DNA from: a bacterium
GTDB lineage: Bacteria > JAAXHH01
Assembly (NCBI GenBank): GCA_965117045.1
Contig: OZ220749.1
Coordinates: forward strand, 2,309,817-2,373,816
Direction: 5' to 3'
DNA: 64,000 nt
In this document: in pieces, positions 1 to 64,000 of the stretch
Numbering within the stretch: position 1 is the stretch's first letter
Layout: the number at the start of each line of letters is the position of its first letter
Made by a program: the position numbers and the translations under genes
Notes under the pieces: model-generated
The model's database searches: none
Seen by the model: the letters and a program-made list of their open reading frames with translations, nothing else
Told to the model about the DNA's origin: nothing

Positions 1-13
1 GCTATTACTGTGA

Positions 14-298
14 TCAGGAGCCGGATGACGCCGGTCCGCCCGCGCTACTCGCACCACGCGCACCACGCGCACCACTCGTGCCACTCGCACCACGCGCATT
101 ATTCGCTCCCGCAGGATCTTCGACGCCGGCGATGGCCGCTCTGAAATGGTTGATGGCACGCTCGAATTTCTCGAGGCAATCGGCATTGCAAAACCCCACA
201 ACGTGACCTTCAAATACCGTCAGTGAATCGGCCTGTACCGGCTTGCCTGACCAGGGGCAGGTCTCATTGATGCAATCGGCGATGTCGAGAACGGGCAT
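14..298 (-). CDS. Small YHS/TRASH-like putative metal-binding protein with Ala/Gly/Ser-rich C-terminal tail
   Basis: ORF translation shows the pattern CPWSGKPV...GHVVGFCNADCLEKF, which matches the YHS/TRASH Cys arrangement. The tail is encoded by a GC-rich tandem repeat (caccacgcg/caccactcg units, about nt 30-115). Confidence 0.3.
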   Translation of the reverse strand: MPVLDIADCINETCPWSGKPVQADSLTVFEGHVVGFCNADCLEKFERAINHFRAAIAGVEDPAGANNARGASGTSGARGARGASSAGGPASSGS

Positions 299-450
299 AG
301 TCCTTCCTTTGATAATGGATCGTATATCAATCAGCGTCTGAATGTGGTAACATCAAGATGCGCGAACGGTTGTTCCTCTCCACATAGCGCATCGGCTCAG
401 TGGCCGGCTGTTCCGCCATATACAGCGTCTCACCTCGGTTTAGCCGCTAC

Positions 451-2220
451 CTATTCCTCCTCGTACAGCGCCTCGCCCCGGCTCAGCCGCAGCGCGATCT
501 GCGCGGTCTGGTTGAGCGCCCGCTGCGTGGGGGCGTGGGCGGCGAGATACCGGGCCGTGGCGATCAGCACGTGGTCGGCTTCGGCGCGTCCCTTCAGTTC
601 CTCGTATTGCCGTATGCCGGCCTCCAGCATCTGGAAGCTGTGGAACTCGGCATCCTCCCGCAGCAGCGAGACCGAAAGCGTGCGGAACAGCCGGTCCACG
701 GGATGCCCGTCGGCCAGGAAGCGATAGACCAGCCTGGCGGCCGGCTCCACCTGCTGCTGCGTATCCAGTTCGGTCAGAAACGCGTCGAGAATCTCGTCGG
801 TCTCGCCGGCAAGATCCGCCGTAGCCCTGGCGGTCGGCAACCGCGCTGGCGGCACATTGAGGAAACGGTCCAGGTACACGGCCATGGCGCCGTGGAAGAC
901 GCCGCGGACCAGTTCCGGCGAACCCGTCCGCTTCAGGGCCTGGTGCAGGGCGTTCGCGTAGGTGAAGGTATGGAGCACCGTGATCCAGTCGTTGAACTCG
1001 TTCTGGGTGTGGAACCGGGCGATGCGCAGCGCGGCGGCGTAGGTGACCGCCTGGCTGAGTTGCAACGGCGTCATGCCGTCGCGGAGCCGGGCCAGCATGG
1101 TGTCCACCGTGGCCTGGGGATCGTCCCCGAGGATCACTTCGGCCAGTTCAGCGGGGCCGTCCCAGGCGTAACCGTTGGACGTCGATGCCAGCGCGCCGGG
1201 CAACGCGGCATTCGCCCCGCGAAGTATGGCCGCCAGGTCGACGGGATGGCGCCAGGCGTTTCGCTCCTCGCTGCGCGCCGCGGCGCATAACTGGCCGACC
1301 GTGCTGGGCAGCACTTCATCGGCGTGCTCCCAGCCGATGTGGTCCAGCAGTTCCGTGGACTTGTTGATAAAGTCCGCGACGTGACCGCCGTCCAGGAACA
1401 CGTGGTCCGTGGCGGCGCTCATCATCATGTCCACCAGCTGCGCGGGATCGCCGTCCATGGACACGGCCGTGAGCAGACACCGCGTGGCGCCTTCGGCGTC
1501 CCGCACCTCGACGAAGCGGCGGAACCAGCGCTTCAACTGTTCGAACGACAGGTTCTCCGTATCCAAAGGCTGCAGGTCGAACCTCGGCGGCTGTCCGTTG
1601 CTGTCCCGGGCGACGTGCGTCAGTCCCTGGTATAGCGGGAGGATCTGCTCGTCTCTGGGCAAATAGCCGCACAGGTTCGTCATCGCGGTCAGAATGGTCA
1701 GTCCCGGCCCCCATCCGGATGAGCGGTACCGCACGCCGTACCGGCCGCCGGTCTCGGCGATATCCTTGTAGGACACCCCCGATTTCAGCAGGGCGATCAC
1801 GGCCTTGGCATTGACCAGCGAGATGTTCTGCTCCAGGCCCTCTCTCAGGCGGTTGCGCCAGTACGCCGCGTCGCCCGACTGGTCCCGCGATCCAGAAACC
1901 CAAACGTCCCCGTTCCGGGTCTCGACCGCGTACACCGGCACGTCGTCCGCGAAGAGATCGAAGGTGCAGCCGCTCTCCAGGTCGAAGTCCGCATGGTGCC
2001 AGTGGCAGGTCAGAATGCCGTCCTTGATCGTGCCCCGGTGCAGCGGAAAACCCATGTGGGGGCACCGGTTGTCCACGGCGTGCACCTGTCCGTCACCGTG
2101 GTGGAACACGGCGATCGGACCGTCGTGCCCGTTGACGACGATGCTCCCCTTCTCCTTCAGTTCGTCCACCGATGCGACCCGGATCGGATCGCGCAAGGCT
2201 GTTTTTGAGGTGCCGTTCAT
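451..2220 (-). CDS. Rieske [2Fe-2S] domain protein fused to a ~470-aa C-terminal domain of unknown function
   Basis: N-terminus has CPHMGFPLH...CHWHH, the CxH...CxxH Rieske ligands. Probable start is the ATG at 2220 (MNGTSK...), preceded by GAGGAG. The track ORF runs on to 2319 through AT-rich non-coding-looking sequence. Confidence 0.65.
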   Translation of the reverse strand: MNGTSKTALRDPIRVASVDELKEKGSIVVNGHDGPIAVFHHGDGQVHAVDNRCPHMGFPLHRGTIKDGILTCHWHHADFDLESGCTFDLFADDVPVYAVETRNGDVWVSGSRDQSGDAAYWRNRLREGLEQNISLVNAKAVIALLKSGVSYKDIAETGGRYGVRYRSSGWGPGLTILTAMTNLCGYLPRDEQILPLYQGLTHVARDSNGQPPRFDLQPLDTENLSFEQLKRWFRRFVEVRDAEGATRCLLTAVSMDGDPAQLVDMMMSAATDHVFLDGGHVADFINKSTELLDHIGWEHADEVLPSTVGQLCAAARSEERNAWRHPVDLAAILRGANAALPGALASTSNGYAWDGPAELAEVILGDDPQATVDTMLARLRDGMTPLQLSQAVTYAAALRIARFHTQNEFNDWITVLHTFTYANALHQALKRTGSPELVRGVFHGAMAVYLDRFLNVPPARLPTARATADLAGETDEILDAFLTELDTQQQVEPAARLVYRFLADGHPVDRLFRTLSVSLLREDAEFHSFQMLEAGIRQYEELKGRAEADHVLIATARYLAAHAPTQRALNQTAQIALRLSRGEALYEEE

Positions 2221-2534
2221 GATGTTTCTCCTCAAGCTGCGATACGATGATCGTGCAATGTATCTGGAATGAATATACGTGTTATCTTTCAATATATGTA
2301 TCGCAAAGGAATAAATCAATATTATTATTTATATTATTTATTTATTTTTTATTGTTCCTTATTTGGGATAGGACGTTACAATACTATGGTGACGCGCGTG
2401 CAAAGGTAGTGTCTGCAAAGTGGTGTCTGCAAACAGGTATGTACTCGATGCATACAACACCAGATAGCCGGGATGCGCCGGGATGCGCCCGGATACACAT
2501 TGGATAAGCACCCGCTTCGTTCGCGGAGAATGAC
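2221..2534. promoter_or_regulatory. AT-rich divergent promoter/operator region with direct repeats
   Basis: A stretch at 2250-2400 is strikingly AT-rich in a high-GC genome and contains TACAAT. Direct repeats GTGTCTGCAAA x2 lie at about 2405-2433 and CCGGGATGCG x2-3 at about 2468-2495. The region sits between the divergent Rieske gene and the regulator gene. Confidence 0.45.
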
Positions 2535-3161
2535 ATGCCCGATTCGGAAGGCACCACCCGCCGTCAGATCCTGGAGTTGCTCAAGCGCAAGGGCGAAATG
2601 ACCGCCGGCCAACTCGCCGGGAAAATCGGGATAACTTCCATGGGCGTCCGCCAGCACCTCAGCGGCCTGGAGCGCGACGACCTGGTCGAGACGCGGGTCG
2701 TGCGGCAGGACCGGGGCAGGCCAGCCCACTATTTCGGACTGACAGATGCCGCTGAGCGCCTGTTCCCGGTACGGTATGGCCAAATCGCGGTGGAACTGCT
2801 CGAACAGATTGCCGAAACCGATGGGCCGGAGAAGGTCGACAGCCTCTTCGCGTTGCGCACGGAGCGACTGGAAACGGAATACAAACACCAGATGGCCGGG
2901 AAGCCCTTCTCGGAACAGGTGCGCGTTCTCGCTGAAATCCGGGACCGGGAGGGATACATGGCCGAATCCCACGCGGACGGCGATGAGTACATCCTGGTGG
3001 AACACCACTGCCCGATCTACGAAATAGCGCGCCGTTTCCCGAAGGTCTGTCAGTACGAACAGGAATTGTTCGAACGCACGCTCGATGCTGGGGTGCGCAG
3101 GGACGAGCACAAGATCGTCGGAGACGACCGCTGCCACTATCTGGTACGGAAACGAGATTAG
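2535..3161 (+). CDS. Winged-helix (ArsR-like) transcriptional regulator with Cys-containing C-terminal domain
   Basis: N-terminal RRQILELLKRKGEMTAGQLAGKIGITSMGVRQHLSGLERDDLV is a typical HTH. C-terminal Cys residues (HHCPIY, KVCQY, DDRCHY) are present. GGAGAA lies upstream of the ATG. Confidence 0.5.
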   Translation: MPDSEGTTRRQILELLKRKGEMTAGQLAGKIGITSMGVRQHLSGLERDDLVETRVVRQDRGRPAHYFGLTDAAERLFPVRYGQIAVELLEQIAETDGPEKVDSLFALRTERLETEYKHQMAGKPFSEQVRVLAEIRDREGYMAESHADGDEYILVEHHCPIYEIARRFPKVCQYEQELFERTLDAGVRRDEHKIVGDDRCHYLVRKRD

Positions 3162-3286
3162 CGGACCGCTGCCGCTAATTGGTACGAAAGTCCGACTGAG
3201 TGCCGAGTGACGGCCGGCTAAGTCACCTGGGCCGACAGCGAGCCTGACGGCCGGGTATACATCTGCCCGAATCCAGCGTTGTTACC

Positions 3287-4312
3287 ATGAGCAAACCACG
3301 CATCTGGTACCTGCCGACGCCGTCCCACACCGCGGGCGTCTTCAAGGATGAGACTTACCGGCGGTTACTGGCCGGCTTCGACGTGGTGGAGAACAGGACT
3401 GACCGCGCGTTGACCGCCGGAGAGGTGGAGGATGGGATCGCCGGCTTCGACGGCCTGGTTACCGGCTGGGGCGTCCGGCCGATCAGCGGGACCGCGCTGG
3501 AGCGGGCGGACAAGCTGAAGTTCGTCGTCCACTCCGCCGGATCGGTCAAGTACCTGTTCACCCCGGAGATGGTCACCGGCTGCCTGATGCCCCGGGGGAT
3601 CCGTGTCGTCAGCGCGCGGGGCGCCATCGCCCTCAACGTGGCGGAACACGCGGTCGGCGCGCTGATCATGATGAGCCGCAGGTGGGTCCACGACGCGCTC
3701 AACATCCGTAACAGGAGCATGTGGCGGGATCCGGACAAGAACTGGTCGAACCAGTTCCTGCGCGGCGCCACGGTGGGTATCGTCAGCGCCAGCATGGTGG
3801 GACGGGAGGTGATCCGGCTGCTCCGGCCCTTCAGCGTGCGCATACTCGTCTACGATCCCTACCTGAGCGATTGGGACGCCGGCCGTATGAACGTGGAACG
3901 GGTGGACCTGAACACGCTGTTCGAGGCGTCGGACATGGTGACCATCCATGCGCCGTCCATCCCGGAGACGGACCACATGATCGGCGCGGAGCAGCTGCGG
4001 CTGTTGCGGGACGACGGCGTCCTGGTCAATACCTCGCGGGGCTCCGTCCTGGACCACGACGCGCTGTACGAAGAAGCGAAGACCGGCAGGATCCAGGTCC
4101 AGCTGGACGTGACCACGCCAGAACCCCTGCCGCCCGATCACCGTTTACGTGCCCTCCCCAACGTGGTCATCACGCCCCACAGCTCGGGCACCGGCGCTTA
4201 TGGCCATCTCGAGATCGGCGAGATCACGCTGGGCGCGCTGGAACACTTCTTCTCGGGACAGGAACCGGTGCCGGGCGAGGTGGATTTGGAAAACTGGGCG
4301 CAGATTGCGTAA
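3287..4312 (+). CDS. D-isomer-specific 2-hydroxyacid dehydrogenase family (NAD-binding) protein
   Basis: Gly-rich NAD fold GATVGIVSASMVGREV. HAPSIPETDHMIGAEQL and SRGSVLD resemble the catalytic region of this family. Confidence 0.6.
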   Translation: MSKPRIWYLPTPSHTAGVFKDETYRRLLAGFDVVENRTDRALTAGEVEDGIAGFDGLVTGWGVRPISGTALERADKLKFVVHSAGSVKYLFTPEMVTGCLMPRGIRVVSARGAIALNVAEHAVGALIMMSRRWVHDALNIRNRSMWRDPDKNWSNQFLRGATVGIVSASMVGREVIRLLRPFSVRILVYDPYLSDWDAGRMNVERVDLNTLFEASDMVTIHAPSIPETDHMIGAEQLRLLRDDGVLVNTSRGSVLDHDALYEEAKTGRIQVQLDVTTPEPLPPDHRLRALPNVVITPHSSGTGAYGHLEIGEITLGALEHFFSGQEPVPGEVDLENWAQIA

Positions 4313-4315
4313 AAC

Positions 4316-5218
4316 CTACATCCGTCGCCGCGCCGCCATCACCGTATTCTCCATCAACATGGCCACGGTCATGGGACCGACGCCCCCGATGCGGGGCGTG
4401 ATCCATCCGGCGACTTCCGCCACATCCTCGTCCACGTCGCTCAGCAGCTTCTTGCCCTTGCGCGTGATGCCCGCGGCCACCACGGCCGCACCGGGCTTGA
4501 CCATGTCCTTCGTGATCAGTCCGGGCGAACCCGCGGCGGCGATGATGATATCGGCTTCGCGGAGGTGGGCGCCCATGTCGGGCACGGCCGAATGCAGTAC
4601 CGTGACCGCCGCGTTGCAGTGGGGCCGTTTCAAGGACAGCAGGAGGGCCAGCGGGCGGCCGATGGTCAGTCCTCGGCCCACGATCGCCACGTTTTTTCCT
4701 TCGATGGGCACGCCGTAATGGACCAGCAGGGCGAGGATGCCGTTGGGCGTGCAGGGCAGGGGCCCCGGCTTGCCGATCACCAGCCGGCCCAGGTTGATGG
4801 GATTGAGCCCGTCCGCGTCCTTGTCGGGCGCCACGGAGAGCAGCGCCTCGTCCTCGTCGAGTCCATCCGGCAGCGGGATCTGCACGAGGATGGCGTCGAC
4901 CTCCGGATCCTCGTTCATGCGGCCGATGGTCTGCAGCAGTTCTTCCTGCGAAGTGGATGCGGGCAGGTGGGTGTGTATGCTGCGGATACCGATTTCCTCG
5001 CATGCCCGGTGCTTCATGGAGATGTAGGTCGCGCTGGGTCCGTCGTCGCCGACCAGGATCGTGGCCAGGCCCGGCGTGATCCCTTGCGCGCGCATTTCGG
5101 CCGTTTCTTTCGCGAGCCTTTCCTGCATCTCGTCGGCCAGCTTGCGGCCGCTCATGATGACCGGGCCTTCGCCGGAACTCATCGGCTTTCCTTTCTTATC
5201 GACATCCAGATACTCCAT
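4316..5218 (-). CDS. folD: Bifunctional methylenetetrahydrofolate dehydrogenase/cyclohydrolase FolD
   Basis: Translation matches FolD along its full length (GLATILVGDDGPSATYISMKHRACEEIGI, PDKDADGLNPINLG, AIVGRGLTIGRPLALLL). The true start is probably the internal ATG at 5182 (MSSGEG...), which has AAGGAAAG 5 nt upstream. Confidence 0.85.
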   Translation of the reverse strand: MEYLDVDKKGKPMSSGEGPVIMSGRKLADEMQERLAKETAEMRAQGITPGLATILVGDDGPSATYISMKHRACEEIGIRSIHTHLPASTSQEELLQTIGRMNEDPEVDAILVQIPLPDGLDEDEALLSVAPDKDADGLNPINLGRLVIGKPGPLPCTPNGILALLVHYGVPIEGKNVAIVGRGLTIGRPLALLLSLKRPHCNAAVTVLHSAVPDMGAHLREADIIIAAAGSPGLITKDMVKPGAAVVAAGITRKGKKLLSDVDEDVAEVAGWITPRIGGVGPMTVAMLMENTVMAARRRM

Positions 5219-5290
5219 CCAGAATCACGATCGTCCTGCACCTCGTTGAATCCTTGCGCGGATTGAATCTCAGCATCCAGGAGCGCTTCT

Positions 5291-6730
5291 CTACTCGATC
5301 CCCGCGGCTTTCTTCGCAATATCCATGCACCGCAGCAGGTCGTATCCCCGGAAGATCGTGATCTTCTGCGCCTCGAGCGAACCCTCGGCATGGATGGCCA
5401 GCAGTTCGTGGTATCCACCGAAATCCGAAGCCGTGAGGTCGCGGATGAGATTGATGGCCTTCATCCGGTCCATGGTCGGCACGCCCTTGCGGCCGCCCAG
5501 GTAACGCTCCAGGTCGCCCTTCGTCTCTTCGTTGTGCCAGTCCGCTTCCGACGGGCCCGTGACCAGCAAAGCGCCGGCGATATCCTGCACGTCCCGCACG
5601 GCCTCGTGATAATTGTTGGCGAAATGGTACTTGGCGATGTTGGTCGTGAGCGTGTCCGGCACCGCGATACCGTCCACCACCTTGCAGTCCATGGCGGCCG
5701 CGCGGGTCAGGGCGCGGACCGTCTCCGTGTAGGTGATGAGCCGCGTGGCCTTGTCGCGGATGTGGCTCGCCTTCTCCACCCCGTTGTACACGGCGATCAG
5801 CGAGGCCGCGCCGATGAAGAGGTCGAGGAGCGGCGGCTTGTAGGACACGGCGGTGAACCGGTGGAACTCCACGAAGGCGTTCGCCAGCACCCCGGCGAAG
5901 TCCCACTCGCCGGCCAGGAAGACGCGCTCGTGCGGGACGAAGACATCGTCGAACACGGTCAGGGTCTCGACCAGGTGGTGCTTCGAGCTGACCGGGTGGT
6001 GATAGTTGCTTTCGCCCGAGAACCCGAAGGGACTGGCGATGAGCCGGACGCCCGGCGTGTTGACGGGCACGGCGAAGGCCACGGCGTAGTCCTTGTCCTC
6101 TTCCGAGATCGCCCGGGTGGGCAGCACGACCACTTCGTCCACGAAGGCGGTCCCCGTGGTATGGGCCTTGGCGCCGCGGACCACGATGCCGTCGGGACGG
6201 CGCTCCACGATGCGCACGTAGTAGTCGGGATGGGTCTGCTGGGACGGCAGGCGGCTGCGGTCCCCCTTGGCATCCGTCTGGGCCACGGCCATGCTCAGGT
6301 CGCGGTCGCGGCATTCGGCGTGGTAGTTCTTCACGCGGTCCAGGTACCCGGTGCCGTACTTCTCGTCGATCTGCCGCGAGACGAGCCGGAGCGAAAACAG
6401 GGCGTCCGTGCCGATCTCCTTGATGAGCAGGACCACGCCGCTGCCCTCGCGGGTGCTCGTCTCGATCATTTCCCGGCGCTTCAGCAGGTCCTCCGTGTTG
6501 GCCGGCGGGATGAAGTAACGGCTGACGCGCTCCCCCGTCTCGGGACATGTCGCCGTGAATAGCTCGCGGTGCGCCTCGTCTTCGGCGAGGTGATAGTCCA
6601 GGGCCGTGTGCTCGGCACCCGCGCGCAGTTCCGGGTGCTCCATGAGGTCCGGCACCCGCTCGCCGCGAAAGTAGATCGTCCTGCCGTCCTGCAATCCTTC
6701 CAGGTATTGTTCGGCCGTTCTCAATCCCAT
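5291..6730 (-). CDS. 4-hydroxyphenylacetate 3-monooxygenase oxygenase component / 4-hydroxybutyryl-CoA dehydratase family protein (HpaB-like)
   Basis: 479 aa with overall similarity to the HpaB-family flavin-dependent monooxygenase fold (acyl-CoA dehydrogenase-like), judged from memory of the family. Confidence 0.6.
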   Translation of the reverse strand: MGLRTAEQYLEGLQDGRTIYFRGERVPDLMEHPELRAGAEHTALDYHLAEDEAHRELFTATCPETGERVSRYFIPPANTEDLLKRREMIETSTREGSGVVLLIKEIGTDALFSLRLVSRQIDEKYGTGYLDRVKNYHAECRDRDLSMAVAQTDAKGDRSRLPSQQTHPDYYVRIVERRPDGIVVRGAKAHTTGTAFVDEVVVLPTRAISEEDKDYAVAFAVPVNTPGVRLIASPFGFSGESNYHHPVSSKHHLVETLTVFDDVFVPHERVFLAGEWDFAGVLANAFVEFHRFTAVSYKPPLLDLFIGAASLIAVYNGVEKASHIRDKATRLITYTETVRALTRAAAMDCKVVDGIAVPDTLTTNIAKYHFANNYHEAVRDVQDIAGALLVTGPSEADWHNEETKGDLERYLGGRKGVPTMDRMKAINLIRDLTASDFGGYHELLAIHAEGSLEAQKITIFRGYDLLRCMDIAKKAAGIE

Positions 6731-6811
6731 TGTCGGTCTCCGGTAAGTTTCATGATTTCAGTAATTTCGCCCGTTTTCTCCACGCGTCGTCAGGCGGTGC
6801 TGCAACTGCCG

Positions 6812-7600
6812 TCAGGCGGCACTCCATCCGCCGTCGACCATCAACACGGAACCGGTCGTAAAGGATGCCTGGTCGGAAGCCAGGTACAGGATGGCTTGCG
6901 CCACTTCTTCAGGCGTACCGAAACGGTCCATGGGGTGCTTTCTCTTCAGCCGTTCGTACATGGCGGCATGGGCCTGCACGGATTCCGTCATGGGGGTATC
7001 CACCCACCCCGGCGCTACGGCATTGACCCGAATCCCGCGATCTGCGAACTCGACGGCCAGGACACGCGTCAACTGGTCAAGTCCCGCCTTGGAAGCGCCA
7101 TAGGCCGCCGACTTCTTCATGCCCGACTGTCCGAGGATCGAGCTGACGTTGACGATACTCCCGGCGCCCCGGGAAACCATCCCCGGCAGGACCGCGCGAA
7201 TGAGCCGGAACGCTCCCGACAAGTTGGTCCCGATAATCTGGTCCCAGATTTCGTCAGTGGTTCTTTCGGCGTCCATCAATGGGCCGGTGCCCGCGTTGTT
7301 GACCAGCACGTCGATCTTCCCAAAGGTGGCCGTCGTCTGGTCGACCATCCGCTGGCAATCTTCGGTGATGGCCACATCCCCGGAAACGGCCAAAGCGCTT
7401 CCGCCATTGGCCTCTATGGCGGTTACGACTTCATCCAGCGGGGCCTTCCTGCGACCCGTGACGCAGACGTCCGCGCCTTCTTCGGCAAGAAGCTTCGCCG
7501 TAGCGGCCCCGATCCCCGTTCCGCCGCCCGTAATAAGCGCGACGCGCCCTTCCAGTTTCAATGCCGGCTCTCCTGGAGTGTGTGCCCGGTCAGCGGCCAT
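6812..7600 (-). CDS. SDR family oxidoreductase
   Basis: TGGGTGIGAATA is the Gly-rich NAD(P) motif, NNAG is present, and Y..SK (AYGASKAG) is the catalytic pair. Confidence 0.8.
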   Translation of the reverse strand: MAADRAHTPGEPALKLEGRVALITGGGTGIGAATAKLLAEEGADVCVTGRRKAPLDEVVTAIEANGGSALAVSGDVAITEDCQRMVDQTTATFGKIDVLVNNAGTGPLMDAERTTDEIWDQIIGTNLSGAFRLIRAVLPGMVSRGAGSIVNVSSILGQSGMKKSAAYGASKAGLDQLTRVLAVEFADRGIRVNAVAPGWVDTPMTESVQAHAAMYERLKRKHPMDRFGTPEEVAQAILYLASDQASFTTGSVLMVDGGWSAA

Positions 7601-8417
7601 CAGTCAATGCGCCTTCGGCCAGCGCGCCATTGATCAATTCGCCGCCGGTCAGCGCGCCCTCACCGAAGATGACGGGGAAGGTCTCGCCCGTTTTGACCGC
7701 CCGCGTGGCCGCGTCCATGTACGCGCTGCTAAACGCCCGCCGGGGATTGCCGGTGGGATTGCGCGCCGACCGGTGCAGGAGCAGGTTGTTCAGCAGAATG
7801 GCCTCGCCCGCTTCCGCCTCGAGGTAGATACAGTCCTCCTCCCGCGCGTACCGGGCCTGGTCGGCCTCCGACGGGAAGTGCATCTTGTTGATCACACCGT
7901 GCTTGTGGCTGCCCACCACCACCTGCATGCAGCCGTTTTCGACCGTCGCCGCATCGAGGGCGGTCCAAACGGTCGTCTCCGGGTTCGAATCCAGCCCCCA
8001 CCCGATGCCGACGTCCTGGTGCCAGGGGAGATGGGTGCCGTGCTCGGCCGGCTTGTTCATGAACATGGCCCGGAATATGGAGACGTTCGGGCCGACGAGG
8101 GCCTCCGTGACCTCCCGGAAAAACGGGTGCTGCATGTATCCAAGATAAAGCGGGTCCAACTGCAGATCGTCGATGCGCCGGTAAGCGAGCGTCTCCGCGC
8201 TTTCCTCGAACGTCCTCGTCGGCAGTTTCCCGTACTCGCCCGTGGTCGTGTCGCGCTGCATGGGCATGCCCTCGTAACGGACCTTGCCCAGCATGATGTC
8301 GTCGATGCGCTCGCGCATGGCCTGCAGGTGTTCGTCCGAAGCCACCCGGCCCAGGCGCAGGTAGCCTTCCTCGGCGAACCGGGCCAGCTCGCTCATGCCG
8401 AATTGCGGATTGGACAT
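7590..8417 (-). CDS. Phytanoyl-CoA dioxygenase (PhyH) family Fe(II)/2OG oxygenase
   Basis: WHQDVGIG...GSHKHG is the HxD...H facial triad in PhyH-like context. Confidence 0.6.
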   Translation of the reverse strand: MSNPQFGMSELARFAEEGYLRLGRVASDEHLQAMRERIDDIMLGKVRYEGMPMQRDTTTGEYGKLPTRTFEESAETLAYRRIDDLQLDPLYLGYMQHPFFREVTEALVGPNVSIFRAMFMNKPAEHGTHLPWHQDVGIGWGLDSNPETTVWTALDAATVENGCMQVVVGSHKHGVINKMHFPSEADQARYAREEDCIYLEAEAGEAILLNNLLLHRSARNPTGNPRRAFSSAYMDAATRAVKTGETFPVIFGEGALTGGELINGALAEGALTDGR

Positions 8418-8529
8418 TGGCTCCTCCTCTGCATCGTATCGGCGGATGGACCGGGCGGGCTGCTACTGCATTCGGCCAGGTCGCACCAGCAATGACCCTG
8501 GCGTGGCGCGACGGTCGCCCGGCGGACCG

Positions 8530-9240
8530 CTACAGCACCCCGGCCACGCGGAAGAAGTTCTCCAGGATCTTCCGGCCGTGCGGATAGACGTCGACGTAGT
8601 ATTCCGGGTGGAACTGCGTGCCGTACAGGGGCCGCTCCCGGTGCCTGATCGCCTGGATCCGGCAGTTCTCGTTCGACGCGATGAGGTCGAAGTCCGGCGG
8701 CACGGTTTTCATCTCCGCGTAGTGCGACTGCCGTACGACCACCGGATCGGGCAGCTCGTCGAACAGCGGATCGGCCATCACCGGACGCACCGGGTAGAAC
8801 CCCTCTTCGCAGAAATAACCGAGCGCATCGGGATTGGGATCGAGCACGTCGGGCTCGCCGGGCCGCAGGGGTCGCATCATCTCGTCTTCGAGTTTCGTCA
8901 GGTTGCGAAGTCCATGGTTGAACATGAACCCCATGAGCTGGTGGCTGGCGCACAGCCCCAGGGTGGGCACGTCGGCCATCGCGTTCAGCGTGTCTTCGAA
9001 GCCGTAGAACGTCTCCGGCCTGAAATGCTGGAAGAAGGTGCCGGCGCCGCTGAGCAGCATGGCCCGGGGCTTGAGCGGCTCGACGATCTCCGGCGTCATC
9101 TGCTCCTGGTGCAGCATCAGGCACGGCTGCCCGGAGATTTCCTCAAGCCGTCTCTTCAGCCGGAAATCCCGGCCGTCCTTGTTGTAGGATTCCAACGTCC
9201 CGATGCGAATCCAGATGATCAAAGGTTGCCAGCCTTCCAA
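8530..9240 (-). CDS. Class I glutamine amidotransferase-like (peptidase C26 / PuuD-like) protein
   Basis: GLCASHQLMG carries the Cys nucleophile and GTQFHPE carries the His-Glu. Confidence 0.6.
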   Translation of the reverse strand: MEGWQPLIIWIRIGTLESYNKDGRDFRLKRRLEEISGQPCLMLHQEQMTPEIVEPLKPRAMLLSGAGTFFQHFRPETFYGFEDTLNAMADVPTLGLCASHQLMGFMFNHGLRNLTKLEDEMMRPLRPGEPDVLDPNPDALGYFCEEGFYPVRPVMADPLFDELPDPVVVRQSHYAEMKTVPPDFDLIASNENCRIQAIRHRERPLYGTQFHPEYYVDVYPHGRKILENFFRVAGVL

Positions 9241-9455
9241 TGTGCGCGGGCCCGGAAGCCAGCCACGGGCGCAAGCGCCGTCAAGGACTTGCCGAACTGA
9301 ATATCACGATAAGGAAAACCGCGGAAATATCAAGGGTTAATACCTCGCCGGCATACTCGGAAAGGCTGCCCGATAATAACACTTTGCAATTCATTTCGTC
9401 CTCGTTACAATGCACTTGAATTTAACACTAAAACCCTCAATACAAGGACCACACA

Positions 9456-10388
9456 ATGATCGTCATGGCTACGAACAACGGCGACGTGGGCATCCGGCAG
9501 GCGGTGGCCGCGCTGAAGGAAGGCAAGACCGCGGTGGACGCCATCGAGATCGGCATCCGGGAGGTGGAGGTGCACCGGCCCGACCGCAGCGTCGGCCTGC
9601 ACGGCTATCCCAACATCCTCGGCTATCCCCAGCTGGACGCCCTCATCATGGACGGCCGTACCCGGAACGTGGGGGCCGTGGGCGCGGTGACGGGCTACGA
9701 TCATCCGATCTCGATCGCCCGCTGCGTCATGGAGAAGCTGATCCACGTCTTCCTCGTCGCCGACGGCGCGGAGCGGTTCGCCAGTGAAATGGGTTTCGAG
9801 AAGAGCACCTACGTGGACCCCGAGATGCCCGAGATCTACGCGAAGCACGTGCGCGAACAACTCGGGATCGACGACCCCGAGGAACTTCAGCACTCCAGGG
9901 AACTGTGGAAGCTGAGCCACCTGGCCGTCGATCCGCAGAAGGCAGGGGGCACGACCAACTTCATCGCGCAGGACGGCAACGGCGACATCTGCGTGGGCGT
10001 CAGCACGAGCGGATGGGGGTGGAAGTACCCGGGACGCCTGGGGGATTCGCCGGTCATCAGCGCGGGTGGTTTCGCCGACAACCGCTACGGCGCCGCGGCG
10101 TGTACGGGCACGGGCGAGCTGGCCATCCGGACCGGCGCGGCCCGGAACGTGGTGACCTACATGAAGATGGGCATGTCGCTCGAAGAGGCGACGGCCGAGG
10201 GGCTGCGGGACATGAACGAACTGGACGCCCAGCGCGTGGGCGGCGTGCAGATCATCTCCCTGGACGCCAGCGGCGCCCACATGGCGGGGACCACGAGCGA
10301 ACGGAAAGGCAGCCACGTCTACATGACGGCCGACATGGACGAGCCCGAGTTCGTCGATGGCATTTCCGTGCCGTACGGAGGTTCATAA
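9456..10388 (+). CDS. Isoaspartyl peptidase / L-asparaginase (Ntn-hydrolase, asparaginase-2 family)
   Basis: GAVGAVTGYDHPISIARCVMEK, the autoproteolysis region near GVSTSGWGWKYPGRLGDSPV, and the TGTGE motif. Confidence 0.8.
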   Translation: MIVMATNNGDVGIRQAVAALKEGKTAVDAIEIGIREVEVHRPDRSVGLHGYPNILGYPQLDALIMDGRTRNVGAVGAVTGYDHPISIARCVMEKLIHVFLVADGAERFASEMGFEKSTYVDPEMPEIYAKHVREQLGIDDPEELQHSRELWKLSHLAVDPQKAGGTTNFIAQDGNGDICVGVSTSGWGWKYPGRLGDSPVISAGGFADNRYGAAACTGTGELAIRTGAARNVVTYMKMGMSLEEATAEGLRDMNELDAQRVGGVQIISLDASGAHMAGTTSERKGSHVYMTADMDEPEFVDGISVPYGGS

Positions 10389-10421
10389 GGGAAATCGACG
10401 CGGACAATTGGAGCATCCCGG

Positions 10422-11153
10422 ATGAAGCTGGAAGACGCTAAGGCCCATCTCGACGAACACGGTTACGTCGTACTCAAAGAGGCGTTGAATCCGGAGCAGG
10501 CCAATGCCCTGCGTGACCGCTCGGCCGAGTTGGCCGCGGCGGAAAAGGCCGATGGGGAACACGTCTACTTCGATGGACAGGCGCAGCGGGTGTGGAACCT
10601 GGTCAACAAGGGCCGCATCTACGAGGAGATGATCCAACTGCCGCAAGTGCTCGCGCTCCACGAACACCTACTGGGCGACGACTGTATCTTAAGCAGCTTT
10701 ACCGTCAATCTCATCGGCCCGGGCGCACCGGCCGGCGGCCTGCACGTCGACTTCCCGCTGGGACGATTCCCTCAGCCTGCGCCGCCGTTCGCCTTCTGCT
10801 CCAACACGATTTTCGTACTCGACGACTTCACGCCCGAGAACGGGGCCACGCGGATCGTGCCGGGCAGCTACAAGCGCGGCACCCCGCCCGATCCGGAGAA
10901 GGAATACGACGACGTCATCCAACTGGATGCCCGCAAAGGCGATATCGTCATCATCCATGGCGCGACCTGGCACAGCAGCGGCGCCAATCGCACCAGTGAG
11001 GAACGAATGATCCTGCTGGGGTTCTTCTGCCGCTCGTTCATGAAACCGCAGCAGGACCAGTTCAGGCTGGCGGACCCCGAGGTCGTCAAGCGGGCGACGC
11101 CGACCCTGAAGCGCCTGCTGGGATTCGAATCGCAATCGGGCTTGCGGGCCTGA
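10422..11153 (+). CDS. Phytanoyl-CoA dioxygenase (PhyH) family protein
   Basis: LHVDFP...HGATWHSSGANRT, the HxD...H triad typical of PhyH. Confidence 0.6.
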   Translation: MKLEDAKAHLDEHGYVVLKEALNPEQANALRDRSAELAAAEKADGEHVYFDGQAQRVWNLVNKGRIYEEMIQLPQVLALHEHLLGDDCILSSFTVNLIGPGAPAGGLHVDFPLGRFPQPAPPFAFCSNTIFVLDDFTPENGATRIVPGSYKRGTPPDPEKEYDDVIQLDARKGDIVIIHGATWHSSGANRTSEERMILLGFFCRSFMKPQQDQFRLADPEVVKRATPTLKRLLGFESQSGLRA

Positions 11154-11156
11154 ACC

Positions 11157-11234
11157 GGCGGACCTGGACCGGCAGTATGCCAGCAGGCCTGGGGCGGCGG
11201 ACCTGGACCGGCGGTATGCCAGAAGGCCTGGGCC
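11157..11234. repeat. 2 x 39-bp direct tandem repeat immediately after the PhyH stop codon
   Basis: ggcggacctggaccggc(a/g)gtatgccag(c/a)aggcctggg(g/c)c appears twice, read directly from the sequence. Confidence 0.7.
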
Positions 11235-11353
11235 GGCAAATTGCCCGCTGATTTTCGCCCACGGGTCCGATCCTGTGGTCTCGAGCCCGTAGTACGCCCG
11301 TCGTCCAGTTCGCAACTCGATCATCCCCTTCATCCTCAAAAGAAAGATCACAC

Positions 11354-12112
11354 ATGCCTGACGCTCCATCTCAGAATATCGTCCCCAAGACCTATACCTG
11401 TTACCGTGCCTGCGGTCCCATCTCGATCGACGGAAAGTTGAGCGACCCGTCCTGGATCCGGGCGCCCCGCACCGACCTCTTCGTCGATATCGAAGGGGAC
11501 CTCAAGCCCATTCCCCGGTTCGGCACGCGCGCCATGATGCTGTGGGACGACGAGTACTTCTACGTGGCGGCCGACATGGAGGAACCGGACGTCTGGGGCA
11601 CCCTGACCAAGCGGGATTCCATCATCTGCAACGACAACGACTTCGAGGTGTTCATCGATCCCGACGGGGACACCAACCACTACATGGAGTTCGAGATCAA
11701 CCCCCTGAACGCCGTGTGGGACCTGTACCTGCCCAAACCCTACAGCAAGGGCGGGAAAGCCGACCACGACTGGGACTTCGAGGGCGTGCGCCACGCCGTC
11801 CACATCGACGGCACGGTCAACTGTTCCCACGACGTGGACCGCGGCTGGTCCACCGAAATCGCCTTCCCCTGGACCAGCATGGCCGAGTACGCCGGGGTGG
11901 ACTGCCCTCCGAAGCCCGGGGATTCCTGGCGGGTCAACTTCTCGCGGGTCGAGTGGGAATACGAACGCTACAAGGACGGCTATCTACGGAAAGAAGGCGT
12001 GCCCTGCGACAACTGGGTCTGGTCGCCCCAGGGTGAGATCAACATGCACATCCCCGAGATGTGGGGACACGTGGTGTTCTCGGATACGGTGGTGGGCACG
12101 GCGGAGATGTGA
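11354..12112 (+). CDS. Carbohydrate-binding family 9-like (CBM9/DOMON-like) domain protein
   Basis: WDDEYFYVAADMEEPDVW and NDFEVFIDPDGDTNHYMEFEINPLN resemble CBM9-like modules, judged from memory. Confidence 0.4.
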   Translation: MPDAPSQNIVPKTYTCYRACGPISIDGKLSDPSWIRAPRTDLFVDIEGDLKPIPRFGTRAMMLWDDEYFYVAADMEEPDVWGTLTKRDSIICNDNDFEVFIDPDGDTNHYMEFEINPLNAVWDLYLPKPYSKGGKADHDWDFEGVRHAVHIDGTVNCSHDVDRGWSTEIAFPWTSMAEYAGVDCPPKPGDSWRVNFSRVEWEYERYKDGYLRKEGVPCDNWVWSPQGEINMHIPEMWGHVVFSDTVVGTAEM

Positions 12113-12133
12113 TCGTGTTCCGCCCGTTGGGTT

Positions 12134-13093
12134 TCATTGTCCTGGCGGCCTGCCTGCGACCTGAGATTGAGACGGATTGTCTGGATAAGAGTAGGAACAC
12201 TCGTCCGAATTCGGCATGCATAGGGCTTTAATCGTATTCGAACTGGCATACCTGCCCCGTATACCGTCGATCGACATTTCCATCACCAGCCTGAACGCTC
12301 CCGATCTATTGGGGGTGTAGCTACATATTTCGCCGGTTTTGTGCGTTCCATCCACTTCGGCCCAGGGACTGGACGCGTTTTCTCTCCATTGCCAGTGTGA
12401 TTCGTGCACGAAGTACCGGATGCCGTTTACGGTGGCATCGAGCGGAATGCACGGGATGAAGCCTAGGGAAAAGCCGTGAATCTCTATTTTGCCGGCCGAT
12501 ACGCGAATCCATTCAAGTGGGGTATAGGGTCCGGTTAACGGTGGGTCCGGTGGGTCCGGCGGTTCAGGGGGTTCCGGTGGCTGGGGCGGCTCCGGCGGAT
12601 CTGGCGGCTCCGGCGGATCTGGTGGTTCAGGGGGCTCCGGTGGCGGGGGTGGCTCAGGTGGTTCCGATGTTTCAGGTGGTTCAGGTGGTTGATCTTCTTC
12701 CACATGAACACGGACGGGCTGAGTGGCGCTTAACCCATGGGAATCTGTCGCCGTAACCGTCACGGTCGCACTTCCCGGTGACATGGGTCTGATCGTCAAG
12801 ATAGCTCCAGATGTCCCGGCAGTCGCTATCGCGTCGTTGCTCGAAGCCGCGGTGTATCGCAGCAGATCTCCATCTACGTCCCTGAAGTATCGTGACACGT
12901 CCAACTCGACCGGGGTTCTCCCTGTGGTCAGGTTCTGGTTGGGGATCGCGCCCACGGCCTCGGGAGCGTGGTTCTCAGGCAGAGCCGGTTCATCCGGCTT
13001 CGGCCCGGCGGGATTGCTCTTCCCGCATCCCGAACTATAAACCAGTGAGCAGGCGATGACGATATGCAGGAAACTTAAGAACGTCCTGGGCAT
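12134..13093 (-). CDS. Lipoprotein with Ig-like domain and Pro-rich (PEPPEPP) linker
   Basis: Probable start is the ATG at 13093 (MPRTFLSFLHIVIACSLVYSSGC), giving a signal peptide plus lipobox Cys; the track ORF extends to 13231. A PEPPEPPDPPEPP repeat is encoded at about 12517-12700. Confidence 0.5.
   Translation of the reverse strand: MPRTFLSFLHIVIACSLVYSSGCGKSNPAGPKPDEPALPENHAPEAVGAIPNQNLTTGRTPVELDVSRYFRDVDGDLLRYTAASSNDAIATAGTSGAILTIRPMSPGSATVTVTATDSHGLSATQPVRVHVEEDQPPEPPETSEPPEPPPPPEPPEPPDPPEPPDPPEPPQPPEPPEPPDPPDPPLTGPYTPLEWIRVSAGKIEIHGFSLGFIPCIPLDATVNGIRYFVHESHWQWRENASSPWAEVDGTHKTGEICSYTPNRSGAFRLVMEMSIDGIRGRYASSNTIKALCMPNSDECSYSYPDNPSQSQVAGRPPGQ
12517..12700. repeat. Coding tandem repeat (ggtggntccggngg units) encoding the (PEPP)n linker of the lipoprotein
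   Basis: Read directly from the sequence; imperfect 12-15-nt units repeated about 12 times. Confidence 0.7.
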
Positions 13094-13328
13094 TTCCTCG
13101 ATCCCACGAATGAACGGTCCCGATGAACTCGTATCTGTAATATAGTTGAAAAAACACGACCAGCGGTATCTTTGGCGTTTCATTATAGGACGAATGCCCG
13201 CCAGGGAAGTTTCACTTATACAAGCTTCCACTTCCAGACGTCAGTGGTTGTTCGATCCCTTCCGGTAACTGACCGCTGAATGGCAGACCGGCGGGTTTCC
13301 GGTTCAAGCCCCGGCAGGAGCAAATGCA

Positions 13329-13781
13329 ATGATCGCTTATCGCCACACCCAGTTCGGCACGGTCAACGTCATCATCACTATCGCCATCCTGCCATTGGTC
13401 TTTATTCCCGCGTGGATGGCAGGAGCGGCGCCCTTCGCCTGGCTGATCCTGCTTTTCATGCTGGGGATCCTGGCGCTGTTCCACAACCTGACCGTCACCA
13501 TCGATGACCAGGACCTCCGCATCAGTTTCGGCATCGGCCTGATCCGGAAGCGGTTCCCCCTGGACCAGATCGAGTTCTGCCAGCCGGTCAGAAACTCCTG
13601 GCTTTACGGGTGGGGTATCCGGCTTACGCCGCGGGGCTGGCTATACAACGTATCGGGACTAGAGGCGGTGGAACTGAAGATGAAGAACGGCAAGACCTGT
13701 CGTATCGGAACGGACGAGCCCGGGGTCCTGGCCGCCGCGGTCCGGGAGGCGGTGGACAGGTCGAGTGAAGCGATGGGGTGA
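13329..13781 (+). CDS. Hypothetical membrane protein (two N-terminal TM helices)
   Basis: Hydrophobic stretches VNVIITIAILPLVFIPAWMA and FAWLILLFMLGILALF. Confidence 0.4.
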   Translation: MIAYRHTQFGTVNVIITIAILPLVFIPAWMAGAAPFAWLILLFMLGILALFHNLTVTIDDQDLRISFGIGLIRKRFPLDQIEFCQPVRNSWLYGWGIRLTPRGWLYNVSGLEAVELKMKNGKTCRIGTDEPGVLAAAVREAVDRSSEAMG

Positions 13782-13853
13782 GATGCTGAACGGGCGACCG
13801 TTGATCTCAAGAAGATCCAGACTACGCCGCCCGTGCGTAACCAGCACGGCCCG

Positions 13854-14093
13854 TCATGCGGAAGGAAGCGGATTTTTCCATGCGTACCAGACTTTATCCT
13901 GATATCCGTTCTTCAGTCTGATCTCGACTTCAATACCGAGAACCTCGATCTCTTCATCGGTTAACAGGTCCAGTATTTTGCTTTTCAGTATTTCGGCCTT
14001 TCGAGGGTCAATAAGCCGGCCTTGTTCATCAACCATAAGTAGACTCCTTTCAGCCCCGCCATAGTTGGAATATGATGGACATTCACGCCGCAA
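13854..14093 (-). CDS. Small hypothetical protein (60-79 aa) at island edge
   Basis: ORF with lower GC than its flanks; no recognisable motif. Start is uncertain (an internal Met gives MVDEQG...). Confidence 0.2.
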   Translation of the reverse strand: MRRECPSYSNYGGAERSLLMVDEQGRLIDPRKAEILKSKILDLLTDEEIEVLGIEVEIRLKNGYQDKVWYAWKNPLPSA

Positions 14094-14452
14094 GATCGAC
14101 GGCGCGATACTGCGGAAACTTGCATCTTCTATAGAAAAGAGTCGTTGAGAAACCAGGTTATCTCGTGTTTTATCTTTCGGCAGCCGGATAACCTGGGAAT
14201 CTATTGAACTGGTCCATCGGCTTCATCATTCGGCTCCACAGGTTCTGGCTTGATCCATTCATATCCAGCGAGGGGATTGTGCTAGCGGCGTAAATCGAGC
14301 TTTCTACTTGATTCTTCTTGTCGGTCCTTGCCGCAAAATTTCTTTACGTTTTGCATTTAATCTTTACTTTATGTGTTTTTCTTGGTATCTATTCTAAAGT
14401 AAAGTGAGTGATCTGAATTTCTGCCAATCGATCTACATCATCGGAGCGTATC

Positions 14453-14689
14453 GTGCCCAAAGTCAGTTCCAAGCGACAGATCACGCTTCCGGCCGATCAG
14501 TGCCGATTGGTCGGCATCGAGCCAGGCGACGAGTGCCAAAGCTACGTTGCCGACGGCCGCATTACCATTGTCCGCCAAGAGCCCGGCAGCGCCTGGGGAT
14601 GCCTGTCGCGTCTCGAAGCCGATCCGACGGTTTCAGACGAAGAGTCGCGCCAGGACGCGATTGAAGGGAAGCGGGACCAATTACCGTGA
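14453..14689 (+). CDS. AbrB/MazE/SpoVT-family antitoxin (VapB-like)
   Basis: N-terminal KRQITLPADQCRLVGIEPGDE swapped-hairpin motif. 4-nt GTGA overlap with the downstream PIN gene. Confidence 0.6.
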   Translation: MPKVSSKRQITLPADQCRLVGIEPGDECQSYVADGRITIVRQEPGSAWGCLSRLEADPTVSDEESRQDAIEGKRDQLP

Positions 14690-15087
14690 ACGCAATCGAC
14701 ACCAATGTCCTGCTGCGCTATCTCCTGAGAGACGACGAGGCGCAGGCTGAACGGGTGCGTCGCGTGTTTGAAGGCGGCGAGCGCGTGCTCATTACGGACG
14801 TGGTATTGGCGGAGACGGTGTGGACGTTAGCCGGCCGCCGCTATTGCGCGACCCGTACCGACCTGGTCGATCTGGTCAATAACCTGCTGCAGGATGCCAG
14901 CGTGCGCTTTGAGGATGACGAGGTCGTCTGGAGCGCTCTGCAGGCCTATCGGAGGACTGAAGGGGACTTCGCCGACGCCCTTATTGTGTGCAAAGCCGAA
15001 AAGCTGGCTGCCGAGGGCGACGAGTTGAGCACTGTTTATACCTTCGATGATGTCGCCTTGCAGTTGCCGGGTACTGCGAAGCCGTAG
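14686..15087 (+). CDS. vapC: PIN-domain toxin VapC
   Basis: AIDTNVLLRYLL places the N-terminal Asp in IDTN. It pairs with the upstream antitoxin, and its GTG start overlaps the TGA stop. Confidence 0.7.
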   Translation: MNAIDTNVLLRYLLRDDEAQAERVRRVFEGGERVLITDVVLAETVWTLAGRRYCATRTDLVDLVNNLLQDASVRFEDDEVVWSALQAYRRTEGDFADALIVCKAEKLAAEGDELSTVYTFDDVALQLPGTAKP

Positions 15088-15313
15088 TGTGGGGAGACGT
15101 AACGGTGCCAGGGAAGCATGCCGGTATCACTGTGGGCAGAGGGTTGATTATGTTTATGAGTTGAATGTGGCGTTGGTGGCGTTTGATTCGGACCGATTGT
15201 GTGATTCCCATGGATTTAACGTAATCCGCACCTGTGGCATTTACTTGCACGTAGTGAGCGTATGAACGTTATTTGGTTGGAGACGAACGCCAAACTTTGC
15301 CGAAGGGGCATTC

Positions 15314-15562
15314 ATGAGCAAGGGACTTGTCAGAACAGTGATCAACCTGGAAGACAAGCAGAAGGCATGGCTGGACCAGCAGGCCGCACTGCGACGTGTC
15401 TCCAGGGCCTCGTTGATTCGCCAGGCAGTCAGCGAATATCAGGCTAAGGAAAGGCGGGGCTCGGATGTTTCATTGCAAGAGGCACTCGAACAGACGGCGG
15501 GCATCTGGCAGTCAGGCGACGGCCTCGAGTACCAGGTGCGTATCCGCAAGGAATGGCTTTGA
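15314..15562 (+). CDS. Ribbon-helix-helix (CopG-like) antitoxin
   Basis: RRVSRASLIRQAVSEY is typical RHH. It lies 4 nt upstream of a PIN gene. Confidence 0.6.
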   Translation: MSKGLVRTVINLEDKQKAWLDQQAALRRVSRASLIRQAVSEYQAKERRGSDVSLQEALEQTAGIWQSGDGLEYQVRIRKEWL

Positions 15563-15565
15563 GTC

Positions 15566-15943
15566 ATGGCGAGATACCTGCTGGACTCGGTTATCGTCAT
15601 CGACCACTTCAACGGCGTTGATGCAGCGACGGAGTTCCTGACCGATCACGGTCGAGATTGCGTGATTTCCGTCATTACCCGCGCGGAGACTTTGGCTGGA
15701 TTCCCACCCGAATCTGAACCGTTGGCCCGTGAGCTTCTGGATCAGTTTGCGGCACTACCCGTTACCACCGAAGTCGCCGATGCCGCCGCAAGGTTGAGAC
15801 ACAACCACGGCATGAAACTACCGGATGCAATACAAGCGGCCATAGCAATGCAGGAAGGACTGTCCCTGGTCACTCGAAACACCAGAGACTTCAAGGCTGA
15901 CGGTCCGGTCGATGTGAAGATCCCCTATCGATTACCCCGATAA
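15566..15943 (+). CDS. vapC: PIN-domain toxin VapC
   Basis: LLDSVIVIDHF carries the N-terminal acidic residue. The ORF is about 125 aa and adjacent to an RHH antitoxin. Confidence 0.7.
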   Translation: MARYLLDSVIVIDHFNGVDAATEFLTDHGRDCVISVITRAETLAGFPPESEPLARELLDQFAALPVTTEVADAAARLRHNHGMKLPDAIQAAIAMQEGLSLVTRNTRDFKADGPVDVKIPYRLPR

Positions 15944-16232
15944 ACCCGCAAGGCAGATTGATTTCTCGAGGACGCCTACGCCATCGTCTCCGATGTATGG
16001 GTTCTACGAATGTTCGATGATGTAGAAACCTTTGACTTTTGCTTGGCGAGGCTACCAATCGCGAAATTGCCTTTGAAGTCGCTTACACTTCACCTACATA
16101 ACTATGAAAACCGCAAGTAATGGATTTTGTAGTTTCGTTTGGCCGTGAAACAGTCATGAGCTTGCCTGCAATTGCGGATCACATTCATAGTTCCCTATGG
16201 CGGTATTCTGCTAATTGCATTTGGACTAGGTA

Positions 16233-17309
16233 ATGATGAAAAACAACGTGTCACCATACAGAAAACCCCATGTAATCGTACCAAAAAACGAGGGCAAGGC
16301 TTGTGACGCCGTAATCAAGACAATGGAAAGACGTACCAGAGCGAAACGATCTGATATCCGTTTACCAGAGAGGGATAGAGTTGGAGTTCCAGTGGAACTA
16401 CGTCTAAAGTTGGGCGAACAGGAATACGCGATCGAACACACCATAATCGAACCATTCGAGAACAATATCCAAACCGAGCTAACAGTAGATGAGATTAGAA
16501 GGTACTTGGTTAGATCTCTCGAAGGTCGGTTGCTAAGTCCCATGTACTACGTGCTTCAAGTGCCAAAGGATGTTTGTTTACCGAAAAGGAAAAATAATCG
16601 AGTTAGGGCATTGAAGTTCCTTGCCGAATGGGTCCTAAGCAGTGCGGAGGTTATGTACGAAAGGATCACTGGATATTCATTGCCCATCGACTGCTATAAC
16701 ATCCCGTTCAGCCCTTACTGTTTTCCCGAAGATAGCGTCAAAGACGAACACTCGTGTTTAAACTGCACTGTCGAATTGCTGAGATGGCGGAACGGGACTG
16801 TGATAGGAAGAAAACCTGGCTTTGTTCAAACGGTACTTGACTATCCCAAAGACTTGGAGGGTTTTCGAACAGAACGGATACGTCGAGCTTTCTCAGACAA
16901 GTTTCCAAAGTTGGCGAAGTGTGGTGCTGAAGGAGCGCGAACAGTCTTGATACTGGAAAGCCGGGACGTAGCTCACACGAGATTCGATCTCATCGGGGCT
17001 CAGCTGCCAACCTTGCTGTCTGAGCACGCTTGCGTTCCTGACGAGATATTCTTGGTTGAACCATATGATTCACTCTGGTTTGTGTATCCGATGAAATACG
17101 ACAAGGGTCATTGGCCGGAAGAGGGGATGCCGCAGTGGGACAAAGGGCCGATTTATCATCCGGATAATCTGCCGACTGCTGGGATACCCAAAAGGTACCG
17201 TGATGCATTACAGTTGGACGAAATCTACGAGCCCTACCTGACTCGTGAGTGGATACCTGCCACCTACAAGCCGGAAGAATTGGAAGACCTTACGAATGCT
17301 AGTCTATAG
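16233..17309 (+). CDS. Hypothetical protein (358 aa), first gene of candidate two-gene defence module
   Basis: Low-GC ORF with no family recognised. Co-oriented with the 722-aa gene and 185 nt upstream of it. Confidence 0.5.
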   Translation: MMKNNVSPYRKPHVIVPKNEGKACDAVIKTMERRTRAKRSDIRLPERDRVGVPVELRLKLGEQEYAIEHTIIEPFENNIQTELTVDEIRRYLVRSLEGRLLSPMYYVLQVPKDVCLPKRKNNRVRALKFLAEWVLSSAEVMYERITGYSLPIDCYNIPFSPYCFPEDSVKDEHSCLNCTVELLRWRNGTVIGRKPGFVQTVLDYPKDLEGFRTERIRRAFSDKFPKLAKCGAEGARTVLILESRDVAHTRFDLIGAQLPTLLSEHACVPDEIFLVEPYDSLWFVYPMKYDKGHWPEEGMPQWDKGPIYHPDNLPTAGIPKRYRDALQLDEIYEPYLTREWIPATYKPEELEDLTNASL

Positions 17310-17494
17310 AGTCACTGTATGGTGAAGTTATCCCGATTTTGTAGATGGTATAGAGTTGGAATTCAGGACGACAATGAAGTAAGATCAGTACTGGATAATT
17401 ACAAGTTAATATCCTACAATGTGGAAGATGTATTGGAACAAAATGGTAGGTTCTTTTCGTTTGCCTTCGCAATAGTGTAAGTCAGGGAAATACA

Positions 17495-19663
17495 ATGAAT
17501 AATGAAAACGAACCAGAAGTTCGATCTGAACCTGAAATAGTTGCCGATTTAGAGAGTTTGAGCCAAGAACGGGGGTACATCTATTCCTTCTGTCGAATGG
17601 TTGATGAATACCTGTGGATGAAACCGAATGATCCCGAAATCCCTGATTGGCACAGCCAATTAAACCTACGTGAGCTGACTTTTTTATTGGGATTAATGGT
17701 CAAGTATCAATTGACTGTAACTGATCCTCCAACTAAATGGGAGTCTGACCTACATATCAACAAGACCAATGAGTTGTTTCATGAACTTCATCAAAATCAT
17801 GCATTTCCGAAAACTGAAGAAGTAAACGCCGCCCAAGTGAACTTAGAAGACTGGGAATCGGGGTTGAAAAACACCTATACCGATTGGATCAAAAGCGGTA
17901 AAGGTATCGTCGAGCCGGTTTTCTACGGGGAAGAAGGTGCATATGATTTTCAATTCCTAAAAATGGCTGCATGGAGATACAGATTTGATAATCAGTGGAT
18001 AAAGTCAAAAATAGGCATAGATGTTAATTCTATGACTGATATCGCAGGCAAAATAAAACAATTCACCGAACACCGGATCAATGATGTAACAAGGCCGTCA
18101 GACTTCAGGGAATCATGCCTTCGGTTATTGTCAGTCTTCTTAATCAAGCCGAATAATGTTCCTGGTGCTAACAGGGAGGAAATCGAAGTCTTTCTTGAAA
18201 CCTTTTCTGTTGAACCAGGGGATGGAGTTAATCAGAACCTTGACACGATTGGTAAATACAACACGGCGGACTCACACCCCATTATTAAGATCAGTAATGA
18301 CCTTTATTTCATTCCCATCTACTACAACCTAGCAAAATCCATCTACGAAAACCCTTTCTACTGGATTCTCAAAGACAACGATTACAAACAAACGGGGCTT
18401 AAGAACAGGGGTGATGTCACAGAGGAAATAGCATTCGAACTGTTACGAGGAGTATTTGGTATAGACAACGTTTTTCGAGGGGTAAAAGTACAACGTGGTA
18501 ACAGAGATATAACGGATATCGACGTTCTTGCAGTCTGTGGGAGTAAAGCTGTCATTGTTCAGGTTAAATCTAAGAAACTCACCGAGTTATCGAGGAGGGG
18601 TGACAGGAAGAGCATAGAGAAGGATTTCAAACATGCTGTTCAGGATGCTTACAACCAAGCGTTATTATCGAGAAACTACCTGCTCGAGACAGATGAAACT
18701 TTGACTGTTAATGAAGAAAGGGTTATTCAGGTCAAAGAGAACATCGATGATGCCTACATAATCTGTGCAACTGGTGATCATTATCCTGCAATTAACATTC
18801 AGACAAAGTCATACCTCAAAAAGAAGGCAACCGACCCTTACCCAGTCGTACAAAGTGTTTTTGACCTTGAAACTATATCGTTTTACCTCAGAGACCCTTA
18901 CGATTTCATTTACTACGCTCGTCAACGCACTATACATGCGAGTCACTTCGAGGCTGAATCAGAAATGGCCTTTCTTGGTTTTCATCTAAACCAAAAACTT
19001 TTTCCTACAGATGGATATGATGTCACTGTTATCTCAAGATACTACGCACATCTCATCGACCTTAGTTTTCCAGTTCTAAAAGGTGAGCATCCTTTTTCAG
19101 ATTCTGCATTCAAGGTTTTCCACAAGTGGAAAAACGACGATTTTGATGTACTAGTGAATGAAGTTAAAGTTAGGAGTATTGGTCATCCACAACTGACAGA
19201 TTTGATTTTCTTTTTGTTCGATCTAGCAGGATCTGTAGCTGACAAGATTTTCACAGTCTTCGGCGAAATAAAACGAACAACTCGTCATGACCTTCAGCCT
19301 CACGATGCTACTATTCCAATTAGTCATGTTAAGAAAGGTGTGACACTATTTAGTTACCCTTCCACACATGTACTTAGTGAGCCAATGATCCAAGAACAGT
19401 TTCGAGGCTTTGCAGTTGCTAGGAAATACAAATGCAAGGCTAGTGAATGGTTAGCGCTTGGATCATGTGCACAAAGTTCAAATCTGATTGACTGTCTCTG
19501 GTATAGTAAAGAAGAATGGTGTTATGATGAGAACTTAGAGCGTTTATCAAAAATTCTATTAAAACAAGGGCGGGCAATTCGTACTGACGGACGGAAAATA
19601 GGTAGGAACTCACCTTGCCCATGTGGCAGTGGATTGAAATTCAAAAAGTGCCACGGGAAATAG
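17495..19663 (+). CDS. NERD-like PD-(D/E/Q)xK nuclease-domain protein with C-terminal SEC-C zinc-binding motif (722 aa)
   Basis: Central DITDIDVLAVCGSKAVIVQVKSKK fits the NERD/PD-(D/E)xK pattern (D...D...QxK). The extreme C-terminus CPCGSGLKFKKCHGK is a canonical SEC-C motif. GGGAAA lies upstream of the ATG. Confidence 0.6.
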   Translation: MNNENEPEVRSEPEIVADLESLSQERGYIYSFCRMVDEYLWMKPNDPEIPDWHSQLNLRELTFLLGLMVKYQLTVTDPPTKWESDLHINKTNELFHELHQNHAFPKTEEVNAAQVNLEDWESGLKNTYTDWIKSGKGIVEPVFYGEEGAYDFQFLKMAAWRYRFDNQWIKSKIGIDVNSMTDIAGKIKQFTEHRINDVTRPSDFRESCLRLLSVFLIKPNNVPGANREEIEVFLETFSVEPGDGVNQNLDTIGKYNTADSHPIIKISNDLYFIPIYYNLAKSIYENPFYWILKDNDYKQTGLKNRGDVTEEIAFELLRGVFGIDNVFRGVKVQRGNRDITDIDVLAVCGSKAVIVQVKSKKLTELSRRGDRKSIEKDFKHAVQDAYNQALLSRNYLLETDETLTVNEERVIQVKENIDDAYIICATGDHYPAINIQTKSYLKKKATDPYPVVQSVFDLETISFYLRDPYDFIYYARQRTIHASHFEAESEMAFLGFHLNQKLFPTDGYDVTVISRYYAHLIDLSFPVLKGEHPFSDSAFKVFHKWKNDDFDVLVNEVKVRSIGHPQLTDLIFFLFDLAGSVADKIFTVFGEIKRTTRHDLQPHDATIPISHVKKGVTLFSYPSTHVLSEPMIQEQFRGFAVARKYKCKASEWLALGSCAQSSNLIDCLWYSKEEWCYDENLERLSKILLKQGRAIRTDGRKIGRNSPCPCGSGLKFKKCHGK

Positions 19664-19782
19664 CATCTGATCCCAAAATTCGTTTTGCGGATCCGCCACC
19701 TTCCGATGTAACTCCCAACACTTTCCTCTGTCTGTCACTGGCTTATACCTTCCTTACATTTCAAAAAACCTGCATCCTTTCA

Positions 19783-20520
19783 TCAGCTTGACGACAGAAT
19801 CACACTAGCCCTCGATAGAAGAGATGAAATGAAGTTGTTGAACGTAAGCTCCTCAGCTGGTTCGCTATAATCACCTTTCGTCCCAGTTATCCGATCCGAC
19901 AACAGAAAACATGCACCGTCATACAGTCGTTCACGTAAGAGCTTTGTTAACAGAATTTCATACCGCTCAGCGTAGGAGGCGTTTCTAAACTCGGGAAATA
20001 CTGAAAAGTGCGGTTGATGAACCTTAACGGGACTGGTCGATTTTACGGCATGTTCTAACAGCATCAGATAACCAAGCCAAGGACGTGTTGAAGGCTTGAA
20101 CGCTCCCTCTCGATATGCTGCCCAAAAATCAGTTGCATTGCCGATTGCTTCTTCTGTGCGATTGTTGAAGTTGTTTCCGAAAGATGGCCCCACCTGAGAT
20201 TTCAATTCCACCCCAGCTACAAGTATACCATCCGCGACTATTAGCAAGTCCCATTTTTTTTCAGCTCGATACCACCCGGGCAGTACCATCTTCTTCTGGT
20301 GATATATCATGGTATTCGAGATTCCAATTCTATTGAGAGCTTCCTTTATAACTTCAGCAAACCCATGTAATTGAGCTCCTCCGGTGACAGCGGCTCGTGC
20401 CCCAGTATCACGGACACCAGAGAAGGTACCCTGTGCCTGAGATTGGGAAGTTCGCGTATTCCAGAAATAACTGACAGCCCGTCGAATCTCGTCGTCAAAA
20501 TCTGCCGAATAGCTAGGCAT
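19783..20520 (-). CDS. Type II restriction endonuclease (PD-(D/E)xK), family unassigned
   Basis: DLLIVADGILVAGVELKSQ contains the PD...ExK core. The gene is 7 nt downstream of a DNA methyltransferase gene on the same strand. Confidence 0.5.
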   Translation of the reverse strand: MPSYSADFDDEIRRAVSYFWNTRTSQSQAQGTFSGVRDTGARAAVTGGAQLHGFAEVIKEALNRIGISNTMIYHQKKMVLPGWYRAEKKWDLLIVADGILVAGVELKSQVGPSFGNNFNNRTEEAIGNATDFWAAYREGAFKPSTRPWLGYLMLLEHAVKSTSPVKVHQPHFSVFPEFRNASYAERYEILLTKLLRERLYDGACFLLSDRITGTKGDYSEPAEELTFNNFISSLLSRASVILSSS

Positions 20521-20526
20521 TCAAGT

Positions 20527-21567
20527 TCACTCCAATATTCCATTTCGAATCAATGCTGAACCGAATAGGGATGAGGCCGACTGACAAAGGCGGTTGTACG
20601 CAAAGTCGAAGTAGTCAGAATCAATCTCAAAACCGATGCTATTTCTCCCCCATTTTGCAGCAGCAACTAACGTCGTACCCGTACCCATAAAAGGGTCCAA
20701 AACAGTATCGCCTACAAAACTAAACATCCGAATCAGTCGTTCAGAAACCTCAAGTGGGAACGGGGCTGGGTGGTTCCTTGTCGACGCGCCCGATATTCCC
20801 GTCCAAATCTGTTGAAACCACTTGTTATGATTTTCAACTGAAATCACACTTAGGACCCGGGCGCTAATACTTGGGGACCTGTAACCTCCTGGTTTTCGTT
20901 CCATAAGTACAAACTCAATATCGTTTTTTATGATTGCCCCAGGTTCATATGGTTTTCCGAGAAAACGAGACCCTCGTTCGACTTCGTAGGCGGCATTTGC
21001 TATTTTGTGCCAAATAATGGGAGCTAGATTGTCAAACCCTATATCGCGACAATGTTCTTGGATAGAGGAATGTAGAGGGATCACCGTGTGGCGCCCGTTG
21101 TTTTTACGACGAGAAACACATACATCACCAACAATACATACCAGTCGACCGCCAGGTACTAGCGCACGATAACATTGAGACCAGACCTTATCTAATTCCT
21201 TTAAAAACCTATTGTAACTGAGGAAATTACCAAGTTGGCCGTTGCGGACGGGATATTCCTTGAGATTCCAGTATGGTGGAGATGTTACAACGAGATGAAC
21301 ACTTTCCTTTTCAAGTGCAGACGCTAGACGGGCGTCACCCAGCCAAAGACTATGATTAGTAGGGATATTTTGTACAGCCTGCTCGATTTCTTTCGTATGC
21401 CGCGTGTTACTTGCGATACGTGGTATTTCTTTCTGAGGGTTTTTCAAATTACGTAGGGTACTTGGAACGTAAGGCGCAAGGTCTGCGGACAGAGTTGAAT
21501 TCTGTTCTTTTGAGGGATTTGGGGAGAAAGAAGTACACATTCTTAAGCTGGCCTTCGTCATAGTCAC
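20527..21567 (-). CDS. Beta-class N4-cytosine/N6-adenine DNA methyltransferase
   Basis: Motif IV VVTSPPYWN precedes motif I FMGTGTTLVAAAKWGRNSIGFEID. This circularly permuted order is the beta class, and SPPY suggests N4C. Confidence 0.85.
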   Translation of the reverse strand: MTMTKASLRMCTSFSPNPSKEQNSTLSADLAPYVPSTLRNLKNPQKEIPRIASNTRHTKEIEQAVQNIPTNHSLWLGDARLASALEKESVHLVVTSPPYWNLKEYPVRNGQLGNFLSYNRFLKELDKVWSQCYRALVPGGRLVCIVGDVCVSRRKNNGRHTVIPLHSSIQEHCRDIGFDNLAPIIWHKIANAAYEVERGSRFLGKPYEPGAIIKNDIEFVLMERKPGGYRSPSISARVLSVISVENHNKWFQQIWTGISGASTRNHPAPFPLEVSERLIRMFSFVGDTVLDPFMGTGTTLVAAAKWGRNSIGFEIDSDYFDFAYNRLCQSASSLFGSALIRNGILE

Positions 21568-21641
21568 TGATTTTTGCTATAGGATTTCAAGGCACTCACC
21601 ATACACAATTGAGATACGTTCAGTAGACTTCAGATACAAGT

Positions 21642-24600
21642 CTACTCATTTACAGAAAAGTCCATCGGACCTCTGTAGGTATAAGCAATTGAAGTTTCTC
21701 CACATACACGCGCTGTTAAAACGCCGTCAGGCTGACAACTTATTTTAGATTTTGACATACCGAGTGACTCAAAAGTGGGTGACAGAACCTCACATTGGCC
21801 ATTTCCCGCTATTCTCAGTCTTACGATATCGTCCAATCGAGGCGTAGTAGGTCCATGCCATATTACAGGGATTTCTCCAGAATGAACCGACCACAACAAC
21901 CTATCAGCAGGCACATGATGATTAACAAATTCCAACCAACGACTATGACTGTCGGTAGTCGGCCAGTTTTTGTCTTGGCTTAAAGTCAATACGTCAGGTG
22001 ATCTCAACCATTCTTGCAACTCGCGCGCATTGGTAAAATCAGCATCGGTGTCGGATACTGCCTTGATCGCGGCTAATCGGGACGTAAAGCCAGCCTGCAT
22101 CAATCGAGCTGCACATGGTTTAAGTGTACCTCTTTCCAAACAGGAACCTAAATCTCTTGTCTCTAACTCGTCTATATTATATGTGTCGTGCCCAACAGTT
22201 ATAGTATCCTCGTTGGCAACCGCACGAACTCGCACGGCATCAACAGCCCATGCTAGTTTGTAGACAACACCATTCTCGATGAATCGAAGTATATCATCAG
22301 TTTGGTTAACACTATAACAAGTGAGAGATTCTCCTAGTAGCCAAAGTCTTAATACATCACGCCAGTTGCTAAGATGAGGGTCAGGAACGAACGGTTCGAT
22401 CTCAAATAGCCGTTCTCCTAATTCTAGTATTGCGTCGACGGCTCGATCATTATCCTTATCAACAATAGCTGCATTCGCCACAATCAGTAATGGGTTAAGT
22501 TCTGTAGCAATTGCATCCATGTATTGACCGGATGCCAAACCTACTCCCGCCAGAAAGTAACCTCGTCGCTGTGCTTTACTGCTCTGCATCCAGATTGTAT
22601 TGGCGCGACCAACCAATGCAGCCTTCAAGAGTGTCTGATGACTTTCTTTTTTACGCGCTATCCGTTTTTGCCACAAAGAAGACGACAGTAACTGATCAAG
22701 GCGCATTGACAATTCTTCAACTGGGATATCTTCTTCACCAACTAGACTAAATATCGCGGTATCCAATACAGGTAGGTACTGATTCCACTGTGCGGCGTAT
22801 CGGTTTGTGGTTTTAGTACTCTCTCTTGGAACAACCGGAAAATCCCACGCCTCAGAGTTATTAAGTACGTAGTCGGTTAGTTCCTGTATATCTGGTTTTC
22901 CAAGAGCAACATGTAGTCGCTTCAAGAATATCATAAGAAGCTCAAATAACCCACTTTCGATATCGTGACCACCCTCTTTCGCTAGAAGCCCAGACCACTC
23001 TTGTCTGGATCGTGTGTGGTTTTTGAAAACTGGGTAAAGAATCAACCCTTCTACATCAACAAATGCTCTCCCTGCACGCCCGACTATGTTATGAAAGTCT
23101 GAAGCCTCAATTATCTTCCACCCACCATCCCTGAAATGGTGAATACTGTGCATTACAACTGCGGTCGCACTCAGGTTAAGTCCTTGTGCAAGAGTGGGGG
23201 AAGAAATCGTCACTTTAAGTGCGCCACTCCGTAGAAGGCGTTCCATTTCAATTCTAAAAGGTGTTGGTAACGCTCCATGGTGAATAGCGACACCGAGTTT
23301 TAGGCACCTAAGGATAGGATGATCACTACCAAGCCATTCCTGTCCAATACTCAAGACATCATCAAGTATGCACTCATCCACGTCAAGAGCGGATTCTATG
23401 AATCCCTTAGATTCAAGATCAATAATTGCATCTGCGTAGGGAGTAACGGAATTCCGTTGAGGACAGTAAATCAGAACCGACTGTTTATCTTCTAACAGAC
23501 GCCACGCTGTCGCGATGGCTAATTCTCTTTGGTCTCTTGGAAATGGTTCTGTCCGCCTTCCACGTAGTGGTTTTCTTTCCCTAAAGAACGTGGGCACGAA
23601 TGGTCGTTCTCCACCAACCCTTAGATCGAGGCGGGCCCGCCTGTCGCGCCAAATCACTTCACCGAAACGCTGCCGAGTAGGCCGCCAGTCGGACTTGAGC
23701 GCCACACCTTGATAACCTTTTCTTATCCAACTAGTAAAGTCATCGAGCTTGTTACCATCTGGTAGTATCGCTGACAGACAGATGATCCTTCGTTGAGTCG
23801 CGTCTTCCCTATTCAGTAGACGTTGAATCTGAATCTCATACCGAACCTCACGCTCACCGAGACCAATCATATGACCTTCGTCAAGTACAACAAGGCCCAC
23901 GTCATTGAGTATTGTAGGATCGTTTCGTAACGCAAAATCAAGTTTTTCAGGCGTTGCCACTACTATATCACGCTTAAGGAGAGTATCTTCTTCAAAGCCA
24001 CTCGTTCCCACACTCCCATATAGTCCGGAGACGGAGTATCCTAATGGGCCAAACGTGTTTTGAAGTGTGGACTCCGATTGTGCGGATAACGCGCGAAGCG
24101 GAGTTACAAAAACAACACGCTTACCGTCGCTCAGGCATCGAAGAATACATAGTTCTGCAATACGTGTTTTGCCGGCGCTTGTTGGGAGGGACACAACCAA
24201 GTTGTCTGAAGTATCAACAGCACGACGTGCTCCTTCGATCTGTGAAGGCCAAAGTTCGATTTCCGCTTTCGACCTACGACAGAGCAAAGCGATGAACATA
24301 CTGCGTGCCGCGAGCCATGAGGGGTTCTCACCATCAGGAAGGTCTTGGGGAAGCAGGTTATGAAAACTCGCCTGCCAAAGATCGTCAAATAGTTGGATAG
24401 CCAACCGAAAGCACCACCACTGCGGTACAAAATTCATTTCCGTAGCAACTCGCAATCCTGTCTGTAACTCTTCACGAGCCCTTGTCTCGAGTGCCTTCTC
24501 CCCTGTCTCAATAGCAAGAAGAAAGTAACATAGACCTGAATAAAACTGATCACAGAGCGCTAGATTCAGTGCGACAAGAACCGATTCCTCAAACTGATCG

Positions 24601-25163
24601 CTCGGTGCATCGGCACCAACAGTTGGTTCCTGAGAGGACAGGAACTCAACAAGTCTCTCATCCGAGGCTTCCCCTCTGGCTTTCCATTCGGTGATTTCGT
24701 CTTCAAGCTGATTAAAGTTCCTAAGAATAAGGAAAGATAAACCTCGTTCAATTTGCGACAGATTTGAACTGTGAATTGATTTTATCAGTAAAGAATACGC
24801 CCGGGCTGAAGAACGTCCAAGGTGGTAAGCAGCAGCGGCTAATATCCGTAGAAATCCACGTTGTGGATCGTCGGGGTCACCATTTGCCACGACCGCTTCG
24901 ATTGCCTCTCCAGACTGGATAAACGCACGGGACGCTAGCTGCTCATCACCGCCTTGTGTTCGGAGGTGAATGGCATGTAGCAAGAGTGCATCACCGTAAA
25001 CTATTAAATCATAAGACAGCATCTCCGTAAACGCTGGTGCGCCACGGGGTAGAACACCATCTCGCCAAATCAACGATCGTGCTTGGCCTCGTGCCAGAAG
25101 TTGTGCACGAAAGGCGGGCTCGAGCGCTGAAGCAACTACACTCTCTAGTTGTTCAAGATTCAT
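21642..25163 (-). CDS. Large SF2 DExH (DEGH) helicase, HamB-like, 1173 aa
   Basis: Walker A TSAGKTRIAE, motif II VVLDEGHMIG and motif VI HNIVGRAGRAF. About 300 aa of helical N-terminus and about 450 aa of C-terminal extension. The start overlaps the upstream 257-aa ORF by 11 nt. Confidence 0.85.
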   Translation of the reverse strand: MNLEQLESVVASALEPAFRAQLLARGQARSLIWRDGVLPRGAPAFTEMLSYDLIVYGDALLLHAIHLRTQGGDEQLASRAFIQSGEAIEAVVANGDPDDPQRGFLRILAAAAYHLGRSSARAYSLLIKSIHSSNLSQIERGLSFLILRNFNQLEDEITEWKARGEASDERLVEFLSSQEPTVGADAPSDQFEESVLVALNLALCDQFYSGLCYFLLAIETGEKALETRAREELQTGLRVATEMNFVPQWWCFRLAIQLFDDLWQASFHNLLPQDLPDGENPSWLAARSMFIALLCRRSKAEIELWPSQIEGARRAVDTSDNLVVSLPTSAGKTRIAELCILRCLSDGKRVVFVTPLRALSAQSESTLQNTFGPLGYSVSGLYGSVGTSGFEEDTLLKRDIVVATPEKLDFALRNDPTILNDVGLVVLDEGHMIGLGEREVRYEIQIQRLLNREDATQRRIICLSAILPDGNKLDDFTSWIRKGYQGVALKSDWRPTRQRFGEVIWRDRRARLDLRVGGERPFVPTFFRERKPLRGRRTEPFPRDQRELAIATAWRLLEDKQSVLIYCPQRNSVTPYADAIIDLESKGFIESALDVDECILDDVLSIGQEWLGSDHPILRCLKLGVAIHHGALPTPFRIEMERLLRSGALKVTISSPTLAQGLNLSATAVVMHSIHHFRDGGWKIIEASDFHNIVGRAGRAFVDVEGLILYPVFKNHTRSRQEWSGLLAKEGGHDIESGLFELLMIFLKRLHVALGKPDIQELTDYVLNNSEAWDFPVVPRESTKTTNRYAAQWNQYLPVLDTAIFSLVGEEDIPVEELSMRLDQLLSSSLWQKRIARKKESHQTLLKAALVGRANTIWMQSSKAQRRGYFLAGVGLASGQYMDAIATELNPLLIVANAAIVDKDNDRAVDAILELGERLFEIEPFVPDPHLSNWRDVLRLWLLGESLTCYSVNQTDDILRFIENGVVYKLAWAVDAVRVRAVANEDTITVGHDTYNIDELETRDLGSCLERGTLKPCAARLMQAGFTSRLAAIKAVSDTDADFTNARELQEWLRSPDVLTLSQDKNWPTTDSHSRWLEFVNHHVPADRLLWSVHSGEIPVIWHGPTTPRLDDIVRLRIAGNGQCEVLSPTFESLGMSKSKISCQPDGVLTARVCGETSIAYTYRGPMDFSVNE

Positions 25164-25926
25164 GCACGTTCATTGCTTTCTTAAAGACATTCTCGATAAA
25201 CTTTTGGTGTTTTAGTACCTGCAGTCCTACTGCTCTCTGCATAATTGGTCCGTTATACTTCTTAAGATCTGTGGTTAAAAAGGATTCAGGTTCATTTCCA
25301 GTAAAAGTAAATAACAAGTGCTCAACGTGACTGTGCCTTATGTCCTTAACTAATTGAGCAACTGTTATCGCATCAGAAAGGACGGTGTCACCGAGTTCCA
25401 ATAGACGTTCAGCAACAAAGCTAAGCGCGTGACCGGAGGGTAAACCGTTGTCGCGGTCTAAACATTGTCGCGCTTCTGTAATTGTGCGCTTGTTCAGAAA
25501 TTTACGGCTTTTAGCTTCAGTTTTTAAGAACCGAAGTGGAGTGCCGTCACGTGGGTCTTTGATTCCAATTACATCATCGCCTCGCATAGGCATCTCGCGT
25601 GAATCCTTCCATCGCAGACGCTTTATGGGGACGACATAGTCGGTCTTTTCGCCAATATATTCGGTTGCAAGTATCTCCCCCAGATCTCCGGACCGGATTG
25701 GTTTTGAGTGAGGGAGTTTTTGTTGTAACAGATTCGCTACACCTTCCTTATCAAGCAATTTGAATACCTGCTGAAGACGCTGCTCACTGACGTAATGCTG
25801 CGGAAGAACAGCAGCTGTGCATCGACACCCCGCCTCGACGGAATTTTCGTCTGCTCTGAGTAGTTGTAACGCATGAGTGTTGATGTTCTTGTTCTGTTCA
25901 TGCGTCCAATCAGATAGGAATAGCAC
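25153..25926 (-). CDS. Small putative PD-(D/E)xK protein, HamA (DUF1837)-like
   Basis: GDDVIGIKD...RFLKTEAK fits D-x(19)-E-A-K. It is translationally coupled to the helicase. Assignment to DUF1837 is from memory of Hachiman architecture, not from a search. Confidence 0.4.
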   Translation of the reverse strand: MLFLSDWTHEQNKNINTHALQLLRADENSVEAGCRCTAAVLPQHYVSEQRLQQVFKLLDKEGVANLLQQKLPHSKPIRSGDLGEILATEYIGEKTDYVVPIKRLRWKDSREMPMRGDDVIGIKDPRDGTPLRFLKTEAKSRKFLNKRTITEARQCLDRDNGLPSGHALSFVAERLLELGDTVLSDAITVAQLVKDIRHSHVEHLLFTFTGNEPESFLTTDLKKYNGPIMQRAVGLQVLKHQKFIENVFKKAMNVHES

Positions 25927-26069
25927 CTAGCAAAAAACCTTGTAGCGCATTATTTTTCGTTTAGAGTTGAACAAAACCCTTCGGAAACGGATACCGACTT
26001 GGTATTTTGGGTTTCCAAGTAACAAATAAGGAATCTTCATTTCGGGCGATTGTACTATAAGCAAATCTA

Positions 26070-26855
26070 TCACCCCACCCCCACCTCAATCCCAATCGGA
26101 CAGTGGTCCGACCCCATGACGTCGGGCATGATCCATGCCTTCGAGACGGCGGGCATCAGGTCCTCGGTCACGTAGAAGTAATCGATCCGCCAGCCCACGT
26201 TCCTTTTTCTCGCTCCTGACATGAGGTGCCACCAGGTGTAGTTGTCCGGCCCTTCGTCGAATTGTCGGAAGGTATCCACGTAGCCCTGGTCGACGATCTT
26301 GTCGATCCAATCGCGTTCCATGGGGAGGAACCCGGAGATCTTCTCGTTGTCCTTGGGCCGGGCCAGGTCGACGGCCTTGTGGGCCGTATTCACGTCGCCG
26401 CAGATGACCAGCTTCTTGCCGTCCGCGCGCAGCGATTCCCAGTGGGCCAGGATGGCCTCGTAGAAATCCATCTTGTACTGCAGCCGCTGGGCGTTCTGCT
26501 TTCCATTCGGGAAGTACACGTTGAACAGGGTGAAATCCGGATACTCCAGCACCAGGGTCCGGCCTTCCGAATCGAACCGGTCCTCGCCGAATCCCTTCTC
26601 GACGCTGAGGGGTTCGTGGCGCGTGTAGACCCCTACACCGCTGTATCCTTTTTTCTCCGCTTCCGACCAGAAGCTCGTATATCTGTCGACCTCCGTGATC
26701 TTGGCATCCAGCTGCGACTCCTGGGACTTGGTTTCCTGGATACACAGGATGTCCGGCGCCTCCTCCTGAAGCCACTCGATGAATCCCTTCTTCGCCACCG
26801 CCCTTACGCCGTTCACGTTCCAGCTCAACAGTTTCCATGAAGACATGAAGATCAC
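26070..26855 (-). CDS. xth: Exodeoxyribonuclease III
   Basis: LLSWNVNGVRA, ILCIQETK and the C-terminal SDHCPI region are characteristic of the ExoIII/APE1 family. Confidence 0.85.
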   Translation of the reverse strand: MIFMSSWKLLSWNVNGVRAVAKKGFIEWLQEEAPDILCIQETKSQESQLDAKITEVDRYTSFWSEAEKKGYSGVGVYTRHEPLSVEKGFGEDRFDSEGRTLVLEYPDFTLFNVYFPNGKQNAQRLQYKMDFYEAILAHWESLRADGKKLVICGDVNTAHKAVDLARPKDNEKISGFLPMERDWIDKIVDQGYVDTFRQFDEGPDNYTWWHLMSGARKRNVGWRIDYFYVTEDLMPAVSKAWIMPDVMGSDHCPIGIEVGVG

Positions 26856-26873
26856 CTTTCCTGGTTGATGCCG

Positions 26874-29087
26874 TTATTGGTTTGAAGTGTTCTGGTCGTT
26901 CCCGATTACAAACTCCACGCTCACAATACCAGTCCGCTCGATCCGGTCACCCCTCGCACGGTGACTTCGAATGGGGAAATCGTCCACCTTCACGTGCTCC
27001 CGAGTCTCCTCTCCGGCCTCGGTATCTGCGTCTTGATCACCCGCGTCACGCTTGACGATCAGCACGATCTCCGGATCGGCCTCCGGCGTGAAGGCCAGGA
27101 GCGAGGAGTCGCCCGGCACGAGTTCGTAGAGCTGGTTGATCCGGCAGCGGTCCATGGTGCAGCGCTTGATGCAGGCGTAGCCTTCGAGATCGCGGTAGGC
27201 GACGGTGAAGACCTGTCCCGGTTCCTCCATGGCGCAGTACAGGATATCGAGGTCGACGTACATTTTGTCAAGGGTATTGTGGACGCCCGCGACCCCCCCG
27301 GAGCGCACGATCACGACGCGGTCGTAGAGGGAGACGTTGAAGAGGGGCCGGCCGCGCTCGATGGTGTAGCCCATGTACCCCGATTCGGTGTCGTAGCGGA
27401 GCACCAGATCGCGAGCTGCGGCGTCCCGTTCCTGCACCGGCGTGAAGGGCTTGACCTCCGAGCGGCGGGGGTGTTCGTCGCGGTAGCTTCGGATGAGCTG
27501 TTCCAGGAATCCGATGGCGAAATCCGTCAGGTGATGCAGGTTGTGGAGCACCGTCCTGAGCTGGCCTTCGATCTCCCGCATCTCGGCTTCGGCCCGGTCG
27601 ATGCCGTACCGCGTGATACGGTAGATCGGGATATCGAGGAGCCGGTCCAGGTCCTCCTTCGTCAGGCTGTCGGCCGTGATGATGTCTTCCACGGCGGCCA
27701 TGCGCCGCGTCGCGGTGAGCTCGTGGCGGATCGCCGCCAGCAGCGACCGCACCAGGCGGCGGTGCGCCTCCGGTCCATGGCCGACCGCGTCCAGGTTCCG
27801 GGCGATCATCTCCCGGCTCGGTCCGTAATGTTCGAAATCCAGGCTGCGGTACACGGTCGTCAGCAGGCTGCGGGCCGCGTCGCGGATCTCCGGCGGCGCC
27901 TCGTTGAGTTCGATCATGCCCCGGTCCACGGCGCGGGCCGTGGTCGATACGGGGCTGTACCGGGCGATAGCCTCGCGCACGGCGGTATATACACCCTCGA
28001 TGTCCTCGACGTCCTCGATTTCCTTGTATATACGGTTTTCGATGAAGACCTGCTCGAGCCTCCGGGCCCGGAGTTGGGCGCGCAGGTCACGCTCCTTGAT
28101 CTTCAGTTCGGCTTCGAGGATCTCGAGCAGCCGGTTCGTGCTGTGCCGGATCATGTCCGACACGGTCATCACGCGGGGATGGCCGTCGCTGATGACCAGC
28201 AGGTTGGCGGAGATGGCGACCTCGCAGGACGTGAAGGCGTACAGGCCGCGCAGGATGTCATCAATCTCCGCGTCAGGGTTCGTGCGGATCTCGATCTCCA
28301 CGTCGCCGGTGGTGTAGTCGGTCAGGCCCCGCACGGCAATGCGCTTCGACCGGGCGGCCTCCTCGATCGATTTCATCAGGCTTTCCGTCGTTTCGCCAAA
28401 GGGCAGCGCGCGGACCATGACCAGGCCTTCCTCGCGGGGCTCCAGCCGCGCGCGGGTATATACGCGCCCGTTTCCGTCCTCGTATTCGCTCACGTCCATG
28501 AGCCCGCCGGTGGCGAAGTCGGGGTACAGCTGGAAGGGCTCGCCCTTGAGGCAGGACACCTGGGCCTCCATGACCTCGATGGGGTTGTGGGGCAGGATGC
28601 GGGTGGACATGCCCACGGCGATGCCTTCGGCGCCGAGGATGAGCGCCACCGGCACCTTGGCCGGAAAGACCACCGGTTCGCGGGCACGCCCGTCGTAGGA
28701 GTCCACGTACTCCGTGATTTCCGGGCTGAGCAGCACTTCCCGGGCGAGGGGCGTGAGCCGGCATTCGATGTAGCGCGCGGCCGAGGCCTGGCCGCCCGTG
28801 AGCACCGATCCGAAATTGCCCTGCTTGTCGATGAACAGGTCCTTGTTGGCGAGCGAGACCAGGGCGCCGAAGATGGACTGGTCGCCGTGGGGATGGAACC
28901 GCATGGTCTGGCCGACGACGTTGGCCACCTTGTGGTACTTGCCGTCGTCGATCTCGAAGAGGGTGTGGAGGATGCGGCGCTGAACGGGTTTCAGGCCGTC
29001 GTCGATTTCCGGAATCGCCCGGTTCTTGACGACGTAGGTGGCGTATTCGAGGAAGTAGCGGTCGTATAGGGTTTCGACGTCGGCCAA
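26874..29087 (-). CDS. Type IIA topoisomerase subunit A (ParC/GyrA-like, 737 aa)
   Basis: LKPVQRRIL...HPHGD...AARYIECRL carries the catalytic Tyr. At 737 aa the length is closer to ParC than to GyrA. Confidence 0.8.
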   Translation of the reverse strand: MADVETLYDRYFLEYATYVVKNRAIPEIDDGLKPVQRRILHTLFEIDDGKYHKVANVVGQTMRFHPHGDQSIFGALVSLANKDLFIDKQGNFGSVLTGGQASAARYIECRLTPLAREVLLSPEITEYVDSYDGRAREPVVFPAKVPVALILGAEGIAVGMSTRILPHNPIEVMEAQVSCLKGEPFQLYPDFATGGLMDVSEYEDGNGRVYTRARLEPREEGLVMVRALPFGETTESLMKSIEEAARSKRIAVRGLTDYTTGDVEIEIRTNPDAEIDDILRGLYAFTSCEVAISANLLVISDGHPRVMTVSDMIRHSTNRLLEILEAELKIKERDLRAQLRARRLEQVFIENRIYKEIEDVEDIEGVYTAVREAIARYSPVSTTARAVDRGMIELNEAPPEIRDAARSLLTTVYRSLDFEHYGPSREMIARNLDAVGHGPEAHRRLVRSLLAAIRHELTATRRMAAVEDIITADSLTKEDLDRLLDIPIYRITRYGIDRAEAEMREIEGQLRTVLHNLHHLTDFAIGFLEQLIRSYRDEHPRRSEVKPFTPVQERDAAARDLVLRYDTESGYMGYTIERGRPLFNVSLYDRVVIVRSGGVAGVHNTLDKMYVDLDILYCAMEEPGQVFTVAYRDLEGYACIKRCTMDRCRINQLYELVPGDSSLLAFTPEADPEIVLIVKRDAGDQDADTEAGEETREHVKVDDFPIRSHRARGDRIERTGIVSVEFVIGNDQNTSNQ

Positions 29088-29419
29088 GTTCGGACCCCGG
29101 CAGTGGCTGGAACACGTATCGGTTTCCGTACGAATGCGAACCGGAATCTGTACGGGCGCGAATCAGATTCCGGGTGAATAAAGCAATCGCTGCATTGAAC
29201 TTATACGATTTCGGGTCGGATTACAATACATTTGTACCGGTGTCCTGCGGTAAGGGTTGCCCACGGACCCGTTCGCATGCATAATGGACCTGATTGCACG
29301 TGGTGATTCCGCCACCTGGCCCGGGGACCTGTCGAACCGGCCAACCACTGACCGAGACTACCGGACCGAGACCACCGGACGAGACCACCGGACGAAACGA
29401 ACCAGGGAGCCTCATTTCC

Positions 29420-31279
29420 ATGCCTTCCCACTGGGTACGAATCGAAGAAGGTATCTACCGATTTCAGGACAGTTGCGTCGTGTACGCCGTCGAAGGGCCG
29501 GAGGGCCTTGTGCTGGTCAACGCCGGCACCGGCGAGGCCGCGGATCATCTCGAAGAGATCGCGGGCGGCAGGCCGGTGACGGTCCTGCTCACCCATCACT
29601 TCCGCGACCACACGGACGGCGCCATCAGGTTGCGCGAGAAGGGGGCCCGGATCCTCGGTCCGTACTGGGACCAGGAGTACCTTGTAGATCCCGATCAGCA
29701 CTTCCGCGAACGGCAGCACTGGAACTCCTACGACAACCGGTGGGACCGCTTCTCGCCCGTCCGGCCCGTGCCGGTCGACAACTGGATGATGGATTACGAG
29801 ACGCGCGGCATCGCGGGACTGTCGTGGGAGGTCGTGCCCACGCCGGGTATGACCAACGGCGCGAGCAGCTACGTCGTGACCGTGGGCGGCCGGCGCATCG
29901 GATTCGTCGGGGAAGTGATCTGCGGGACCGGGAAGACGACCCGCCTGGCGCCCCTGCAGTACAACTACAATGACTACACCGGCGCGTGGAACCTGTACCA
30001 CGCGGCTAACCGCCTGCGCGCTACCGGGGCGGACCGGCTGCTCCCGAGCCTGGGGGACCCGGTAGACGACCCGGCCCGCGCCATTGCGGCCTTCAAGGAG
30101 AACCTGAAGCGTCTCGAGGAGATCCAGCCCGGCGTCGCCGAACCGATGGAGGATCCGGACGAGGACGACATCGAAGAGGTCCTGACCCACCTGTACCGCT
30201 CGAAGTATGCCGGGGCAGAGACCCATTTCGTGCTCAGCGACACCGGCAAGGTCATGTCCATCGACTACGGCTACAACCTGAAGACCGGGTTCCGGCCCGG
30301 CAAGTCGCATGTATCCAACCGAAGGCCGATCCTCCACGGCATCAGCGGGCTGAAGAAGCGCTTCGGGATCGACCGGATCGACGCGACGCTCGTCTCCCAT
30401 TTCCACGACGACCACGTCAACGGCATCCCCATGCTCCAGCGTCTCTACGGGACGGAGGTCCTGGCGGGCAAACAGTTCAGCGACCTGCTCGAGCACCCGG
30501 TGAAGTACGACCGGCCCTGTCTCTGGCACGAGCCGATCCGGGTGGGCCGGCACTTCCCCAACGGGACAACGGTCCACTGGGAGAACATCCCCATCACGCT
30601 CTATCCCATGTCGGGGCACACCCGCTTCGCCACGATGATCTGCATGGAGATCGACGGCACTCGCGTGGTCCACACGGGCGACCAGGCCTTCTTCGAAGTG
30701 GAAGGCGGCGTGGGCTACCAGGCCGGCGCCCGCATGTTCACGAACCACGTCTACAAGAACGGGCTCGATCTGGGGTGCTACAAACGGTTCCTGGAAGACC
30801 TGAAGCGCTTCGAGCCCGAACTGGTGATCACGGGCCATACGCGACCCTACCACACGTCCCCCGAATGGTATGCCGAGATCGGCCGGGCCGCAGAGGCCTT
30901 CGACGACGTGCACACCACGCTCATGCTGCTGGCGGACGACGAAGCCCACTTCGGCGCCGAGTCCCAGGGCGGCAAGCTCGTGCCTTATCGGGCCCACGCG
31001 CCCGAGGGCGGACCGATCGAATTCAGCGGCTGGGTGCTCAATCCCTTCCCCACGGAGCAGCCGGCCCGCATCCGGCTGGTGGGACCCGATGGCTGGCAGA
31101 GCGAGACGGTGACCCTGTCCCTGGGACCGCGGGAACAGAAGGAGATCCGCCTGGTGCTTCACGTACCGGAGGGCACGCAATGCCGGCGGCAGCCCGTGGC
31201 GCTGAACCTGACCGTGGGCGGGCGGCCCTTCGGGCAGGTGACCGAAGCCCTGGTGACGGTGGGGATGCCGAAGTGGTGA
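29420..31279 (+). CDS. Tandem metallo-beta-lactamase-fold hydrolase with C-terminal beta-sandwich domain
   Basis: Two MBL motifs, LLTHHFRDHTDG and VSHFHDDHVNG. Probable start is the ATG at 29420 (MPSHWV), with AGGGAG upstream; the track ORF begins at 29294. Confidence 0.7.
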   Translation: MPSHWVRIEEGIYRFQDSCVVYAVEGPEGLVLVNAGTGEAADHLEEIAGGRPVTVLLTHHFRDHTDGAIRLREKGARILGPYWDQEYLVDPDQHFRERQHWNSYDNRWDRFSPVRPVPVDNWMMDYETRGIAGLSWEVVPTPGMTNGASSYVVTVGGRRIGFVGEVICGTGKTTRLAPLQYNYNDYTGAWNLYHAANRLRATGADRLLPSLGDPVDDPARAIAAFKENLKRLEEIQPGVAEPMEDPDEDDIEEVLTHLYRSKYAGAETHFVLSDTGKVMSIDYGYNLKTGFRPGKSHVSNRRPILHGISGLKKRFGIDRIDATLVSHFHDDHVNGIPMLQRLYGTEVLAGKQFSDLLEHPVKYDRPCLWHEPIRVGRHFPNGTTVHWENIPITLYPMSGHTRFATMICMEIDGTRVVHTGDQAFFEVEGGVGYQAGARMFTNHVYKNGLDLGCYKRFLEDLKRFEPELVITGHTRPYHTSPEWYAEIGRAAEAFDDVHTTLMLLADDEAHFGAESQGGKLVPYRAHAPEGGPIEFSGWVLNPFPTEQPARIRLVGPDGWQSETVTLSLGPREQKEIRLVLHVPEGTQCRRQPVALNLTVGGRPFGQVTEALVTVGMPKW

Positions 31280-31353
31280 GGCAGCCAGGGTCGTTGTGCA
31301 GTTTATTCGTGTAATCTATCACCGGATTTACAGCCACTCGAAAGGACACCTCC

Positions 31354-32436
31354 ATGATCGGTCAGACCAGCCTGGCGTCGCTGCCCTCGCTACGCGCCTA
31401 TGACAGCCGCCGTATTTCCAGCTGGAATACCTCCGGAGAAAACGCCGATTTCTGGCGCATCGAAGCCGGCGAGAAACACGTCATCGGCGAAATCAACGGA
31501 CCGGGATGCATCAAGCATATCTGGATGACGCTCGGGCTCCCGACCGAGGACTACTGCCGGCGTATCGTGCTGCGTATATTCTGGGACGGCTGCACCGAAC
31601 CGAGCGTGGAGTGCCCCATCGGCGATTTCTTCGGGCTCGGCCATGGCATGCGGAAGGATTTCATCACCGCGCCGCTGCAGATGAGCCCGCAGGACGGCAA
31701 GGGGTTCAACGCCTGGTGGCCCATGCCCTTCCGGGAGAAGGCCGTGATCGAAGTGGAGAACCAGGGGACCGAGGGATACAACCACTATTTCTACATCGAT
31801 TACGAGACGTATCCCACGGTTGAAGCGGTGGCGGACCAGGCGTACTTCCACGTGCAGTGGCGCCGTGAAGCCGACACGAAGGGCTGGGCCTTCGAGGAAG
31901 GGCTCAAGCCGGAGGCCTACCGGAACGATCCGCGCTGGGCGAATTTGAGCGAGCAAGAAAACTACGTCATCTGCGACGTCGAGGGCAACGGCGTCTACTG
32001 CGGCGCCCATCTGGATATCGACTGCTTTCAGCGGAACCCGAACGACTGGTACGGCGAAGGCGACGACATGATGTTCATCGACGGCGAGGCCTGGCCTCCG
32101 TCGCTGCACGGGACCGGCACGGAGGACTGGTACCATTGCGCCTACTGCCCGACGGACGAGTACAACGCGCCTTATCACGGCATTATCCTGTACAGCGGAA
32201 GCGATGAATGGCGGTGGAAGGGCAAGAACACGGTCTACCGCTACCATATCGAGGATCCGATCCGGTTTCGGAAGAGCTTCAACATTTCCATCGAGCACGG
32301 ACACGCCAACAAGCTGAGCAACGACTACGCGAGCACGGCCTACTACTACCTGTCCGAGCCGCGGCGGGGCGGCCCGGCCCTGTTGCCGGTCGAGAAGCGT
32401 CTGCCGCGTCCGGACGAGCCTAAGTACGGCGAGTGA
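31354..32436 (+). CDS. DUF2961 / glycoside hydrolase family 172-like protein, paralog 1
   Basis: About 360 aa with GPGCIKHIWMT, GDDMMFIDGE and HGTGTEDWYH. Assigned to DUF2961 from memory. Confidence 0.45.
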   Translation: MIGQTSLASLPSLRAYDSRRISSWNTSGENADFWRIEAGEKHVIGEINGPGCIKHIWMTLGLPTEDYCRRIVLRIFWDGCTEPSVECPIGDFFGLGHGMRKDFITAPLQMSPQDGKGFNAWWPMPFREKAVIEVENQGTEGYNHYFYIDYETYPTVEAVADQAYFHVQWRREADTKGWAFEEGLKPEAYRNDPRWANLSEQENYVICDVEGNGVYCGAHLDIDCFQRNPNDWYGEGDDMMFIDGEAWPPSLHGTGTEDWYHCAYCPTDEYNAPYHGIILYSGSDEWRWKGKNTVYRYHIEDPIRFRKSFNISIEHGHANKLSNDYASTAYYYLSEPRRGGPALLPVEKRLPRPDEPKYGE

Positions 32437-32500
32437 TGGACGACTTACGGCATCGCCGCGTCGGGACGAGCCGCGGCCATTCATCCGCAAAGGAGGATCC

Positions 32501-33580
32501 ATGATCGGCCAGACCAGCCTGGCGTCGCTGCCTGCGCTGCGTACGTACAAGAGCCACCGGATTTCGAGCTGGGACACGACGGGCGCCAACACCGATGCCT
32601 GGCGGATCGAGGCCGGTGAGAAACGCGTGATCGGGCAGATTGACGGCCCGGGTTGCATCAAGCATATCTGGATGACGCTCGGGATCCCGTCCGAGGACTA
32701 CTGCCGCCGTATCGTGCTGCGTATGTACTGGGACGGTTGCGCGGAACCGAGCGTGGAGTGTCCCATCGGCGATTTCTTCGGCCTGGGTCACGGCATGCGC
32801 AAGGATTTCATCACCGCGCCGCTGCAGATGAGCCCGCAGGACGGCAAGGGATTCAACGCGTGGTGGCCCATGCCTTTTCAGAAAAAAGCCGTGCTGGAAG
32901 TGGAAAACCAGGGCGACGAAGGCTACTTCCATTACTTCTACATCGACTACGAGGCCTATCCCACCGTTGACGCGGTGGCCGATCAGGCTTATTTTCACGT
33001 GCAGTGGCGCAGGGAAGCCGACACGAAGGGCTGGGCCTTCGAGGAAGGACTCAAACCCGACGAGTATCGGAACGACCCGCGCTGGCAGAACACGAGCGAC
33101 GAGGATAACTACGTCATTTGCGACGTCGAGGGCGACGGCATCTATTGCGGCGCCCACCTGGACATCGACTGCTTTCAGCGGAACCCGAACGACTGGTACG
33201 GCGAAGGCGACGATATGATGTTCATCGACGGCGAGGCCTGGCCGCCGTCGCTCCACGGAACCGGTACCGAGGACTGGTATCACGGCGCGTACGGCCCGAC
33301 GACGGAGTTCCAGGCCCCATACCACGGGATCATTCTCTACAGCGGGAACCCCGAATGGAGGTTCAAGGGCAAGAACACCGTGTACCGGTATCACGTTGAA
33401 GATCCGATCCGGTTTCGCAAAAGTTTCCGCATGTCCATCGAGCACGGCCATGCGAACAAGCTGAGCAACGACTACGCCAGCACCGCGTACTATTACCTGT
33501 CCGAACCACGGGCCGGCGGACCGGATCTGCTGCCGGTCGTAGACCGCCTGCCGCGGCCGAACGAGGAGCGGTACGGGTGA
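32501..33580 (+). CDS. DUF2961 / GH172-like protein, paralog 2 (tandem duplicate)
   Basis: About 85% identical over 359 aa to the gene immediately upstream, by direct comparison of the translations. Confidence 0.45.
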   Translation: MIGQTSLASLPALRTYKSHRISSWDTTGANTDAWRIEAGEKRVIGQIDGPGCIKHIWMTLGIPSEDYCRRIVLRMYWDGCAEPSVECPIGDFFGLGHGMRKDFITAPLQMSPQDGKGFNAWWPMPFQKKAVLEVENQGDEGYFHYFYIDYEAYPTVDAVADQAYFHVQWRREADTKGWAFEEGLKPDEYRNDPRWQNTSDEDNYVICDVEGDGIYCGAHLDIDCFQRNPNDWYGEGDDMMFIDGEAWPPSLHGTGTEDWYHGAYGPTTEFQAPYHGIILYSGNPEWRFKGKNTVYRYHVEDPIRFRKSFRMSIEHGHANKLSNDYASTAYYYLSEPRAGGPDLLPVVDRLPRPNEERYG

Positions 33581-33654
33581 AGCGACACTGAGACCGGGGC
33601 GGCTGGAATCAGATGGAATAGCGGACGACGAGCGTCCAATTTACGGAGGTCCAA

Positions 33655-34509
33655 ATGTTAACCCAGCAGCAGGTTGAATTCTATCACGAGAACGGTTACA
33701 TGACCGTCGAAAAGGTGCTTTCGGATGCAGAAGTCGCGGATCTGCAGCGGGTGACCGACGAATTTGTCGACAAGGCGCGGATCGTCACCGAGCACACGGA
33801 TCTTTACGACCTCGAGCCCGGACACTCGGCGGATGATCCGCAGGTGCGCCGCCTCAAGAGCCCGATCGAGCACCACGACGTGTACATGCGCACCATCAGG
33901 CACGACGGGATCCTCGACATCGTAGCCCAGTTGATCGGCGACGGCATTCGGACCAACGGCAACAAGCTCAATATGAAGTCCGCGGACTACGGCAGCCCGG
34001 TGGAATGGCACCAGGACTGGTCCTTTTATCCCCATACCAACGACGATATCCTGGCCGTCGGCGTCTGCATCGATGAAATGACCGAAGCCAACGGCGCCCT
34101 GCTGGTGGTGCCGGGCTCCCACAAGGGGCCCACCTACGACCACCACCAGGACGGCCGGTTCTGCGGCGCGGTGACCGATCCCGACTTTACCCCGGAAAAC
34201 GTCGTGGCGCTCGAAGTGCCCGCGGGAGGGATATCCATCCATCACGTCCGGACGCTGCACGGTTCGGCGCCGAACTATTCCGGCGCGCCGCGGCGCCTGC
34301 TCCTGTTCCAGTACGCCGCCGCCGACGCCTGGCCATTGTCCGGTGCGGGCGAATGGGACGACTTCAACAGGAACCTGCTCCGGGGCGAACCGACCAACGT
34401 GCCGCGCATGGCCGACCTGCCCGTCCGCATGCCCAGTCCCGGACCGGTTAGAGGCGGCTCGATCTACGAGACCCAGTCGGTCCTCGAAAAAAAGACCTGG
34501 GCCCGGTAG
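33655..34509 (+). CDS. Phytanoyl-CoA dioxygenase (PhyH) family protein
   Basis: WHQDWSF...GSHKGP...HHVRTLHGS, the facial triad in PhyH context. Confidence 0.6.
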   Translation: MLTQQQVEFYHENGYMTVEKVLSDAEVADLQRVTDEFVDKARIVTEHTDLYDLEPGHSADDPQVRRLKSPIEHHDVYMRTIRHDGILDIVAQLIGDGIRTNGNKLNMKSADYGSPVEWHQDWSFYPHTNDDILAVGVCIDEMTEANGALLVVPGSHKGPTYDHHQDGRFCGAVTDPDFTPENVVALEVPAGGISIHHVRTLHGSAPNYSGAPRRLLLFQYAAADAWPLSGAGEWDDFNRNLLRGEPTNVPRMADLPVRMPSPGPVRGGSIYETQSVLEKKTWAR

Positions 34510-34588
34510 CCGACCTGCGTCATGAAGAACGCAGTCTGGCAGCCGACCTGTGTCATGAAGAACGCGGCCCGGTAAAGGACGCGGAGCG

Positions 34589-35125
34589 GTGAACGACTCG
34601 GCCCATCTTGAATCGGAACGATCGGACCAGGAAGGCCATGCCGTCCAGCGCCATCCCATTCTGTTTTTCGATGGCTTGTGCGGCCTTTGCAACCGGTTCG
34701 TCGACTTCATGTTGAAGGCGGATAACCGGAATCGGTTTCTATACGCACCGCTTCAGGGTGAAACCGCACGACGCCTGCTGTGGATGGACGGCGAGGCCGG
34801 AGACCACCAGGCCAACGACCCGCCGCCAGGCGGTCCCCAAGGCGGCTCCCAGGGCGGTCCCGAGACGGGCGGCCTCCAGGCGGACGGTCCCCGGTCTTTC
34901 ATTTTCCTCGAAAAAGACGCGTTTTACGAACAGTCCAATGCCGTTCTGCTGGCCATGAGGCGTCTGGGCGGCGGATGGCGGCTGATCGCCGTGCTCTACG
35001 TATTCCCACGGCCACTTCGCGATTTCGTCTATCGCATCATCGCGCGTAACCGGTATCGCTGGTTCGGCCGGCGCGACGCGTGCAGGCTGCCCACGCCCGA
35101 AGAGCGCGATCGGTTCCTGTCGTGA
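34589..35125 (+). CDS. DCC1-like thiol-disulfide oxidoreductase (DUF393) with low-complexity insertion
   Basis: PILFFDGLCGLCNRFVDFM is the DUF393 CxxC signature. A G/P/Q-rich insertion is encoded by imperfect repeats at about 34789-34880. Confidence 0.6.
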   Translation: MNDSAHLESERSDQEGHAVQRHPILFFDGLCGLCNRFVDFMLKADNRNRFLYAPLQGETARRLLWMDGEAGDHQANDPPPGGPQGGSQGGPETGGLQADGPRSFIFLEKDAFYEQSNAVLLAMRRLGGGWRLIAVLYVFPRPLRDFVYRIIARNRYRWFGRRDACRLPTPEERDRFLS

Positions 35126-36003
35126 CCACCCGATTCACTTCCGATTATCATCCCTTCGTGACCCCTGACCAGGTCAACGCGCTTCCGAGCAAGCCCGCGG
35201 AGGTCCGATCCAGGTACGGGCCAGCGCCTGCCCAGTTCGGTGAATTGCGGCTGCCGTCCGGGCGAGGCCCTCATCCTGTGGCCGTGGTCATGCACGGGGG
35301 ATGCTGGCTGTCGATTTACGCCGACCTGCGCAACGCGGACGCGCTGGCCGACGCCTTGCGGGACGAGGGCATCGCGACCTGGAACGTGGAATACCGTTGC
35401 GTGGACCAGGAAGGCGGCGGATGGCCGGGGACTTTTCTGGACGCCGGGCACGCGGTAGACCACCTGCGTGCGCTGTCCGCCGATCACGACCTGGATCTGG
35501 ACCGCGTGATCACCATCGGTCATTCGGCGGGCGGTCACCTGGCGCTCTGGACGGCCGCGCGCCACCGGCTGCCCGGGGAAAGCCCGCTCTGGACTGCGGA
35601 CCCGTTGCCGTTGCGTGGGACGGTCGTACTGGCCGGTCCTGGCGATCTGAAGCGTTTCGCTCCCCATGCGGATGCGGAATGCCGGCAAGGCGTCGTATCG
35701 GAACTGCTTGGCAGCCCTGGCGTATCATCCGGAGAGATCGATGAGCCTGTGGAAGAGCGGTTTCGATGCGGATCGCCCGTGGAACTGCTGCCCCTTGGTG
35801 TGCGGCAGGTCATGATCAGCACGCAACACGACTGGGTCGTGCCGCCCGATCTGGGTGAGGCCTACGCGGCCGCGGCCCACGCGACCGGCGATCCCGTCGA
35901 TCACATCATCATCCCGAACGCCGGTCACCACGAACCCATGGTTCCCGATTCCGTGGCATGGCCCGCTGTACGCCAGGCCGTGCAATCGTTACTCGGCACC
36001 TGA
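35122..36003 (+). CDS. Alpha/beta hydrolase (esterase/lipase-type)
   Basis: HGGCW is the oxyanion HGG motif and GHSAGGHLA is the nucleophile elbow GxSxG. Likely GTG start at 35122 overlapping the previous stop as GTGA; the track ORF starts at 35080. Confidence 0.6.
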   Translation: MTTRFTSDYHPFVTPDQVNALPSKPAEVRSRYGPAPAQFGELRLPSGRGPHPVAVVMHGGCWLSIYADLRNADALADALRDEGIATWNVEYRCVDQEGGGWPGTFLDAGHAVDHLRALSADHDLDLDRVITIGHSAGGHLALWTAARHRLPGESPLWTADPLPLRGTVVLAGPGDLKRFAPHADAECRQGVVSELLGSPGVSSGEIDEPVEERFRCGSPVELLPLGVRQVMISTQHDWVVPPDLGEAYAAAAHATGDPVDHIIIPNAGHHEPMVPDSVAWPAVRQAVQSLLGT

Positions 36004-36056
36004 GACGATCGGAGCCTGAGACGATCGGCGCCTGAGACGATCGGCGCCTGAGACTG
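35999..36056. repeat. 3.5 x 16-bp tandem repeat (cctgagacgatcggNg) spanning the stop codon of the hydrolase gene
   Basis: Read directly from the sequence. The stop TGA at 36001-36003 lies inside copy 1. Confidence 0.7.
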
Positions 36057-36114
36057 CCTGCAGGTCCAGTTTATATCTGCCAGCAGGTCCGGTCCTTAAT
36101 GGAAAGGCCAGGAT

Positions 36115-36504
36115 ATGCCCAACATCACGGTAAGACCCGACTGCAATAACGCACCGAAGAAGGCGTTGTTGCGAGACTTCATCTCCGCTTTCGCGAACGC
36201 CGATATCGACGGCATCCTGTCGCCGATGAGCGATGATATCGTCTGGAACCTGGTGGGCGACAGCGTGATCGAGGGAAAAGAAAATGTTCGCGCATTGCTG
36301 GAGGCGATGCAAGGTATTGGAACGAGCGACCTGGTCATCGAATCCATCATCACCCATGGCCGGGAGGCCGTGGTCAACGGCGTGATCCGGTCGAACTCGG
36401 GCCAGGCCCACGCCTTCTGCGACGTCGTTCGGTTTACCAGCGCGGGGAGCATGAAGATAAAGACCATGACCTCCTACTCGATTGCCATAGACGAGAAAGG
36501 TTAG
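36115..36504 (+). CDS. SnoaL/NTF2-like domain protein
   Basis: Size and hydrophobic pattern are typical of NTF2-like small proteins. Weak call. Confidence 0.35.
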   Translation: MPNITVRPDCNNAPKKALLRDFISAFANADIDGILSPMSDDIVWNLVGDSVIEGKENVRALLEAMQGIGTSDLVIESIITHGREAVVNGVIRSNSGQAHAFCDVVRFTSAGSMKIKTMTSYSIAIDEKG

Positions 36505-36507
36505 GCC

Positions 36508-36984
36508 GTGCAAAAGATCGTCACCAATCTCTGGTTCGACGGGCGCGTGGAAGAAGCGCTGGATCTCTATACCTCCCTCCTGCGCGATTCGCGTGTCCTC
36601 GGCATCACCCGGTACAATAATGCCGGCATGGGCACGCCGGGAGATATCATGACCGCGAACTTCGAACTGTCGGGGCAGGTATTCACGATCATCAATGGCG
36701 GCCCCCATTTTCAGCACAGTCCGGCCATGTCCCTTTGCGTCAGCTGCGTCGACCAGGACGAGGTGGACAGGTTGTGGGAGGGGCTGACTTCCGGTGGTGG
36801 CAAAGAAAGCCGCTGCGGCTGGCTGGTCGACCGTTTCGGCGTCTCCTGGCAGATCATCCCTGCGCGACTCGGCGCGATGCTGGGCAGCGACGACGCGGCG
36901 GCCGTCGAGCGGGTAACGGCGTCGTTTCTGAAGATGAATAAGCTCGACATTGCCGAACTGGAAAAGGCCTTCCGCGATGCGTAG
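36508..36984 (+). CDS. VOC-family (PhnB-like / 3-demethylubiquinone-9 3-methyltransferase-domain) protein
   Basis: NLWFDG...FTIINGGPHFQ...GWLVDRFGVSWQI is characteristic of PhnB-like VOC proteins. Confidence 0.55.
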   Translation: MQKIVTNLWFDGRVEEALDLYTSLLRDSRVLGITRYNNAGMGTPGDIMTANFELSGQVFTIINGGPHFQHSPAMSLCVSCVDQDEVDRLWEGLTSGGGKESRCGWLVDRFGVSWQIIPARLGAMLGSDDAAAVERVTASFLKMNKLDIAELEKAFRDA

Positions 36985-37376
36985 GACGAAGCCGACCCGG
37001 CACGCCCCGGAGGAGGTGGACGCCTACCTGGCCTCGCTTCCGGATGACTTCCGCATCACGCTGCAGCGACTGCGGGCACGGCTGGCGGAACTGGAAGGTG
37101 TTAAAAAGGAGGACTCAACGTGACAGAACGCAGACCCCGTGCCCAAATGCCCGCATTCGTGAAGGCATTGGTCGCCATGATGTTCGGCATCCTTGCCGGC
37201 GGCGCGTTCAATTTCCTGCTGGGCGATCAAGGCGCAGACACGCCCGCCTTCGCGATCTACGGTGGGGCATTGGCGCTTGTGATCTACATCGTTCAGGCCA
37301 GGCTTCGATCGCGGAAAAAGTAACTACTGGGGCCTGGGCTGGCGACCCTGGCCTGGTAACCCTGACCTGGCAACCG

Positions 37377-37829
37377 CTACGGATCGAGACGCAGCGTCCA
37401 GTTGTTCCACTTGCGGTCCGGCACGCCGCCCAGGGACCGGTAGAACTTCTCCGCGGCGGCGTTCCCGGTCATGACCGTCCAGATGATTTCAGACGCGCCC
37501 ATGGACCGTGCGTGCGCGGTCACCGACGCCATCAGGGCCTTCCCCGCGCCCATATTCCGGGCGGAATCGACGACAAACAGTTCTTTGAGCACGAGTTTTG
37601 GCCGTAGCGTGTAGGTCCAGTGGACCGGATAGGTTACGGCCATCCCGATCAGATCGTTTTCGTGTTCGGCAACCAACGCGGTGAACAAACGCTCTTCGCC
37701 AAAACCATGCTCGAGGATGCTCTCCCGCGTCACGGCGAACTGGTCGATGTAGTCTTCGTACCGCGCCAGCCCCTTCATGAGCTCGAGCAGGCGATCGGTG
37801 TCTTCGGGAACGGCTAGTCTGACGTGCAT
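37377..37829 (-). CDS. GNAT family N-acetyltransferase
   Basis: ELFVVDSARNMGAGKALM is the acetyl-CoA-binding motif A. Confidence 0.6.
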   Translation of the reverse strand: MHVRLAVPEDTDRLLELMKGLARYEDYIDQFAVTRESILEHGFGEERLFTALVAEHENDLIGMAVTYPVHWTYTLRPKLVLKELFVVDSARNMGAGKALMASVTAHARSMGASEIIWTVMTGNAAAEKFYRSLGGVPDRKWNNWTLRLDP

Positions 37830-37864
37830 CTGGAATCGTCCAACTTCGGGGAACGCACTCGATT

Positions 37865-38929
37865 CTACGCGGCCAGCACTTCCTTCAGTGCATCGAGAAA
37901 TGCGTCATTCTCCTCCGGCAGGCCGATCGTCACCCGCATGCCCCGCTCCAGCATGGGATAGCGGCTGACGTCGCGGATGAGCACGCCGCGGTCGATGAGT
38001 CCGTGGAAGATCTCGGCGACCGGTCGCTCCGCCTCGAATAAGACGAAGTTGGCATGCGAGGGATAGGGCCGGATACCGGGCAGGTCCTGAAGACTTTCGA
38101 AGACCCGCTGTCGTTCCGACCGGATCAGCGACGCACGTTCTTCGATCAAGGCTTCCTGTGCGATCAACTTCCTCGCCGCCATAAGGGAGATGATATTGAC
38201 GTTGTATGGGAGTTTGACTTTCTCGATCTCGCGTGCCACGGAAGGATCGGCGACGAGATAACCCAATCGCAGGCCGGCCGCACCGAGTGCCTTGGAAAAG
38301 GTACGCGTGATCACCAGGTTGGGATGACGGTCCAGCAGTTCGATGCACGACACGCCGCCGAACTCGAAATAAGCCTCGTCCACCACGACCAGGCCGGTGG
38401 CCGCTTCGGCGATCCGCGCCGTATCTTCCGGAGTGATTATCGAGCCGGTCGGGTTGTTCGGCGAACACAGCACGACCAGCCTGACGTCCGGATGGGCGCT
38501 TTCGTCCTCCAGCCGATCGACGTCGAAGCTCAGGTCGCCAGCGAGATGTACCGTCCGAATATCGGCACCCGCGACCCTGCCCATGAGGGCGTAGAGGGTG
38601 AAGGTCGGCGCGGACAGCACGACCGCATCGCCTGCCGAGACCGTAGCCTGGAAGATCGCCTGGATCAGTTCGTTGGAGCCGTTGCCGATGAGGACGTGCT
38701 CTGGACCCAGCCCATGTCGCTTGCCGATGGCCGCCTTGACCTCGCCGGGAACGAACCCGGGATAGCGGCCCCAGTTGCTCGCCAGGGCCTCGTCCACGAT
38801 CTCCTGCTTGAGATCCGCTGGCACATCGAAGGGGCATTCGTTCTGGTTGAGCTTGACCGGGCAGTCCGGCTGGACCAGCGTGTAACCGGACATGGCACGG
38901 ACGGCGGGTTTTATGATCGGAGCAGCCAC
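37865..38929 (-). CDS. hisC: Histidinol-phosphate aminotransferase
   Basis: Class II aminotransferase pattern (NECPF, LCSPNNPTG, TFSKALGAAGLRLGY with the PLP Lys). Adjacent to hisG. Confidence 0.8.
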   Translation of the reverse strand: MAAPIIKPAVRAMSGYTLVQPDCPVKLNQNECPFDVPADLKQEIVDEALASNWGRYPGFVPGEVKAAIGKRHGLGPEHVLIGNGSNELIQAIFQATVSAGDAVVLSAPTFTLYALMGRVAGADIRTVHLAGDLSFDVDRLEDESAHPDVRLVVLCSPNNPTGSIITPEDTARIAEAATGLVVVDEAYFEFGGVSCIELLDRHPNLVITRTFSKALGAAGLRLGYLVADPSVAREIEKVKLPYNVNIISLMAARKLIAQEALIEERASLIRSERQRVFESLQDLPGIRPYPSHANFVLFEAERPVAEIFHGLIDRGVLIRDVSRYPMLERGMRVTIGLPEENDAFLDALKEVLAA

Positions 38930-38931
38930 CG

Positions 38932-39801
38932 TCAGTAGATCACCTTGTTCAGCGGATACTCCACCAGCCCCTGGGCGCCGGCCCGCTTGAGCGCCGGGAT
39001 CAGCTGCCTAATGGTGTGCTCCTCGATCATCACTTCGATGGCGACCCACTCCTCGTCGGCCAGGGGGGATATGGTGGGGTTCTGCAGCGCGGGCAGCAGG
39101 GCGGTTACGGCAGCCAGGTCCGCCCTTTTCACGTTCATCTTGAGGCCGACCATCTCCTCGGCGAGCATGGCGCCTTTGAGCAGCAGGGCGATGTTCTCGA
39201 TTTTGCGCCGCTTGTCCGGGTCCTGCCAGGCCGTCTTGTTGGCGATGAGCCGGTTGGTGGACACCATCAGCGTATCGAGGACCCGAAGCTTGTTGGCCCG
39301 GATCGAACCGCCCGTTTCCGTGATTTCCACGATGGCGTCCGCCAGTTCAGGGGCCTTGGCCTCCGTGGCGCCCCAGGAGAACTCCACCTTGGCGGTCACG
39401 CCGTGTTTCTTCAGGTAGGCTTCCGTGATGTTGACGACTTCCGTGGCGATGCGCTTGCCTTCCAGGTCCTGGACGCTGTGGATGTCCGACGCCTCGGGTG
39501 CGGCCAGCACCCACCGCAGGGGCCGCCGGGTGTGCTTGGCGTAGACCAGTTCCGCCACCTCCACCACGTCCGCGCCGGTCTCCACGATCCAGTCCTTGCC
39601 CGTAAGCCCCGCGTCGAAGACCTCGTCCTCGACGTAACGACCGATCTCCTGGGCTCGGATCAGCATGATCTCCAGTTCTTCATCGTCCACCCAGGGGGAA
39701 TAGGACCGGCTGCTGACCGTGCAATGAAACCCCGCCTTCCGCATGAGCTCAAAGGTGGATTCCTGCAGGCTTCCCTTCGGCAGCGCCAGTTTGACTAACA
39801 T
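38932..39801 (-). CDS. hisG: ATP phosphoribosyltransferase (long form)
   Basis: N-terminal [10 protein letters not shown], a length of 289 aa and the C-terminal regulatory domain. The gene ends 2 nt before the hisC start. Confidence 0.85.
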
Positions 39802-40118
39802 TTCCGTATTCTCCTTGTGGGACTTGTAGGGATCGATTCCCCTTGTTACTTTGCCAATATCTCGTGGCTTTTGTATCAGTTCCGTGTTTTCTAAATCAGT
39901 TCAGCATCAGTGTAGCGCAACTTCGACCCGATAGCGATTCAGTTACCGATGATGACCTGTCCATCACAAAGCCGCCTGAAAATAGCACGACACGCCGGGA
40001 ATGTCCATTACTATTGAGACCAGGACCGATCTTAAACCGGTGCCAGACCGTGCGTAAACACGGGACTGAACACTATGCCTGTCAAATATAGCATTGTACA
40101 ATTGTACAACTATTCGAA

Positions 40119-40355
40119 ATGAAAACGACTTCAAAAATCGCCGTGATATTCGATATCGACGGAACCCTGGTCGAAAGTTCAGGATTCGAAGACGACTTGT
40201 ACGTCGCCGCGGTAAGAGACGTGCTGGGAGATGTGTGCATCCGCAAAACGTGGAATACATACAGACATGTAACCGACACCGGCATCCTGCTTCAGATCAT
40301 GGAAGAGAACCGGATTCAGGGCGAGGATACAATGGAAATGCTGCATGCCCGGTAA
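40119..40355 (+). pseudogene. Truncated HAD-family hydrolase fragment (78 aa)
   Basis: Motif I VIFDIDGTL is intact, but the ORF stops after 78 aa, far short of a HAD core. Confidence 0.35.
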
Positions 40356-40367
40356 CGGAGTCGCGTC

Positions 40368-42770
40368 TTGCTGAAACACTACTTCACGATCAGTGCGAGA
40401 CATCTGCTCAGGCATAAACCCTATGCCGCGCTCAATGTCCTGAATCTGGCCGTAGGCATGACCTGTGCGGTCCTCATCGGGCTGTACATACAGGACGAGC
40501 GTGCCTTTGACCGGTATCATGCGAACGCGGACCGCATCTACCGCGTCGTGAACGGGTCCAACGCGAAGACGACCCCGGTGCTCGGGCCTGCCATACAGCA
40601 ACTCCTTCCTGAAGTTCAGTCATTCGCCCGTCTCAGTCCGCCCTTCGGTGGGTGGATTATACGGTACGAAGACCAGGCGTACTTCGAAGACCGCGTATTC
40701 TGGGCGGATCCTGAAGTCTTCGATGTTTTTACCTTTACCCTGGTGCGGGGCAATCCCGCGCAGGCGCTGAAGGATCCGGGGACGGTGGTCATCACCGAAT
40801 TGATGGCGCGCAAGTACTTCGGGAACGCGGATCCGCTCGGTGAGACCATTACGCTGGATACGTATCCCTTCACCGTCACCGGGGTGATGCTGGATCTGCC
40901 CGAGCACTCGCATTTCCAAGCGGACTTCTTCCTCGGGATCGAGGGGTCGCTCGGTATCCTGGGAAATGATTACCTGGAGCAGTGGGATTGGCCTTCGTTC
41001 TATACCTACCTGCTGCTGTCGGTGGATGCGGATCCCATCGCCTTCGCGCAGAAACTCCCGGATGTGCTGGAAGACCGGTTCGGCACGCGTTGGGAAGCGG
41101 AAAACATCACGATGATCCCCGGGTTACAGCCGCTGACCGACATCTACCTCTACTCCCAACTCGAGAACGAGGCCGGAGAGAACGGCAACGGCACCTACCT
41201 GCTGCTGCTCGGTGCGCTGGCCGTCGTCATCGTCCTGCTGGCCTGTTTCAACTTCATGAATATGGCGACCGCCCGTTCGCTCACGCGTAACCGGGAGGTT
41301 GCGCTGCGGAAGGCCTTCGGCGCGAACCGCGGGCAGCTGGTCCGCCAGTTCATGGGCGAGTCCTTTGCAATCACGTGCGTCGCCATTGTAGCCGCACTGG
41401 TCCTCGTCGCGATCAGTTTGCCGCTCTTCCAGGACCTCACGGGAAAGACCATCGCACTCGACATCTTCCGCTCCTGGTCATTCTGGACGGGCATCGCCGC
41501 GGTAACCCTCCTGGTGGGATTCATTTCCGGCAGCTATCCCGCCTTTTTCACGGCGGCCTTTACGCCGGCGCAACACCTGAAGGGCAGGAACGTGATCGGT
41601 GCAACCCGGCACTTCGTACGAAGGCTGCTGGTCATGGGCCAGTGCATGATGGTGATCCTGCTGCTCGGCAGCACGTGGGTGTTCACCGCGCAGCTGGACT
41701 ACATACAGGGCAAGCGGCTGGGGCTGCAGCCGGCACGGGTGCTCGTGGGGCCGTCCAGTTTTCCAACCTTCGTGGACCAGTACCCGGTTTTCCGGGAAAC
41801 GCTCGAGCAATTTCCTCAAATCGAAAGCGTCGGTACCACCCTGATGCTGCCCGGCCGCACGGGGCGCAAGGGTCTGCTCGCCACAACGGGGACGCGAAGG
41901 ACCGACCGGCCGCAGGCGGAAACGCAGAACATGCTCGACTGGGCGATCACCGACGATTTCGTCGAAGTATTCGGGATGGAGCTGCTGGCCGGCCGGAGGC
42001 TGTCGAGTTCGCGCCTGGCGGACCGGCGGGAAGCCGTGATGATCAACGAAACCGCCATGCGGCTTTTGGGATGGAACGCCCCCGAAGAGGCCATCGATCA
42101 GGAGGTCCTGATCCACATCGGCCATCCCTGGGCGCACGATCGCCGGATCATTGGCGTGATCGCGGATTTCCACATGCGGTCGCTGCACCATCGCATCGAA
42201 CCGATGATTATCAGGCACTGGCCCCGAGAAAACCTGCCCTTCTACGCGATCCGAATCCGTTCAGATGACGTGACCGGCACCGTCTCATGGATCCAGGAAA
42301 CCTGGAAGCAACAGATGCCGGACGTTCCCATGGTGTATTCGTTTCTCGACGAGGATTACGACAGGCTCTACGCGGCCGAAGTGACACTCCGCGAGGTCTT
42401 CGGCGTTTTTTCGTCTGTTGCGGTCTTCATGGCCTGTGCCGGGCTGTTCGGCCTGGCCTCATTCATGACGGCGCGACGCACGCGGGAAATCGGCATGCGG
42501 AGGATTCTGGGCGCCACGGTCGTTCAGTCGACCGGCCTGCTCCTGAAGGAGTTCGTCTACCTCGTGCTGATCGCTACGGTACTGGCCGCGCCCATCGCCT
42601 ACTTCGCCATGCGTCAATGGCTCCAGTTGTTCTCCTATCGGGCGGACGTTGGTCCGGCCGCCTTTATTGCCGCCGGTGCGATCGTCCTGGCCATCGCCTT
42701 GATGACGGTGAGTTTCCGTGTCGTCGGCGTGGCCCGGGCGAACCCGGTGGACACGCTGAGGGATGAATGA
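40368..42770 (+). CDS. FtsX-family ABC transporter permease (MacB-like, 800 aa, duplicated FtsX domains)
   Basis: N-terminal YFTISARHLLRHKPYAALNVLNLAVGMT. TTG start. Several TM blocks are visible in the translation. Confidence 0.8.
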   Translation: MLKHYFTISARHLLRHKPYAALNVLNLAVGMTCAVLIGLYIQDERAFDRYHANADRIYRVVNGSNAKTTPVLGPAIQQLLPEVQSFARLSPPFGGWIIRYEDQAYFEDRVFWADPEVFDVFTFTLVRGNPAQALKDPGTVVITELMARKYFGNADPLGETITLDTYPFTVTGVMLDLPEHSHFQADFFLGIEGSLGILGNDYLEQWDWPSFYTYLLLSVDADPIAFAQKLPDVLEDRFGTRWEAENITMIPGLQPLTDIYLYSQLENEAGENGNGTYLLLLGALAVVIVLLACFNFMNMATARSLTRNREVALRKAFGANRGQLVRQFMGESFAITCVAIVAALVLVAISLPLFQDLTGKTIALDIFRSWSFWTGIAAVTLLVGFISGSYPAFFTAAFTPAQHLKGRNVIGATRHFVRRLLVMGQCMMVILLLGSTWVFTAQLDYIQGKRLGLQPARVLVGPSSFPTFVDQYPVFRETLEQFPQIESVGTTLMLPGRTGRKGLLATTGTRRTDRPQAETQNMLDWAITDDFVEVFGMELLAGRRLSSSRLADRREAVMINETAMRLLGWNAPEEAIDQEVLIHIGHPWAHDRRIIGVIADFHMRSLHHRIEPMIIRHWPRENLPFYAIRIRSDDVTGTVSWIQETWKQQMPDVPMVYSFLDEDYDRLYAAEVTLREVFGVFSSVAVFMACAGLFGLASFMTARRTREIGMRRILGATVVQSTGLLLKEFVYLVLIATVLAAPIAYFAMRQWLQLFSYRADVGPAAFIAAGAIVLAIALMTVSFRVVGVARANPVDTLRDE

Positions 42771-42799
42771 GTCGGCCGCGGTCACTAACGAAGCGCCGC

Positions 42800-43819
42800 T
42801 CAAAGCAATCCGGCTTGGCCCAGCCGTGCCCGCAATCCCGATATGCCTTCCTCCACGAGATCCTCCTTTCCTTCCTCCAGCCCGTAGATGATCCCGTGAC
42901 AGGAAGCCATCCAGGTGTAGAAGCGGAGCCTGTTCGCGAAATTGACGTCCAATGGGTGATGACCGCCTGACGAGCGCTGGGCGTCCAGTGAGTGCTGGAA
43001 GTCTTGCGCGTGATGACCGCCCGACGCGCGATGACCGCCTGTCCCGTGCTGATAGCCGTCTCGAATCCTCTCAACGGTCTCCATGCCATACGTGACGTAG
43101 ACTCCGACGAAATCGATGGTCGGATCGCCGACGGTCACGTCTTCGAAATCAATGAGTCCGGTCACGGTGGCTCTGTCATCGCCTACCAGGATGTGCTCGC
43201 AGCCCAGGTCGCAGTGCACCGGGGCGACGGCATCGAGCGTAGCGAGTTCCTCGTCGAGAAACCGGTTGAAACCGCGTTCGACCGCGGCAGCGGTGGTCGA
43301 TTCTAGCTGTGGCATCACGCTGACACGGACTTCATCTCTCAGTGCACGGTAGCGCTGCCGCCACCCATCGACGGTGGGTTCCACGGCACAGGCCTCGGCG
43401 ACCAGCGAGGCGGGTATGCCATGCAGTGCGGAGAGCGCGGACGCTATGGATCTGGCGGTTGCGTCGGATAGATCGCGACCGGTAAATGGGCGGCCGGACA
43501 GGGGACAACCGGGAATCCGCCGGTACCCTGCATAGGGCTGGCCGCGCCAGGTTCCCATATGCTCGAAACGCGGGACCGCAAAGTCTACCCGAGGGCCGAC
43601 AACGGGCAGAACCGCCTGCTCTTTTTGCAGGTTTTCCGCGACGACGCCGTTTCTGGGGAATCGAAAGATCCAGCCCGGAGTCGAGGACTCTGCGTATTCA
43701 TCGTGGCCACTTTGCTCGACTTCGAAAGTCCAGTAGGACCAGCCGCCCGTGATGGGGTGGATCCGGCCATGATCCAGACCGAGGCTGAGGAGCAGGTCTT
43801 CAACATCCCGGGTTGTCAC
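42800..43819 (-). CDS. Aminoglycoside phosphotransferase (APH)/choline-kinase-like family protein
   Basis: HCDLGCEHILV is Brenner's HxDxxxxN motif and IDFEDV is the DFG-like motif. Contains an SGGHH low-complexity repeat. Confidence 0.6.
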   Translation of the reverse strand: MTTRDVEDLLLSLGLDHGRIHPITGGWSYWTFEVEQSGHDEYAESSTPGWIFRFPRNGVVAENLQKEQAVLPVVGPRVDFAVPRFEHMGTWRGQPYAGYRRIPGCPLSGRPFTGRDLSDATARSIASALSALHGIPASLVAEACAVEPTVDGWRQRYRALRDEVRVSVMPQLESTTAAAVERGFNRFLDEELATLDAVAPVHCDLGCEHILVGDDRATVTGLIDFEDVTVGDPTIDFVGVYVTYGMETVERIRDGYQHGTGGHRASGGHHAQDFQHSLDAQRSSGGHHPLDVNFANRLRFYTWMASCHGIIYGLEEGKEDLVEEGISGLRARLGQAGLL

Positions 43820-43872
43820 GATTGAGTACTGAATGATGGGGTTGCCTTTTCTTGTCAGAAGGATGCGACAAT

Positions 43873-44826
43873 CTACCTGGCAATCTGTTCAAACGGCCCC
43901 AGCACAGTTTTGAACTTCTCTACACAGCACTGAGCTTCACGCATGTCGCCGGTCTCCAGGCAATAGCACAGCCCGCCGAGTTCCCTGTAGGGTAGGTGCA
44001 GTTCAACGCGCGAAAGGGCTTCAGAGCCAAACTCGCCTCCCTTCGCCTGGTATGCCTCAAGCATGCAGGTCATATATTCACGACCCAGGCGCATCTGTGG
44101 CACGAAATCGATCATTGGATCATCGAATCCCGCGTGTTCCCAGTCGAGAACCCCGGTGATCCTTGGCTCACCGGCCGAGTTGAACAGTACGTGTTCTTGC
44201 CACAGGTCACCGTGAATAAACCGGGGGTCCGGACGAACTCGTTCCAGGTCCCGGCAGTACTGCTCCCACCAGTCTTCAACTGTGCCCAGTTCGCGTGGCG
44301 TAAGGGTCGATTCCAGGTAGGATTGCGCATATGACCAGGTCTCCTCGGGCCGGGGAGCGTCGGATGATGGCAGGTCCGGCAGATCGTCCTCCCTGATCTT
44401 CTGTATGGCATGAATCAACACTCCAATTGAAGACGCGATCGGCTGAGCCCGCGTTGATCGATTTAACACTGTGCTTTGATTTGGCCCCTCGATTTCCTTC
44501 TGCATCATGACACCGAACGGGAAGTCGTCCGTTGCCTCGCAATAACCCAGGATATCCGGCACCTCAAAGGGAAGGTGGGACTTGAGCCTTGGGAGGATGT
44601 AACACTCCCTTCTGTGTCCTTTTTGTGCCTTGCTGTTCAGCGCCACCCGGAAGACCAGGCCAGCGGGACTTCCCAGGACGACGCTTTTAAAACCCGTACC
44701 AATCTTGCGAAGTGGAAGCACAGAACTGCCGAGGTCAAAGGTGCGGCGGATGCGTTCGGCCAGTGCGCTGTCGTTTTTGAATAGGTCTGAATGGGTCATC
44801 TGTAATCTGCTCTGTTGACGTAGCAT
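43873..44826 (-). CDS. APH-family phosphotransferase
   Basis: IHGDLWQEHVLFN and VLDWEHAGFDDP. Confidence 0.6.
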   Translation of the reverse strand: MLRQQSRLQMTHSDLFKNDSALAERIRRTFDLGSSVLPLRKIGTGFKSVVLGSPAGLVFRVALNSKAQKGHRRECYILPRLKSHLPFEVPDILGYCEATDDFPFGVMMQKEIEGPNQSTVLNRSTRAQPIASSIGVLIHAIQKIREDDLPDLPSSDAPRPEETWSYAQSYLESTLTPRELGTVEDWWEQYCRDLERVRPDPRFIHGDLWQEHVLFNSAGEPRITGVLDWEHAGFDDPMIDFVPQMRLGREYMTCMLEAYQAKGGEFGSEALSRVELHLPYRELGGLCYCLETGDMREAQCCVEKFKTVLGPFEQIAR

Positions 44827-44849
44827 GGATGCGGGGCTATTATGCTACT

Positions 44850-45143
44850 ATGATCATTTCGTTCCGGGGTAATGGCACTGAGGATATCTTTAATGGACGG
44901 GAAACACGCGCGGCGCGATCCACATGTCCTTCCTCACTGTGGTCTGTTGCCGTACGTAAACTTGAACAGCTGGATTCGGTAGATAGACTAGGCGACATGA
45001 ACCGTCCCCCTGGCAATCGTCTCGAGGCCCTGCGGGGTGCGCGTTTCGGGCAACACAGCATTCGAATCAACGACCAATACCGCGTGTGCTTCGTTTGGTC
45101 AGATGCTGGTCCTCGGGATGTTGAAATCGTTGATTATCACTAA
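44850..45143 (+). CDS. higB: HigB-type toxin (RelE/ParE superfamily)
   Basis: MIISFRGNG...IRINDQYRVCFVW...DVEIVDYH matches the HigB plasmid-maintenance killer. It lies directly upstream of an HTH antitoxin. Confidence 0.7.
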   Translation: MIISFRGNGTEDIFNGRETRAARSTCPSSLWSVAVRKLEQLDSVDRLGDMNRPPGNRLEALRGARFGQHSIRINDQYRVCFVWSDAGPRDVEIVDYH

Positions 45144-45165
45144 ACCGCGTTGTGAGGTGTTCATT

Positions 45166-45480
45166 ATGGTACGTGTTCCTACAGATCGTATTCCGACCCA
45201 TCCGGGTGAGATGCTGCTGGAGGAGTTCCTTATTCCGATGAAGTTGACGCAGCGTGAGTTGGCTGCCGCCCTTAACGTTCCGTACCAGCGCGTGAACGAA
45301 CTGGTCAACGGAAGACGCGGTGTTACACCAAGCACGGCGCTGCGGCTGGCCAAGTACTTCGACGTGTCGCCCTCGTTCTGGCTTAATCTCCAGCTACGTT
45401 GGGATCTGTATCACGCCATGCGGTCGGAGGCCAGTGAGTTGGAAGTGATCGAGCCTCGTAGTGTGGGCATCGAATTGTAA
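45166..45480 (+). CDS. higA: HigA-type HTH (XRE) antitoxin
   Basis: THPGEMLLEEFL...LTQRELAAALNVPYQRVNELVNGRR. GAGGTG lies upstream of the ATG at 45166. Confidence 0.75.
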   Translation: MVRVPTDRIPTHPGEMLLEEFLIPMKLTQRELAAALNVPYQRVNELVNGRRGVTPSTALRLAKYFDVSPSFWLNLQLRWDLYHAMRSEASELEVIEPRSVGIEL

Positions 45481-45539
45481 ACGACGGTCAGGCATACTGA
45501 ACTGTAGTCAGGAGAAAGATACGTGAGTTCCCGGCAACT

Positions 45540-47942
45540 TCACCCCGCCCGCAACGCATCTACCGGGTTGGCCGTGGCGGCCTTCAGCGCGTGGTATCCC
45601 ACCGTCAGCCAGGTGATGAGAAGCGCCGCAAGGCCGGCAGACACGAAAATCCATATACTCAGTTCGATGCGGTAGGGGAAGTTGTCCAGCCACGCCTGCA
45701 TCACGTAATACCCAGCCGAAGCGCCGATGACGAACGCAAGCGTAAAGAGCCTGGTGAATTCCTTCGACAGCAGCAGGACAACGTTTGAAATCGTAGCCCC
45801 GAGGACCTTGCGTACACCGATCTCCCTGGTCCGCTGCTCCGCCATGTAGGACGCGAGTCCCAGAAGTCCCAGGCAAGCGATCAGAATGGAAAGCACCGCG
45901 CCGGCGATGAAGACGGATCCCAGCCTTTGCTCGGCGGCATATTGTCGCTCGAGTTCCTGGTCCAGGAAGTAGAAATCCATGTCGGGGTGGCCTGGATACG
46001 TTTCCCGCCACTGGTCCCGAAGGATTTCAAGTCCGTGGGGAAGGTTCTGTCCCCGCAGCCTGACCACCATGAACCTGCCTTCATTCCAGTACATTACGAT
46101 CAATGGCTCAATGCGTTGATGCAGAGACTGTTGGTGAAAATCACGCATGACGCCAACGACATTCCTGGGTGGATAGGTATCGGGTGCGCCTGGATAACTG
46201 AAGGTCTTACCGATGGGATCTTCCCATCCGAAGGTTCGCGCGGCGGTTTCGTTGATCATCACGGCGTTGTTGTCCGAGACGAATTCACGCGATAACGAAC
46301 GGCCGGACTTGATTTCGATGTCCATAGTTTCCACGAAGTCGAAGTCCGCCCAGATCGTGGAGACCAGGGGCGACTGATCCTCGGGGAATCCATCGGGTTG
46401 AATCAGATTGAACGAGGTTGGCGTACCCGGCACACTGGCCGATGAGCTTACGTTTACGATTTCCGGATACTGCATGGCTCCGCGCTTATAGGCGGGATAG
46501 CCGAGCACGGCCGCTTGATCGGGAAGTCGTATGACCACCAGGTGTTCTTTGTCGAAGCCAAGCTTCTTGCTCTGTATGTACTCCACCTGATCTAGCACCA
46601 CGGCGGTACCAATGATCATGATGATCGAAACAACGAACTGGAAGATGATCAGCGCCTTTCTCAGCACCGATTGAGAAACGCCGGCATTCAACGCGCCACC
46701 CACCACCGCCGCCGGCCTGAAGGACGCGAGGACGAAGGCGGGGTACCCGCCGGCAGCGAGTCCCGTAATAAAAGCGATGGCCGCCAGGGCGGGAAGCAAC
46801 CAGGCGGATTCGTAATTCATCTCCAGCACTTTGCCGGACAACTGGTTGAACTGTGGCAGAAGCAGGTGGACCAGCCCCAGCGCCACGGCCAGCGCAACGA
46901 AAGAGAACAAGACCGACTCGCCGACAAACTGCCTGAACAGTTGAACCCGGTGGGCGCCCAGTACCTTTCGAATGCCGACCTCCTGCGTCCGCCGGGCGGC
47001 GCGGGCAGTGGAAAGGTTCATGAAATTGAAGCAGGCGAGGAGCAGTATGAAAGCGGCCACCGAGGAGAAGATGTAAACGTACCGGATATCGCTGTTCGCT
47101 TCGATCTCGTTATTCAGATTCGAATGAAGGTGGATATCGGTGAGAGATTGCAGATTGGGTCTCATTTCGACCCCGACGGACTTGAGGCGCTCGCCGAAGT
47201 ACTTGTCCATAAACTGGGGGAGTTTTCTTTCCAGATCGCCGGCTGTATATCCTTCCTTGAGCAGGAGGTAGGTATACATGGTGGAATTCAGGTTCTGTAT
47301 CGTGGTCGGCTCGAAATATATGCCCGCCGCGGCCGTTGTGGCAAAGGAGGCCAAAAAGTCCGCTCGGAAATGCGAGTTCGTCGGCAGATCCCGCATGATC
47401 CCCGTGACCGTAAACATGTACTTGTCGTCCGCGGCGATCACTTTGCCGATGGGGTTTTCATCTCCGAAGTACTTCCTAACCATGGATTCTGAAACCACCA
47501 CGGCATGGGGCTCGGCCAGGGCGGTTTTCGCATTGCCCTGAACGAGCGGGATGGTGAAAATGTCAAAGACCGATGAATCCGCCACGACAAAGTGTTTCTC
47601 ATATGACCGCTTATCGCCGTACCGAACGAGCCAACGTGAGTTCGGGGGCTTAAGCCGGGTGAAATGCTCGATTTCGGGGTATTCCATCGCCAGTACCGGC
47701 GCCCAGGAGGGAGGGGTAAACGCCGACTCGTTGATCTTGCCATCCGCGGTGTCGGTTTTCACCAGGCGGTAGATTCTATCTTTCTTCTCATGGTGCTGGT
47801 CGTAGCTGAGCTCGTCCTGCACGTAGAGCATGATTAGAATGCAACTGGTGATGCCGACGGCCAGTCCCAGCACGTTGATCGCCGAATAGCCTTTGTACCT
47901 GAGCAGGTGCCTTATCGCGGTGGCCAGGTAGTTTCTGAACAT
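45540..47942 (-). CDS. FtsX-family ABC transporter permease (800 aa), paralog of 40368-42770
   Basis: MFRNYLATAIRHLLRYKGYSAINVLGLAVGIT has the same architecture as the other 800-aa FtsX permease. Confidence 0.8.
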   Translation of the reverse strand: MFRNYLATAIRHLLRYKGYSAINVLGLAVGITSCILIMLYVQDELSYDQHHEKKDRIYRLVKTDTADGKINESAFTPPSWAPVLAMEYPEIEHFTRLKPPNSRWLVRYGDKRSYEKHFVVADSSVFDIFTIPLVQGNAKTALAEPHAVVVSESMVRKYFGDENPIGKVIAADDKYMFTVTGIMRDLPTNSHFRADFLASFATTAAAGIYFEPTTIQNLNSTMYTYLLLKEGYTAGDLERKLPQFMDKYFGERLKSVGVEMRPNLQSLTDIHLHSNLNNEIEANSDIRYVYIFSSVAAFILLLACFNFMNLSTARAARRTQEVGIRKVLGAHRVQLFRQFVGESVLFSFVALAVALGLVHLLLPQFNQLSGKVLEMNYESAWLLPALAAIAFITGLAAGGYPAFVLASFRPAAVVGGALNAGVSQSVLRKALIIFQFVVSIIMIIGTAVVLDQVEYIQSKKLGFDKEHLVVIRLPDQAAVLGYPAYKRGAMQYPEIVNVSSSASVPGTPTSFNLIQPDGFPEDQSPLVSTIWADFDFVETMDIEIKSGRSLSREFVSDNNAVMINETAARTFGWEDPIGKTFSYPGAPDTYPPRNVVGVMRDFHQQSLHQRIEPLIVMYWNEGRFMVVRLRGQNLPHGLEILRDQWRETYPGHPDMDFYFLDQELERQYAAEQRLGSVFIAGAVLSILIACLGLLGLASYMAEQRTREIGVRKVLGATISNVVLLLSKEFTRLFTLAFVIGASAGYYVMQAWLDNFPYRIELSIWIFVSAGLAALLITWLTVGYHALKAATANPVDALRAG

Positions 47943-48120
47943 GGCGCTGTCCCGGCAAGCTCGACTATCCCGGTCGTTCGGGGTATTCGGCGTGTAATGA
48001 TGCGGAAGCGTCAGGCCCGTATAATCCCGTCTGTTAGACGATTCTCATCGGACAAATGTCAAATATAACTAAAACGACTCGTGGTGTGTATCCGCGATTC
48101 GCTGCCGGCGGCCGTTCGCC

Positions 48121-48206
48121 GCGGCCACAGCTTGTGGTTCCCGGCCACAGCTTGTGGTTCCCGGCCACAGCTTGTGGTTCCCGGCTACAGCTTGTAGTTC
48201 CCGGCG
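48121..48206. repeat. 4 x 20-bp tandem repeat (ccggccacagcttgtggttc) overlapping the 3' end of the minus-strand gene
   Basis: Three perfect copies plus one degenerate copy. The degenerate copy encodes the C-terminus ...AGNYKL and the stop. Each unit contains the hairpin CCACA-gct-TGTGG. Confidence 0.8.
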
Positions 48207-49456
48207 TTGATGGTGAGTGTTCCGTCGTCGTGCTCCTCGTGCTCTTCTTGCTCCCCCTGCGCTTCATCGTCACTTTCCGCCTCTTCGGCCGCCTCGTGCA
48301 TCGTGCCTTCATTGACGACCATTCTTGCTTCTACCGCGCTCATCTGGTCCGGAAAGCAGGTTATCGTACCCCAGTTGTAAACTGCGACCAGACGATCATA
48401 CAGCATCCTGGCGTCCACGTCTTCATCGATGGTCACGTTTCCCGAATTGTACAACGTGGCGGTCCCGTCGATCAGATCCAGGCGCGACTGACGTAGCGTA
48501 AGATCGGTCTCCACGGCCCAGAGAGCGCCGCCATAGAAGATGACATCGGTGTTCAATGTATCGCATATGCCCGAGAAGACTTCGCCCAGCGGTTCCGGAC
48601 ACAGGACCCTGCCCGCGCAGACGAGTCTGTCGAGCGCCCTGGCCAATGCGTCTGCGTCCACATTCTCCTGAATGGTGACGTTGCCGCTGGCGTAGACCTT
48701 TCTCCCCTTCCATGACCGGATGCTTCCGGCGGTCAGCGACAGGTCGCGTTCGACCAGTTCATGTTCTTCAGGCACGACGGCCGTCTCTGGAGTACGGGTC
48801 CCGGAATCATACTTGGAACGAAGCACACGGACGTTTTCCGCGCAGCAGAGGACATTGCCCCTGACGTGGACGGTATTGATCTTCCGGTCGAGCGCGTCGT
48901 CCGGCACAGGCTCCGGAATCCGGAGACTCCCGGTGATGACAAGGTCCGCGCTATCGGCCAGCGATGCCAGATAGACTTCATCCAGCACGACGTCGCCGTG
49001 AACGAGTTGCGCAGAGGCCCTGTACGACGTGAGTTCGCCCATATTGGACGTCAGTTTGGTCGTAATCGGCCCGGCCACGTGCTCCGGATACAGGATGGTC
49101 CCCATGTTGATGATTTCACTCCATGATTCGTTCACTCCCTCGGCGGTGACATCCGGTTCCAGCGTGATGTTGCTCATGTTTATGACAAGAAACGGCTCTT
49201 CTCCGCCGGAAAACGCATCCCGGCCCATGATCTCATCTGACATGACCGTCTTCAGCCTGCCTTCTTTGGAGACCTCAATCACGTTTCCCAGGTTGTTGGA
49301 AAACATAGACAGATAGCCCCTGGTTTCCGGCGTCACGAGTACGTTGCCGGCATTGATATGCAAGATCCTGGACGCCACCTGTTCCGTGGTTTCCCGCATG
49401 TCCAGGTTACCGCAGTTTAGCCGAACTGAACGGGGGTCGCGTTCTTCGAGGTTCAT
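48185..49456 (-). CDS. Repeat-containing putative adhesin-like (DUF4097-like) protein, probable anti-sigma-factor partner
   Basis: Internal repeats (GNVLVTPE, GNVIEV, GNVTIQENVDADAL, GNVTIDEDVDARML) and an acidic tail. Immediately downstream of an ECF sigma gene. Start at ATG 49456 with AGGAGG upstream. Confidence 0.4.
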   Translation of the reverse strand: MNLEERDPRSVRLNCGNLDMRETTEQVASRILHINAGNVLVTPETRGYLSMFSNNLGNVIEVSKEGRLKTVMSDEIMGRDAFSGGEEPFLVINMSNITLEPDVTAEGVNESWSEIINMGTILYPEHVAGPITTKLTSNMGELTSYRASAQLVHGDVVLDEVYLASLADSADLVITGSLRIPEPVPDDALDRKINTVHVRGNVLCCAENVRVLRSKYDSGTRTPETAVVPEEHELVERDLSLTAGSIRSWKGRKVYASGNVTIQENVDADALARALDRLVCAGRVLCPEPLGEVFSGICDTLNTDVIFYGGALWAVETDLTLRQSRLDLIDGTATLYNSGNVTIDEDVDARMLYDRLVAVYNWGTITCFPDQMSAVEARMVVNEGTMHEAAEEAESDDEAQGEQEEHEEHDDGTLTINAGNYKL

Positions 49457-49554
49457 CGTTTTCCTCCTGTGCTTTGGCATGCATCCGCAATCGGGAATTT
49501 ACAACTGGGCCGCCTCGGCATCGTACTTTCCGTGTATTCGATGCCGGGGCATCG

Positions 49555-50067
49555 TCAGGCGAATCGGGTTTTTCGCGCACGCAGCTTCCTGATGGCCACG
49601 TGCAGGCGGAAACGGACCGTGGAAGCCGGAATACCCGTCCGACTGGCGATTTCCTCGCTGGTCATCCCCATCACGAAACGCATATGAAAGAGATCATGAT
49701 CTTTCTCCGGTATGTGCCTCATCATCTCCGGTAAGCTGATCGTTTCGAATAAACGTGCATCCGAATCAGACCGCCATCCGGCGGTTTTGTGGATCGACTC
49801 CTCCTTTAGGATATGATGTAATGTCCCTAGAAATGCCCTTTCCCTTTGCCGGGTACGCTGCTTGTCCACGAACAGATTGCCCATGGTCCGGAACAGCCAG
49901 GCACGTCTCCGGTGGGGCGACAGTGATTTGAGCAGACTGAGGTTTCTCATGGCCCGAATGAACGTTTCCTGTAGCAGATCGTCCGCGTTGTCTTGGTCCG
50001 CGGTCAGCCGTCGAGCGTGCTTCATCAGTTGAGCGGCATACGTTTCATAAAGATCACCGACAGTCAT
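49555..50067 (-). CDS. ECF-subfamily RNA polymerase sigma-70 factor
   Basis: Region 2 (DLLQETFIRAMRNL) and region 4 HTH (EEIASRTGIPASTVRFRLHVAIRKL). Confidence 0.8.
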   Translation of the reverse strand: MTVGDLYETYAAQLMKHARRLTADQDNADDLLQETFIRAMRNLSLLKSLSPHRRRAWLFRTMGNLFVDKQRTRQRERAFLGTLHHILKEESIHKTAGWRSDSDARLFETISLPEMMRHIPEKDHDLFHMRFVMGMTSEEIASRTGIPASTVRFRLHVAIRKLRARKTRFA

Positions 50068-50332
50068 GCGCGGATCCGATCATCAACCTGAAAGCAAATG
50101 AAATCGAAGCGGTTCTCATGTTTACGGCGACCTGGCGTCCAGGACGGTCTGCCGCGAGTGGCGCTCTACTTATTACGACGAGTCACAATGAGAAACCGTT
50201 TGAAAAAAGAACGTGAATACCTTTGTGGACGAAACTAAAACCCGGCCAGGCAAGTCAATACAGAGCGATACCTGGCACTCATGCCGTTGTGACTGATCAC
50301 CCCATCTACGAGATACCGGTCAGGGAGGGTAT

Positions 50333-51994
50333 ATGTGGCCAGCGTTGCGGGATTTCCTGAACGTACCCGAAGAGTTGACGGGAAAAGGCGTCCGTATCGC
50401 CGTCGTCGACGGCGATTTCCCGAATCACCCCGATATAACCGCGAACCCACACCGCACGACGTACAAAGTAATGGTGATGGATCCAGATCCGGAACCCAAG
50501 GAGTTCACCGCCGAACCCGGACCGTGGAAAGGCGGCGCGCACGGGCTCTGGGCCGCGGCCGCCGCGGCGGGCTCCGGTGCCGAATCCTGGGGATTGTTCA
50601 AGGGTCTGGCTCCGGATGCCGAACTCTTTCTCATCGCCCAGTATTTCCCTGGCCAGAGCCGGCAGCCGGAAAAACGCGAAGAAGCACACGTAAGATCGCT
50701 GGAGTGGATCAGGGACAACTGGCGGAAGTATGAGATACGGGGGGTTTTATCGGCAAGAAAAAGCGTTATAGACGCAAGTCTTCTGCCCTGGCAGACGGAC
50801 GCCGTCAAGATCTTGTGTGAAGAAATCGCGTCCGAGGGGGTGCTTCTTGTATCCGGTTCGGGTAACATTCCCGACCGGACGGTCGCTATGGCAGAAGCAG
50901 CGGCCCCTTCCGTTCTTTCTGTCGGCGGGGTCGTGATTCCATCGAATGGGGCTCCCCGGAGCGCGGGAGTTTTTCCCGGATGCCGGGGAACGACTTTCGA
51001 AGGTAAGTGGATACCGGAAATCCTGGCTCCGGCTGCAAACATCGTGCTGCCCCATGGGACCGACGAAGAGATCGAGCAACACTACTATGGAAAGACGGAT
51101 GAACTGCCGAACCGATATGCGCGGCTGCACGGGACCTCGTTTGCCGGACCGATCGTCCTCGGCGCCGCGGCCTGTCTGTGGCAGGCGCGGCCCGAATGGA
51201 CGAGCCAGGTAATGAAATCGGCCCTCATCGAATCGTCCATGCATCAGCCGGGGTGGGCCGACCTGCGCGCCGGCCTCGTTTCGGTCCGGGCCGCCCTGGG
51301 CTCGAAGCCATCGGCAGTCCGGCGTGACCACGTAATCTGGCCCCGCCAGATCCGGACCGTGTTACGCTCGCTATCGGTAGCGTCCAGACTGGGGATGCTG
51401 GGAGATAGCGATCCGGAACACGTGATAGCGGCCATCCTATCTTACGTTGGGGGCGAGGACGCGCTGCCGGACGAAGTCCTGATACCCTTCCGGACGTGCT
51501 TGCGACATCCGGATCCCCGCGTCCGCGCCGCTGCGCTGTGTGCCCTTGCCATGGGAACCTCTCCGGTAAACGCTTCCGAGATTCTCGAAGCGCTCAGAGA
51601 CGATTCTCCCTTCGTCCGCGCCGCCATCATATACCTGCTGTGCAATCATTCGGATCTGTGGTCCGACAGCGCCAAGGTGTTGCCGGACCTCTTCAACGAT
51701 ACGAATCCGGATGTCCGCTACGCGGCTCTTCAACTCGCCGGACGGATGGCGGACCCGCGAATGGCCGGCGCAATCCTGGCCGGCATGGAGGAGGACGCCT
51801 GGGCGAATCGAATCTCGAGCTTTGGAGCCCGGAGAGTGGCCCTGGAGGCGATAACAGGCCATCGGCTGGATGTGAAGCCGCCTTACAGGCACGGTGAGCC
51901 GTTCTATTCCGACGACCGCCGCGCATCCAGGCTGGATCTCGCACGCCGGTGGAACGAGTGGATCCGGGAAGAGTGGTTGCCGGGGCGTGCGTAG
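50333..51994 (+). CDS. S8 (subtilisin-like) serine peptidase fused to C-terminal HEAT-repeat domain
   Basis: Catalytic triad context: VVDGDFPNHPD (Asp), HGLWAAA (His) and GTSFAGPIV (Ser). The C-terminal third has PDPRVRAAALCAL, DSPFVRAAIIYLL and NPDVRYAALQLAG, which are HEAT-like. Confidence 0.7.
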   Translation: MWPALRDFLNVPEELTGKGVRIAVVDGDFPNHPDITANPHRTTYKVMVMDPDPEPKEFTAEPGPWKGGAHGLWAAAAAAGSGAESWGLFKGLAPDAELFLIAQYFPGQSRQPEKREEAHVRSLEWIRDNWRKYEIRGVLSARKSVIDASLLPWQTDAVKILCEEIASEGVLLVSGSGNIPDRTVAMAEAAAPSVLSVGGVVIPSNGAPRSAGVFPGCRGTTFEGKWIPEILAPAANIVLPHGTDEEIEQHYYGKTDELPNRYARLHGTSFAGPIVLGAAACLWQARPEWTSQVMKSALIESSMHQPGWADLRAGLVSVRAALGSKPSAVRRDHVIWPRQIRTVLRSLSVASRLGMLGDSDPEHVIAAILSYVGGEDALPDEVLIPFRTCLRHPDPRVRAAALCALAMGTSPVNASEILEALRDDSPFVRAAIIYLLCNHSDLWSDSAKVLPDLFNDTNPDVRYAALQLAGRMADPRMAGAILAGMEEDAWANRISSFGARRVALEAITGHRLDVKPPYRHGEPFYSDDRRASRLDLARRWNEWIREEWLPGRA

Positions 51995-52023
51995 GGTCTC
52001 GCCCATTCATTTACGAAGAAGAA

Positions 52024-52192
52024 ATGGGTATCAATGTACGGCTATATCTCTTGTCGTTTAACGGTAAGCGTTGTACTTAAAGTGCGGCGATCGCGCTGGC
52101 CAGTACAGCATAAGGATAAACGCAAAGTGGCGTATATGCTTCACGTAGAGAAACGGCGATGCATACGATGTTGAAATCGTGGAATATCATTT
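52024..52192 (+). pseudogene. higB: Decayed higB toxin remnant upstream of intact higA
   Basis: Conceptual translation across frames gives ...FNGKRCT*...DRAGQYSIRINAKWRICFT*...DAYDVEIVEYH. This parallels the intact HigB (LRGARFGQHSIRINDQYRVCFVW...DVEIVDYH) but has a deletion, two in-frame stops and a frameshift. Confidence 0.55.
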
Positions 52193-52204
52193 GGAGACCG
52201 TGCC

Positions 52205-52525
52205 ATGCGTAATGAGAAACTGGCTCCTGTACACCCAGGCGGGATTCTTATGGAAGAGTTCCTTAAGCCGATGAATCTGAGTCAGAACCGGCTTGCACTT
52301 TCCATGGGCGTACCCGCACGTTGCATCAACGAAATCGTCCTTGGGAAGCGAGTAATTACCGCCGATACCGCCCTTAGACTGGCGCGCTACTTCGGCATGC
52401 CGCCCCAATTTTGGATGGGCATTCAGATGGACTATGCGCTTGATGTTGCCGAAGACGAACTCTCAGATCGACTGGCGCACGAGGTTCGACCTCATCCAGA
52501 TTCGAAACGGGTGACATCTTCTTGA
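52205..52525 (+). CDS. higA: HigA-type HTH antitoxin (orphan, paralog of 45166-45480)
   Basis: VHPGGILMEEFLKPMNLSQNRLALSMGVPARCINEIVLGKR is about 55% identical to the first HigA. Confidence 0.75.
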   Translation: MRNEKLAPVHPGGILMEEFLKPMNLSQNRLALSMGVPARCINEIVLGKRVITADTALRLARYFGMPPQFWMGIQMDYALDVAEDELSDRLAHEVRPHPDSKRVTSS

Positions 52526-53214
52526 ACATCACCGCAATTTCCTTCGACGTCGACCAGACCCTGATCGACACGGACCGGATCATCATGCGATCCATGGAGT
52601 CCGTTCGCGATGAACTGATTAAGCGCGTACCGGGCTTGCGAACCAGGAGCCTGACGGTAGAGGAGATGTGGTCTATTCGCGATCGGGAAGAGAAAGGTTA
52701 CACGGGAAATGTGAGAGACTTCGACGAGATCCGGCGGAGGTCTTTCCTCCGGATGCTTGATCATGTCGGATACACGGGCCCCGATCTCTCGACGCGTCTC
52801 AACGAAGTATACCTGGAGCACCGGTACAACGACCTCGAGCCTTACGAAGATGTCGTCCCCATGCTCAATGCCCTCGGTCCGTGCTTCAAACTCGGTCTGC
52901 TGTCGAACGGCAACAACTACCCGGAGTACTTCGGACTCGCGGATCGTTTTGACTTTTCCGTCTATGCCCAGGATATCGGTATTGAGAAGCCGGATCCGAG
53001 GACGTTTCAGATTGCGGTCGAACAGTCGGGTTGTAGTCTGGACGAACTGCTACACGTGGGAGATTCGCTGGAATCCGACATCGAAGGCGCGCAGGCCGTC
53101 GGGATACGCGCGGTGTGGCTGAACCGCCATGGCGCGTCCAACGATACGGGTATCAAACCCGACTATGAAATCCGCTCATTAACCGAACTGCCTGGCCTGT
53201 TGAGTTTGGGTTGA
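52522..53214 (+). CDS. HAD-family hydrolase
   Basis: Motif I FDVDQTL, motif III K, and motif IV GDSLESD. TTG start overlapping the higA stop. Confidence 0.65.
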   Translation: MNITAISFDVDQTLIDTDRIIMRSMESVRDELIKRVPGLRTRSLTVEEMWSIRDREEKGYTGNVRDFDEIRRRSFLRMLDHVGYTGPDLSTRLNEVYLEHRYNDLEPYEDVVPMLNALGPCFKLGLLSNGNNYPEYFGLADRFDFSVYAQDIGIEKPDPRTFQIAVEQSGCSLDELLHVGDSLESDIEGAQAVGIRAVWLNRHGASNDTGIKPDYEIRSLTELPGLLSLG

Positions 53215-53286
53215 GACGAATTCGAGACGTATTCACGTGCAGCCAAAGTCAAGAAACATCATTCGGACTGGGAACATCATTCGGAC

Positions 53287-53868
53287 ATGTCAGATCCCTT
53301 TGCCGGACACCAGATACATCTGCAAACCGCTCGCCTACGTCTTCGTCCTTTCCGGGAGGCGGATTTCGAGGTCGCGGCGGCCTATTACCAGGATCCCGAA
53401 TTCCTGAATGCCATGGAAGGAGAACCGCCGGACGAGCCTCCGACGGCGAATTCACTCAAACGGGTGGGCAGGATCATGGCGGAGCAAGGGTTCCTCTTTG
53501 CCATCGTGGAAAGGGCGAGCGGCCGGACGATCGGCGAAGTTTGCCTTCAGTGGATGAATCTGGACCGCGCGAAAGTCGTGGGCGAGAAGGTGATGCGCAT
53601 GCCGATCGGGATTTGGGACAAGTCCTTGTGGGGCCGGGGATACGGCAAGGAAGTAGTATGCTGTTTGATGGAATATGCGTTTCAGATGCTGGAAATCGAC
53701 CGGCTTCGTCCCGTGGATGTTTCCGCGGACAACGCCCGTTCCGTCGCGCTATGGCAAGCCTGCGGACTGACGATCGCTGGTGAATCGTCGGACGGAAAGT
53801 TAGATTTCGAGATCACGCGGTCGGAATACGTCCCCCAACGCCCGTTTCATCCTACAAAGAACCCATAA
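53287..53868 (+). CDS. GNAT family N-acetyltransferase (RimJ/RimL-like)
   Basis: LRLRPFREADFE and WGRGYGKEVVCCLMEYAF match the GNAT core. Confidence 0.6.
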   Translation: MSDPFAGHQIHLQTARLRLRPFREADFEVAAAYYQDPEFLNAMEGEPPDEPPTANSLKRVGRIMAEQGFLFAIVERASGRTIGEVCLQWMNLDRAKVVGEKVMRMPIGIWDKSLWGRGYGKEVVCCLMEYAFQMLEIDRLRPVDVSADNARSVALWQACGLTIAGESSDGKLDFEITRSEYVPQRPFHPTKNP

Positions 53869-53897
53869 GAGCGACTCGACGAAGGAACGGATTCGAT

Positions 53898-54383
53898 CTA
53901 CTCCACTCGGCAGAACGCCAGCCGCTCTCCGACGAATCCCTCGCGCCAGACGCTGTTGCACGCCTCCACCATCTCCTCGAGGTTCTCCGTGACTTCGGCG
54001 AAACGATTTCCGGGGACCAGCCCCATGTTGGGCGACAGGATCAGATTATCCCGACCGTAGAAGATCGCGAGATCGACCAGGCCCGTGCTAAAGGCGGCCT
54101 CACACAACAATGGGACGTTGACGGCGCCGGGCGGGAAGTAGAAGTAGAGCAGGTCGCCGGTGATCGGGGTAATAGTGGGATTCTCCATACCTGGCTCGCA
54201 CGCCGCGAAGGGTGGGACAAGGGTATAGACCTCGTTGCTCGCGTACTTGGCGTGATAGGCATCATTCTCCTGCGGCAGGGCATTCCACATCGCCTCGCAC
54301 GTCTTCGGTGCAAGGTCATCGAGCAGCCGTGCGACGCAACTCACACCGCGTTTTCTCAAGGTCACTTCGATAAATCGATCCAT
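53898..54383 (-). CDS. Hypothetical protein, possibly cyclophilin-like DUF3830 family
   Basis: 161 aa. The DUF3830 assignment is from memory of family length and pattern only. Confidence 0.25.
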   Translation of the reverse strand: MDRFIEVTLRKRGVSCVARLLDDLAPKTCEAMWNALPQENDAYHAKYASNEVYTLVPPFAACEPGMENPTITPITGDLLYFYFPPGAVNVPLLCEAAFSTGLVDLAIFYGRDNLILSPNMGLVPGNRFAEVTENLEEMVEACNSVWREGFVGERLAFCRVE

Positions 54384-54465
54384 GCCGGTCTCCTATCGTC
54401 CTTGTAAAGCATCCTGGTTTCAGGCAAAACTGGTTCTTTCCCTTTCGAACACATCCGTCCGGATA

Positions 54466-55209
54466 CTATCCGTCAAGATCAGCGGCATGCCACGACTTCC
54501 ATAACCGACCCAGCTTGGACTGTGGCGCCGACCTGTTCGCCAGCCGCAGGGCCTCCCACATCGTCACCTGGTTCGCGGTCAACACCGTTTTGCCCACCGC
54601 AGCTTCGAGCTCCTGCAGAAATCCTGCGGTGTGCAGCGCGGTGTCTGGAATCAGTACGGCTTCCGCGTCGGGATGATCGTTGGCCCGGGCAAAGCGCAGC
54701 ACCTCTTCGCGACCGATAAGCGCGGATTCGTCCCCCGACCATACATCAAGACATCCCAGGTGGACCACTTCCCTGCCATCCGTCTCCAGGAAATCCCGGA
54801 AGAGTGATGACAGTGCTTCGGGGTAGGTCGCGGCCACGGCGACCCGTTTCAAACCGAGGGCTCTGCATGCGCTGAGGAAGGCCAGCGACGTACTCGATGA
54901 CGGTACACCGAGCGCATCTGCCAGATCCTTCACCTGGCGACGCGCACCTTCCACACCGAACGCGAAGCTTGCACTGGTGCAGGCCCAAAGGCAGATATCG
55001 ACTTCGTGGGGACGCAGTTCCTCCGCGCCCGCCAACAGGTGTTCCCGGCTGCCGGTGACCTGCGTCTCGTCGATACGATGCAGGTTAGGGCTTTCGGTAT
55101 GCACCACCCGGACATCCACCGCTGGCTTCAATGCGGCGCCGAGACGAGGGTAGTCGTCTTCCGCGGAATACGCAGGATAGAGGACGCCGACCATCAGCCT
55201 GTCTTCCAT
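54466..55209 (-). CDS. Asp/Glu/hydantoin racemase superfamily protein (maleate isomerase / arylmalonate decarboxylase-like)
   Basis: Two Cys-containing half-site motifs (LWACTSASF and the C-terminal region) in an Asp/Glu-racemase-like fold, judged from the sequence pattern. Confidence 0.55.
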   Translation of the reverse strand: MEDRLMVGVLYPAYSAEDDYPRLGAALKPAVDVRVVHTESPNLHRIDETQVTGSREHLLAGAEELRPHEVDICLWACTSASFAFGVEGARRQVKDLADALGVPSSSTSLAFLSACRALGLKRVAVAATYPEALSSLFRDFLETDGREVVHLGCLDVWSGDESALIGREEVLRFARANDHPDAEAVLIPDTALHTAGFLQELEAAVGKTVLTANQVTMWEALRLANRSAPQSKLGRLWKSWHAADLDG

Positions 55210-55212
55210 ACG

Positions 55213-55992
55213 TCACGAATCCTCACTCAGGTAGTCGTAAACAATCCGTGCATATCCCTCGGAATAGCTGCTCTCCATGTGGAAAGCGTCTCCGTATTCG
55301 AGCGGCGCCAGCGGCGTGAGGTCGCACCGCGGGGCGACACCGAGATCGATAGTGCCCTTCCCCTGCGCGGCCGAATGCACTTCCACGTTCTGGGCCGTTT
55401 CGGTGCAGTCGATCAACTGCTTTATCGCAGACCCCGGACCGTCTGCCCGGGGGATGATCTTCAACCGCCAGGCCGGGGTAAGGGCCGGCATGGCGTCGTG
55501 CGCGTCGTGCGCGTCGTGCGCGTCGTGGGCGTCGTGGGCGGCACGGACGAACATGGTCGAACTGATCTTCAACACGGGCACACCGCCATAGGAAGTTTCC
55601 GTCACCATGGACCGATCGTCATGGGTCACCTTCATGTCCGCGTACACCTTCGGCGTCCCGTAAATCTCCCGGCCCGCGGCGATGCCGGCGGGGCCGTTAT
55701 GGAATACATGGGAACAGTAGTACCCGGTTTGATCCCGGAAATGGCATTTCATCACGATAAACGACTCTTCGAAGGACCCGTAGTGCTCACAATCGGGTAC
55801 CTCCAATCCGGAGGCCACGCACAGCCCGTCCTCCGCCGCTTCCAGTGGCTCAGGCAGGAAACGCTGAACCGCGGCCGGTTCGGCGTGGAAGAAGACAAAC
55901 TGGAACCGCACGTTTCGGTAGACCGCCGGCAGAGGCGGATAGAAGGGGTTGGACGCCGGTATGTTCCAGCCGTCTTCGTGTTTGAGTCTCAT
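55213..55992 (-). CDS. Acetoacetate decarboxylase (ADC) family protein with internal (HDA)5 repeat
   Basis: ADC-like N-terminus FYPPLPAVYRNVRFQF and a Lys-containing C-terminal half. The HDAHDAHDAHDAHDA insertion is encoded by a 9-bp x5 repeat. Confidence 0.55.
   Translation of the reverse strand: MRLKHEDGWNIPASNPFYPPLPAVYRNVRFQFVFFHAEPAAVQRFLPEPLEAAEDGLCVASGLEVPDCEHYGSFEESFIVMKCHFRDQTGYYCSHVFHNGPAGIAAGREIYGTPKVYADMKVTHDDRSMVTETSYGGVPVLKISSTMFVRAAHDAHDAHDAHDAHDAMPALTPAWRLKIIPRADGPGSAIKQLIDCTETAQNVEVHSAAQGKGTIDLGVAPRCDLTPLAPLEYGDAFHMESSYSEGYARIVYDYLSEDS
55493..55537. repeat. 5 x 9-bp perfect/near-perfect in-frame tandem repeat (gcgtcgtgc) inside the ADC-family gene
   Basis: Read directly from the sequence; it encodes (His-Asp-Ala)5 on the minus strand. 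Confidence 0.8.
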
Positions 55993-56172
55993 GTGTGGGC
56001 CCCGGGCCGCGGCGGGCGATGCGATTCATTTAACGTTCAGGACCATGCTTCTTGTCATTAACTTACAGACCTGCCATATTAGGTACAGGATGAATTCGCC
56101 AGCAGCTGCTCAAACATCTTCGCCATCGGTTACGCCAACGTTAATTGTTACCACATCAACCGGAAGCGGGTC

Positions 56173-57684
56173 GTGCCAGACTGCTTCCATGACCATCATA
56201 ACCTGACCATGCCCAATTCCACGCCCAACATCATCTACATCCTCGCCGACGACATGGGATACGGCGACATGGGGTGCAACAACCCCGATTCGAAGATCCC
56301 GACGCCCCACCTGGACATGCTCGCCGGGGAAGGCATGCGGTTCACCGACGCCCACGCCCCGTCGAGCGTATGCACGCCGAGCCGTTACGCCCTGCTGACC
56401 GGCCGGTACTGCTGGCGCACGCCCCTTCAGAACAGCGTCCTGTGGCCCTACGATCCGCCGCTGATCGAACCCGGGCGGCTCACGGCGGCGGAGTTGCTAC
56501 GCCAGCAAGGATACCGGACTGCTTGCATCGGGAAATGGCACCTGGGCTGGGAGTGGGCCACCACGGACGGGAAGCCCGCCCACGAGGGCACGGCAGTGGG
56601 CAGGCTGGACCGGGAACTGCGGGAGGAACGGGAACGGCAGGTCGATTTCGGCCAGCCCATGCGCGGCGGGCCGGTAGATTGCGGGTTCGACACCTATTTC
56701 GGCGTGGACGTACCGAATTTCCCTCCCTACACCTGGTTCGAGCAGGACCGCCTCGCCGGGGAGCCTTCGGTAACCAAGCCCGAGGACATGTTCGGATGGC
56801 CCGGCGCCGCAAAACCCGGCTGGTCGCTCGAGGAGATGATCCCCGCATTCATACGCCGCGCGGTAAATTACATCGAATCCTCCGGACCCGATCCGTTTTT
56901 CCTCTACTTCCCGCTCACGTCGCCTCACACGCCCATCGTGCCCAATGCGCCGTTCATCGGCCGCAGCGGCTCGGGGCTATACGGCGACTTCGTGTGCGAG
57001 GTGGACTGGGTGGTGGGCCAGATCATGGCGGCCCTGGAGCGCCGCGGCATCGCCGACGACACCCTGCTGATCTTCACGAGCGACAACGGGCCGGAATGCG
57101 CCCCGGCCGCGGACGGCGGAAGCTACGAGCACGCACGTATACACGGCCACTACAGCATGGGGAACTTGCGCGGCGTCAAGCGCGACGTGTGGGAGGGCGG
57201 ACACCGCGTTCCCTTCCTTGCCCGGTGGCCGAGTGTTGTGCCCGCCGGTTCGGTCTGCGACCAGCTTACTACCTTGGGCGATTTCATGGCGACCTGCGCA
57301 GAGATTACCGACTTCGGTCTGCGCGAGGACGAAGGCGAGGACAGTGTAAGCATGCTGCCGCTGCTGCAGGGTGATACGGACGCCCCGGTGCGGGATTTCG
57401 CAATACACCACAGTTGCCACGGGACCTTCGCCATTCGCAGGGACGATTGGGTCTACATCGACGCCCCGGACGGGGACGACAACAACGAACCCGACTGGTT
57501 CAAGGAGGAGCGGGGCTATACCGCCCACGATTTTCCCGGTGAACTGTTCAATCTCGACGTCGACATTTCGGAACGGATAAACCGGTACGGTGACCATCCC
57601 GAGCTCGTCCGGGAGATGTCGCAGATGCTGGAACGGGTGAAGTCGGAAGACATCGCGGAAAGGCCGTCTCCGGAAGTGGGTTGA
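56173..57684 (+). CDS. Arylsulfatase (formylglycine-dependent sulfatase family)
   Basis: SSVCTPSRYALLTGRY is the CxPxR signature. N-terminal IIYILADDMGYGD. No obvious signal peptide. An alternative start is the ATG at 56209. Confidence 0.85.
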   Translation: MPDCFHDHHNLTMPNSTPNIIYILADDMGYGDMGCNNPDSKIPTPHLDMLAGEGMRFTDAHAPSSVCTPSRYALLTGRYCWRTPLQNSVLWPYDPPLIEPGRLTAAELLRQQGYRTACIGKWHLGWEWATTDGKPAHEGTAVGRLDRELREERERQVDFGQPMRGGPVDCGFDTYFGVDVPNFPPYTWFEQDRLAGEPSVTKPEDMFGWPGAAKPGWSLEEMIPAFIRRAVNYIESSGPDPFFLYFPLTSPHTPIVPNAPFIGRSGSGLYGDFVCEVDWVVGQIMAALERRGIADDTLLIFTSDNGPECAPAADGGSYEHARIHGHYSMGNLRGVKRDVWEGGHRVPFLARWPSVVPAGSVCDQLTTLGDFMATCAEITDFGLREDEGEDSVSMLPLLQGDTDAPVRDFAIHHSCHGTFAIRRDDWVYIDAPDGDDNNEPDWFKEERGYTAHDFPGELFNLDVDISERINRYGDHPELVREMSQMLERVKSEDIAERPSPEVG

Positions 57685-57702
57685 TGTTTATTCTCCATCC
57701 TA

Positions 57703-58146
57703 ATGGAGCCCGTCCTCTTGAACGAGTCCAGGTACCCCGAACCCACCGCCGGCGCGCTGATTCAGGATCCCGAGGGCAGGATCCTGCTGCTCAAGTCCCA
57801 CAAGTTCAATGACCTGTATGCCATACCCGGCGGACATATCGAACTCGGGGAGACGGCGGAGGAAGCGCTGCGCAGAGAGATCCGGGAAGAAACCGGGCTC
57901 GAAATACATGACGTGGAGTTTTTGCTCTACCAGGATTTCGTTTTCGACGACGCCTTCTGGAAGAAAAAGCATTTTATTTTCCTGGATTTCATCTGCCGGT
58001 CCGACTGTACAGAAGTGGAGATAAACGAAGAAGCGCAGGACTACGTATGGTCGGCCCCGGAAGATGCACTGGCGCTTCCGATCGACCGCTACACGGCCAG
58101 GGCCATCGAGGCCCTGTTGGCCAGGCGGAGTTCGAACGGGAAATGA
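57703..58146 (+). CDS. NUDIX hydrolase
   Basis: Nudix box GGHIELGETAEEALRREIREETGL. Confidence 0.8.
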   Translation: MEPVLLNESRYPEPTAGALIQDPEGRILLLKSHKFNDLYAIPGGHIELGETAEEALRREIREETGLEIHDVEFLLYQDFVFDDAFWKKKHFIFLDFICRSDCTEVEINEEAQDYVWSAPEDALALPIDRYTARAIEALLARRSSNGK

Positions 58147-58808
58147 TTCGATGTGTGCTCTTTGATCTGGATGGTACGCTGATCGACACGTTGGAACTGT
58201 ACATTCAGGCCGCGAAACGTACCCTTAGAGAGATCTTGTTCGACGAAGTGTCCACTGAGCGTCTTACGACGTTGCGGCCGAACTCCGAACCGCGGCTTCT
58301 GGGGCATTTTGTACCACCTGGCGAAGTGGATGCCGCCCATCGCCGGTTTCTGGCAAATTATGACCTGCTTCACGGTGAGTACTTCGACGGGGTCTATCCC
58401 GGCGTTGACGGGCTGTTGACATTGTTGCGCAGCCGGGGCATCAAGACGGGAATCGTTTCCGGAAAAAGCCGTGGCGCCTGGGAGATCACGCTTCGCCACG
58501 TCCCACTGCCGCCATTCGACACGCTGGTCTTCGATGACGACGTTTCCATGCCCAAGCCGGACTGCGAGGGTATCTTAAAGGCGCTGGCCAACCTGGAGGC
58601 TTCGCCGGCCGAGACTGTCTACGTCGGTGATTCGACGAGTGACTTGGAAGCGTCAGCTCGAGCTGGAGTCCGGTTTCTGGCTGCAACGTGGTCGAAGGCC
58701 GACACGGAAACCGATTCGTTTGAAAAGGCCGCAGCCGCGATCGGTCCGTATACAGGTGTGGACCATCCCGGTGAGGTCGAACGGTATCTGCAGCACGCCA
58801 GAAGCTGA
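58143..58808 (+). CDS. HAD-family hydrolase (phosphoglycolate phosphatase-like)
   Basis: Motif I LFDLDGTLIDT, then SGKSR, then GDSTSD. The ATG at 58143 overlaps the NUDIX stop as ATGA; the track ORF starts at 58047. Confidence 0.75.
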   Translation: MIRCVLFDLDGTLIDTLELYIQAAKRTLREILFDEVSTERLTTLRPNSEPRLLGHFVPPGEVDAAHRRFLANYDLLHGEYFDGVYPGVDGLLTLLRSRGIKTGIVSGKSRGAWEITLRHVPLPPFDTLVFDDDVSMPKPDCEGILKALANLEASPAETVYVGDSTSDLEASARAGVRFLAATWSKADTETDSFEKAAAAIGPYTGVDHPGEVERYLQHARS

Positions 58809-58824
58809 CGCGGCAGAATACACC

Positions 58825-59664
58825 ATGCCCGACTACAACTACCATTTCCATCGCGATGATATTGGGGCGGCCCTTGCCTGCCTGGATGAACACGGCTTCT
58901 GCGTCATCCAGCAACTGATCGGTCCGGACATGGTCGCCGCGCTGAAGGATTCCATCGACCGGCACCTGGATCCGGAAGGCGACCTGCCCCCGGCATCAAA
59001 CCGGTATCACATGGCCTTCGCCGAGGACAGCGAGCCCGTCTGGGACCTGGTCGACCACCCGGCCTACATGCAGTTCATTCGCACCGTGCACGGCACGGAC
59101 GATCTCTGCCTGCATCGCTCCGCGGCCATCCTGCGCACACCGGGCGAGGGCATGGGCCGCTGGCACCAGGACCACCGGGGTCACATCGAGAAACCGCAAC
59201 GGGCCAATGACGTCCTGAACCGGTTTCCCATTCCGAGTGGCGCATGGTTCTATCTCAACGGAAGCCATCCGGATCGCAGCGGCATCGCGGTCATCGAGAA
59301 GTCGCACCATCTCGAGTGGGACGGCCCCGAAGGGTTCGTCATGGGACCGGATCGAGCCGGCCTGTACCCCGAGGGCGGTACGCCCGATACCCCCTATGAC
59401 GGGATGACCGTGCCCGGCTACGTCCCGGTCATCGCCGACCCCGGCGACCTGATCTGCTTCGCCGCGCTCACCTGGCACGCCAACATGGCCACCCGCGAGC
59501 GGCGCTATTCCTGCGGTATCGGTTTCCGCCCCAAATCCTGGCGCATCGACGCGCCATGGCCGTTGCCCGATACGGCCGCCGCCCTCGCCGAACGTCTTCC
59601 TGATCGCCTCAAGCATTTCACCGACGGCTATACGGGTTTCGACGGGGAATGGAAGGCGGGGTGA
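58825..59664 (+). CDS. Phytanoyl-CoA dioxygenase (PhyH) family protein
   Basis: WHQDHRGH...LTWHAN gives the HxD...H. Start at ATG 58825 (MPDYNYHF); the track ORF starts at 58627. Confidence 0.55.
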   Translation: MPDYNYHFHRDDIGAALACLDEHGFCVIQQLIGPDMVAALKDSIDRHLDPEGDLPPASNRYHMAFAEDSEPVWDLVDHPAYMQFIRTVHGTDDLCLHRSAAILRTPGEGMGRWHQDHRGHIEKPQRANDVLNRFPIPSGAWFYLNGSHPDRSGIAVIEKSHHLEWDGPEGFVMGPDRAGLYPEGGTPDTPYDGMTVPGYVPVIADPGDLICFAALTWHANMATRERRYSCGIGFRPKSWRIDAPWPLPDTAAALAERLPDRLKHFTDGYTGFDGEWKAG

Positions 59665-59695
59665 GGTTGCCGGCCTCGACAGACGCGGGTAAGCC

Positions 59696-60514
59696 ATGAG
59701 TTTTCAATCACCAGAACCCGCCGATCTTCCCGATCCCGTCCAGTCTCGCCTCAGGGGTTATTCCTCCGACGGCCGAAATCTCCGGACCGAGTCGTGCTCG
59801 AATGTGTACCTCTTCACGCACCGGTTGGGGCGGAAGCCAGGTCTGATCCTCAAGACGCGAGACGTCCGGCTGAGACCGCAGGAACCGGACCTGCTGGCGG
59901 AGACCGTGGCCCTGACGTGGTTGCAGGACAAGCTCCCGGTACCCGAATACCGTTGTTTTCACGTGGAAGGAGATATGCAATACCTGCTCATGACACAGTT
60001 GGATGGCGTAACAGGGATTCATCAGGAAGCGACGAAAGATCCAGCTCGTCTCGTTGCGGAATTCGCACGGGGCCTGCGCGAAGCGCACGCGCTGGATATC
60101 GGATCCTGTCCCATGGATTGGCGCATGTCGCGGTTCTTTCCCTGGGCGGAGGGCCTGATCAACGGAGGTTCGTTTGACGATCGGATCCCGGCAGGTGGGA
60201 CCAGAGACCGTCTAAGGGAAGAACTCGATGCGGTCAGAGCCGCTCTGCCCGAGGAGGAAGACCTGGTCTTCACCCACGGTGATTACTGCCTGCCCAACGT
60301 CATGTTCCAGGACGGCATGCTGACCGGTTACATAGACTTTGGTTTCGCGGGAATCGGCGACCGGTACATGGATTTCGTGTCTGCGAGCTGGACGATACAG
60401 AGGAACCTGGGCGAGGTATGGATCGCCCCGTTCTTCCACGCTTATGGTCTCGAGCATCCCGACCAGGAGAAAATGGGGGCCTGGCAAAGCGTGTTCGAAT
60501 TTGTCTTTCGATAG
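59696..60514 (+). CDS. Aminoglycoside 3'-phosphotransferase-like kinase (APH(3') family)
   Basis: THGDYCLPNVMF...GYIDFGFAGIGDRYMD closely parallels the catalytic and DFG-like regions of APH(3') enzymes. Confidence 0.65.
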   Translation: MSFQSPEPADLPDPVQSRLRGYSSDGRNLRTESCSNVYLFTHRLGRKPGLILKTRDVRLRPQEPDLLAETVALTWLQDKLPVPEYRCFHVEGDMQYLLMTQLDGVTGIHQEATKDPARLVAEFARGLREAHALDIGSCPMDWRMSRFFPWAEGLINGGSFDDRIPAGGTRDRLREELDAVRAALPEEEDLVFTHGDYCLPNVMFQDGMLTGYIDFGFAGIGDRYMDFVSASWTIQRNLGEVWIAPFFHAYGLEHPDQEKMGAWQSVFEFVFR

Positions 60515-60550
60515 GATGAAGGCTCACGAACGCCACACCGACGGGAGGCG

Positions 60551-61465
60551 ATGTCCGTGAACGTACCCCACGACCAGGTCCAAACCATCCTTCGCGAGGC
60601 GGCCGACCAGATCGTCATGCCGCTCTGGCGGAACCTGGGTCAGGACGACGTCACCGAGAAGAGCGCGGGCGATTTGACAACGGTCGCGGATACCCGGTGC
60701 GAGGCGTTCCTGGCGTCTCACCTGCCCGGACTGATCGAAGGTTCGCTGGTCCTGGGCGAAGAGAGCGTCCATGAAGATCCCGGTCTGCTGGCCGCCCTGC
60801 ACACGGACGCCCCGGTCTGGGTCATCGACCCGCTGGACGGTACGCGGTACTTTGCTGCGGGCGAGCCAAAATTCGCCATCATGGTCTGTCTCATCCAATC
60901 GGGGATGACCATCGGGGCATGGATTCTCAATCCACTAAGCGGTGTACTGACCAATGCGGAGCGGGGATGTGGCGCTTTTGAGCAGGATGAGCACGCGGTC
61001 CGTGAATCCACGCGCCTGGGCACCGGCCCCACGACCCTGGACACCGACTGCACGAGCCAGGGCGCCGACCCCAAACGCCTGGTCGTCGACCCATCGCCCT
61101 TACCCCTGGAACGCACCCGCGGCGTGGCCATGACGTGGTACCTCCCGGACTCGCTTAAGCCCACCGCAGATGCGGCGCTCGATACCTTCCTGTTCATAGA
61201 ACGCACCCGGTGCGCAGGCCACAACTATCCTTCCTTTGCGAAGAACGAACTGCATTTCCTGTTCTTCTACCGTACCCTGGTCTGGGATCACGCGCCGGGG
61301 GTTCTGATCGCGCAGGAAGCAGGCGGCCTGGTTCGCCGCCTGGATGGTACGGAGTATTCCCCTGTGGACGACCGCAAGGGGTTGTTGTGCGCCAACAGCC
61401 CGAAAATGTGGACATCGGTACAGCGGACGCTGGTGCCGTCCATCGAGGTTGCAGGCACGATCTAG
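60551..61465 (+). CDS. Inositol monophosphatase / CysQ family phosphatase
   Basis: WVIDPLDGT metal-binding motif and a downstream WD..AG region. GGGAGG lies upstream of the ATG. Confidence 0.8.
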   Translation: MSVNVPHDQVQTILREAADQIVMPLWRNLGQDDVTEKSAGDLTTVADTRCEAFLASHLPGLIEGSLVLGEESVHEDPGLLAALHTDAPVWVIDPLDGTRYFAAGEPKFAIMVCLIQSGMTIGAWILNPLSGVLTNAERGCGAFEQDEHAVRESTRLGTGPTTLDTDCTSQGADPKRLVVDPSPLPLERTRGVAMTWYLPDSLKPTADAALDTFLFIERTRCAGHNYPSFAKNELHFLFFYRTLVWDHAPGVLIAQEAGGLVRRLDGTEYSPVDDRKGLLCANSPKMWTSVQRTLVPSIEVAGTI

Positions 61466-61478
61466 TCGCGTTCTATCG

Positions 61479-61513
61479 AAAAAAAACAGGCGGGCTGTGC
61501 TGCTGCCCGCCTG
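61479..61513 (-). terminator. Rho-independent terminator for the minus-strand gene 61608-62381
   Basis: Hairpin CAGGCGGGC-tgtgctgct-GCCCGCCTG (9-bp GC-rich stem) followed on the minus strand by an 8-nt U-run (A8 on the plus strand at 61479-61486). Confidence 0.45.
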
Positions 61514-61607
61514 CCATTGTGGCTGAGCCTAAGCTTGACGCGGCCCCGCTTCTTCCACGGCGCCGCGCCCGGCCGCGAAGGGCCAGTTCACGATACGAGG
61601 CGTGCCT

Positions 61608-62381
61608 TCACCTCGTATCGATCGGCTGGGCCGTACTTGTGATATAGGCCGGCGGATCAAGCCGCCATACCCGTGATTCGTCCACGACCTTTTTCAGGAT
61701 CTCATACGCGCTGTCGACCGAATCCGAAGCCTCTTCAAACCGATCAGCGGGTGCGGGATATACACCGGCAGATCCTCCCATGGATTCGGACGACTTCGAA
61801 TTCCCGGTGGATGCGTCATACACCAGCCCAAGGTTGAATAACACCGGTTTGCTCTCCGATTTGCCGTCACTGGCATAGATGACCGCCGGCAGAACGGGAA
61901 CGATACCGACGTTCCCGTATACAGACGCGAATTCGGCCGGCGTTACGTTACTCCGGGGCCGGATGACGAATCGACTGCCGTACCGATCGACACAGAGCAG
62001 CGCTTCCTCGGGGGATCGAATGCCCAGCCTGCCTGGAATCGCGATACCGAACCGGTATGTAACAATGTCCTCCTCATAGTCCGACGCCGGATCCCCCTCG
62101 AACTCCAAGTCCGTCCCGGGACCCGCAGGGAACAGGACGACGCGTGAACGACCACAGACCGGGCCGTTTACGACCGGAGGGTGATTGGGACCGTGGTGCA
62201 CGAGTCGAACCACGGATTCCGGCAGGGAAACGGGCGAAGTTGATTGCCCATGCCGCGCCGGTTCCATCTGGCGCTCAGGCAGCGATTCCGGCACAGGAAT
62301 GCCGTCGATGGCCCACGCGATCGCAAACGTCGCGACGAGTATGGGGACGAACAGGTATGAGAAAACAGAACGCCGTCGCAT
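61608..62381 (-). CDS. Hypothetical membrane-anchored/secreted protein
   Basis: N-terminal hydrophobic segment VFSYLFVPILVATFAIAWAI. No family recognised. Confidence 0.35.
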   Translation of the reverse strand: MRRRSVFSYLFVPILVATFAIAWAIDGIPVPESLPERQMEPARHGQSTSPVSLPESVVRLVHHGPNHPPVVNGPVCGRSRVVLFPAGPGTDLEFEGDPASDYEEDIVTYRFGIAIPGRLGIRSPEEALLCVDRYGSRFVIRPRSNVTPAEFASVYGNVGIVPVLPAVIYASDGKSESKPVLFNLGLVYDASTGNSKSSESMGGSAGVYPAPADRFEEASDSVDSAYEILKKVVDESRVWRLDPPAYITSTAQPIDTR

Positions 62382-62777
62382 AGGTAGCTCCTTGTTGCAT
62401 GGTAAGAGAGGTTAGCCAGGAACTACGAACACGAAGGTCCGGAGGAGAGCGTGACTGCCAGCTGCTGTTGATGACATCCGGCAGCCCGGCTTTTATGTCT
62501 GAATCGTTTTCGACAATGATGACAGGGGATGAAGAGACCGGCAGCAGGATCTCGCGCGAAAGGGAATTGACGTGCAATCCGCACAAATCCACCACCAGGT
62601 CCAGAGACAGCCTGTCCTGCATAAACGAGAAGCATTTGCACACCCAGATCCTGATCATGATCATTCCTCGCGGAGGCGTCGTGACGGACGGTGTCTCTAC
62701 CCTGTTTTACTACCGCGGTGATTTACGGGTTCCCGGAAAATGCGAACGGACGAATTCGGGTCGGTTCATGCCGCCAT

Positions 62778-63983
62778 TCAGGCACGGGGAACATTGGGTG
62801 GCCGCAATCCGGTATACCTGGCCCGCGGCCGGATGAGCTGGTCCCTTTCGTACTGCTCGATCGCGTGTCCGATCCATCCGGCCGTGCGGCCGAGAGCGAA
62901 CAGGGCCATGGCGCTGCCTTCGGGCATGTTGAGGACGCGCACCAGTGCCGTGAGGGCCAGGTCGATGTTGTACCGGTCCGGGACCAGGCGGTGGGCCGTT
63001 TCGATGATTTCCCGCGCAAGCTGCAGGTCCTTTGATCCCGGAAACCGATCCTCCAGCTTGCGCAACAGCAGGCTCGCCCGCGGGTCCACGTCGCGGTAAA
63101 CGGCGTGGCCGAAACCGGGGATCTTCTCACCGATCCGCAACCGGTTTGCAATCGCCCGTTCAACGCTGCCGATTGATTCCGCCTCCTGAAACAGGGCTTC
63201 GACGCGCTCGCTGGCGGCGCCGTGCTTGTAGCCGCGCAGCGCGGCGAGTCCCGCGCAGACCGCACTGTAGGGCGTCGTACCGGCCGATGCGGCGCATCGC
63301 ACGGTAAAGGTCGATACATTCAACTCGTGATCCGCGAACAGCACCAGGGTCGTGTTGATCAGCTCCGCCGCGCCATCAATGTCCGGCGCCCAGGCCCTTC
63401 GCAAGGCCTGGGCGATCCCGCCCATCGGATCTTCGCCCGTGGCCACACCCGTCATGAACCAGAGAATCCGCATGCCCGTCGCGGCAACCGTGTCCCGCCG
63501 CAGGTCCAGCGCGGCCAGGTCATCCGCTTCGGCCAGGGGAAGCAGTGTCTGAAAGCGTTCGACGGGCTTGAGCTTATCCAATTTCAACCAGCTTTCGCGG
63601 TAATCTCTCTGATAGGTGTTCGAGAAAATCGGAAAGGAAAACCGCTTGTCATTCGTCCAGAGCAGGGCCGCGACGCGCTCGAACGATTCGTTCGCCGCAA
63701 GGATCGTCGCGTCCCGTCCCCGGTAGAACAGCCGTTCATCCGTGATCAGCGTTATCGCCGATTCCAGGATCGGATCCCCGGAGTGCAGGGCCCGTTTTAC
63801 CGCCCATCCCGGATTCCGGCGGGCTCTCTTGCGGGTCTTCAACCGCTCGATATCCTCACTGCGGTACAGTCGCTTTCGCCGGCCTTCGCCGCTTTCTTCG
63901 GACCGGACCATGCCGCGGCTCACATAGGCATAGAGCGTCGACAGACTGATATTCAGCGCGGAAGCCGCTTCGGTGGATGTCAT
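62778..63983 (-). CDS. Helix-turn-helix (MerR/excisionase-type) domain fused to citrate-synthase-like domain protein
   Basis: N-terminal AASALNISLSTLYAYVSRGMV is an HTH. The C-terminal half has IPGFGHAVY, which matches the citrate synthase GFGH(R/A)VY signature. Confidence 0.55.
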   Translation of the reverse strand: MTSTEAASALNISLSTLYAYVSRGMVRSEESGEGRRKRLYRSEDIERLKTRKRARRNPGWAVKRALHSGDPILESAITLITDERLFYRGRDATILAANESFERVAALLWTNDKRFSFPIFSNTYQRDYRESWLKLDKLKPVERFQTLLPLAEADDLAALDLRRDTVAATGMRILWFMTGVATGEDPMGGIAQALRRAWAPDIDGAAELINTTLVLFADHELNVSTFTVRCAASAGTTPYSAVCAGLAALRGYKHGAASERVEALFQEAESIGSVERAIANRLRIGEKIPGFGHAVYRDVDPRASLLLRKLEDRFPGSKDLQLAREIIETAHRLVPDRYNIDLALTALVRVLNMPEGSAMALFALGRTAGWIGHAIEQYERDQLIRPRARYTGLRPPNVPRA

Positions 63984-64000
63984 GTATCTTCTGCTGTTCA

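What the first reader, a model, noticed from the sequence alone, without database searches (positions are those of the whole stretch)
15950..26065. Low-GC defence island in a high-GC chromosome, without recognisable mobility genes
Composition drops from about 64% to about 42% GC over about 10 kb, and every ORF in the segment is defence-related. These comprise two VapBC modules at the edge, an unknown pair of 358 aa and 722 aa (the latter with a NERD-like core and SEC-C motif), a type II restriction-modification pair, and a Hachiman-like nuclease plus helicase pair. No integrase, transposase, tRNA or obvious flanking direct repeat could be found by eye, so the acquisition mechanism is unclear.
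Basis: partly seen in the sequence, partly recalled or inferred. Interest (0 to 1): 0.8.

Follow-up and report, generated by a model that had tools for sequence, protein, structure and literature searches.

The report
Defence-gene island in a chromosomal hotspot
An 11-kb low-GC block of anti-phage genes sits in a slot downstream of the xth gene that related uncultured bacteria leave empty or fill with other defence genes; this is a known kind of "defence hotspot", but it carries two uncharacterised stand-alone genes worth testing.

Summary
Window 15088-26069 (10,982 bp) has 45.6% GC against 61% for the rest of the window, and GC3 of 0.39-0.51 against 0.81-0.89 in core genes. There is no tRNA, integrase, transposase or flanking repeat.

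In 20 related MAG genomes, the interval between xth and a conserved CBM9-domain gene is a variable slot:
- Two genomes have xth and VapC1 only 29-46 bp apart, which is the empty site.
- Others carry type I R-M, GmrSD-like genes, SNF2/DUF1156 genes and other cargo.
- Variation begins exactly at the stop codons of the convergent genes xth and VapC1.

The cargo here is a mosaic:
- VapBC2.
- An intact type I Hachiman. HamA and HamB are close to the solved E. coli HamAB and keep their catalytic motifs.
- An XhoI-family type II R-M pair.
- Two unknown genes.

The "unknown pair" is not a pair. Across 94 loci the 722-aa protein has no conserved neighbour, and sister species share each gene singly. The 722-aa protein is a predicted PD-(D/E)xK (NERD-like) nuclease with a C-terminal SEC-C zinc motif. 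Its family has about 800 clusters and often lies beside known defence and mobility genes.

Verdict: an ordinary member of the "core defence hotspot" kind, probably turned over by flank-guided homologous recombination (inferred). The two genes are candidate single-gene defence systems.

The parts
11354..12112 (+). CBM9-domain gene; conserved left anchor of the wider variable interval
   Evidence: Pfam CBM9_1. 87-97% aa identity and syntenic in relatives. It directly abuts xth in L018.
13329..13781 (+). u150, a 150-aa ORF of unknown function; semi-conserved backbone gene inside the hotspot
   Evidence: No family hit. Present between xth and the CBM9 gene in L002, L003, L005, L007, L014, L015, L020 and L025 at 66-85% aa identity. 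GC3 is 0.83, like the host.
14404..14664 (+). Putative antitoxin VapB1, assigned by position only
   Evidence: No Pfam hit. Co-conserved with VapC1 in L002, L005, L007 and L008.
14686..15087 (+). VapC1 PIN toxin; its stop codon is the left edge of the insert
   Evidence: Pfam PIN 51 bits. Homology with L002, L005 and L007 ends at 15088-15091 (sequences).
15088..26069 (.). The insert proper: 10,982 bp that replace the 29-46 bp VapC1-xth intergenic spacer of L005 and L007
   Evidence: Junction sequences. GC 0.456 against 0.612. No flanking repeats.
15314..15562 (+). VapB2, an RHH antitoxin
   Evidence: Pfam RHH_1 24.5 bits.
15566..15943 (+). VapC2 PIN toxin
   Evidence: Pfam PIN 51 bits. GC3 is 0.60, different from both the host and the rest of the insert. 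No counterpart in relatives.
16233..17309 (+). U358: a stand-alone gene of unknown function, possibly with a restriction-endonuclease-like fold
17495..19663 (+). NERD722: a stand-alone predicted PD-(D/E)xK (NERD-like) nuclease with helical and winged-helix-like domains and a C-terminal SEC-C zinc motif
19783..20520 (-). XhoI-family type II restriction endonuclease
   Evidence: Pfam XhoI 256 bits; PADLOC REase_II 285 bits.
20527..21567 (-). Cognate beta-class N6A/N4C DNA methyltransferase
   Evidence: Pfam N6_N4_Mtase 137 bits; PADLOC MTase_II 195 bits. SPPY at residue 96 precedes FMGTG at 293.
21642..25163 (-). HamB, the Hachiman sensor helicase
   Evidence: PADLOC HamB1 1563 bits over the full length. 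1199 bits to PDB 8vx9_B. DEGH at residue 428.
25153..25926 (-). HamA, the Hachiman effector nuclease (DUF1837); overlaps hamB by 11 nt
   Evidence: PADLOC HamA1 322 bits. E 5e-62 to PDB 8vx9_A. The E-A-K motif at 137-139 aligns with the catalytic E138/K140 of the E. coli protein.
26070..26846 (-). xth (exodeoxyribonuclease III); conserved right anchor, whose stop codon is the right edge of the insert
   Evidence: NCBIfam TIGR00633 316 bits. In nearly all of the 20 relatives, homology ends at the xth stop codon.

Best explanation
The segment is the current cargo of a long-lived variable slot, a 'core defence hotspot', in a clade of uncultured bacteria whose records are labelled Gemmatimonadota or Ca. 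Latescibacterota.

The slot is the intergenic space between two convergent genes. On the right is the core gene xth. On the left is a semi-conserved backbone: VapBC1, then u150, then a CBM9-domain gene.

The cargo is a mosaic of independently exchangeable modules: VapBC2, U358, NERD722, an XhoI-family type II R-M pair and a type I Hachiman (HamAB). It carries no mobility machinery of its own.

The most likely route of gain and replacement is homologous recombination of incoming DNA through the conserved flanking genes, plus occasional illegitimate or transposase-mediated insertion inside the slot. Selection confines the surviving breakpoints to the space between the two stop codons. This mechanism is inferred, not shown.

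Functionally the island stacks complementary defences:
- The R-M pair cleaves unmethylated incoming DNA.
- In HamAB, the HamB helicase senses damaged or free-ended DNA and licenses the HamA nuclease to degrade DNA. This is abortive infection, as established for the E. coli homologue (PMC12278908).
- VapBC toxin-antitoxin modules stabilise the locus or add abortive functions.
- NERD722, and less certainly U358, are predicted stand-alone nucleases. Any defence role for them is inferred from context only.
For: Shown:
- Sharp composition and codon break.
- Empty site in L005 and L007, with xth and VapC1 29-46 bp apart. In L018 xth and the CBM9 gene are 54 bp apart.
- The same VapC1-xth slot holds a GmrSD/HEC-05-like gene in L002 and a type I R-M cluster in L008. 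Other relatives carry more than 9 kb of different low-GC cargo there.
- Pooled hotspot ORFs of relatives hit type I MTases (4 loci), ResIII, HsdS, EcoEI_R_C, GmrSD_N (2), SNF2/DUF1156, AAA_15/AAA_21 and NOV_C. Only one transposase was found and no integrase was listed.
- Variation begins exactly at the xth stop codon in nearly all relatives, and at the VapC1 stop codon.
- Single-gene modules are shared with sister species at divergence like that of core genes: NERD722 87.6% nt with L012, where core genes are 85.7-87.5%; U358 91.3% nt with L021, where core genes are 83.9-90.7%.
- The junctions recur in two further assemblies: L001 (100% identical) and L052 (a second strain).
- The two strains differ by clustered SNP patches, 40 in 29245-31218 and 40 in 35450-36795. 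There are only 2 SNPs in the 4.2 kb between the patches and none across 16070-29244. This is the pattern recombination tracts leave in this neighbourhood.
- Hachiman and the R-M pair are intact by full-length profile matches and catalytic motifs.

Established knowledge: the HamAB mechanism (PMC12278908), and core defence hotspots without MGE hallmarks, for which flank-mediated homologous recombination was proposed (PMC10250203).
Against: - No recombination event that moved this island has been observed directly.
- The 13.2-kb SNP-free tract between the two strains (island, xth and ParC) may simply be clonal frame, because SNPs elsewhere are patchy. About 6 would be expected at the low inter-patch rate.
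- No conspecific genome with an empty site was found, and the left part of the second strain's contig could not be fetched.
- The nearest HamB homologue outside this species is only 70% identical, and nothing matches in plasmid or phage collections. There is therefore no donor and no dating.
- One relative (L010) has a Mutator transposase in the slot, so transposition may contribute.
- The pooled Pfam listing shows only the top 25 of 36 families. An integrase in a single relative could have been missed.
Confidence: 0.72

Rival explanations
1. It is a decayed integrative element, such as a genomic island, satellite or ICE remnant. In this reading it entered as one block by site-specific recombination at the 3' end of xth and later lost its integrase and att sites.
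For: - The right edge is always the same nucleotide position, the xth stop codon, in all relatives. A site-specific integrase targeting the 3' end of a conserved gene could produce this.
- Immediate neighbours of NERD722-family genes elsewhere include tyrosine integrases (4 of 129), rve transposases (3) and resolvases (2).
- L010 has a Mutator transposase in the slot.
Against: - No integrase, transposase, tRNA or att-like repeat is present here.
- No integrase was listed among 65 hotspot ORFs from 14 relatives.
- The left edge is also exactly a stop codon, and the whole native spacer is replaced rather than duplicated.
- The cargo is a mosaic with at least three different compositions and histories.
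- There is no match to plasmids or phages.
Confidence: 0.15
2. The island is mostly ancestral to the clade and was inherited vertically. In this reading, differences among species reflect differential loss rather than gain, and the low GC is slow amelioration.
For: - U358 and NERD722 are as diverged from their counterparts in L021 and L012 as the core genes are, and they sit in the same orientation relative to xth.
- VapBC1 and u150 are shared by several relatives.
Against: - The R-M plus Hachiman block has no counterpart in any of the 20 relatives.
- Each relative has largely unrelated cargo, which loss alone cannot generate.
- GC3 of 0.39-0.51 against 0.83-0.89 means the genes ultimately came from outside the lineage.
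Confidence: 0.1
3. U358 and NERD722 form a new two-gene defence system.
For: - They are adjacent and co-oriented, 185 bp apart.
- Both have possible nuclease folds.
Against: - Among 94 NERD722-family loci, U358 is a neighbour only in this island's own copies, and no neighbour family recurs in more than 4 loci.
- Eight looked-up contexts of either family show the gene alone, and two further U358 contexts agree.
- L012 has only NERD722 and L021 has only U358. The shared DNA ends within tens of bases of each gene.
- The two profiles are unrelated.
Confidence: 0.04
4. It is an assembly or binning artefact: a low-GC contig wrongly joined into a high-GC metagenome-assembled chromosome.
For: The source is evidently a MAG, and the compositional step is abrupt.
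Against: - Both inner junctions are reproduced in an independent Logan assembly (L001, 100% over 15854-26169).
- The xth junction is reproduced in a second strain's contig (L052, 99.7% overall).
- Relatives assembled as single 3.7-3.9 Mb chromosomes also carry low-GC inserts at this position.
Confidence: 0.01

Closest known systems
Core defence hotspots (cDHS1/cDHS2) of Pseudomonas aeruginosa (Johnson et al. 2023, PMC10250203), and defence-island hotspots of E. coli (Hochhauser et al. 2023, PMC10121019)
   Same: - A fixed chromosomal position marked by conserved core genes.
- Highly variable size, 54 bp to more than 9 kb here.
- Lower GC than the genome.
- Cargo dominated by R-M and other defence systems.
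- As in cDHS, not obviously part of any one MGE class. Flank-mediated homologous recombination was proposed there.
   Different: - This is a different phylum and different flanking genes (xth and a CBM9-domain gene).
- It is seen across species of an uncultured clade rather than across strains of one species.
- In E. coli most hotspot cargo sits on recognisable MGEs. Here none is recognisable.
Type I Hachiman (HamAB) of E. coli ECOR31, PDB 8VX9 (Tuck et al. 2024, PMC12278908)
   Same: - HamA of 257 aa against 259 aa, with the E-x-K nuclease motif conserved.
- HamB of 1173 aa against 1174 aa, with DEGH conserved.
- Overlapping two-gene operon.
- Full-length profile matches.
   Different: - Only sequence-level evidence is available, and no activity data.
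- It is hosted in a distant phylum.
- The nearest database homologue of HamB is 70% identical.
XhoI-family type II restriction-modification systems (Pfam PF04555 REase with a beta-class N6A/N4C MTase)
   Same: - A REase with a full-length XhoI-family match.
- An adjacent co-oriented MTase with an SPPY catalytic motif and an FxGxG AdoMet motif.
   Different: - The recognition sequence was not determined.
- CTCGAG is not depleted in the window: 28 observed against 22.5 expected.
Stand-alone multidomain PD-(D/E)xK or NERD defence nucleases: ZwsA (bioRxiv 10.64898/2026.04.06.716636), Shedu SduA, Upx (PMC13099982)
   Different: - The domain architecture differs: an N-terminal helical domain, a C-terminal alpha/beta domain and a SEC-C zinc motif, with none of the VHS, DUF647 or S4 domains reported for ZwsA.
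- The similarity is limited to the nuclease core.
- There is no PADLOC model hit outside the SEC-C motif.
- No experimental data exist.
Rugutis, a lactococcal plasmid single-gene antiphage protein with a SEC-C motif (PMC11381338)
   Same: It is a single-gene system containing a SEC-C zinc motif, otherwise without a structural relative.
   Different: Rugutis is 359 aa with the motif at the N-terminus and no reported nuclease domain. NERD722 is 722 aa with the motif at the extreme C-terminus. Homology between them was not tested, because no Rugutis sequence was available.

Membership tests
Core defence hotspot (a variable slot between conserved core genes) | The same flanking core genes are present in related genomes | tested here: met
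   The MBL-fold gene, ParC and xth are syntenic in 20 loci, and the CBM9 gene is found on the other side wherever the locus reaches that far.
Core defence hotspot (a variable slot between conserved core genes) | Occupancy and content vary between genomes, including empty sites | tested here: met
   The interval ranges from 54 bp (L018) and 0.9-1.1 kb (L016, L020, L025) to more than 9 kb. The VapC1-xth sub-slot is empty in L005 and L007.
Core defence hotspot (a variable slot between conserved core genes) | Cargo enriched in defence systems | tested here: met
   Type I R-M in 4 loci, GmrSD_N in 2, SNF2/DUF1156, AAA_15/AAA_21, HEC-05 and NOV_C. Here: Hachiman, a type II R-M pair and VapBC. No formal enrichment statistic was computed.
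Core defence hotspot (a variable slot between conserved core genes) | Not attributable to one class of mobile element | tested here: met
   No integrase, transposase, tRNA or att-like repeat here. One Mutator transposase among 65 ORFs of relatives. Only the top 25 Pfam families were listed.
Classical integrase-borne genomic island, prophage or ICE | Integrase or recombinase gene, a tRNA or other att target, and flanking direct repeats | tested here: not met
   None found. No DNA match in 72,556 plasmids or 50,697 phages.
Hachiman type I | HamA (DUF1837) with an intact D/E-x-K nuclease motif | tested here: met
   PADLOC HamA1 322 bits over 1-253 of 257. E137-A-K139 aligns with the catalytic E138/K140 of 8vx9_A.
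Hachiman type I | HamB, a Ski2-like helicase with an intact DExH motif, encoded next to hamA | tested here: met
   PADLOC HamB1 1563 bits over the full length. 1199 bits to 8vx9_B. DEGH at residue 428. The genes overlap by 11 nt.
Hachiman type I | Confers phage resistance or DNA-damage-triggered DNA degradation | not testable with these tools
   This needs an experiment.
Type II R-M, XhoI family | A REase of family PF04555 with an adjacent DNA MTase carrying catalytic and AdoMet motifs | tested here: met
   XhoI 256 bits. N6_N4_Mtase 137 bits. SPPY and FMGTG motifs present. A 6-nt gap between the genes.
Type II R-M, XhoI family | CTCGAG specificity | tested here: inconclusive
   There is no avoidance of CTCGAG in the window (28 observed against 22.5 +/- 5.2 expected). 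This neither confirms nor excludes the specificity.
VapBC type II toxin-antitoxin | A PIN-domain toxin preceded by a small DNA-binding antitoxin gene | tested here: met
   VapC1 and VapC2 each score 51 bits to PIN, and VapB2 has RHH_1. VapB1 has no domain hit and is assigned by position and co-conservation only.
NERD / PD-(D/E)xK nuclease superfamily (NERD722) | A restriction-endonuclease-like fold with a conserved D ... (D/E/Q)-x-K motif | tested here: met
Any known defence system in PADLOC-DB v2.0.0 (NERD722, U358) | A significant full-length match to a system component model | tested here: not met
   U358 has no hit. NERD722 has hits only over residues 696-722, the SEC-C motif. Newer DefenseFinder or PADLOC releases could not be queried.
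PD-(D/E)xK nuclease (U358) | A restriction-endonuclease-like fold with a catalytic motif | tested here: inconclusive

The most novel reading that the evidence does not exclude
NERD722 represents an undescribed, widespread family of single-protein anti-phage or anti-plasmid nucleases. The family has about 800 clusters at 50% identity and a conserved architecture of 700-780 aa, and it is also found on Agrobacterium, Sphingomonas, Mycolicibacterium and haloarchaeal plasmids. In this reading a NERD-type PD-(D/E)xK core is regulated by N- and C-terminal sensor domains and a C-terminal SEC-C zinc knuckle. U358 would be a second, unrelated stand-alone defence gene. A clade-wide xth-adjacent hotspot would then be a productive hunting ground for further systems in an uncultured phylum-level lineage.
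Probability: 0.4. Interest if true: 0.55.

Novelty: new member of a known kind. Interest (0 to 1): 0.35.

Why it matters
- It extends the 'core defence hotspot' pattern from well-studied Proteobacteria to an uncultured Gemmatimonadota/Latescibacterota-type clade. The pattern is a fixed slot, exchangeable cargo and no mobile-element hallmarks. Here the slot is conserved across species, and its breakpoints sit exactly at two stop codons.
- That makes the locus a clean natural system for asking how defence cargo turns over without integrases.
- On the practical side, it flags two unannotated gene families as candidate single-gene defence systems. NERD722 is large and diverse and lies next to Gabija, Mokosh, SIR2-HerA, CBASS, AbiE and R-M components in other genomes.
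- NERD722 homologues exist in cultured Agrobacterium, so the hypothesis can be tested directly.

Tried and rejected
- tRNA and Rfam scans of the whole window found nothing.
- The repeat search across 13000-27500 found only 14-27 nt imperfect matches unrelated to the junctions.
- Promoter and terminator scans were at or below shuffle expectation.
- CTCGAG avoidance as a test of XhoI specificity gave no signal.
- Megablast of the insert against plasmids and phages found no match.
- tblastn of NERD722 against GenBank phages found no match. IMG/VR gave 10 distant relatives at 26-31% identity, which I did not analyse further. U358 had no IMG/VR hit.
- I looked for a conspecific empty site through the exact xth protein. 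Only island-bearing contigs came back.
- HamB homologue search for a recent donor: the nearest is 70% identical.
- At first I read the 13.2-kb SNP-free tract between the two strains as a sweep of the island with its flanks. I downgraded this after seeing that SNPs elsewhere are clustered in two patches with about 0.5 SNP/kb between them.
- I considered an integron-like cassette array because the modules are gene-sized. I rejected it: the orientations are mixed and there is no IntI. No attC model was run.
- A profile-profile comparison of U358 against NERD722 showed them to be unrelated.
- The AFDB50 fold library was unavailable.
- Profile searches of both unknown families against PDB sequences gave only SEC-C motif hits or noise.

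Full report
**1. The observation**

A sliding-window profile shows GC of 0.61-0.67 on both sides and 0.39-0.50 from about 15950 to 26050. There are intermediate shoulders at 12000-15950 and over xth. Per-gene third-position GC:

| Genes | GC3 |
|---|---|
| Core genes (9456-10388 ORF, CBM9 gene, u150, xth, ParC, MBL-fold gene) | 0.81-0.89 |
| U358, NERD722, R.XhoI, MTase, HamB, HamA | 0.39-0.51 |
| Four VapBC genes | 0.52-0.74 |

The compositional and codon-usage break is real and large.

**2. Gene content**

- VapB1 (14404-14664) and VapC1 (14686-15087): PIN 51 bits; the antitoxin has no domain hit.
- VapB2 (15314-15562) and VapC2 (15566-15943): RHH plus PIN.
- A 358-aa ORF with no hit in Pfam, NCBIfam, PADLOC or PHROGs (U358, 16233-17309).
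- A 722-aa ORF (NERD722, 17495-19663) with SEC-C at 704-722 (37 bits) and a borderline NERD hit at 306-396 (22.9 bits, cut-off 22.1).
- An XhoI-family REase (19783-20520, 256 bits) next to an N6_N4 MTase (20527-21567).
- HamB (21642-25163, PADLOC 1563 bits, full length) and HamA (25153-25926, 322 bits).

To the right lie xth (TIGR00633, 316 bits) and a topoisomerase IV/gyrase A-family gene. To the left lie an Ig-like ORF, u150 and a CBM9-domain gene.

No tRNA or tmRNA, no Rfam family, no integrase or transposase domain and no meaningful repeat is present.

**3. Is Hachiman intact?**

- HamA matches the solved E. coli HamA (8vx9_A, E 5e-62). It keeps the E-A-K motif at 137-139, which aligns with E138/K140. 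Mutation of those residues abolishes defence (PMC12278908).
- HamB matches 8vx9_B at 1199 bits and keeps DEGH at residue 428.
- The MTase has SPPY followed by FMGTG, the beta-class order.

So this is a bona fide type I Hachiman and a plausible functional R-M pair. Specificity is untested, and CTCGAG is not avoided in the window.

**4. What the locus is**

A scan of species-representative genomes with the ParC-like protein returned about 20 syntenic loci. They come from MAGs titled Gemmatimonadota, Gemmatimonadetes or Ca. Latescibacterota, with 80-93% aa identity in core genes.

Mapping the window's proteins on them shows that the MBL-fold gene, ParC and xth are invariant. What follows xth differs:

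- L018: the CBM9 gene follows after 54 bp. This is a more distant, lower-GC relative.
- L016, L020, L025 and L003: the interval is 0.7-1.1 kb, with at most u79 and u150.
- L005 and L007: VapC1 follows xth after 29-46 bp.
- L002: a 681-aa GmrSD/HEC-05-like gene sits between xth and VapC1.
- L008: a type I R-M cluster occupies the same place.
- L004, L006, L009, L010, L011, L012, L013, L019 and L021: unrelated cargo, which fills all 9 kb retrieved in most of them. It is mostly low-GC (0.45-0.51); L019 is near host level at 0.59.

Pooled hotspot ORFs from the relatives hit:

- type I MTases (4 loci), ResIII, HsdS and EcoEI_R_C;
- GmrSD_N (2);
- SNF2/DUF1156, AAA_15/AAA_21, NOV_C and HD-CE;
- a single Mutator transposase.

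The interval is therefore a conserved, clade-wide defence hotspot.

**5. Boundaries**

I aligned the window with the empty site of L005. Homology runs up to the VapC1 stop codon (15085-15087) and resumes at the xth stop codon (26070-26072). The window has 10,982 bp where L005 has 29 bp.

- blastn homology with L002, L005 and L007 ends at 15088-15091.
- Across nearly all of the 20 relatives, conservation ends at the xth stop codon.
- There is no target-site duplication. The native spacer is replaced, not split.

Breakpoints at two stop codons of convergent genes fit selection-filtered recombination. They do not fit an att-site mechanism.

**6. The island is a mosaic**

The only DNA in the insert shared with any relative is:

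- 17447-19673 with L012 (87% nt): NERD722 with 48 bp upstream and 10 bp downstream.
- 16219-17294 with L021 (91% nt): essentially the U358 coding sequence.

These identities equal those of core genes between the same genomes, 85.7-87.5% for L012 and 83.9-90.7% for L021.

- In L012 the gene upstream of NERD722 is a type I MTase.
- In L021 the gene downstream of U358 is an unrelated 301-aa ORF.

So U358 and NERD722 are either old residents of the clade's hotspot or circulate within the clade.

VapBC2 has its own intermediate composition. The xth-proximal R-M plus Hachiman block is unique to this species among those sampled. The nearest HamB elsewhere is 70% identical, and the named relatives are marine Proteobacteria at 50-57%.

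**7. Not an artefact**

- A Logan assembly (L001) is 100% identical over 15854-26169.
- A 37.8-kb ENA contig from another strain (L052) carries the same island at the same xth junction.

The two strains show no difference across 16070-29244. Their SNPs fall in two dense patches, 40 in 29245-31218 and 40 in 35450-36795, with 2 SNPs in the 4.2 kb between the patches.

This patchiness is the signature of homologous recombination tracts in the neighbourhood, so the proposed mechanism is plausible. The SNP-free tract itself may just be clonal frame. I do not count it as proof that the island moved with its flanks.

**8. The two unknown genes are not a pair**

Evidence from context:

- Eight context look-ups show each gene alone, beside unrelated neighbours. 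These include TIR, SIR2, AAA_21, Eco57I, AbiEii, NACHT and transposases, and in two cases plain housekeeping genes.
- Two further U358 contexts lie next to HsdR plus NOV_C, and next to an MmeI-like enzyme plus IS21 plus DUF4238.
- A metagenome scan gave 80 more NERD722-family loci. Over 94 loci in all, no neighbour family recurs in more than 4. U358 is adjacent only in this island's own copies.

The 129 immediate neighbours of NERD722-family genes were scanned:

| Library | Hits among the 129 neighbours |
|---|---|
| Pfam | Phage_integrase 4, rve 3, N6_N4_Mtase 3, Resolvase 2, Eco57I 2, SIR2_2 2 |
| PADLOC | type IIG R-M 2, type III MTase 2, and one each of HerA, MkoA, GajB, AbiEii, a CBASS cyclase, IetA, PDC-S54 |

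This is a typical defence-island and mobilome neighbourhood.

The NERD722 family is large:

- 561 clusters at 90% identity.
- 808 representatives at E<=1e-30, with the full-length architecture conserved.
- Present on 38 plasmids, including Agrobacterium pAt, where it sits next to PLD-like and large AAA genes.
- Absent from 50,697 GenBank phages.

**9. Predicted function of NERD722**

- N.BspD6I, HindIII and FokI;
- the defence nucleases Upx, Can2 and Shedu SduA;
- McrC and NucC.

Weaker winged-helix-like matches also appear. No full-length relative was found.

Across 46 sequences at 38-85% identity, D341, D343, Q356 and K358 are invariant and E310 is nearly invariant. They sit on the helix and strands expected for a PD-(D/E)xK site.

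My inference is a stand-alone, regulated nuclease. Its N-terminal helical and C-terminal alpha/beta domains would sense or bind a trigger, and its SEC-C zinc knuckle would mediate a nucleic-acid or protein contact. This works like ZwsA, Shedu or Upx, but NERD722 fails membership of any modelled system.

**10. Predicted function of U358**

The model is moderately confident (pLDDT 80).

- Foldseek finds nothing significant.
- The conserved residues (E32, E68-H69-T70, E73, K223, K226, E242) do not form a canonical motif.

A nuclease fold is possible but has low confidence.

**11. Comparison with known systems and verdict**

The finding matches the core defence hotspots described in P. aeruginosa. 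Those have fixed core flanks, variable size, reduced GC and no single MGE class, and flank-mediated homologous recombination was proposed for them (PMC10250203). It contrasts with E. coli, where most cargo sits on recognisable MGEs (PMC10121019).

The known components (Hachiman, XhoI-type R-M, VapBC) are ordinary. I rate the finding as a new member of a known kind, with modest interest.

What is new:

- The host lineage.
- Conservation of the slot across species, with breakpoints at stop codons.
- Two candidate single-gene systems. NERD722 is the stronger one: about 0.4 probability of being a genuine new defence family.

Noticed in passing
window 12134-13231 (-): A 365-aa ORF with weak Ig-like hits (Big_9, PKD) has flat GC at all three codon positions (0.58/0.55/0.58). 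It occurs only here and partly in L014. It appears to be another variable insert, between the CBM9 gene and u150, and is not defence-related. The coding status of the ORF is uncertain.
   Followed up: partly
window 13854-14093 (-), inside a low-GC patch at 13750-14500: A 79-aa ORF with a TTG start and no family hit is conserved at 84-92% aa identity in L002, L003 and L007, in the same position relative to u150. It may be a small conserved hotspot gene or a regulatory element.
   Followed up: no
L003, L008, L014, L015, L016, immediately downstream of xth: These relatives share a similar AT-rich intergenic sequence just after the xth stop codon ('AAAACTACGAGAT...CTACTGTAT'). It is probably the native spacer, and it is absent from the window and from most occupied hotspots.
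   Followed up: no
L012 16428-18002: The hotspot of this sister species carries ORFs that match PHROG families: phrog_11864 (166 aa, 133 bits) and phrog_7043, annotated 'tail protein' (356 aa, 155 bits). They lie next to its NERD722 homologue, so phage-derived or phage-shared genes also land in the slot.
   Followed up: no
window 17319-17480 (+): A 53-aa ORF lies between U358 and NERD722 and was called as a gene on the Logan contig L001. It lies outside the segments shared with L012 and L021. A sigma70-like promoter match (17392-17420) sits inside it.
   Followed up: no
window 29245-31218 and 35450-36795, compared with L052: Two conspecific strains differ by dense SNP patches (about 20-30 per kb) confined to the MBL-fold gene and to a segment about 6 kb further right. 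The DNA between and left of the patches is nearly identical. This suggests frequent short recombination imports in core genes of this population.
   Followed up: partly
L133 (Agrobacterium tumefaciens pAt, NZ_CP042276.1 19735-35879): The plasmid-borne NERD722 homologue WP_099086648.1 lies between an AAA-domain plus PLD-like gene pair and an HxsABC (His-Xaa-Ser radical-SAM) cluster. This is a cultured, tractable context for testing the family.
   Followed up: no
L038 and L137: DUF4238 genes occur near U358 homologues in 2 of 7 looked-up contexts. They are immediately adjacent on both sides in L137 and 3.8 kb away in L038. This is too few to call an association.
   Followed up: no
window 43500-50500: A mild GC dip (0.55-0.57 against about 0.61) over about 7 kb. 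I did not examine it.
   Followed up: no

Follow-up and report, generated by a model that had tools for sequence, protein, structure and literature searches.

Our results indicate that the two neighbouring genes considered here, geneA and geneB, are probably (we put the likelihood at roughly 0.6) two unrelated, independently mobile single-gene cassettes in a defence hotspot of a Gemmatimonadota chromosome, with geneB a lone sensor-nuclease and geneA a separate accessory or defence gene. The cassettes appear independent because each recurs without the other, because neither has a conserved neighbour, and because the corresponding hotspot of a related genome, L001, shares geneB alone with the window, by which we mean the whole 64,000-nucleotide stretch of DNA that was analysed. 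The lesson is that adjacency within one island is no evidence of a system. The island context makes it plausible that geneB is a stand-alone nuclease defence protein, and the two genes can be regarded as two candidate single-gene systems.

The locus and its surroundings

Both open reading frames lie on the forward strand where the preliminary description had placed them, geneA at 16233..17309 (358 aa) and geneB at 17495..19663 (722 aa). In a public record (P0121), geneA starts at its second Met, giving 357 aa. Database homologues, together with residues that are invariant across more than 110 sequences, indicate that neither ORF is a product of chance and that both genes are real. The 185-nt spacer between them (17310..17494) contains a single weak promoter-like match (17392-17420) and no terminator-like site, in a promoter/terminator scan whose counts were not above those of shuffles.

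The genes had been said to lie between toxin-antitoxin modules and a restriction/helicase cluster, which is borne out and can now be named more precisely. On one side, two VapBC-type toxin-antitoxin pairs occupy 14453..15943 of the forward strand, a VapBC pair at 14453-15087 and an RHH/PIN VapBC pair at 15314-15943; the first falls within the conserved flank of the hotspot, as judged by blastn against L001. On the other side, all on the reverse strand, are an XhoI-type REase (19783-20520) and an N6_N4 MTase (20527-21567), forming a restriction-modification (R-M) pair, followed by the Hachiman genes HamB/HamA (21642-25926); these are known systems and fall outside the candidate. The island (~16000-26000) has 41-48% GC, against ~62% for the genome, and no tRNA was found in a search at its borders. 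The low GC content and the VapBC, XhoI-type R-M and Hachiman genes around the pair agree with the earlier reading of the locus as a defence island. Likewise, searches of PADLOC v2, Pfam, NCBIfam and PHROGs matched neither protein to a named system.

Separate recurrence of geneA and geneB

The two genes had been proposed to form an undescribed two-gene defence module. This proposal did not survive a check of co-occurrence run in both directions, in which geneA and geneB were found together elsewhere only in a near-copy of the island. A geneA HMM, which scored 515 bits on the window itself as a positive control, detected no homologue in the 82 geneB loci (0/82), where at least 1.3 kb was available upstream in 55 and downstream in 61. 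Among 17 geneA loci, representing ~10 independent contexts, a geneB homologue was present in one, L083, where both genes are kept in an island that aligns with the window across 8.1 kb at 89.7% identity.

The limits of each cassette can be read from blastn comparisons. L001, a related Gemmatimonadota MAG, is syntenic with the flanks of the window (10796-15212 and 26071-30000, 81-90% identity) and carries different cargo in its hotspot; the sole part in common is geneB, at 17447..19673 on the forward strand (87.2% identity over 2227 bp). Besides geneB itself, this DNA includes 48 nt before the gene and 10 nt after it, and begins inside the spacer, at 17447. In the case of geneA, the DNA common with L084 and L170 extends over 16206..17323 of the forward strand, where 16206-17302 matches L084 and 16219-17323 matches L170, at 77.8% identity; besides geneA, blastn found nothing else common to the window and these two loci. 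These boundaries, 16206-17323 and 17447-19673, fix the exact fragments for cloning. A conserved partner gene was sought for geneB and for geneA, and none was found; the largest cluster of geneB neighbours covers 4 of the 82 loci. The top neighbour 'clusters' of geneA turned out to be antisense ORFs within geneA itself, or to come from near-identical contigs. A geneB remnant was sought 3' of the geneA homologue in L084, in a 2.3-kb stretch without called genes; none was found, and a ThsB-TIR ORF lies there instead.

An obligate defence system of two genes, in which geneA might be the sensor or regulator of an effector nuclease, geneB, would account for the adjacency of the genes on one strand, the 185-nt spacer without a terminator-like site and the retention of the pair in L083. 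Since the window and L083 both keep this arrangement, a local functional interaction is conceivable. Nevertheless, we consider an obligate system most improbable, given that geneA is missing from all 82 geneB loci, that the sole geneA locus with geneB reproduces the whole 8-kb island at 90% identity, that the syntenic L001 carries geneB without geneA, with homology starting within the spacer, and that the two families are unlike in size and distribution.

Domain structure and predicted catalytic motif of geneB

The geneB protein combines a helical N-terminal region, a NERD/PD-QxK core, an alpha/beta C-terminal region and a SEC-C zinc knuckle, all encoded on the forward strand, and its AF2 model has a pLDDT of 86.4 and a pTM of 0.88. 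In the model, residues 1-297 (17495..18385) form a mostly helical domain; VEPxFYGxxGAYDFQ is an invariant motif of this domain (E140, Y144, G148, Q153), which has no Pfam or PDB sequence match. The predicted restriction-endonuclease-fold core spans residues 298-430 (18386..18784), with E310 on alpha1, D341/D343 on beta2 and Q356-V-K358 on beta3. Residues 431-703 (18785..19603) constitute a conserved helical and alpha/beta region with an FDFxYYxRQR motif, in which F456, D457, L458, Y473, Y474, Q477 and R478 are invariant and to which Pfam and structure searches assigned no domain.

The central D-x-D...QVK block noted earlier is indeed present as ITDIDVLAVCGSKAVIVQVKSKK (residues 339-361), and its predicted catalytic motif, D341-I-D343 ... 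K351 ... Q356-V-K358-S-K-K361, is encoded at 18515..18577. D343, K351, Q356, K358 and K360 are invariant in 115/115 homologues, D341 is found in 112/115 and E310 in 111/115. Moreover, QxKSK is kept in L002, a relative of 26% identity; the scan of genome contigs yielded 2 loci with a single-sequence query, and an alignment query would reach further. The Pfam match to NERD is marginal in geneB (residues 306-396; 22.9 bits, where the cut-off is 22.1) and recurs in 24 of 30 family members, with a best E of 3.2e-6. Together with the D343...Q356-x-K358 residues, it upholds the earlier assignment of a NERD/PD-(D/E)xK core in which Gln replaces the second acidic residue. The C-terminal SEC-C motif is also genuine: CPCGSGLKFKKCHGK is present, with C708, C710, C719 and H720 encoded at 19604..19660, and matches Pfam at 37.2 bits against a cut-off of 20.4 (residues 704-722). 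All 30 family members tested against Pfam have it; the Cys positions are kept in 113-114 of 115 homologues, of which 93 have H at position 720 and 20 have C there. Among solved structures, only this tail gave a sequence link to geneB, its PDB matches being the C-terminal peptides of SecA and YchJ. No paper on a NERD plus SEC-C architecture was found in literature searches.

Comparison of geneB with known defence proteins

ZwsA (Zowangsin) is a stand-alone NERD effector with a VHS + DUF647 + NERD + S4 architecture, and acts as an RNA endonuclease that cuts RNA-phage genomes (preprint). Its NERD tetrad, E535/D567/E580/K582, was validated by mutation (preprint). The predicted catalytic tetrad of geneB, E310/D343/Q356/K358, is essentially invariant, and its E-33-D-13-QxK spacing parallels that of ZwsA. 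NERD (PF08378) and ZwsA have a restriction-endonuclease-fold core with a tetrad of the E...D...(E/Q)xK kind; the same is predicted for geneB, at almost the same spacing but with a family-invariant Gln where they carry Glu. Both ZwsA and geneB are large, multidomain proteins of defence islands, and the former acts alone, as is proposed for the latter. However, geneB lacks the VHS, DUF647 and S4 domains, NERD and SEC-C being the only domains that Pfam detected in it and its relatives, and its nuclease is central and followed by a SEC-C tail, while that of ZwsA, which was compared by description only, is C-terminal.

The best Foldseek match to the full-length geneB model was Upx (PDB 9wuf; probability 1.00, E 4.3e-4, 604 columns), with low TM-scores of 0.36/0.23. 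Upx has an NTD, an MD and a CTD, with a C-terminal D...ExK nuclease (PMC13099982). It is a stand-alone PD-(D/E)xK defence protein that is switched on by a phage protein. Like Upx, geneB joins large unannotated non-catalytic domains and a PD-(D/E)xK nuclease in one polypeptide, and both are stand-alone genes that occur across bacteria and archaea. The two differ in that Upx is ~1250-1270 aa long, lacks SEC-C and has a C-terminal D...ExK of canonical form, whereas geneB has 722 aa, a central D...QxK and a SEC-C tail. Moreover, 9wuf had no match to geneB by phmmer or with the family profile at E<=10, PADLOC gave no match to geneB other than SEC-C, and none of three RefSeq homologues of geneB is among the listed Upx entries. 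A homology between the N-terminal domain of geneB and the NTD of Upx, suspected by eye, was rejected because hhalign against 8 Upx N-terminal sequences gave a probability of 0.2% (E 0.3). Rugutis, a lactococcal antiphage protein compared by description only, is likewise a single-gene system with a SEC-C motif and an otherwise novel fold; its SEC-C motif is N-terminal in a protein of 359 aa with no reported nuclease domain, whereas geneB has a C-terminal SEC-C and a nuclease core.

geneA as a member of an unnamed superfamily

The description of geneA as a protein of no recognisable family holds at the sequence level, since geneA had no match in Pfam, NCBIfam, PADLOC or PHROGs; it does not extend to structure, where the model predicts a restriction-endonuclease-like fold, and geneA belongs to a large superfamily. 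A TAL-effector match to geneA in the search of solved structures proved to be the mere sum of sub-threshold repeat matches and was dismissed. The database holds 187 homologues at E<=1e-3, and the superfamily comprises 1264 representatives at 50% identity; a Pfam scan of its distant members gave no match, and geneA was not found in viral contigs. With that many representatives, no Pfam model and repeated occurrence in defence hotspots, the superfamily is a sizeable blank spot in annotation. Contexts of geneA include ThsB-TIR, AbiEii, HsdR, type IIG R-M, NACHT and IS elements.

Residues 20-111 (16290..16565, forward strand) are modelled as an alpha-beta-beta-beta-alpha-beta core with E20, (D/E)55 and E68-H69-T70. 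E68, H69 and T70 are present in 113/113 sequences, an acidic residue at position 55 in 112/113 and E20 in 103/113, with 9 gaps; the E-H-T residues stay invariant across the superfamily. PaqCI, SfsA, CdiA-CT, NucC and HamA have the same type of fold, and geneA resembles such proteins in that its predicted core conserves acidic residues at the canonical sites in the helix, beta2 and beta3. However, beta3 of geneA carries Thr where Lys is expected, and the canonical D...(D/E)xK residues are not found. Catalysis is thus uncertain for this E-H-T motif without the canonical Lys, for which K223 or K226 is a candidate replacement.

Possible functions

If geneB acts alone as a sensor-nuclease immune protein, its Mg2+-dependent PD-QxK nuclease would be kept inactive or untargeted by the non-catalytic domains, until these recognise a feature of the invader. 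A phage protein might be this feature, as in the case of Upx, or else modified DNA, as in that of Mrr and MspJI, which have the rare Gln variant in common with geneB. Once triggered, the nuclease would cut nucleic acid, and contacts with a partner or with nucleic acid may be made through the SEC-C tail in a metal-dependent manner. More tentatively, geneA may have an accessory or defence role of its own, through binding or cutting of nucleic acid. Should geneB alone protect against phages or plasmids, a broadly distributed single-gene system would join the defence catalogue, and the SEC-C tail, common and functionally obscure, would gain a role in immunity.

A more specific proposal places geneB among the modification-dependent (type IV) restriction enzymes: as in Mrr and MspJI, the flanking domains would read modified DNA, and cleavage would fall to the PD-QxK core. 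Mrr-cat and the MspJI family have PD-QxK as their catalytic signature (PMC12707154, PMC11037411), and the invariant Gln of geneB conforms to it. Like them, geneB is a single polypeptide that comes with no methyltransferase and is encoded in restriction hotspots; it has no other conserved partner and often lies beside R-M systems. The geneB protein is much larger than the Mrr-cat and MspJI nucleases and has its own flanking domains and SEC-C tail, in which Pfam recognised no modification-reader domain; Mrr_cat, SRA, wH, PUA and YTH had no Pfam match in geneB or 30 relatives. A type IV enzyme is conceivable, if unlikely. We find it harder to accept that geneB is an RNA-targeting or ribosome-associated nuclease, in which the NERD core would cut RNA and SEC-C would dock to a SecB-like partner or to the ribosome, and regard this as improbable. 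SecA-type metal-binding domains contact SecB and ribosomes, the tail of geneB differs very little from the metal-binding peptides of SecA and YchJ, and ZwsA provides a precedent for a stand-alone NERD effector that acts on RNA. Nevertheless, geneB lacks the additional domains of ZwsA, its closest structural matches are DNA endonucleases, and SEC-C tails are borne by many unrelated proteins.

Both genes might instead be non-immune cargo of mobile elements, serving maintenance or addiction, competition between elements, DNA repair or recombination. They do occur on plasmids, beside IS elements and in a prophage, and some contexts are without defence genes; however, they recur in hotspots where the other cargo is overwhelmingly defence systems, and neither is linked to genes for replication, partition or transfer, which makes a non-immune role rather unlikely. 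Similarly doubtful is the most far-reaching proposal, that geneB founds a widespread, unnamed class of single-protein immune nucleases, built of a NERD/PD-QxK core, two novel conserved domains and a SEC-C tail, in which SEC-C couples the nuclease to a cellular hub such as the ribosome or SecB, or to a metal/redox signal, and that geneA independently founds another new family of single genes, in which the restriction-fold active site is a non-canonical E-H-T. Coupling through SEC-C to a cellular hub or a metal/redox signal would, if true, be a new mode of control for an immune nuclease.

Distribution of the geneB family

The geneB family is unnamed and widespread, with homologues in at least 561 clusters (database search, E<=1e-3), on chromosomes, on plasmids and in a prophage. 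It ranges over Gemmatimonadota, Pseudomonadota, Nitrospirota, candidate phyla, Actinomycetota and haloarchaeal plasmids. Plasmid records with a homologue number 38, of which 22 are conjugative, and the prophage is P22-like. Homologues of geneB often adjoin R-M, Gabija, DISARM, PARIS, Septu and BREX genes, their nearest neighbours including type I, II and IIG R-M, GajA, DrmD, AriA, PtuA, HerA, BrxH and SngC; many other neighbours are housekeeping genes. Most matches of geneB in viral contigs are to the SEC-C tail only. One plasmid copy of geneB sits among efflux and TonB genes.

Genomic setting of the two ORFs

Both ORFs claimed in the preliminary description, geneA (16233-17309, + strand, 358 aa) and geneB (17495-19663, + strand, 722 aa), were found exactly at the positions, on the strand and with the lengths it gave. 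They belong to an island (about 16,000-26,000) of 41-48% GC, against about 62% GC for the genome. The reported setting, between toxin-antitoxin modules and a restriction/helicase cluster, was also recovered: there are two VapBC pairs (14453-15087 and 15314-15943) and, on the − strand, a type II R-M pair (19783-21567) made up of an XhoI-family endonuclease (Pfam XhoI, 256 bits) and an N6_N4 methyltransferase. The helicase part of that cluster can now be named as a complete Hachiman system, HamB plus HamA (21642-25926, − strand; PADLOC models), with HamB (1173 aa) scoring 1563 bits against PDLC00174 and HamA (257 aa) 322 bits. Defence islands often hold uncharacterised candidates beside known systems. 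A 365-aa ORF (12134-13231, − strand) in the high-GC host DNA just bordering the island carries a long proline-rich (PEPPxP)n tract.

geneA and geneB as separate cassettes

The decisive result on whether the two genes form a pair comes from synteny with L001, the complete chromosome of an uncultured Gemmatimonadota bacterium. Window positions 10796-15212 and 26071-30000 match L001 1-6093 and 17156-21152 at 81-90% nucleotide identity, and the two islands occupy the same chromosomal hotspot, from the first VapBC pair to an exonuclease III gene. The cargo differs, that of L001 being a type I HsdS, a Fic-like/HATPase_c_4 protein, HsdM, geneB and a metallo-beta-lactamase-fold protein. The sole cargo in common is 17447-19673 of the window, which holds geneB plus the 48 nt before it and the 10 nt after it, and the homology starts within the geneA-geneB spacer. 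Likewise, 16206-17323, containing geneA, is the only segment shared with L084 and L170, two loci at another hotspot (purA to DLH) whose cargo is again different. Since geneB alone is shared with the one and geneA alone with the others, each gene is its own mobile unit.

The preliminary description had read the adjacent genes as an undescribed two-gene defence module. Database homologues at E ≤ 1e-3 numbered at least 561 for geneB and 187 for geneA, so that co-occurrence could be tested. Every ORF of 82 loci with geneB homologues (2 genomic and 80 metagenomic, 26-84% identity; at least 1.3 kb of flank upstream in 55 and downstream in 61) was searched with an HMM made from the database geneA homologues, and no geneA homologue was found in any of the 82. 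On the window itself this HMM scored 515 bits, so the test works. ORF clustering within 4.5 kb gave no conserved geneB neighbour of any kind, the biggest cluster covering 4/82 loci. From the other side, geneB accompanies geneA in one of 17 geneA loci (about 10 independent contexts), L083. This locus shares 89.7% identity with the window across 8.1 kb and has the same geneA-geneB-XhoI-MTase-HamB block; it is the same island and lends the pairing no independent support. Thus neither gene has a conserved partner, and the genes do not co-occur elsewhere, the outcome that the preliminary description had itself set against its proposal. A two-gene system is therefore very improbable, and the independence of the two cassettes from each other is highly probable. 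The overall account, that the cassettes are independent and that geneB is an immune nuclease acting alone, is given a probability of about 0.6.

The purA...DLH/YqhI interval of L084 and L170 is a second hotspot. Its cargo varies, with geneA and an HSDR_N-like gene kept in both genomes; in L170 the latter is split by the insertion of an IS3-family element, and this locus additionally has an IS256-family transposase as well as an AbiEii/DUF6088 pair. In L084, a previously uncalled ThsB-type TIR-domain ORF (9447-9944, + strand; Pfam ThsB_TIR, 95.6 bits) lies 1.3 kb downstream of the geneA homologue, in another low-GC island.

Architecture and possible function of geneB

The AlphaFold model of geneB is confident (pLDDT 86.4, pTM 0.88). 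It begins at the N terminus with a largely helical region (residues ~1-297), followed by an alpha-beta-beta-beta-alpha core (298-430), a conserved stretch of helical and alpha/beta structure (431-703) and, as the fourth part, a zinc knuckle. The last contains the terminal SEC-C motif (704-722), for which the earlier claim is borne out by Pfam (37.2 bits, cut-off 20.4) and by its presence in 30/30 diverse relatives; this tail aligns with the metal-binding peptides of SecA and YchJ. The NERD nuclease domain (306-396) is marginal for the single sequence (22.9 bits, cut-off 22.1) and was detected in 24/30 relatives.

The reading of the core as NERD-like, with Gln replacing an acidic residue, was correct. 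Replacing the second acidic residue with Gln gives a rare variant that is already known, and PD-QxK is the catalytic signature of both Mrr-cat and the MspJI family, which are modification-dependent restriction enzymes (PMC12707154, PMC11037411). D343, K351, Q356, K358 and K360 are present in 115/115 aligned homologues, E310 in 111/115 and the SEC-C cysteines in 113-114/115; the QxKSK block is kept in a relative of just 26% identity. The spacing E310-33-D343-13-Q356-x-K358 resembles the NERD tetrad E535/D567/E580/K582 of ZwsA (Zowangsin), in which substitutions at the four residues impaired antiphage activity (preprint). The nuclease fold is supported, with tetrad and zinc knuckle strictly conserved, and the PD-QxK site looks functional rather than decayed. 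Outside the core, VEPxFYGxxGAYDFQ (residues ~136-155, window 17900-17960; E140, Y144, G148 and Q153 invariant) and the strongly conserved FDFxYYxRQR (~456-478, window 18860-18930) could form a ligand-binding site or a second catalytic site.

The earlier statement that the pair matches no named system stands, both proteins being unnamed and uncharacterised. For geneB, PADLOC v2 matched the SEC-C tail only, NCBIfam gave nothing beyond SEC-C, RefSeq labels its homologues 'SEC-C (metal-binding) domain-containing protein', and a literature search found no paper on a NERD plus SEC-C combination. The single-protein system Upx (PDB 9wuf) was not recovered with phmmer or the geneB family profile, even at E ≤ 10; judged by sequence, geneB is not a Upx family member. 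The likeness is one of design, both being stand-alone polypeptides with large unannotated domains and a PD-(D/E)xK nuclease. A resemblance noted by eye between the N-terminal regions of geneB and Upx (preprint supplement) was rejected (profile-profile probability 0.2%, E 0.3). ZwsA (VHS, DUF647, NERD and S4 domains) and Rugutis (359 aa, N-terminal SEC-C motif) differ from geneB in architecture.

We put a defence role for geneB at even odds or slightly better. It would work alone, as a sensor-nuclease, and would have to discriminate self from non-self unaided, because it lacks a methyltransferase or antitoxin partner. Its large flanking domains may recognise a phage protein, as Upx does, or it may recognise modified DNA, as the PD-QxK enzymes Mrr and MspJI do; less likely, it might cleave RNA while being docked to the ribosome by its SEC-C tail. 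Its kind is familiar from single-protein PD-(D/E)xK or NERD effectors such as Upx and ZwsA. What is distinctive is the invariant PD-QxK site in a new multidomain scaffold with a SEC-C tail, together with the large size of both families; a full-length family model exists for neither. geneA and geneB merit cloning as two separate genes.

Distribution of the geneB family

Strong PADLOC matches among the 139 closest neighbours of geneB homologues, taken from the first 55 loci, included type I, II and IIG R-M components, GajA, DrmD, AriA, PtuA, HerA, BrxH, SngC and MADS proteins; also present were integrases and genes of ordinary metabolism. Homologues occur in 38 plasmid records, 22 of them conjugative, with hosts including Agrobacterium, Sphingomonas, Mycolicibacterium and the archaeon Halobaculum. 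A P22-like prophage (L090) carries a full-length homologue (7998-10166, + strand, 27% identity) two ORFs upstream of the P22-type portal gene; also downstream of the homologue is a 534-aa ORF without a Pfam match, a probable large terminase (stretch with both, 11248-15140). The position of this phage-borne copy is moron-like. Qualitatively, the distribution is that of a horizontally mobile accessory gene favouring defence islands, and both families are mobile and found repeatedly in such contexts.

On an Agrobacterium pAt plasmid (L181, NZ_CP042276.1 17735-37879), the homologue is next to a 1142-aa AAA-domain protein, a PLD-like protein and an integrase; the AAA and PLD-like proteins flank it on one side, opposite an HxsABC radical-SAM cluster. 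In the GenBank copies of this plasmid the homologue is wrongly labelled 'prepilin peptidase'. In L023, L025, L036 and L062, homologues are split into 2-4 consecutive ORFs, either decaying pseudogenes or assembly frameshifts.

The geneA family

Pfam, NCBIfam, PADLOC and PHROGs gave no match to geneA. When 1.84 billion cluster representatives were searched with a profile, 1264 relatives were returned (784 at E ≤ 1e-10), none with a Pfam family or a solved relative by sequence; most are of 285-300 aa and lack the C-terminal ~60 residues of geneA. Conserved residues stand at canonical positions (E20 in helix 1, an acidic residue at 55 before strand 2, E68 in strand 3), the strand-3 motif being an invariant E-H-T and not ExK; in the second half, K223, K226, E242 and D270 are invariant. 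geneA is taken to be a separate accessory gene that is probably related to defence and has a restriction-fold scaffold of uncertain catalytic competence. Its neighbours are different at every locus, among them a ThsB-type TIR protein, AbiEii, HsdR with NOV_C, a type IIG enzyme with DUF4238, a NACHT protein, HNH, IS elements and a Mu-like element. DUF4238 genes lie near geneA homologues in two unrelated loci (L088 11848-12705; L176 5226-5978 and 7691-8458); in L176 one of them ends 23 nt ahead of geneA. Such proximity is not conserved family-wide.

What the first reader, a model, noticed from the sequence alone, without database searches (positions are those of the whole stretch)
19783..21567. 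Type II restriction-modification pair possibly co-transcribed with the helicase module
A beta-class MTase (motif IV SPPY before motif I FMGTG) is followed 7 nt later by a 245-aa PD-ExK endonuclease. Only 75 nt separate the helicase stop from the MTase start, all on the minus strand. Four defence genes may therefore form one operon linking Hachiman-like and restriction-modification functions.
Basis: partly seen in the sequence, partly recalled or inferred. Interest (0 to 1): 0.5.

Follow-up and report, generated by a model that had tools for sequence, protein, structure and literature searches.

The report
XhoI-type restriction-modification pair beside Hachiman
This is an ordinary two-gene restriction-modification system that in this bacterial lineage sits just downstream of a separate two-gene Hachiman anti-phage system, inside a variable defence-gene hot spot. 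The two are neighbours by recombination and do not form a conserved four-gene machine.

Summary

There are three corrections:
- The M-R gap is 6 nt, not 7.
- The methyltransferase most likely starts at ATG 21540 (337 aa).
- The gap after hamB is therefore 101 nt (74 nt from the GTG start).

The idea of one operon linking the two functions is only partly supported.
- **Transcription:** no terminator or promoter is detectable in the gap, so read-through is possible. The promoter scan is uninformative for this Gemmatimonadota host.
- **Same chromosomal site in relatives:** of 14 contigs including the window, M-R occurs without Hachiman in 4, with it in 2, and neither occurs in 8.
- **HamB relatives elsewhere:** 0 of 80 HamB-subfamily loci carry an XhoI-type nuclease. 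The closest HamB relatives are bare hamAB pairs flanked by IS elements.
- **Separate histories:** the hamAB cassette has recombined independently of the M-R body, with a breakpoint inside the first ~12 methyltransferase codons.

Verdict: two autonomous known systems sit next to each other in a defence hot spot. These are new members of known kinds and the interest is low.

The parts
19783..20520 (-). Type IIP restriction endonuclease of the XhoI/PaeR7I family, 245 aa. Putative catalytic residues are D91, E105 and K107.
20521..20533 (-). M-R junction. GGAG (20530-20533) sits immediately before the M stop codon TGA (20527-20529), followed by a 6-nt gap (20521-20526) to the R ATG. This is a likely ribosome-binding site and translational coupling point.
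   Evidence: Read directly from the sequence. GGAG (GGGG in L007) and the spacing are conserved in all six strains. The function is inferred.
20527..21540 (-). Beta-class amino DNA methyltransferase, 337 aa from ATG 21540. The ORF stays open up to GTG 21567. SPPY is at residues 87-90 and FMGTG at 284-288.
   Evidence: Pfam N6_N4_Mtase at 137 bits. PDB 2zie (T. thermophilus TTHA0409) at 343 bits. The start is set by alignment to orthologues and by the exact 337-aa public gene call. Residues from 20 onward are conserved in the 73%-identical L003 enzyme.
21511..21540 (-). Cassette-specific 5' end of the methyltransferase gene (first ~10 codons). It differs between cassette types and travels with the upstream cassette.
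   Evidence: The N-termini are MCTSFSPNPSKEQ (window, L005), MESSYFNISDNEL (L001, L002, L006) and MLRNQDEGELINKEL (L007). blastn homology to the Hachiman-free loci stops at 21506-21510. Identity over the first 33 nt is 82% to L005 but 21-48% to the others.
21541..21641 (-). hamB-M spacer, 101 nt and 39.6% GC. It has no counterpart in the Hachiman-free relatives.
   Evidence: No sigma-70-like promoter or intrinsic terminator hit. The fold is not better than shuffles, z -0.23. There are 9 of 101 differences to L005, the same divergence as in the genes.
21623..21645 (-). Hairpin GTAGACTT-N7-AAGTCTAC overlapping the hamB stop codon. It has no U-tract and is probably not a terminator.
   Evidence: Sequence and predicted fold. 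It is not called by the terminator scan. L005 has an uncompensated change in the stem (AAGTATAC).
21642..25163 (-). HamB, the Hachiman SF2 sensor helicase, 1173 aa. Motifs: GKT331, DEGH428, GRAGR695.
   Evidence: PADLOC HamB1 PDLC00174 at 1563 bits over the full length. Pfam DEAD, ResIII and Helicase_C. Motifs.
25153..25926 (-). HamA, the Hachiman effector nuclease (DUF1837), 257 aa. It overlaps hamB by 11 nt.
   Evidence: PADLOC HamA1 at 322 bits and Pfam HamA at 43 bits. D118, E137 and K139 are invariant in 16 homologues.
25927..26069 (-). AT-rich (37% GC) region upstream of hamA, forming the 5' edge of the hamAB cassette. Homology to the Hachiman-free relatives resumes exactly at the xthA stop codon (26070).
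   Evidence: No sigma-70 hit. A TAGATTTG motif lies at 26062-26069; its significance is unknown.
26070..26855 (-). xthA-like exonuclease III gene. It is the conserved chromosomal anchor on one side of the variable slot.
   Evidence: Pfam Exo_endo_phos at 111 bits. It is 86-91% identical and syntenic in all related contigs.

Best explanation
Two autonomous, already-known defence modules lie head to tail in a hypervariable hot spot just downstream of xthA, in an uncultured Gemmatimonadota chromosome.

Module 1 is a classical M-then-R Type IIP restriction-modification pair.
- The beta-class methyltransferase protects host DNA. Its SPPY motif suggests N4-methylcytosine; this is inferred.
- The XhoI/PaeR7I-family PD-(D/E)XK nuclease cuts unmethylated incoming DNA. 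The recognition site is possibly CTCGAG-like; this is also inferred.
- R is probably translationally coupled to M through a conserved GGAG and a 6-nt gap.

Module 2 is a type I Hachiman (HamA nuclease plus HamB helicase). According to published work it senses damaged DNA and triggers abortive infection.

How they came together. In the window's lineage, a 4.5-kb hamAB cassette replaced whatever lay between xthA and M. The cassette brought its own upstream region, a 101-nt trailing spacer, and the start codon plus first ~10 codons of M.

Consequence for expression. M-R has lost the ~300-nt upstream region it has in Hachiman-free relatives. It must now be expressed from sequence supplied by the cassette. 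The most likely route is at least partial read-through from the hamAB transcript, since no terminator is detectable (my estimate about 0.55). A promoter in the spacer or the 3' end of hamB may contribute.

What is shown and what is inferred. Shown: gene identities, fold, motifs, synteny variation and mosaic recombination. Inferred: methylation type, recognition site, transcription pattern and translational coupling. I read the adjacency as a by-product of cassette shuffling in a defence island, not a mechanistic link.
For: Identities.

Same-site survey (checked by tblastn): HamAB plus M-R in 2 contigs (window, L005), M-R alone in 4 (L001, L002, L006, L007), neither in 8 (L090-L097).

Breakpoints: homology to the Hachiman-free relatives runs from 19777 to 21510 and resumes at 26064-26070. 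The junction lies inside the first ~12 M codons.

HamAB autonomy: HamA is adjacent in 79 of 80 HamB-subfamily loci, none has an XhoI nuclease, and 1 of 80 has a weak distant MTase hit. 68 of the 80 have at least 2 kb downstream of hamB. The closest HamB relatives (66%) are flanked by IS66 and IS3 transposases and have no M-R.

Independent histories: window and L005 share hamAB (dS 0.18, 92-97% identity). L005's M body is 95-97% identical to Hachiman-free L001 but only 84-93% to the window; dS is 0.17 against 0.44.

R-M autonomy: the same nuclease family forms stand-alone M-R pairs on 111 plasmids, 98 of them mobilizable. M and R are under purifying selection with or without Hachiman, dN/dS 0.08-0.30.

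Published mechanism: Hachiman is a self-sufficient HamAB complex (PMC12278908).
Against: - All four genes share a strand, the gap is short (74-101 nt), and no terminator is found. A single transcript is therefore possible.
- The cassette supplies M's start codon and 5' region in both contigs that carry it. M-R expression in this lineage therefore depends physically on cassette sequence.
- In this sample hamAB was never seen at this site without M-R, though only two contigs carry it.
- A native Hachiman plus type II RM island in S. thermophilus protected far better than plasmid-borne Hachiman alone (PMC12322248). Combined benefit is plausible.
- No transcription or methylation data exist for this uncultured organism.
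Confidence: 0.8

Rival explanations
1. One reading: hamA-hamB-M-R is a genuine four-gene operon in which the two systems are functionally coupled. For example, double-strand breaks made by R on phage DNA could be resected into the 3' ssDNA that activates HamAB, giving a layered restriction and abortive-infection unit.
For: The genes share a strand, the gap is 74-101 nt, and no terminator-like site lies in it. The cassette provides M's 5' end. Hachiman is activated by nicked or damaged DNA and 3' overhangs (PMC12278908). A Hachiman plus type II RM island gave strong protection in S. thermophilus (PMC12322248). Fused Hachiman operons with extra genes exist, such as Pez-Ham (PMC13064477).
Against: The arrangement is restricted to one lineage. 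M-R occurs alone at the same site in 4 contigs. None of 80 HamB-subfamily loci has an XhoI nuclease. The closest HamB relatives lack M-R. hamAB and the M-R body recombine independently. Both systems are known to work alone.
Confidence: 0.1
2. M-R is transcribed independently from its own promoter, located in the 101-nt AT-rich spacer or the 3' end of hamB. In that case the four genes form two transcription units despite their proximity.
For: The spacer has the lowest GC of the block bar the region upstream of hamA (39.6%). Type II R-M pairs normally carry their own promoters; this is general knowledge of R-M regulation. In L002 a terminator-like hairpin separates the upstream gene from M, so M-R is probably on its own transcript there. 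Three sigma-70-like sites lie inside hamB at 23319-23422, though there are fewer hits overall than in shuffles.
Against: No sigma-70-like site lies in the spacer. The weak TTGAAA and TATAGC hexamers are both mutated in L005. The spacer is no better conserved than the coding sequence. The scan is uninformative for this host in any case.
Confidence: 0.35
3. The R-M pair is decaying or is a solitary methyltransferase with an inactive nuclease. The locus would then no longer restrict.
For: CTCGAG is not depleted in the window, 28 observed against 22.5 +/- 5.2 expected.
Against: Both ORFs are full length in six strains with dN/dS 0.08-0.30. The catalytic D, E and K are invariant. The M-R junction is conserved. 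Lack of site avoidance is uninformative when the recognition site is unknown and the host methylates it.
Confidence: 0.05

Closest known systems
PaeR7I / XhoI Type IIP restriction-modification systems (Pfam PF04555; NCBI name 'PaeR7I family type II restriction endonuclease')
   Same: The nuclease is about 245 aa and scores far above the family threshold. It has D-X13-E-X-K and the same M-then-R order with a gap of a few nt. It behaves as a stand-alone two-gene module and is often mobile.
   Different: It is only 44-49% identical to the plasmid PaeR7I-family enzymes. Its partner is a 337-aa beta-class N6_N4 MTase with SPPY, whereas those plasmids carry an Eco57I-like MTase of about 550 aa. The methylated base may therefore differ. 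The recognition sequence is untested.
TTHA0409, putative DNA methylase of Thermus thermophilus HB8 (PDB 2zie/2zif/2zig), a dimeric beta-class MTase
   Same: It is the best solved relative of the methyltransferase, at 343 bits over residues 72-330 of the 346-aa ORF form. It is listed among the dimeric beta-class MTases (PMC7544214, PMC10406627).
   Different: Relative to the Thermus protein, the window enzyme has an N-terminal extension about 40 residues longer, and its first ~12 codons are cassette-specific. The specificity of TTHA0409 is not given in the papers I could read.
Type I Hachiman (HamA DUF1837 nuclease plus HamB SF2 helicase), e.g. ECOR31 HamAB
   Same: Full-length PADLOC HamA1 and HamB1 matches, overlapping genes, and intact D-ExK and helicase motifs. 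Published mechanism: HamB senses damaged DNA and releases HamA, leading to abortive infection (PMC12278908).
   Different: The nearest relatives outside its own 90% cluster are at most 70% identical. It is followed by an R-M pair, which 0 of 80 subfamily loci show.
Native 7.2-kb 'Hachiman + type II RM' island of Streptococcus thermophilus (PMC12322248), and the fused Pez-Ham operon (PMC13064477)
   Same: These are precedents for Hachiman sitting beside a type II R-M in a small island, and for extra genes sharing a promoter with hamAB.
   Different: The host phylum and Hachiman subtype differ. That island was treated as two systems, and no operon fusion with R-M was reported. In Pez-Ham the extra genes lie upstream and regulate hamAB. 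Here the R-M lies downstream.

Membership tests
XhoI/PaeR7I-family Type II restriction endonuclease | Sequence match to the family profile above the curated threshold | tested here: met
   Pfam PF04555 at 256 bits against a cut-off of 25, covering profile positions 5-191 of 191. PADLOC REase_II at 285 bits. tblastn hits are annotated as PaeR7I family REase.
XhoI/PaeR7I-family Type II restriction endonuclease | PD-(D/E)XK catalytic core: conserved acidic and lysine residues, and a restriction-endonuclease-like fold | tested here: met
XhoI/PaeR7I-family Type II restriction endonuclease | Adjacent cognate methyltransferase | tested here: met
   The MTase ends 6 nt upstream. The pairing is conserved in L001-L003 and L005-L007.
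XhoI/PaeR7I-family Type II restriction endonuclease | Site-specific cleavage (CTCGAG for XhoI and PaeR7I), blocked by the cognate methylation | not testable with these tools
   No REBASE and no biochemistry available. The CTCGAG count of 28 against 22.5 expected is uninformative.
Beta-class amino (N6A/N4C) DNA methyltransferase | Motif IV ((D/S)PPY) N-terminal to motif I (FxGxG), and membership of Pfam N6_N4_Mtase | tested here: met
   SPPY at residues 87-90 and FMGTG at 284-288 of the 337-aa form. PF01555 at 137 bits. 343 bits to the beta-class TTHA0409.
Beta-class amino (N6A/N4C) DNA methyltransferase | Identity of the modified base (m4C or m6A) | not testable with these tools
   SPPY is the motif of N4C enzymes, whereas CcrM has DPPY (PMC10406627). 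This suggests m4C, by inference only.
Hachiman (type I) | HamA (DUF1837 nuclease with D-ExK) immediately upstream of HamB (SF2 helicase with Walker A and DExH) | tested here: met
   PADLOC HamA1 at 322 bits and HamB1 at 1563 bits. The genes overlap by 11 nt. D118/E137/K139, GKT331 and DEGH428 are present.
Hachiman (type I) | Anti-phage activity | not testable with these tools
Single four-gene defence operon (hamA-hamB-M-R) as a system | Gene order conserved across independent lineages | tested here: not met
   0 of 80 HamB-subfamily loci have the nuclease. M-R occurs alone in 4 same-site contigs. The closest HamB relatives lack M-R.
Single four-gene defence operon (hamA-hamB-M-R) as a system | One transcript: no terminator or promoter between hamB and M | tested here: inconclusive
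   No hit in the gap. The same scan also misses promoters expected upstream of hamA and upstream of M in L001 and L002. The hairpin lacks a U-tract.
Single four-gene defence operon (hamA-hamB-M-R) as a system | Shared evolutionary history of the four genes | tested here: not met
   L005 has window-like hamAB but an L001-like M body.

The most novel reading that the evidence does not exclude
In this Gemmatimonadota lineage the hamAB cassette has captured the R-M pair transcriptionally by supplying its promoter, 5' UTR and start codon. The fused unit then acts synergistically. R cuts unmethylated phage DNA, the resulting ends are processed to 3' ssDNA, and that DNA triggers HamB to release HamA. 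Restriction and abortive infection would then be wired in series within a single operon. A second, more modest novelty would be that the first ~12 codons of the methyltransferase act as a recurrent recombination junction for swapping upstream defence cassettes.
Probability: 0.1. Interest if true: 0.5.

Novelty: new member of a known kind. Interest (0 to 1): 0.2.

Why it matters
This matters mainly as a caution. Tight, co-oriented spacing of defence genes in an island does not make them one system, and population-level comparison of the same chromosomal slot settles the question quickly.

Three points are of modest interest:
- The work documents a defence hot spot downstream of xthA in uncultured Gemmatimonadota, with at least six occupancy states.
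- It shows an XhoI/PaeR7I-type nuclease paired with a beta-class, probably m4C, methyltransferase in place of the Eco57I-like partner seen on plasmids.
- It shows that cassette exchange can cut inside the 5' end of a methyltransferase gene. The incoming cassette must then supply expression signals for a gene whose loss would be lethal while R is active.

If transcriptional capture of an R-M by Hachiman proved real and synergistic, it would be a natural example of layered defence in one operon.

Tried and rejected
- **CTCGAG avoidance as a hint to specificity.** 28 sites against 22.5 +/- 5.2 expected, so it is uninformative.
- **Sigma-70 promoter and intrinsic terminator scan of the gap.** Nothing was found. 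Control scans also find no promoter upstream of hamA or upstream of M in Hachiman-free loci. I do not treat the silence as evidence for an operon.
- **Hairpin at the hamB stop (21623-21645) as a terminator or regulatory element.** It has no U-tract, the region folds no better than shuffles (z -0.23), and L005 has an uncompensated stem change. Rejected as a conserved element.
- **Fold of the 3' region after R.** Not significant, z -0.32.
- **First genome-contig scan with HamB alone.** It found nothing. It worked only with an alignment.
- **A donor lineage already carrying hamAB-M-R, which would explain the breakpoint inside M.** Not supported by the closest HamB relatives. The 42-48% identity of the first 33 nt between cassette types is too weak to call homology.
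- **Bacteroidota-type TAnnTTTG promoters and Shine-Dalgarno usage, to characterise the host.** Weak and inconclusive. The host was later identified as Gemmatimonadota.
- **Literature on XhoI/PaeR7I methylation.** The search returned only cloning papers.
Full report
**1. What is there**

The window contains a low-GC island (41-49% GC, about 16-26 kb) in a host of about 62% GC. Six genes run in one direction on the minus strand:

| Gene | Coordinates | Evidence |
|---|---|---|
| Topoisomerase IV subunit A-like | 26874-29087 | Pfam |
| xthA-like exonuclease | 26070-26855 | Pfam Exo_endo_phos |
| hamA | 25153-25926 | PADLOC HamA1, 322 bits |
| hamB | 21642-25163 | PADLOC HamB1, 1563 bits, full length; overlaps hamA by 11 nt |
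| Methyltransferase ORF | 20527-21567 | Pfam N6_N4_Mtase, 137 bits |
| Nuclease, 245 aa | 19783-20520 | Pfam XhoI PF04555, 256 bits; PADLOC REase_II, 285 bits |

Two genes converge on the nuclease from the plus strand. One encodes a 358-aa protein with no family hit. The other encodes a 722-aa NERD/SEC-C protein.

**2. Corrections to the observation**

- The gap between the M stop and the R ATG is 6 nt, not 7.
- The GTG start at 21567 leaves a 74-nt gap after hamB.
- The better-supported start is the ATG at 21540 (337 aa), which leaves 101 nt.

The ATG at 21540 aligns exactly with the ATG start of the orthologues in L001, L002 and L006. The 337-aa form is also the exact protein on record for the 3.83-Mb source contig. 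Residues from position 20 onward are conserved in a 73%-identical enzyme from an unrelated contig. The N-terminal extension is therefore coding, and the start must lie upstream of residue 20.

**3. The R-M pair**

*Nuclease.* It belongs to a very large family; at least 8000 homologues passed E 1e-5. D91, E105 and K107 are invariant in a 43-sequence alignment.

*Methyltransferase.* SPPY is at residues 87-90 and FMGTG at 284-288, which is the beta-class order. Its best solved relative is T. thermophilus TTHA0409 (2zie, 343 bits), a dimeric beta-class enzyme (PMC7544214, PMC10406627). SPPY is the motif IV of N4-cytosine enzymes, whereas CcrM has DPPY (PMC10406627). I therefore infer m4C, but this is not shown.

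*Comparison with plasmids.* The same nuclease family (44-49% identity, annotated 'PaeR7I family') occurs on 111 plasmids. There it follows an Eco57I-like MTase of about 550 aa. The window's system keeps the M-then-R design with a different methyltransferase partner.

*Integrity.* Both genes are intact and under purifying selection in six strains, with dN/dS 0.08-0.30. A GGAG just before the M stop codon, followed by the 6-nt gap, is conserved. This suggests translational coupling, which is inferred.

**4. Hachiman**

HamA keeps D118, E137 and K139, invariant in 16 homologues. HamB has GKT331, DEGH428 and GRAGR695. Published work shows that HamAB is a self-contained nuclease-helicase complex. 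It is activated by damaged DNA (nicks, 3' ssDNA) and acts by abortive infection (PMC12278908).

**5. Is it one operon or one system?**

*Signals in the DNA.* No sigma-70-like promoter and no intrinsic terminator lies in 21541-21641. A hairpin overlaps the hamB stop codon (21623-21645). It has no U-tract, the region folds no better than shuffles (z -0.23), and the stem carries an uncompensated change in L005.

The promoter scan has no power here. It finds nothing upstream of hamA either. It also finds nothing upstream of M in Hachiman-free relatives, where M-R must be expressed somehow. The host is an uncultured Gemmatimonadota bacterium. Co-transcription is therefore neither shown nor excluded.

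*Comparative evidence.* This part is decisive for the question of functional linkage.

(a) Same chromosomal site (topoIV, xthA, then the slot) in related genomes (tblastn check):

| State of the slot | Contigs |
|---|---|
| hamAB plus M-R | 2 (window, L005) |
| M-R preceded by a different gene (280-290 aa, or 212 aa) | 4 (L001, L002, L006, L007) |
| Neither | 8 (L090-L097) |

(b) DNA homology between the window and the Hachiman-free relatives covers exactly 19777-21510. It resumes at the xthA stop, 26064-26070. The 4.5-kb block 21511-26069 is therefore a cassette.

(c) Among 80 HamB-subfamily loci from other species, 79 have HamA adjacent and none has an XhoI-type nuclease within 8 kb. One has a weak, distant MTase hit. 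68 of the 80 have at least 2 kb of sequence downstream of hamB.

(d) The closest HamB relatives (66%) are bare hamAB pairs flanked by IS66 and IS3 transposases.

(e) The two contigs that carry all four genes still do not share one history. Window and L005 hamAB differ by dS 0.18 (92-97% identity). L005's M body is 95-97% identical to Hachiman-free L001 and only 84-93% identical to the window's; dS is 0.17 against 0.44.

**6. A detail worth recording**

The junction common to all cassette types lies inside the methyltransferase gene, at about codon 11-13. The spacer, the start codon and the first ~10 codons differ by cassette type:
- MCTSFSPNPSKEQ in the window and L005
- MESSYFNISDNEL in L001, L002 and L006
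- MLRNQDEGELINKEL in L007

These segments travel with the upstream cassette. In the window the ~300-nt upstream region present in L001 and L002 is gone. M-R expression must therefore come from sequence delivered with hamAB. Losing M while R is active would be lethal, so any successful cassette swap must keep M expressed. That makes read-through from hamAB a reasonable expectation (my estimate about 0.55). It would be a consequence of the swap, not evidence of a functional partnership.

**7. Comparison with known systems, and novelty**

Both modules are members of well-known families. A Hachiman plus type II RM island has already been described and tested as two systems in S. thermophilus (PMC12322248). 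Hachiman operons fused to other genes are also known, such as Pez-Ham (PMC13064477).

New here are only the particular members and host, the beta-class methyltransferase partner of an XhoI/PaeR7I-type nuclease, and the hot-spot mosaic. I rate this as a new member of a known kind, with interest 0.2.

The most novel reading not excluded is transcriptional capture plus restriction-triggered Hachiman activation. I give it a probability of about 0.1.

Noticed in passing
window 16233-19663 (+ strand); L005 6489-9915: A two-gene pair converges on the nuclease: a 358-aa protein with no Pfam, NCBIfam or PADLOC hit, then a 722-aa protein with a NERD nuclease-related domain and a C-terminal SEC-C zinc motif. 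The pair is conserved and collinear in L005 (722 and 356 aa) and only partly present in L007. It may be an uncharacterised defence pair in the same island.
   Followed up: partly
window ~13760-26069; L001, L002, L005-L007, L090-L097: The slot between xthA and a conserved 148-150-aa gene (followed by CBM9, PhyH and asparaginase genes) is a hypervariable hot spot in this Gemmatimonadota clade. At least six occupancy states were seen: vapBC only; transposases; a type I HsdM-containing set; a HerA/DUF87 set; M-R with a 280-aa or 212-aa gene; and hamAB plus M-R. No tRNA or integrase lies in the window.
   Followed up: partly
window 21511-21540; L001/L002 8981-9013; L007 3970-4005: The first ~10-13 codons of the methyltransferase are cassette-specific, and the recombination junction lies inside the coding sequence in all three cassette types. 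Why the junction recurs at the same place is unexplained. It could be a recombination hot spot, or simply the limit of conserved sequence.
   Followed up: partly
L001 7808-8680; L002 7855-8709; L006 6032-6874: In Hachiman-free relatives the gene upstream of M encodes a low-GC (about 41%) protein of 280-290 aa, with faint Sel1-repeat similarity at its C-terminus and no other family hit. It occupies the position that hamAB holds in the window and could be another unknown defence gene.
   Followed up: no
window 14686-15087 and 15314-15943 (+ strand): Two VapBC-like toxin-antitoxin modules lie at the left edge of the island: a 133-aa PIN protein, and an RHH (82 aa) plus PIN (125 aa) pair. The RHH-PIN pair is the only content of the slot in the 'empty' relatives L095-L097.
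   Followed up: partly
L005 10745-16367: Beyond the shared island, L005 carries a 1073-aa ResIII helicase and an N6_N4 methyltransferase-domain protein of at least 1088 aa. The window lacks both. This is further evidence of module turnover at this locus.
   Followed up: no
L090 1609-7726: A related 3.85-Mb genome has a second insertion between the GH172 genes and the metallo-beta-lactamase-fold gene. It carries Dam-like and C5 DNA methylase genes plus a Vsr endonuclease, so there is another R-M hot spot a few kb away.
   Followed up: no
window 26062-26069 (- strand): TAGATTTG, a match to the Bacteroidota -7 promoter element TAnnTTTG, lies immediately after the xthA stop at the very edge of the hamAB cassette. 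Such motifs occur upstream of 3 of 46 genes against a 0.9% background. Its relevance in Gemmatimonadota is unknown.
   Followed up: no
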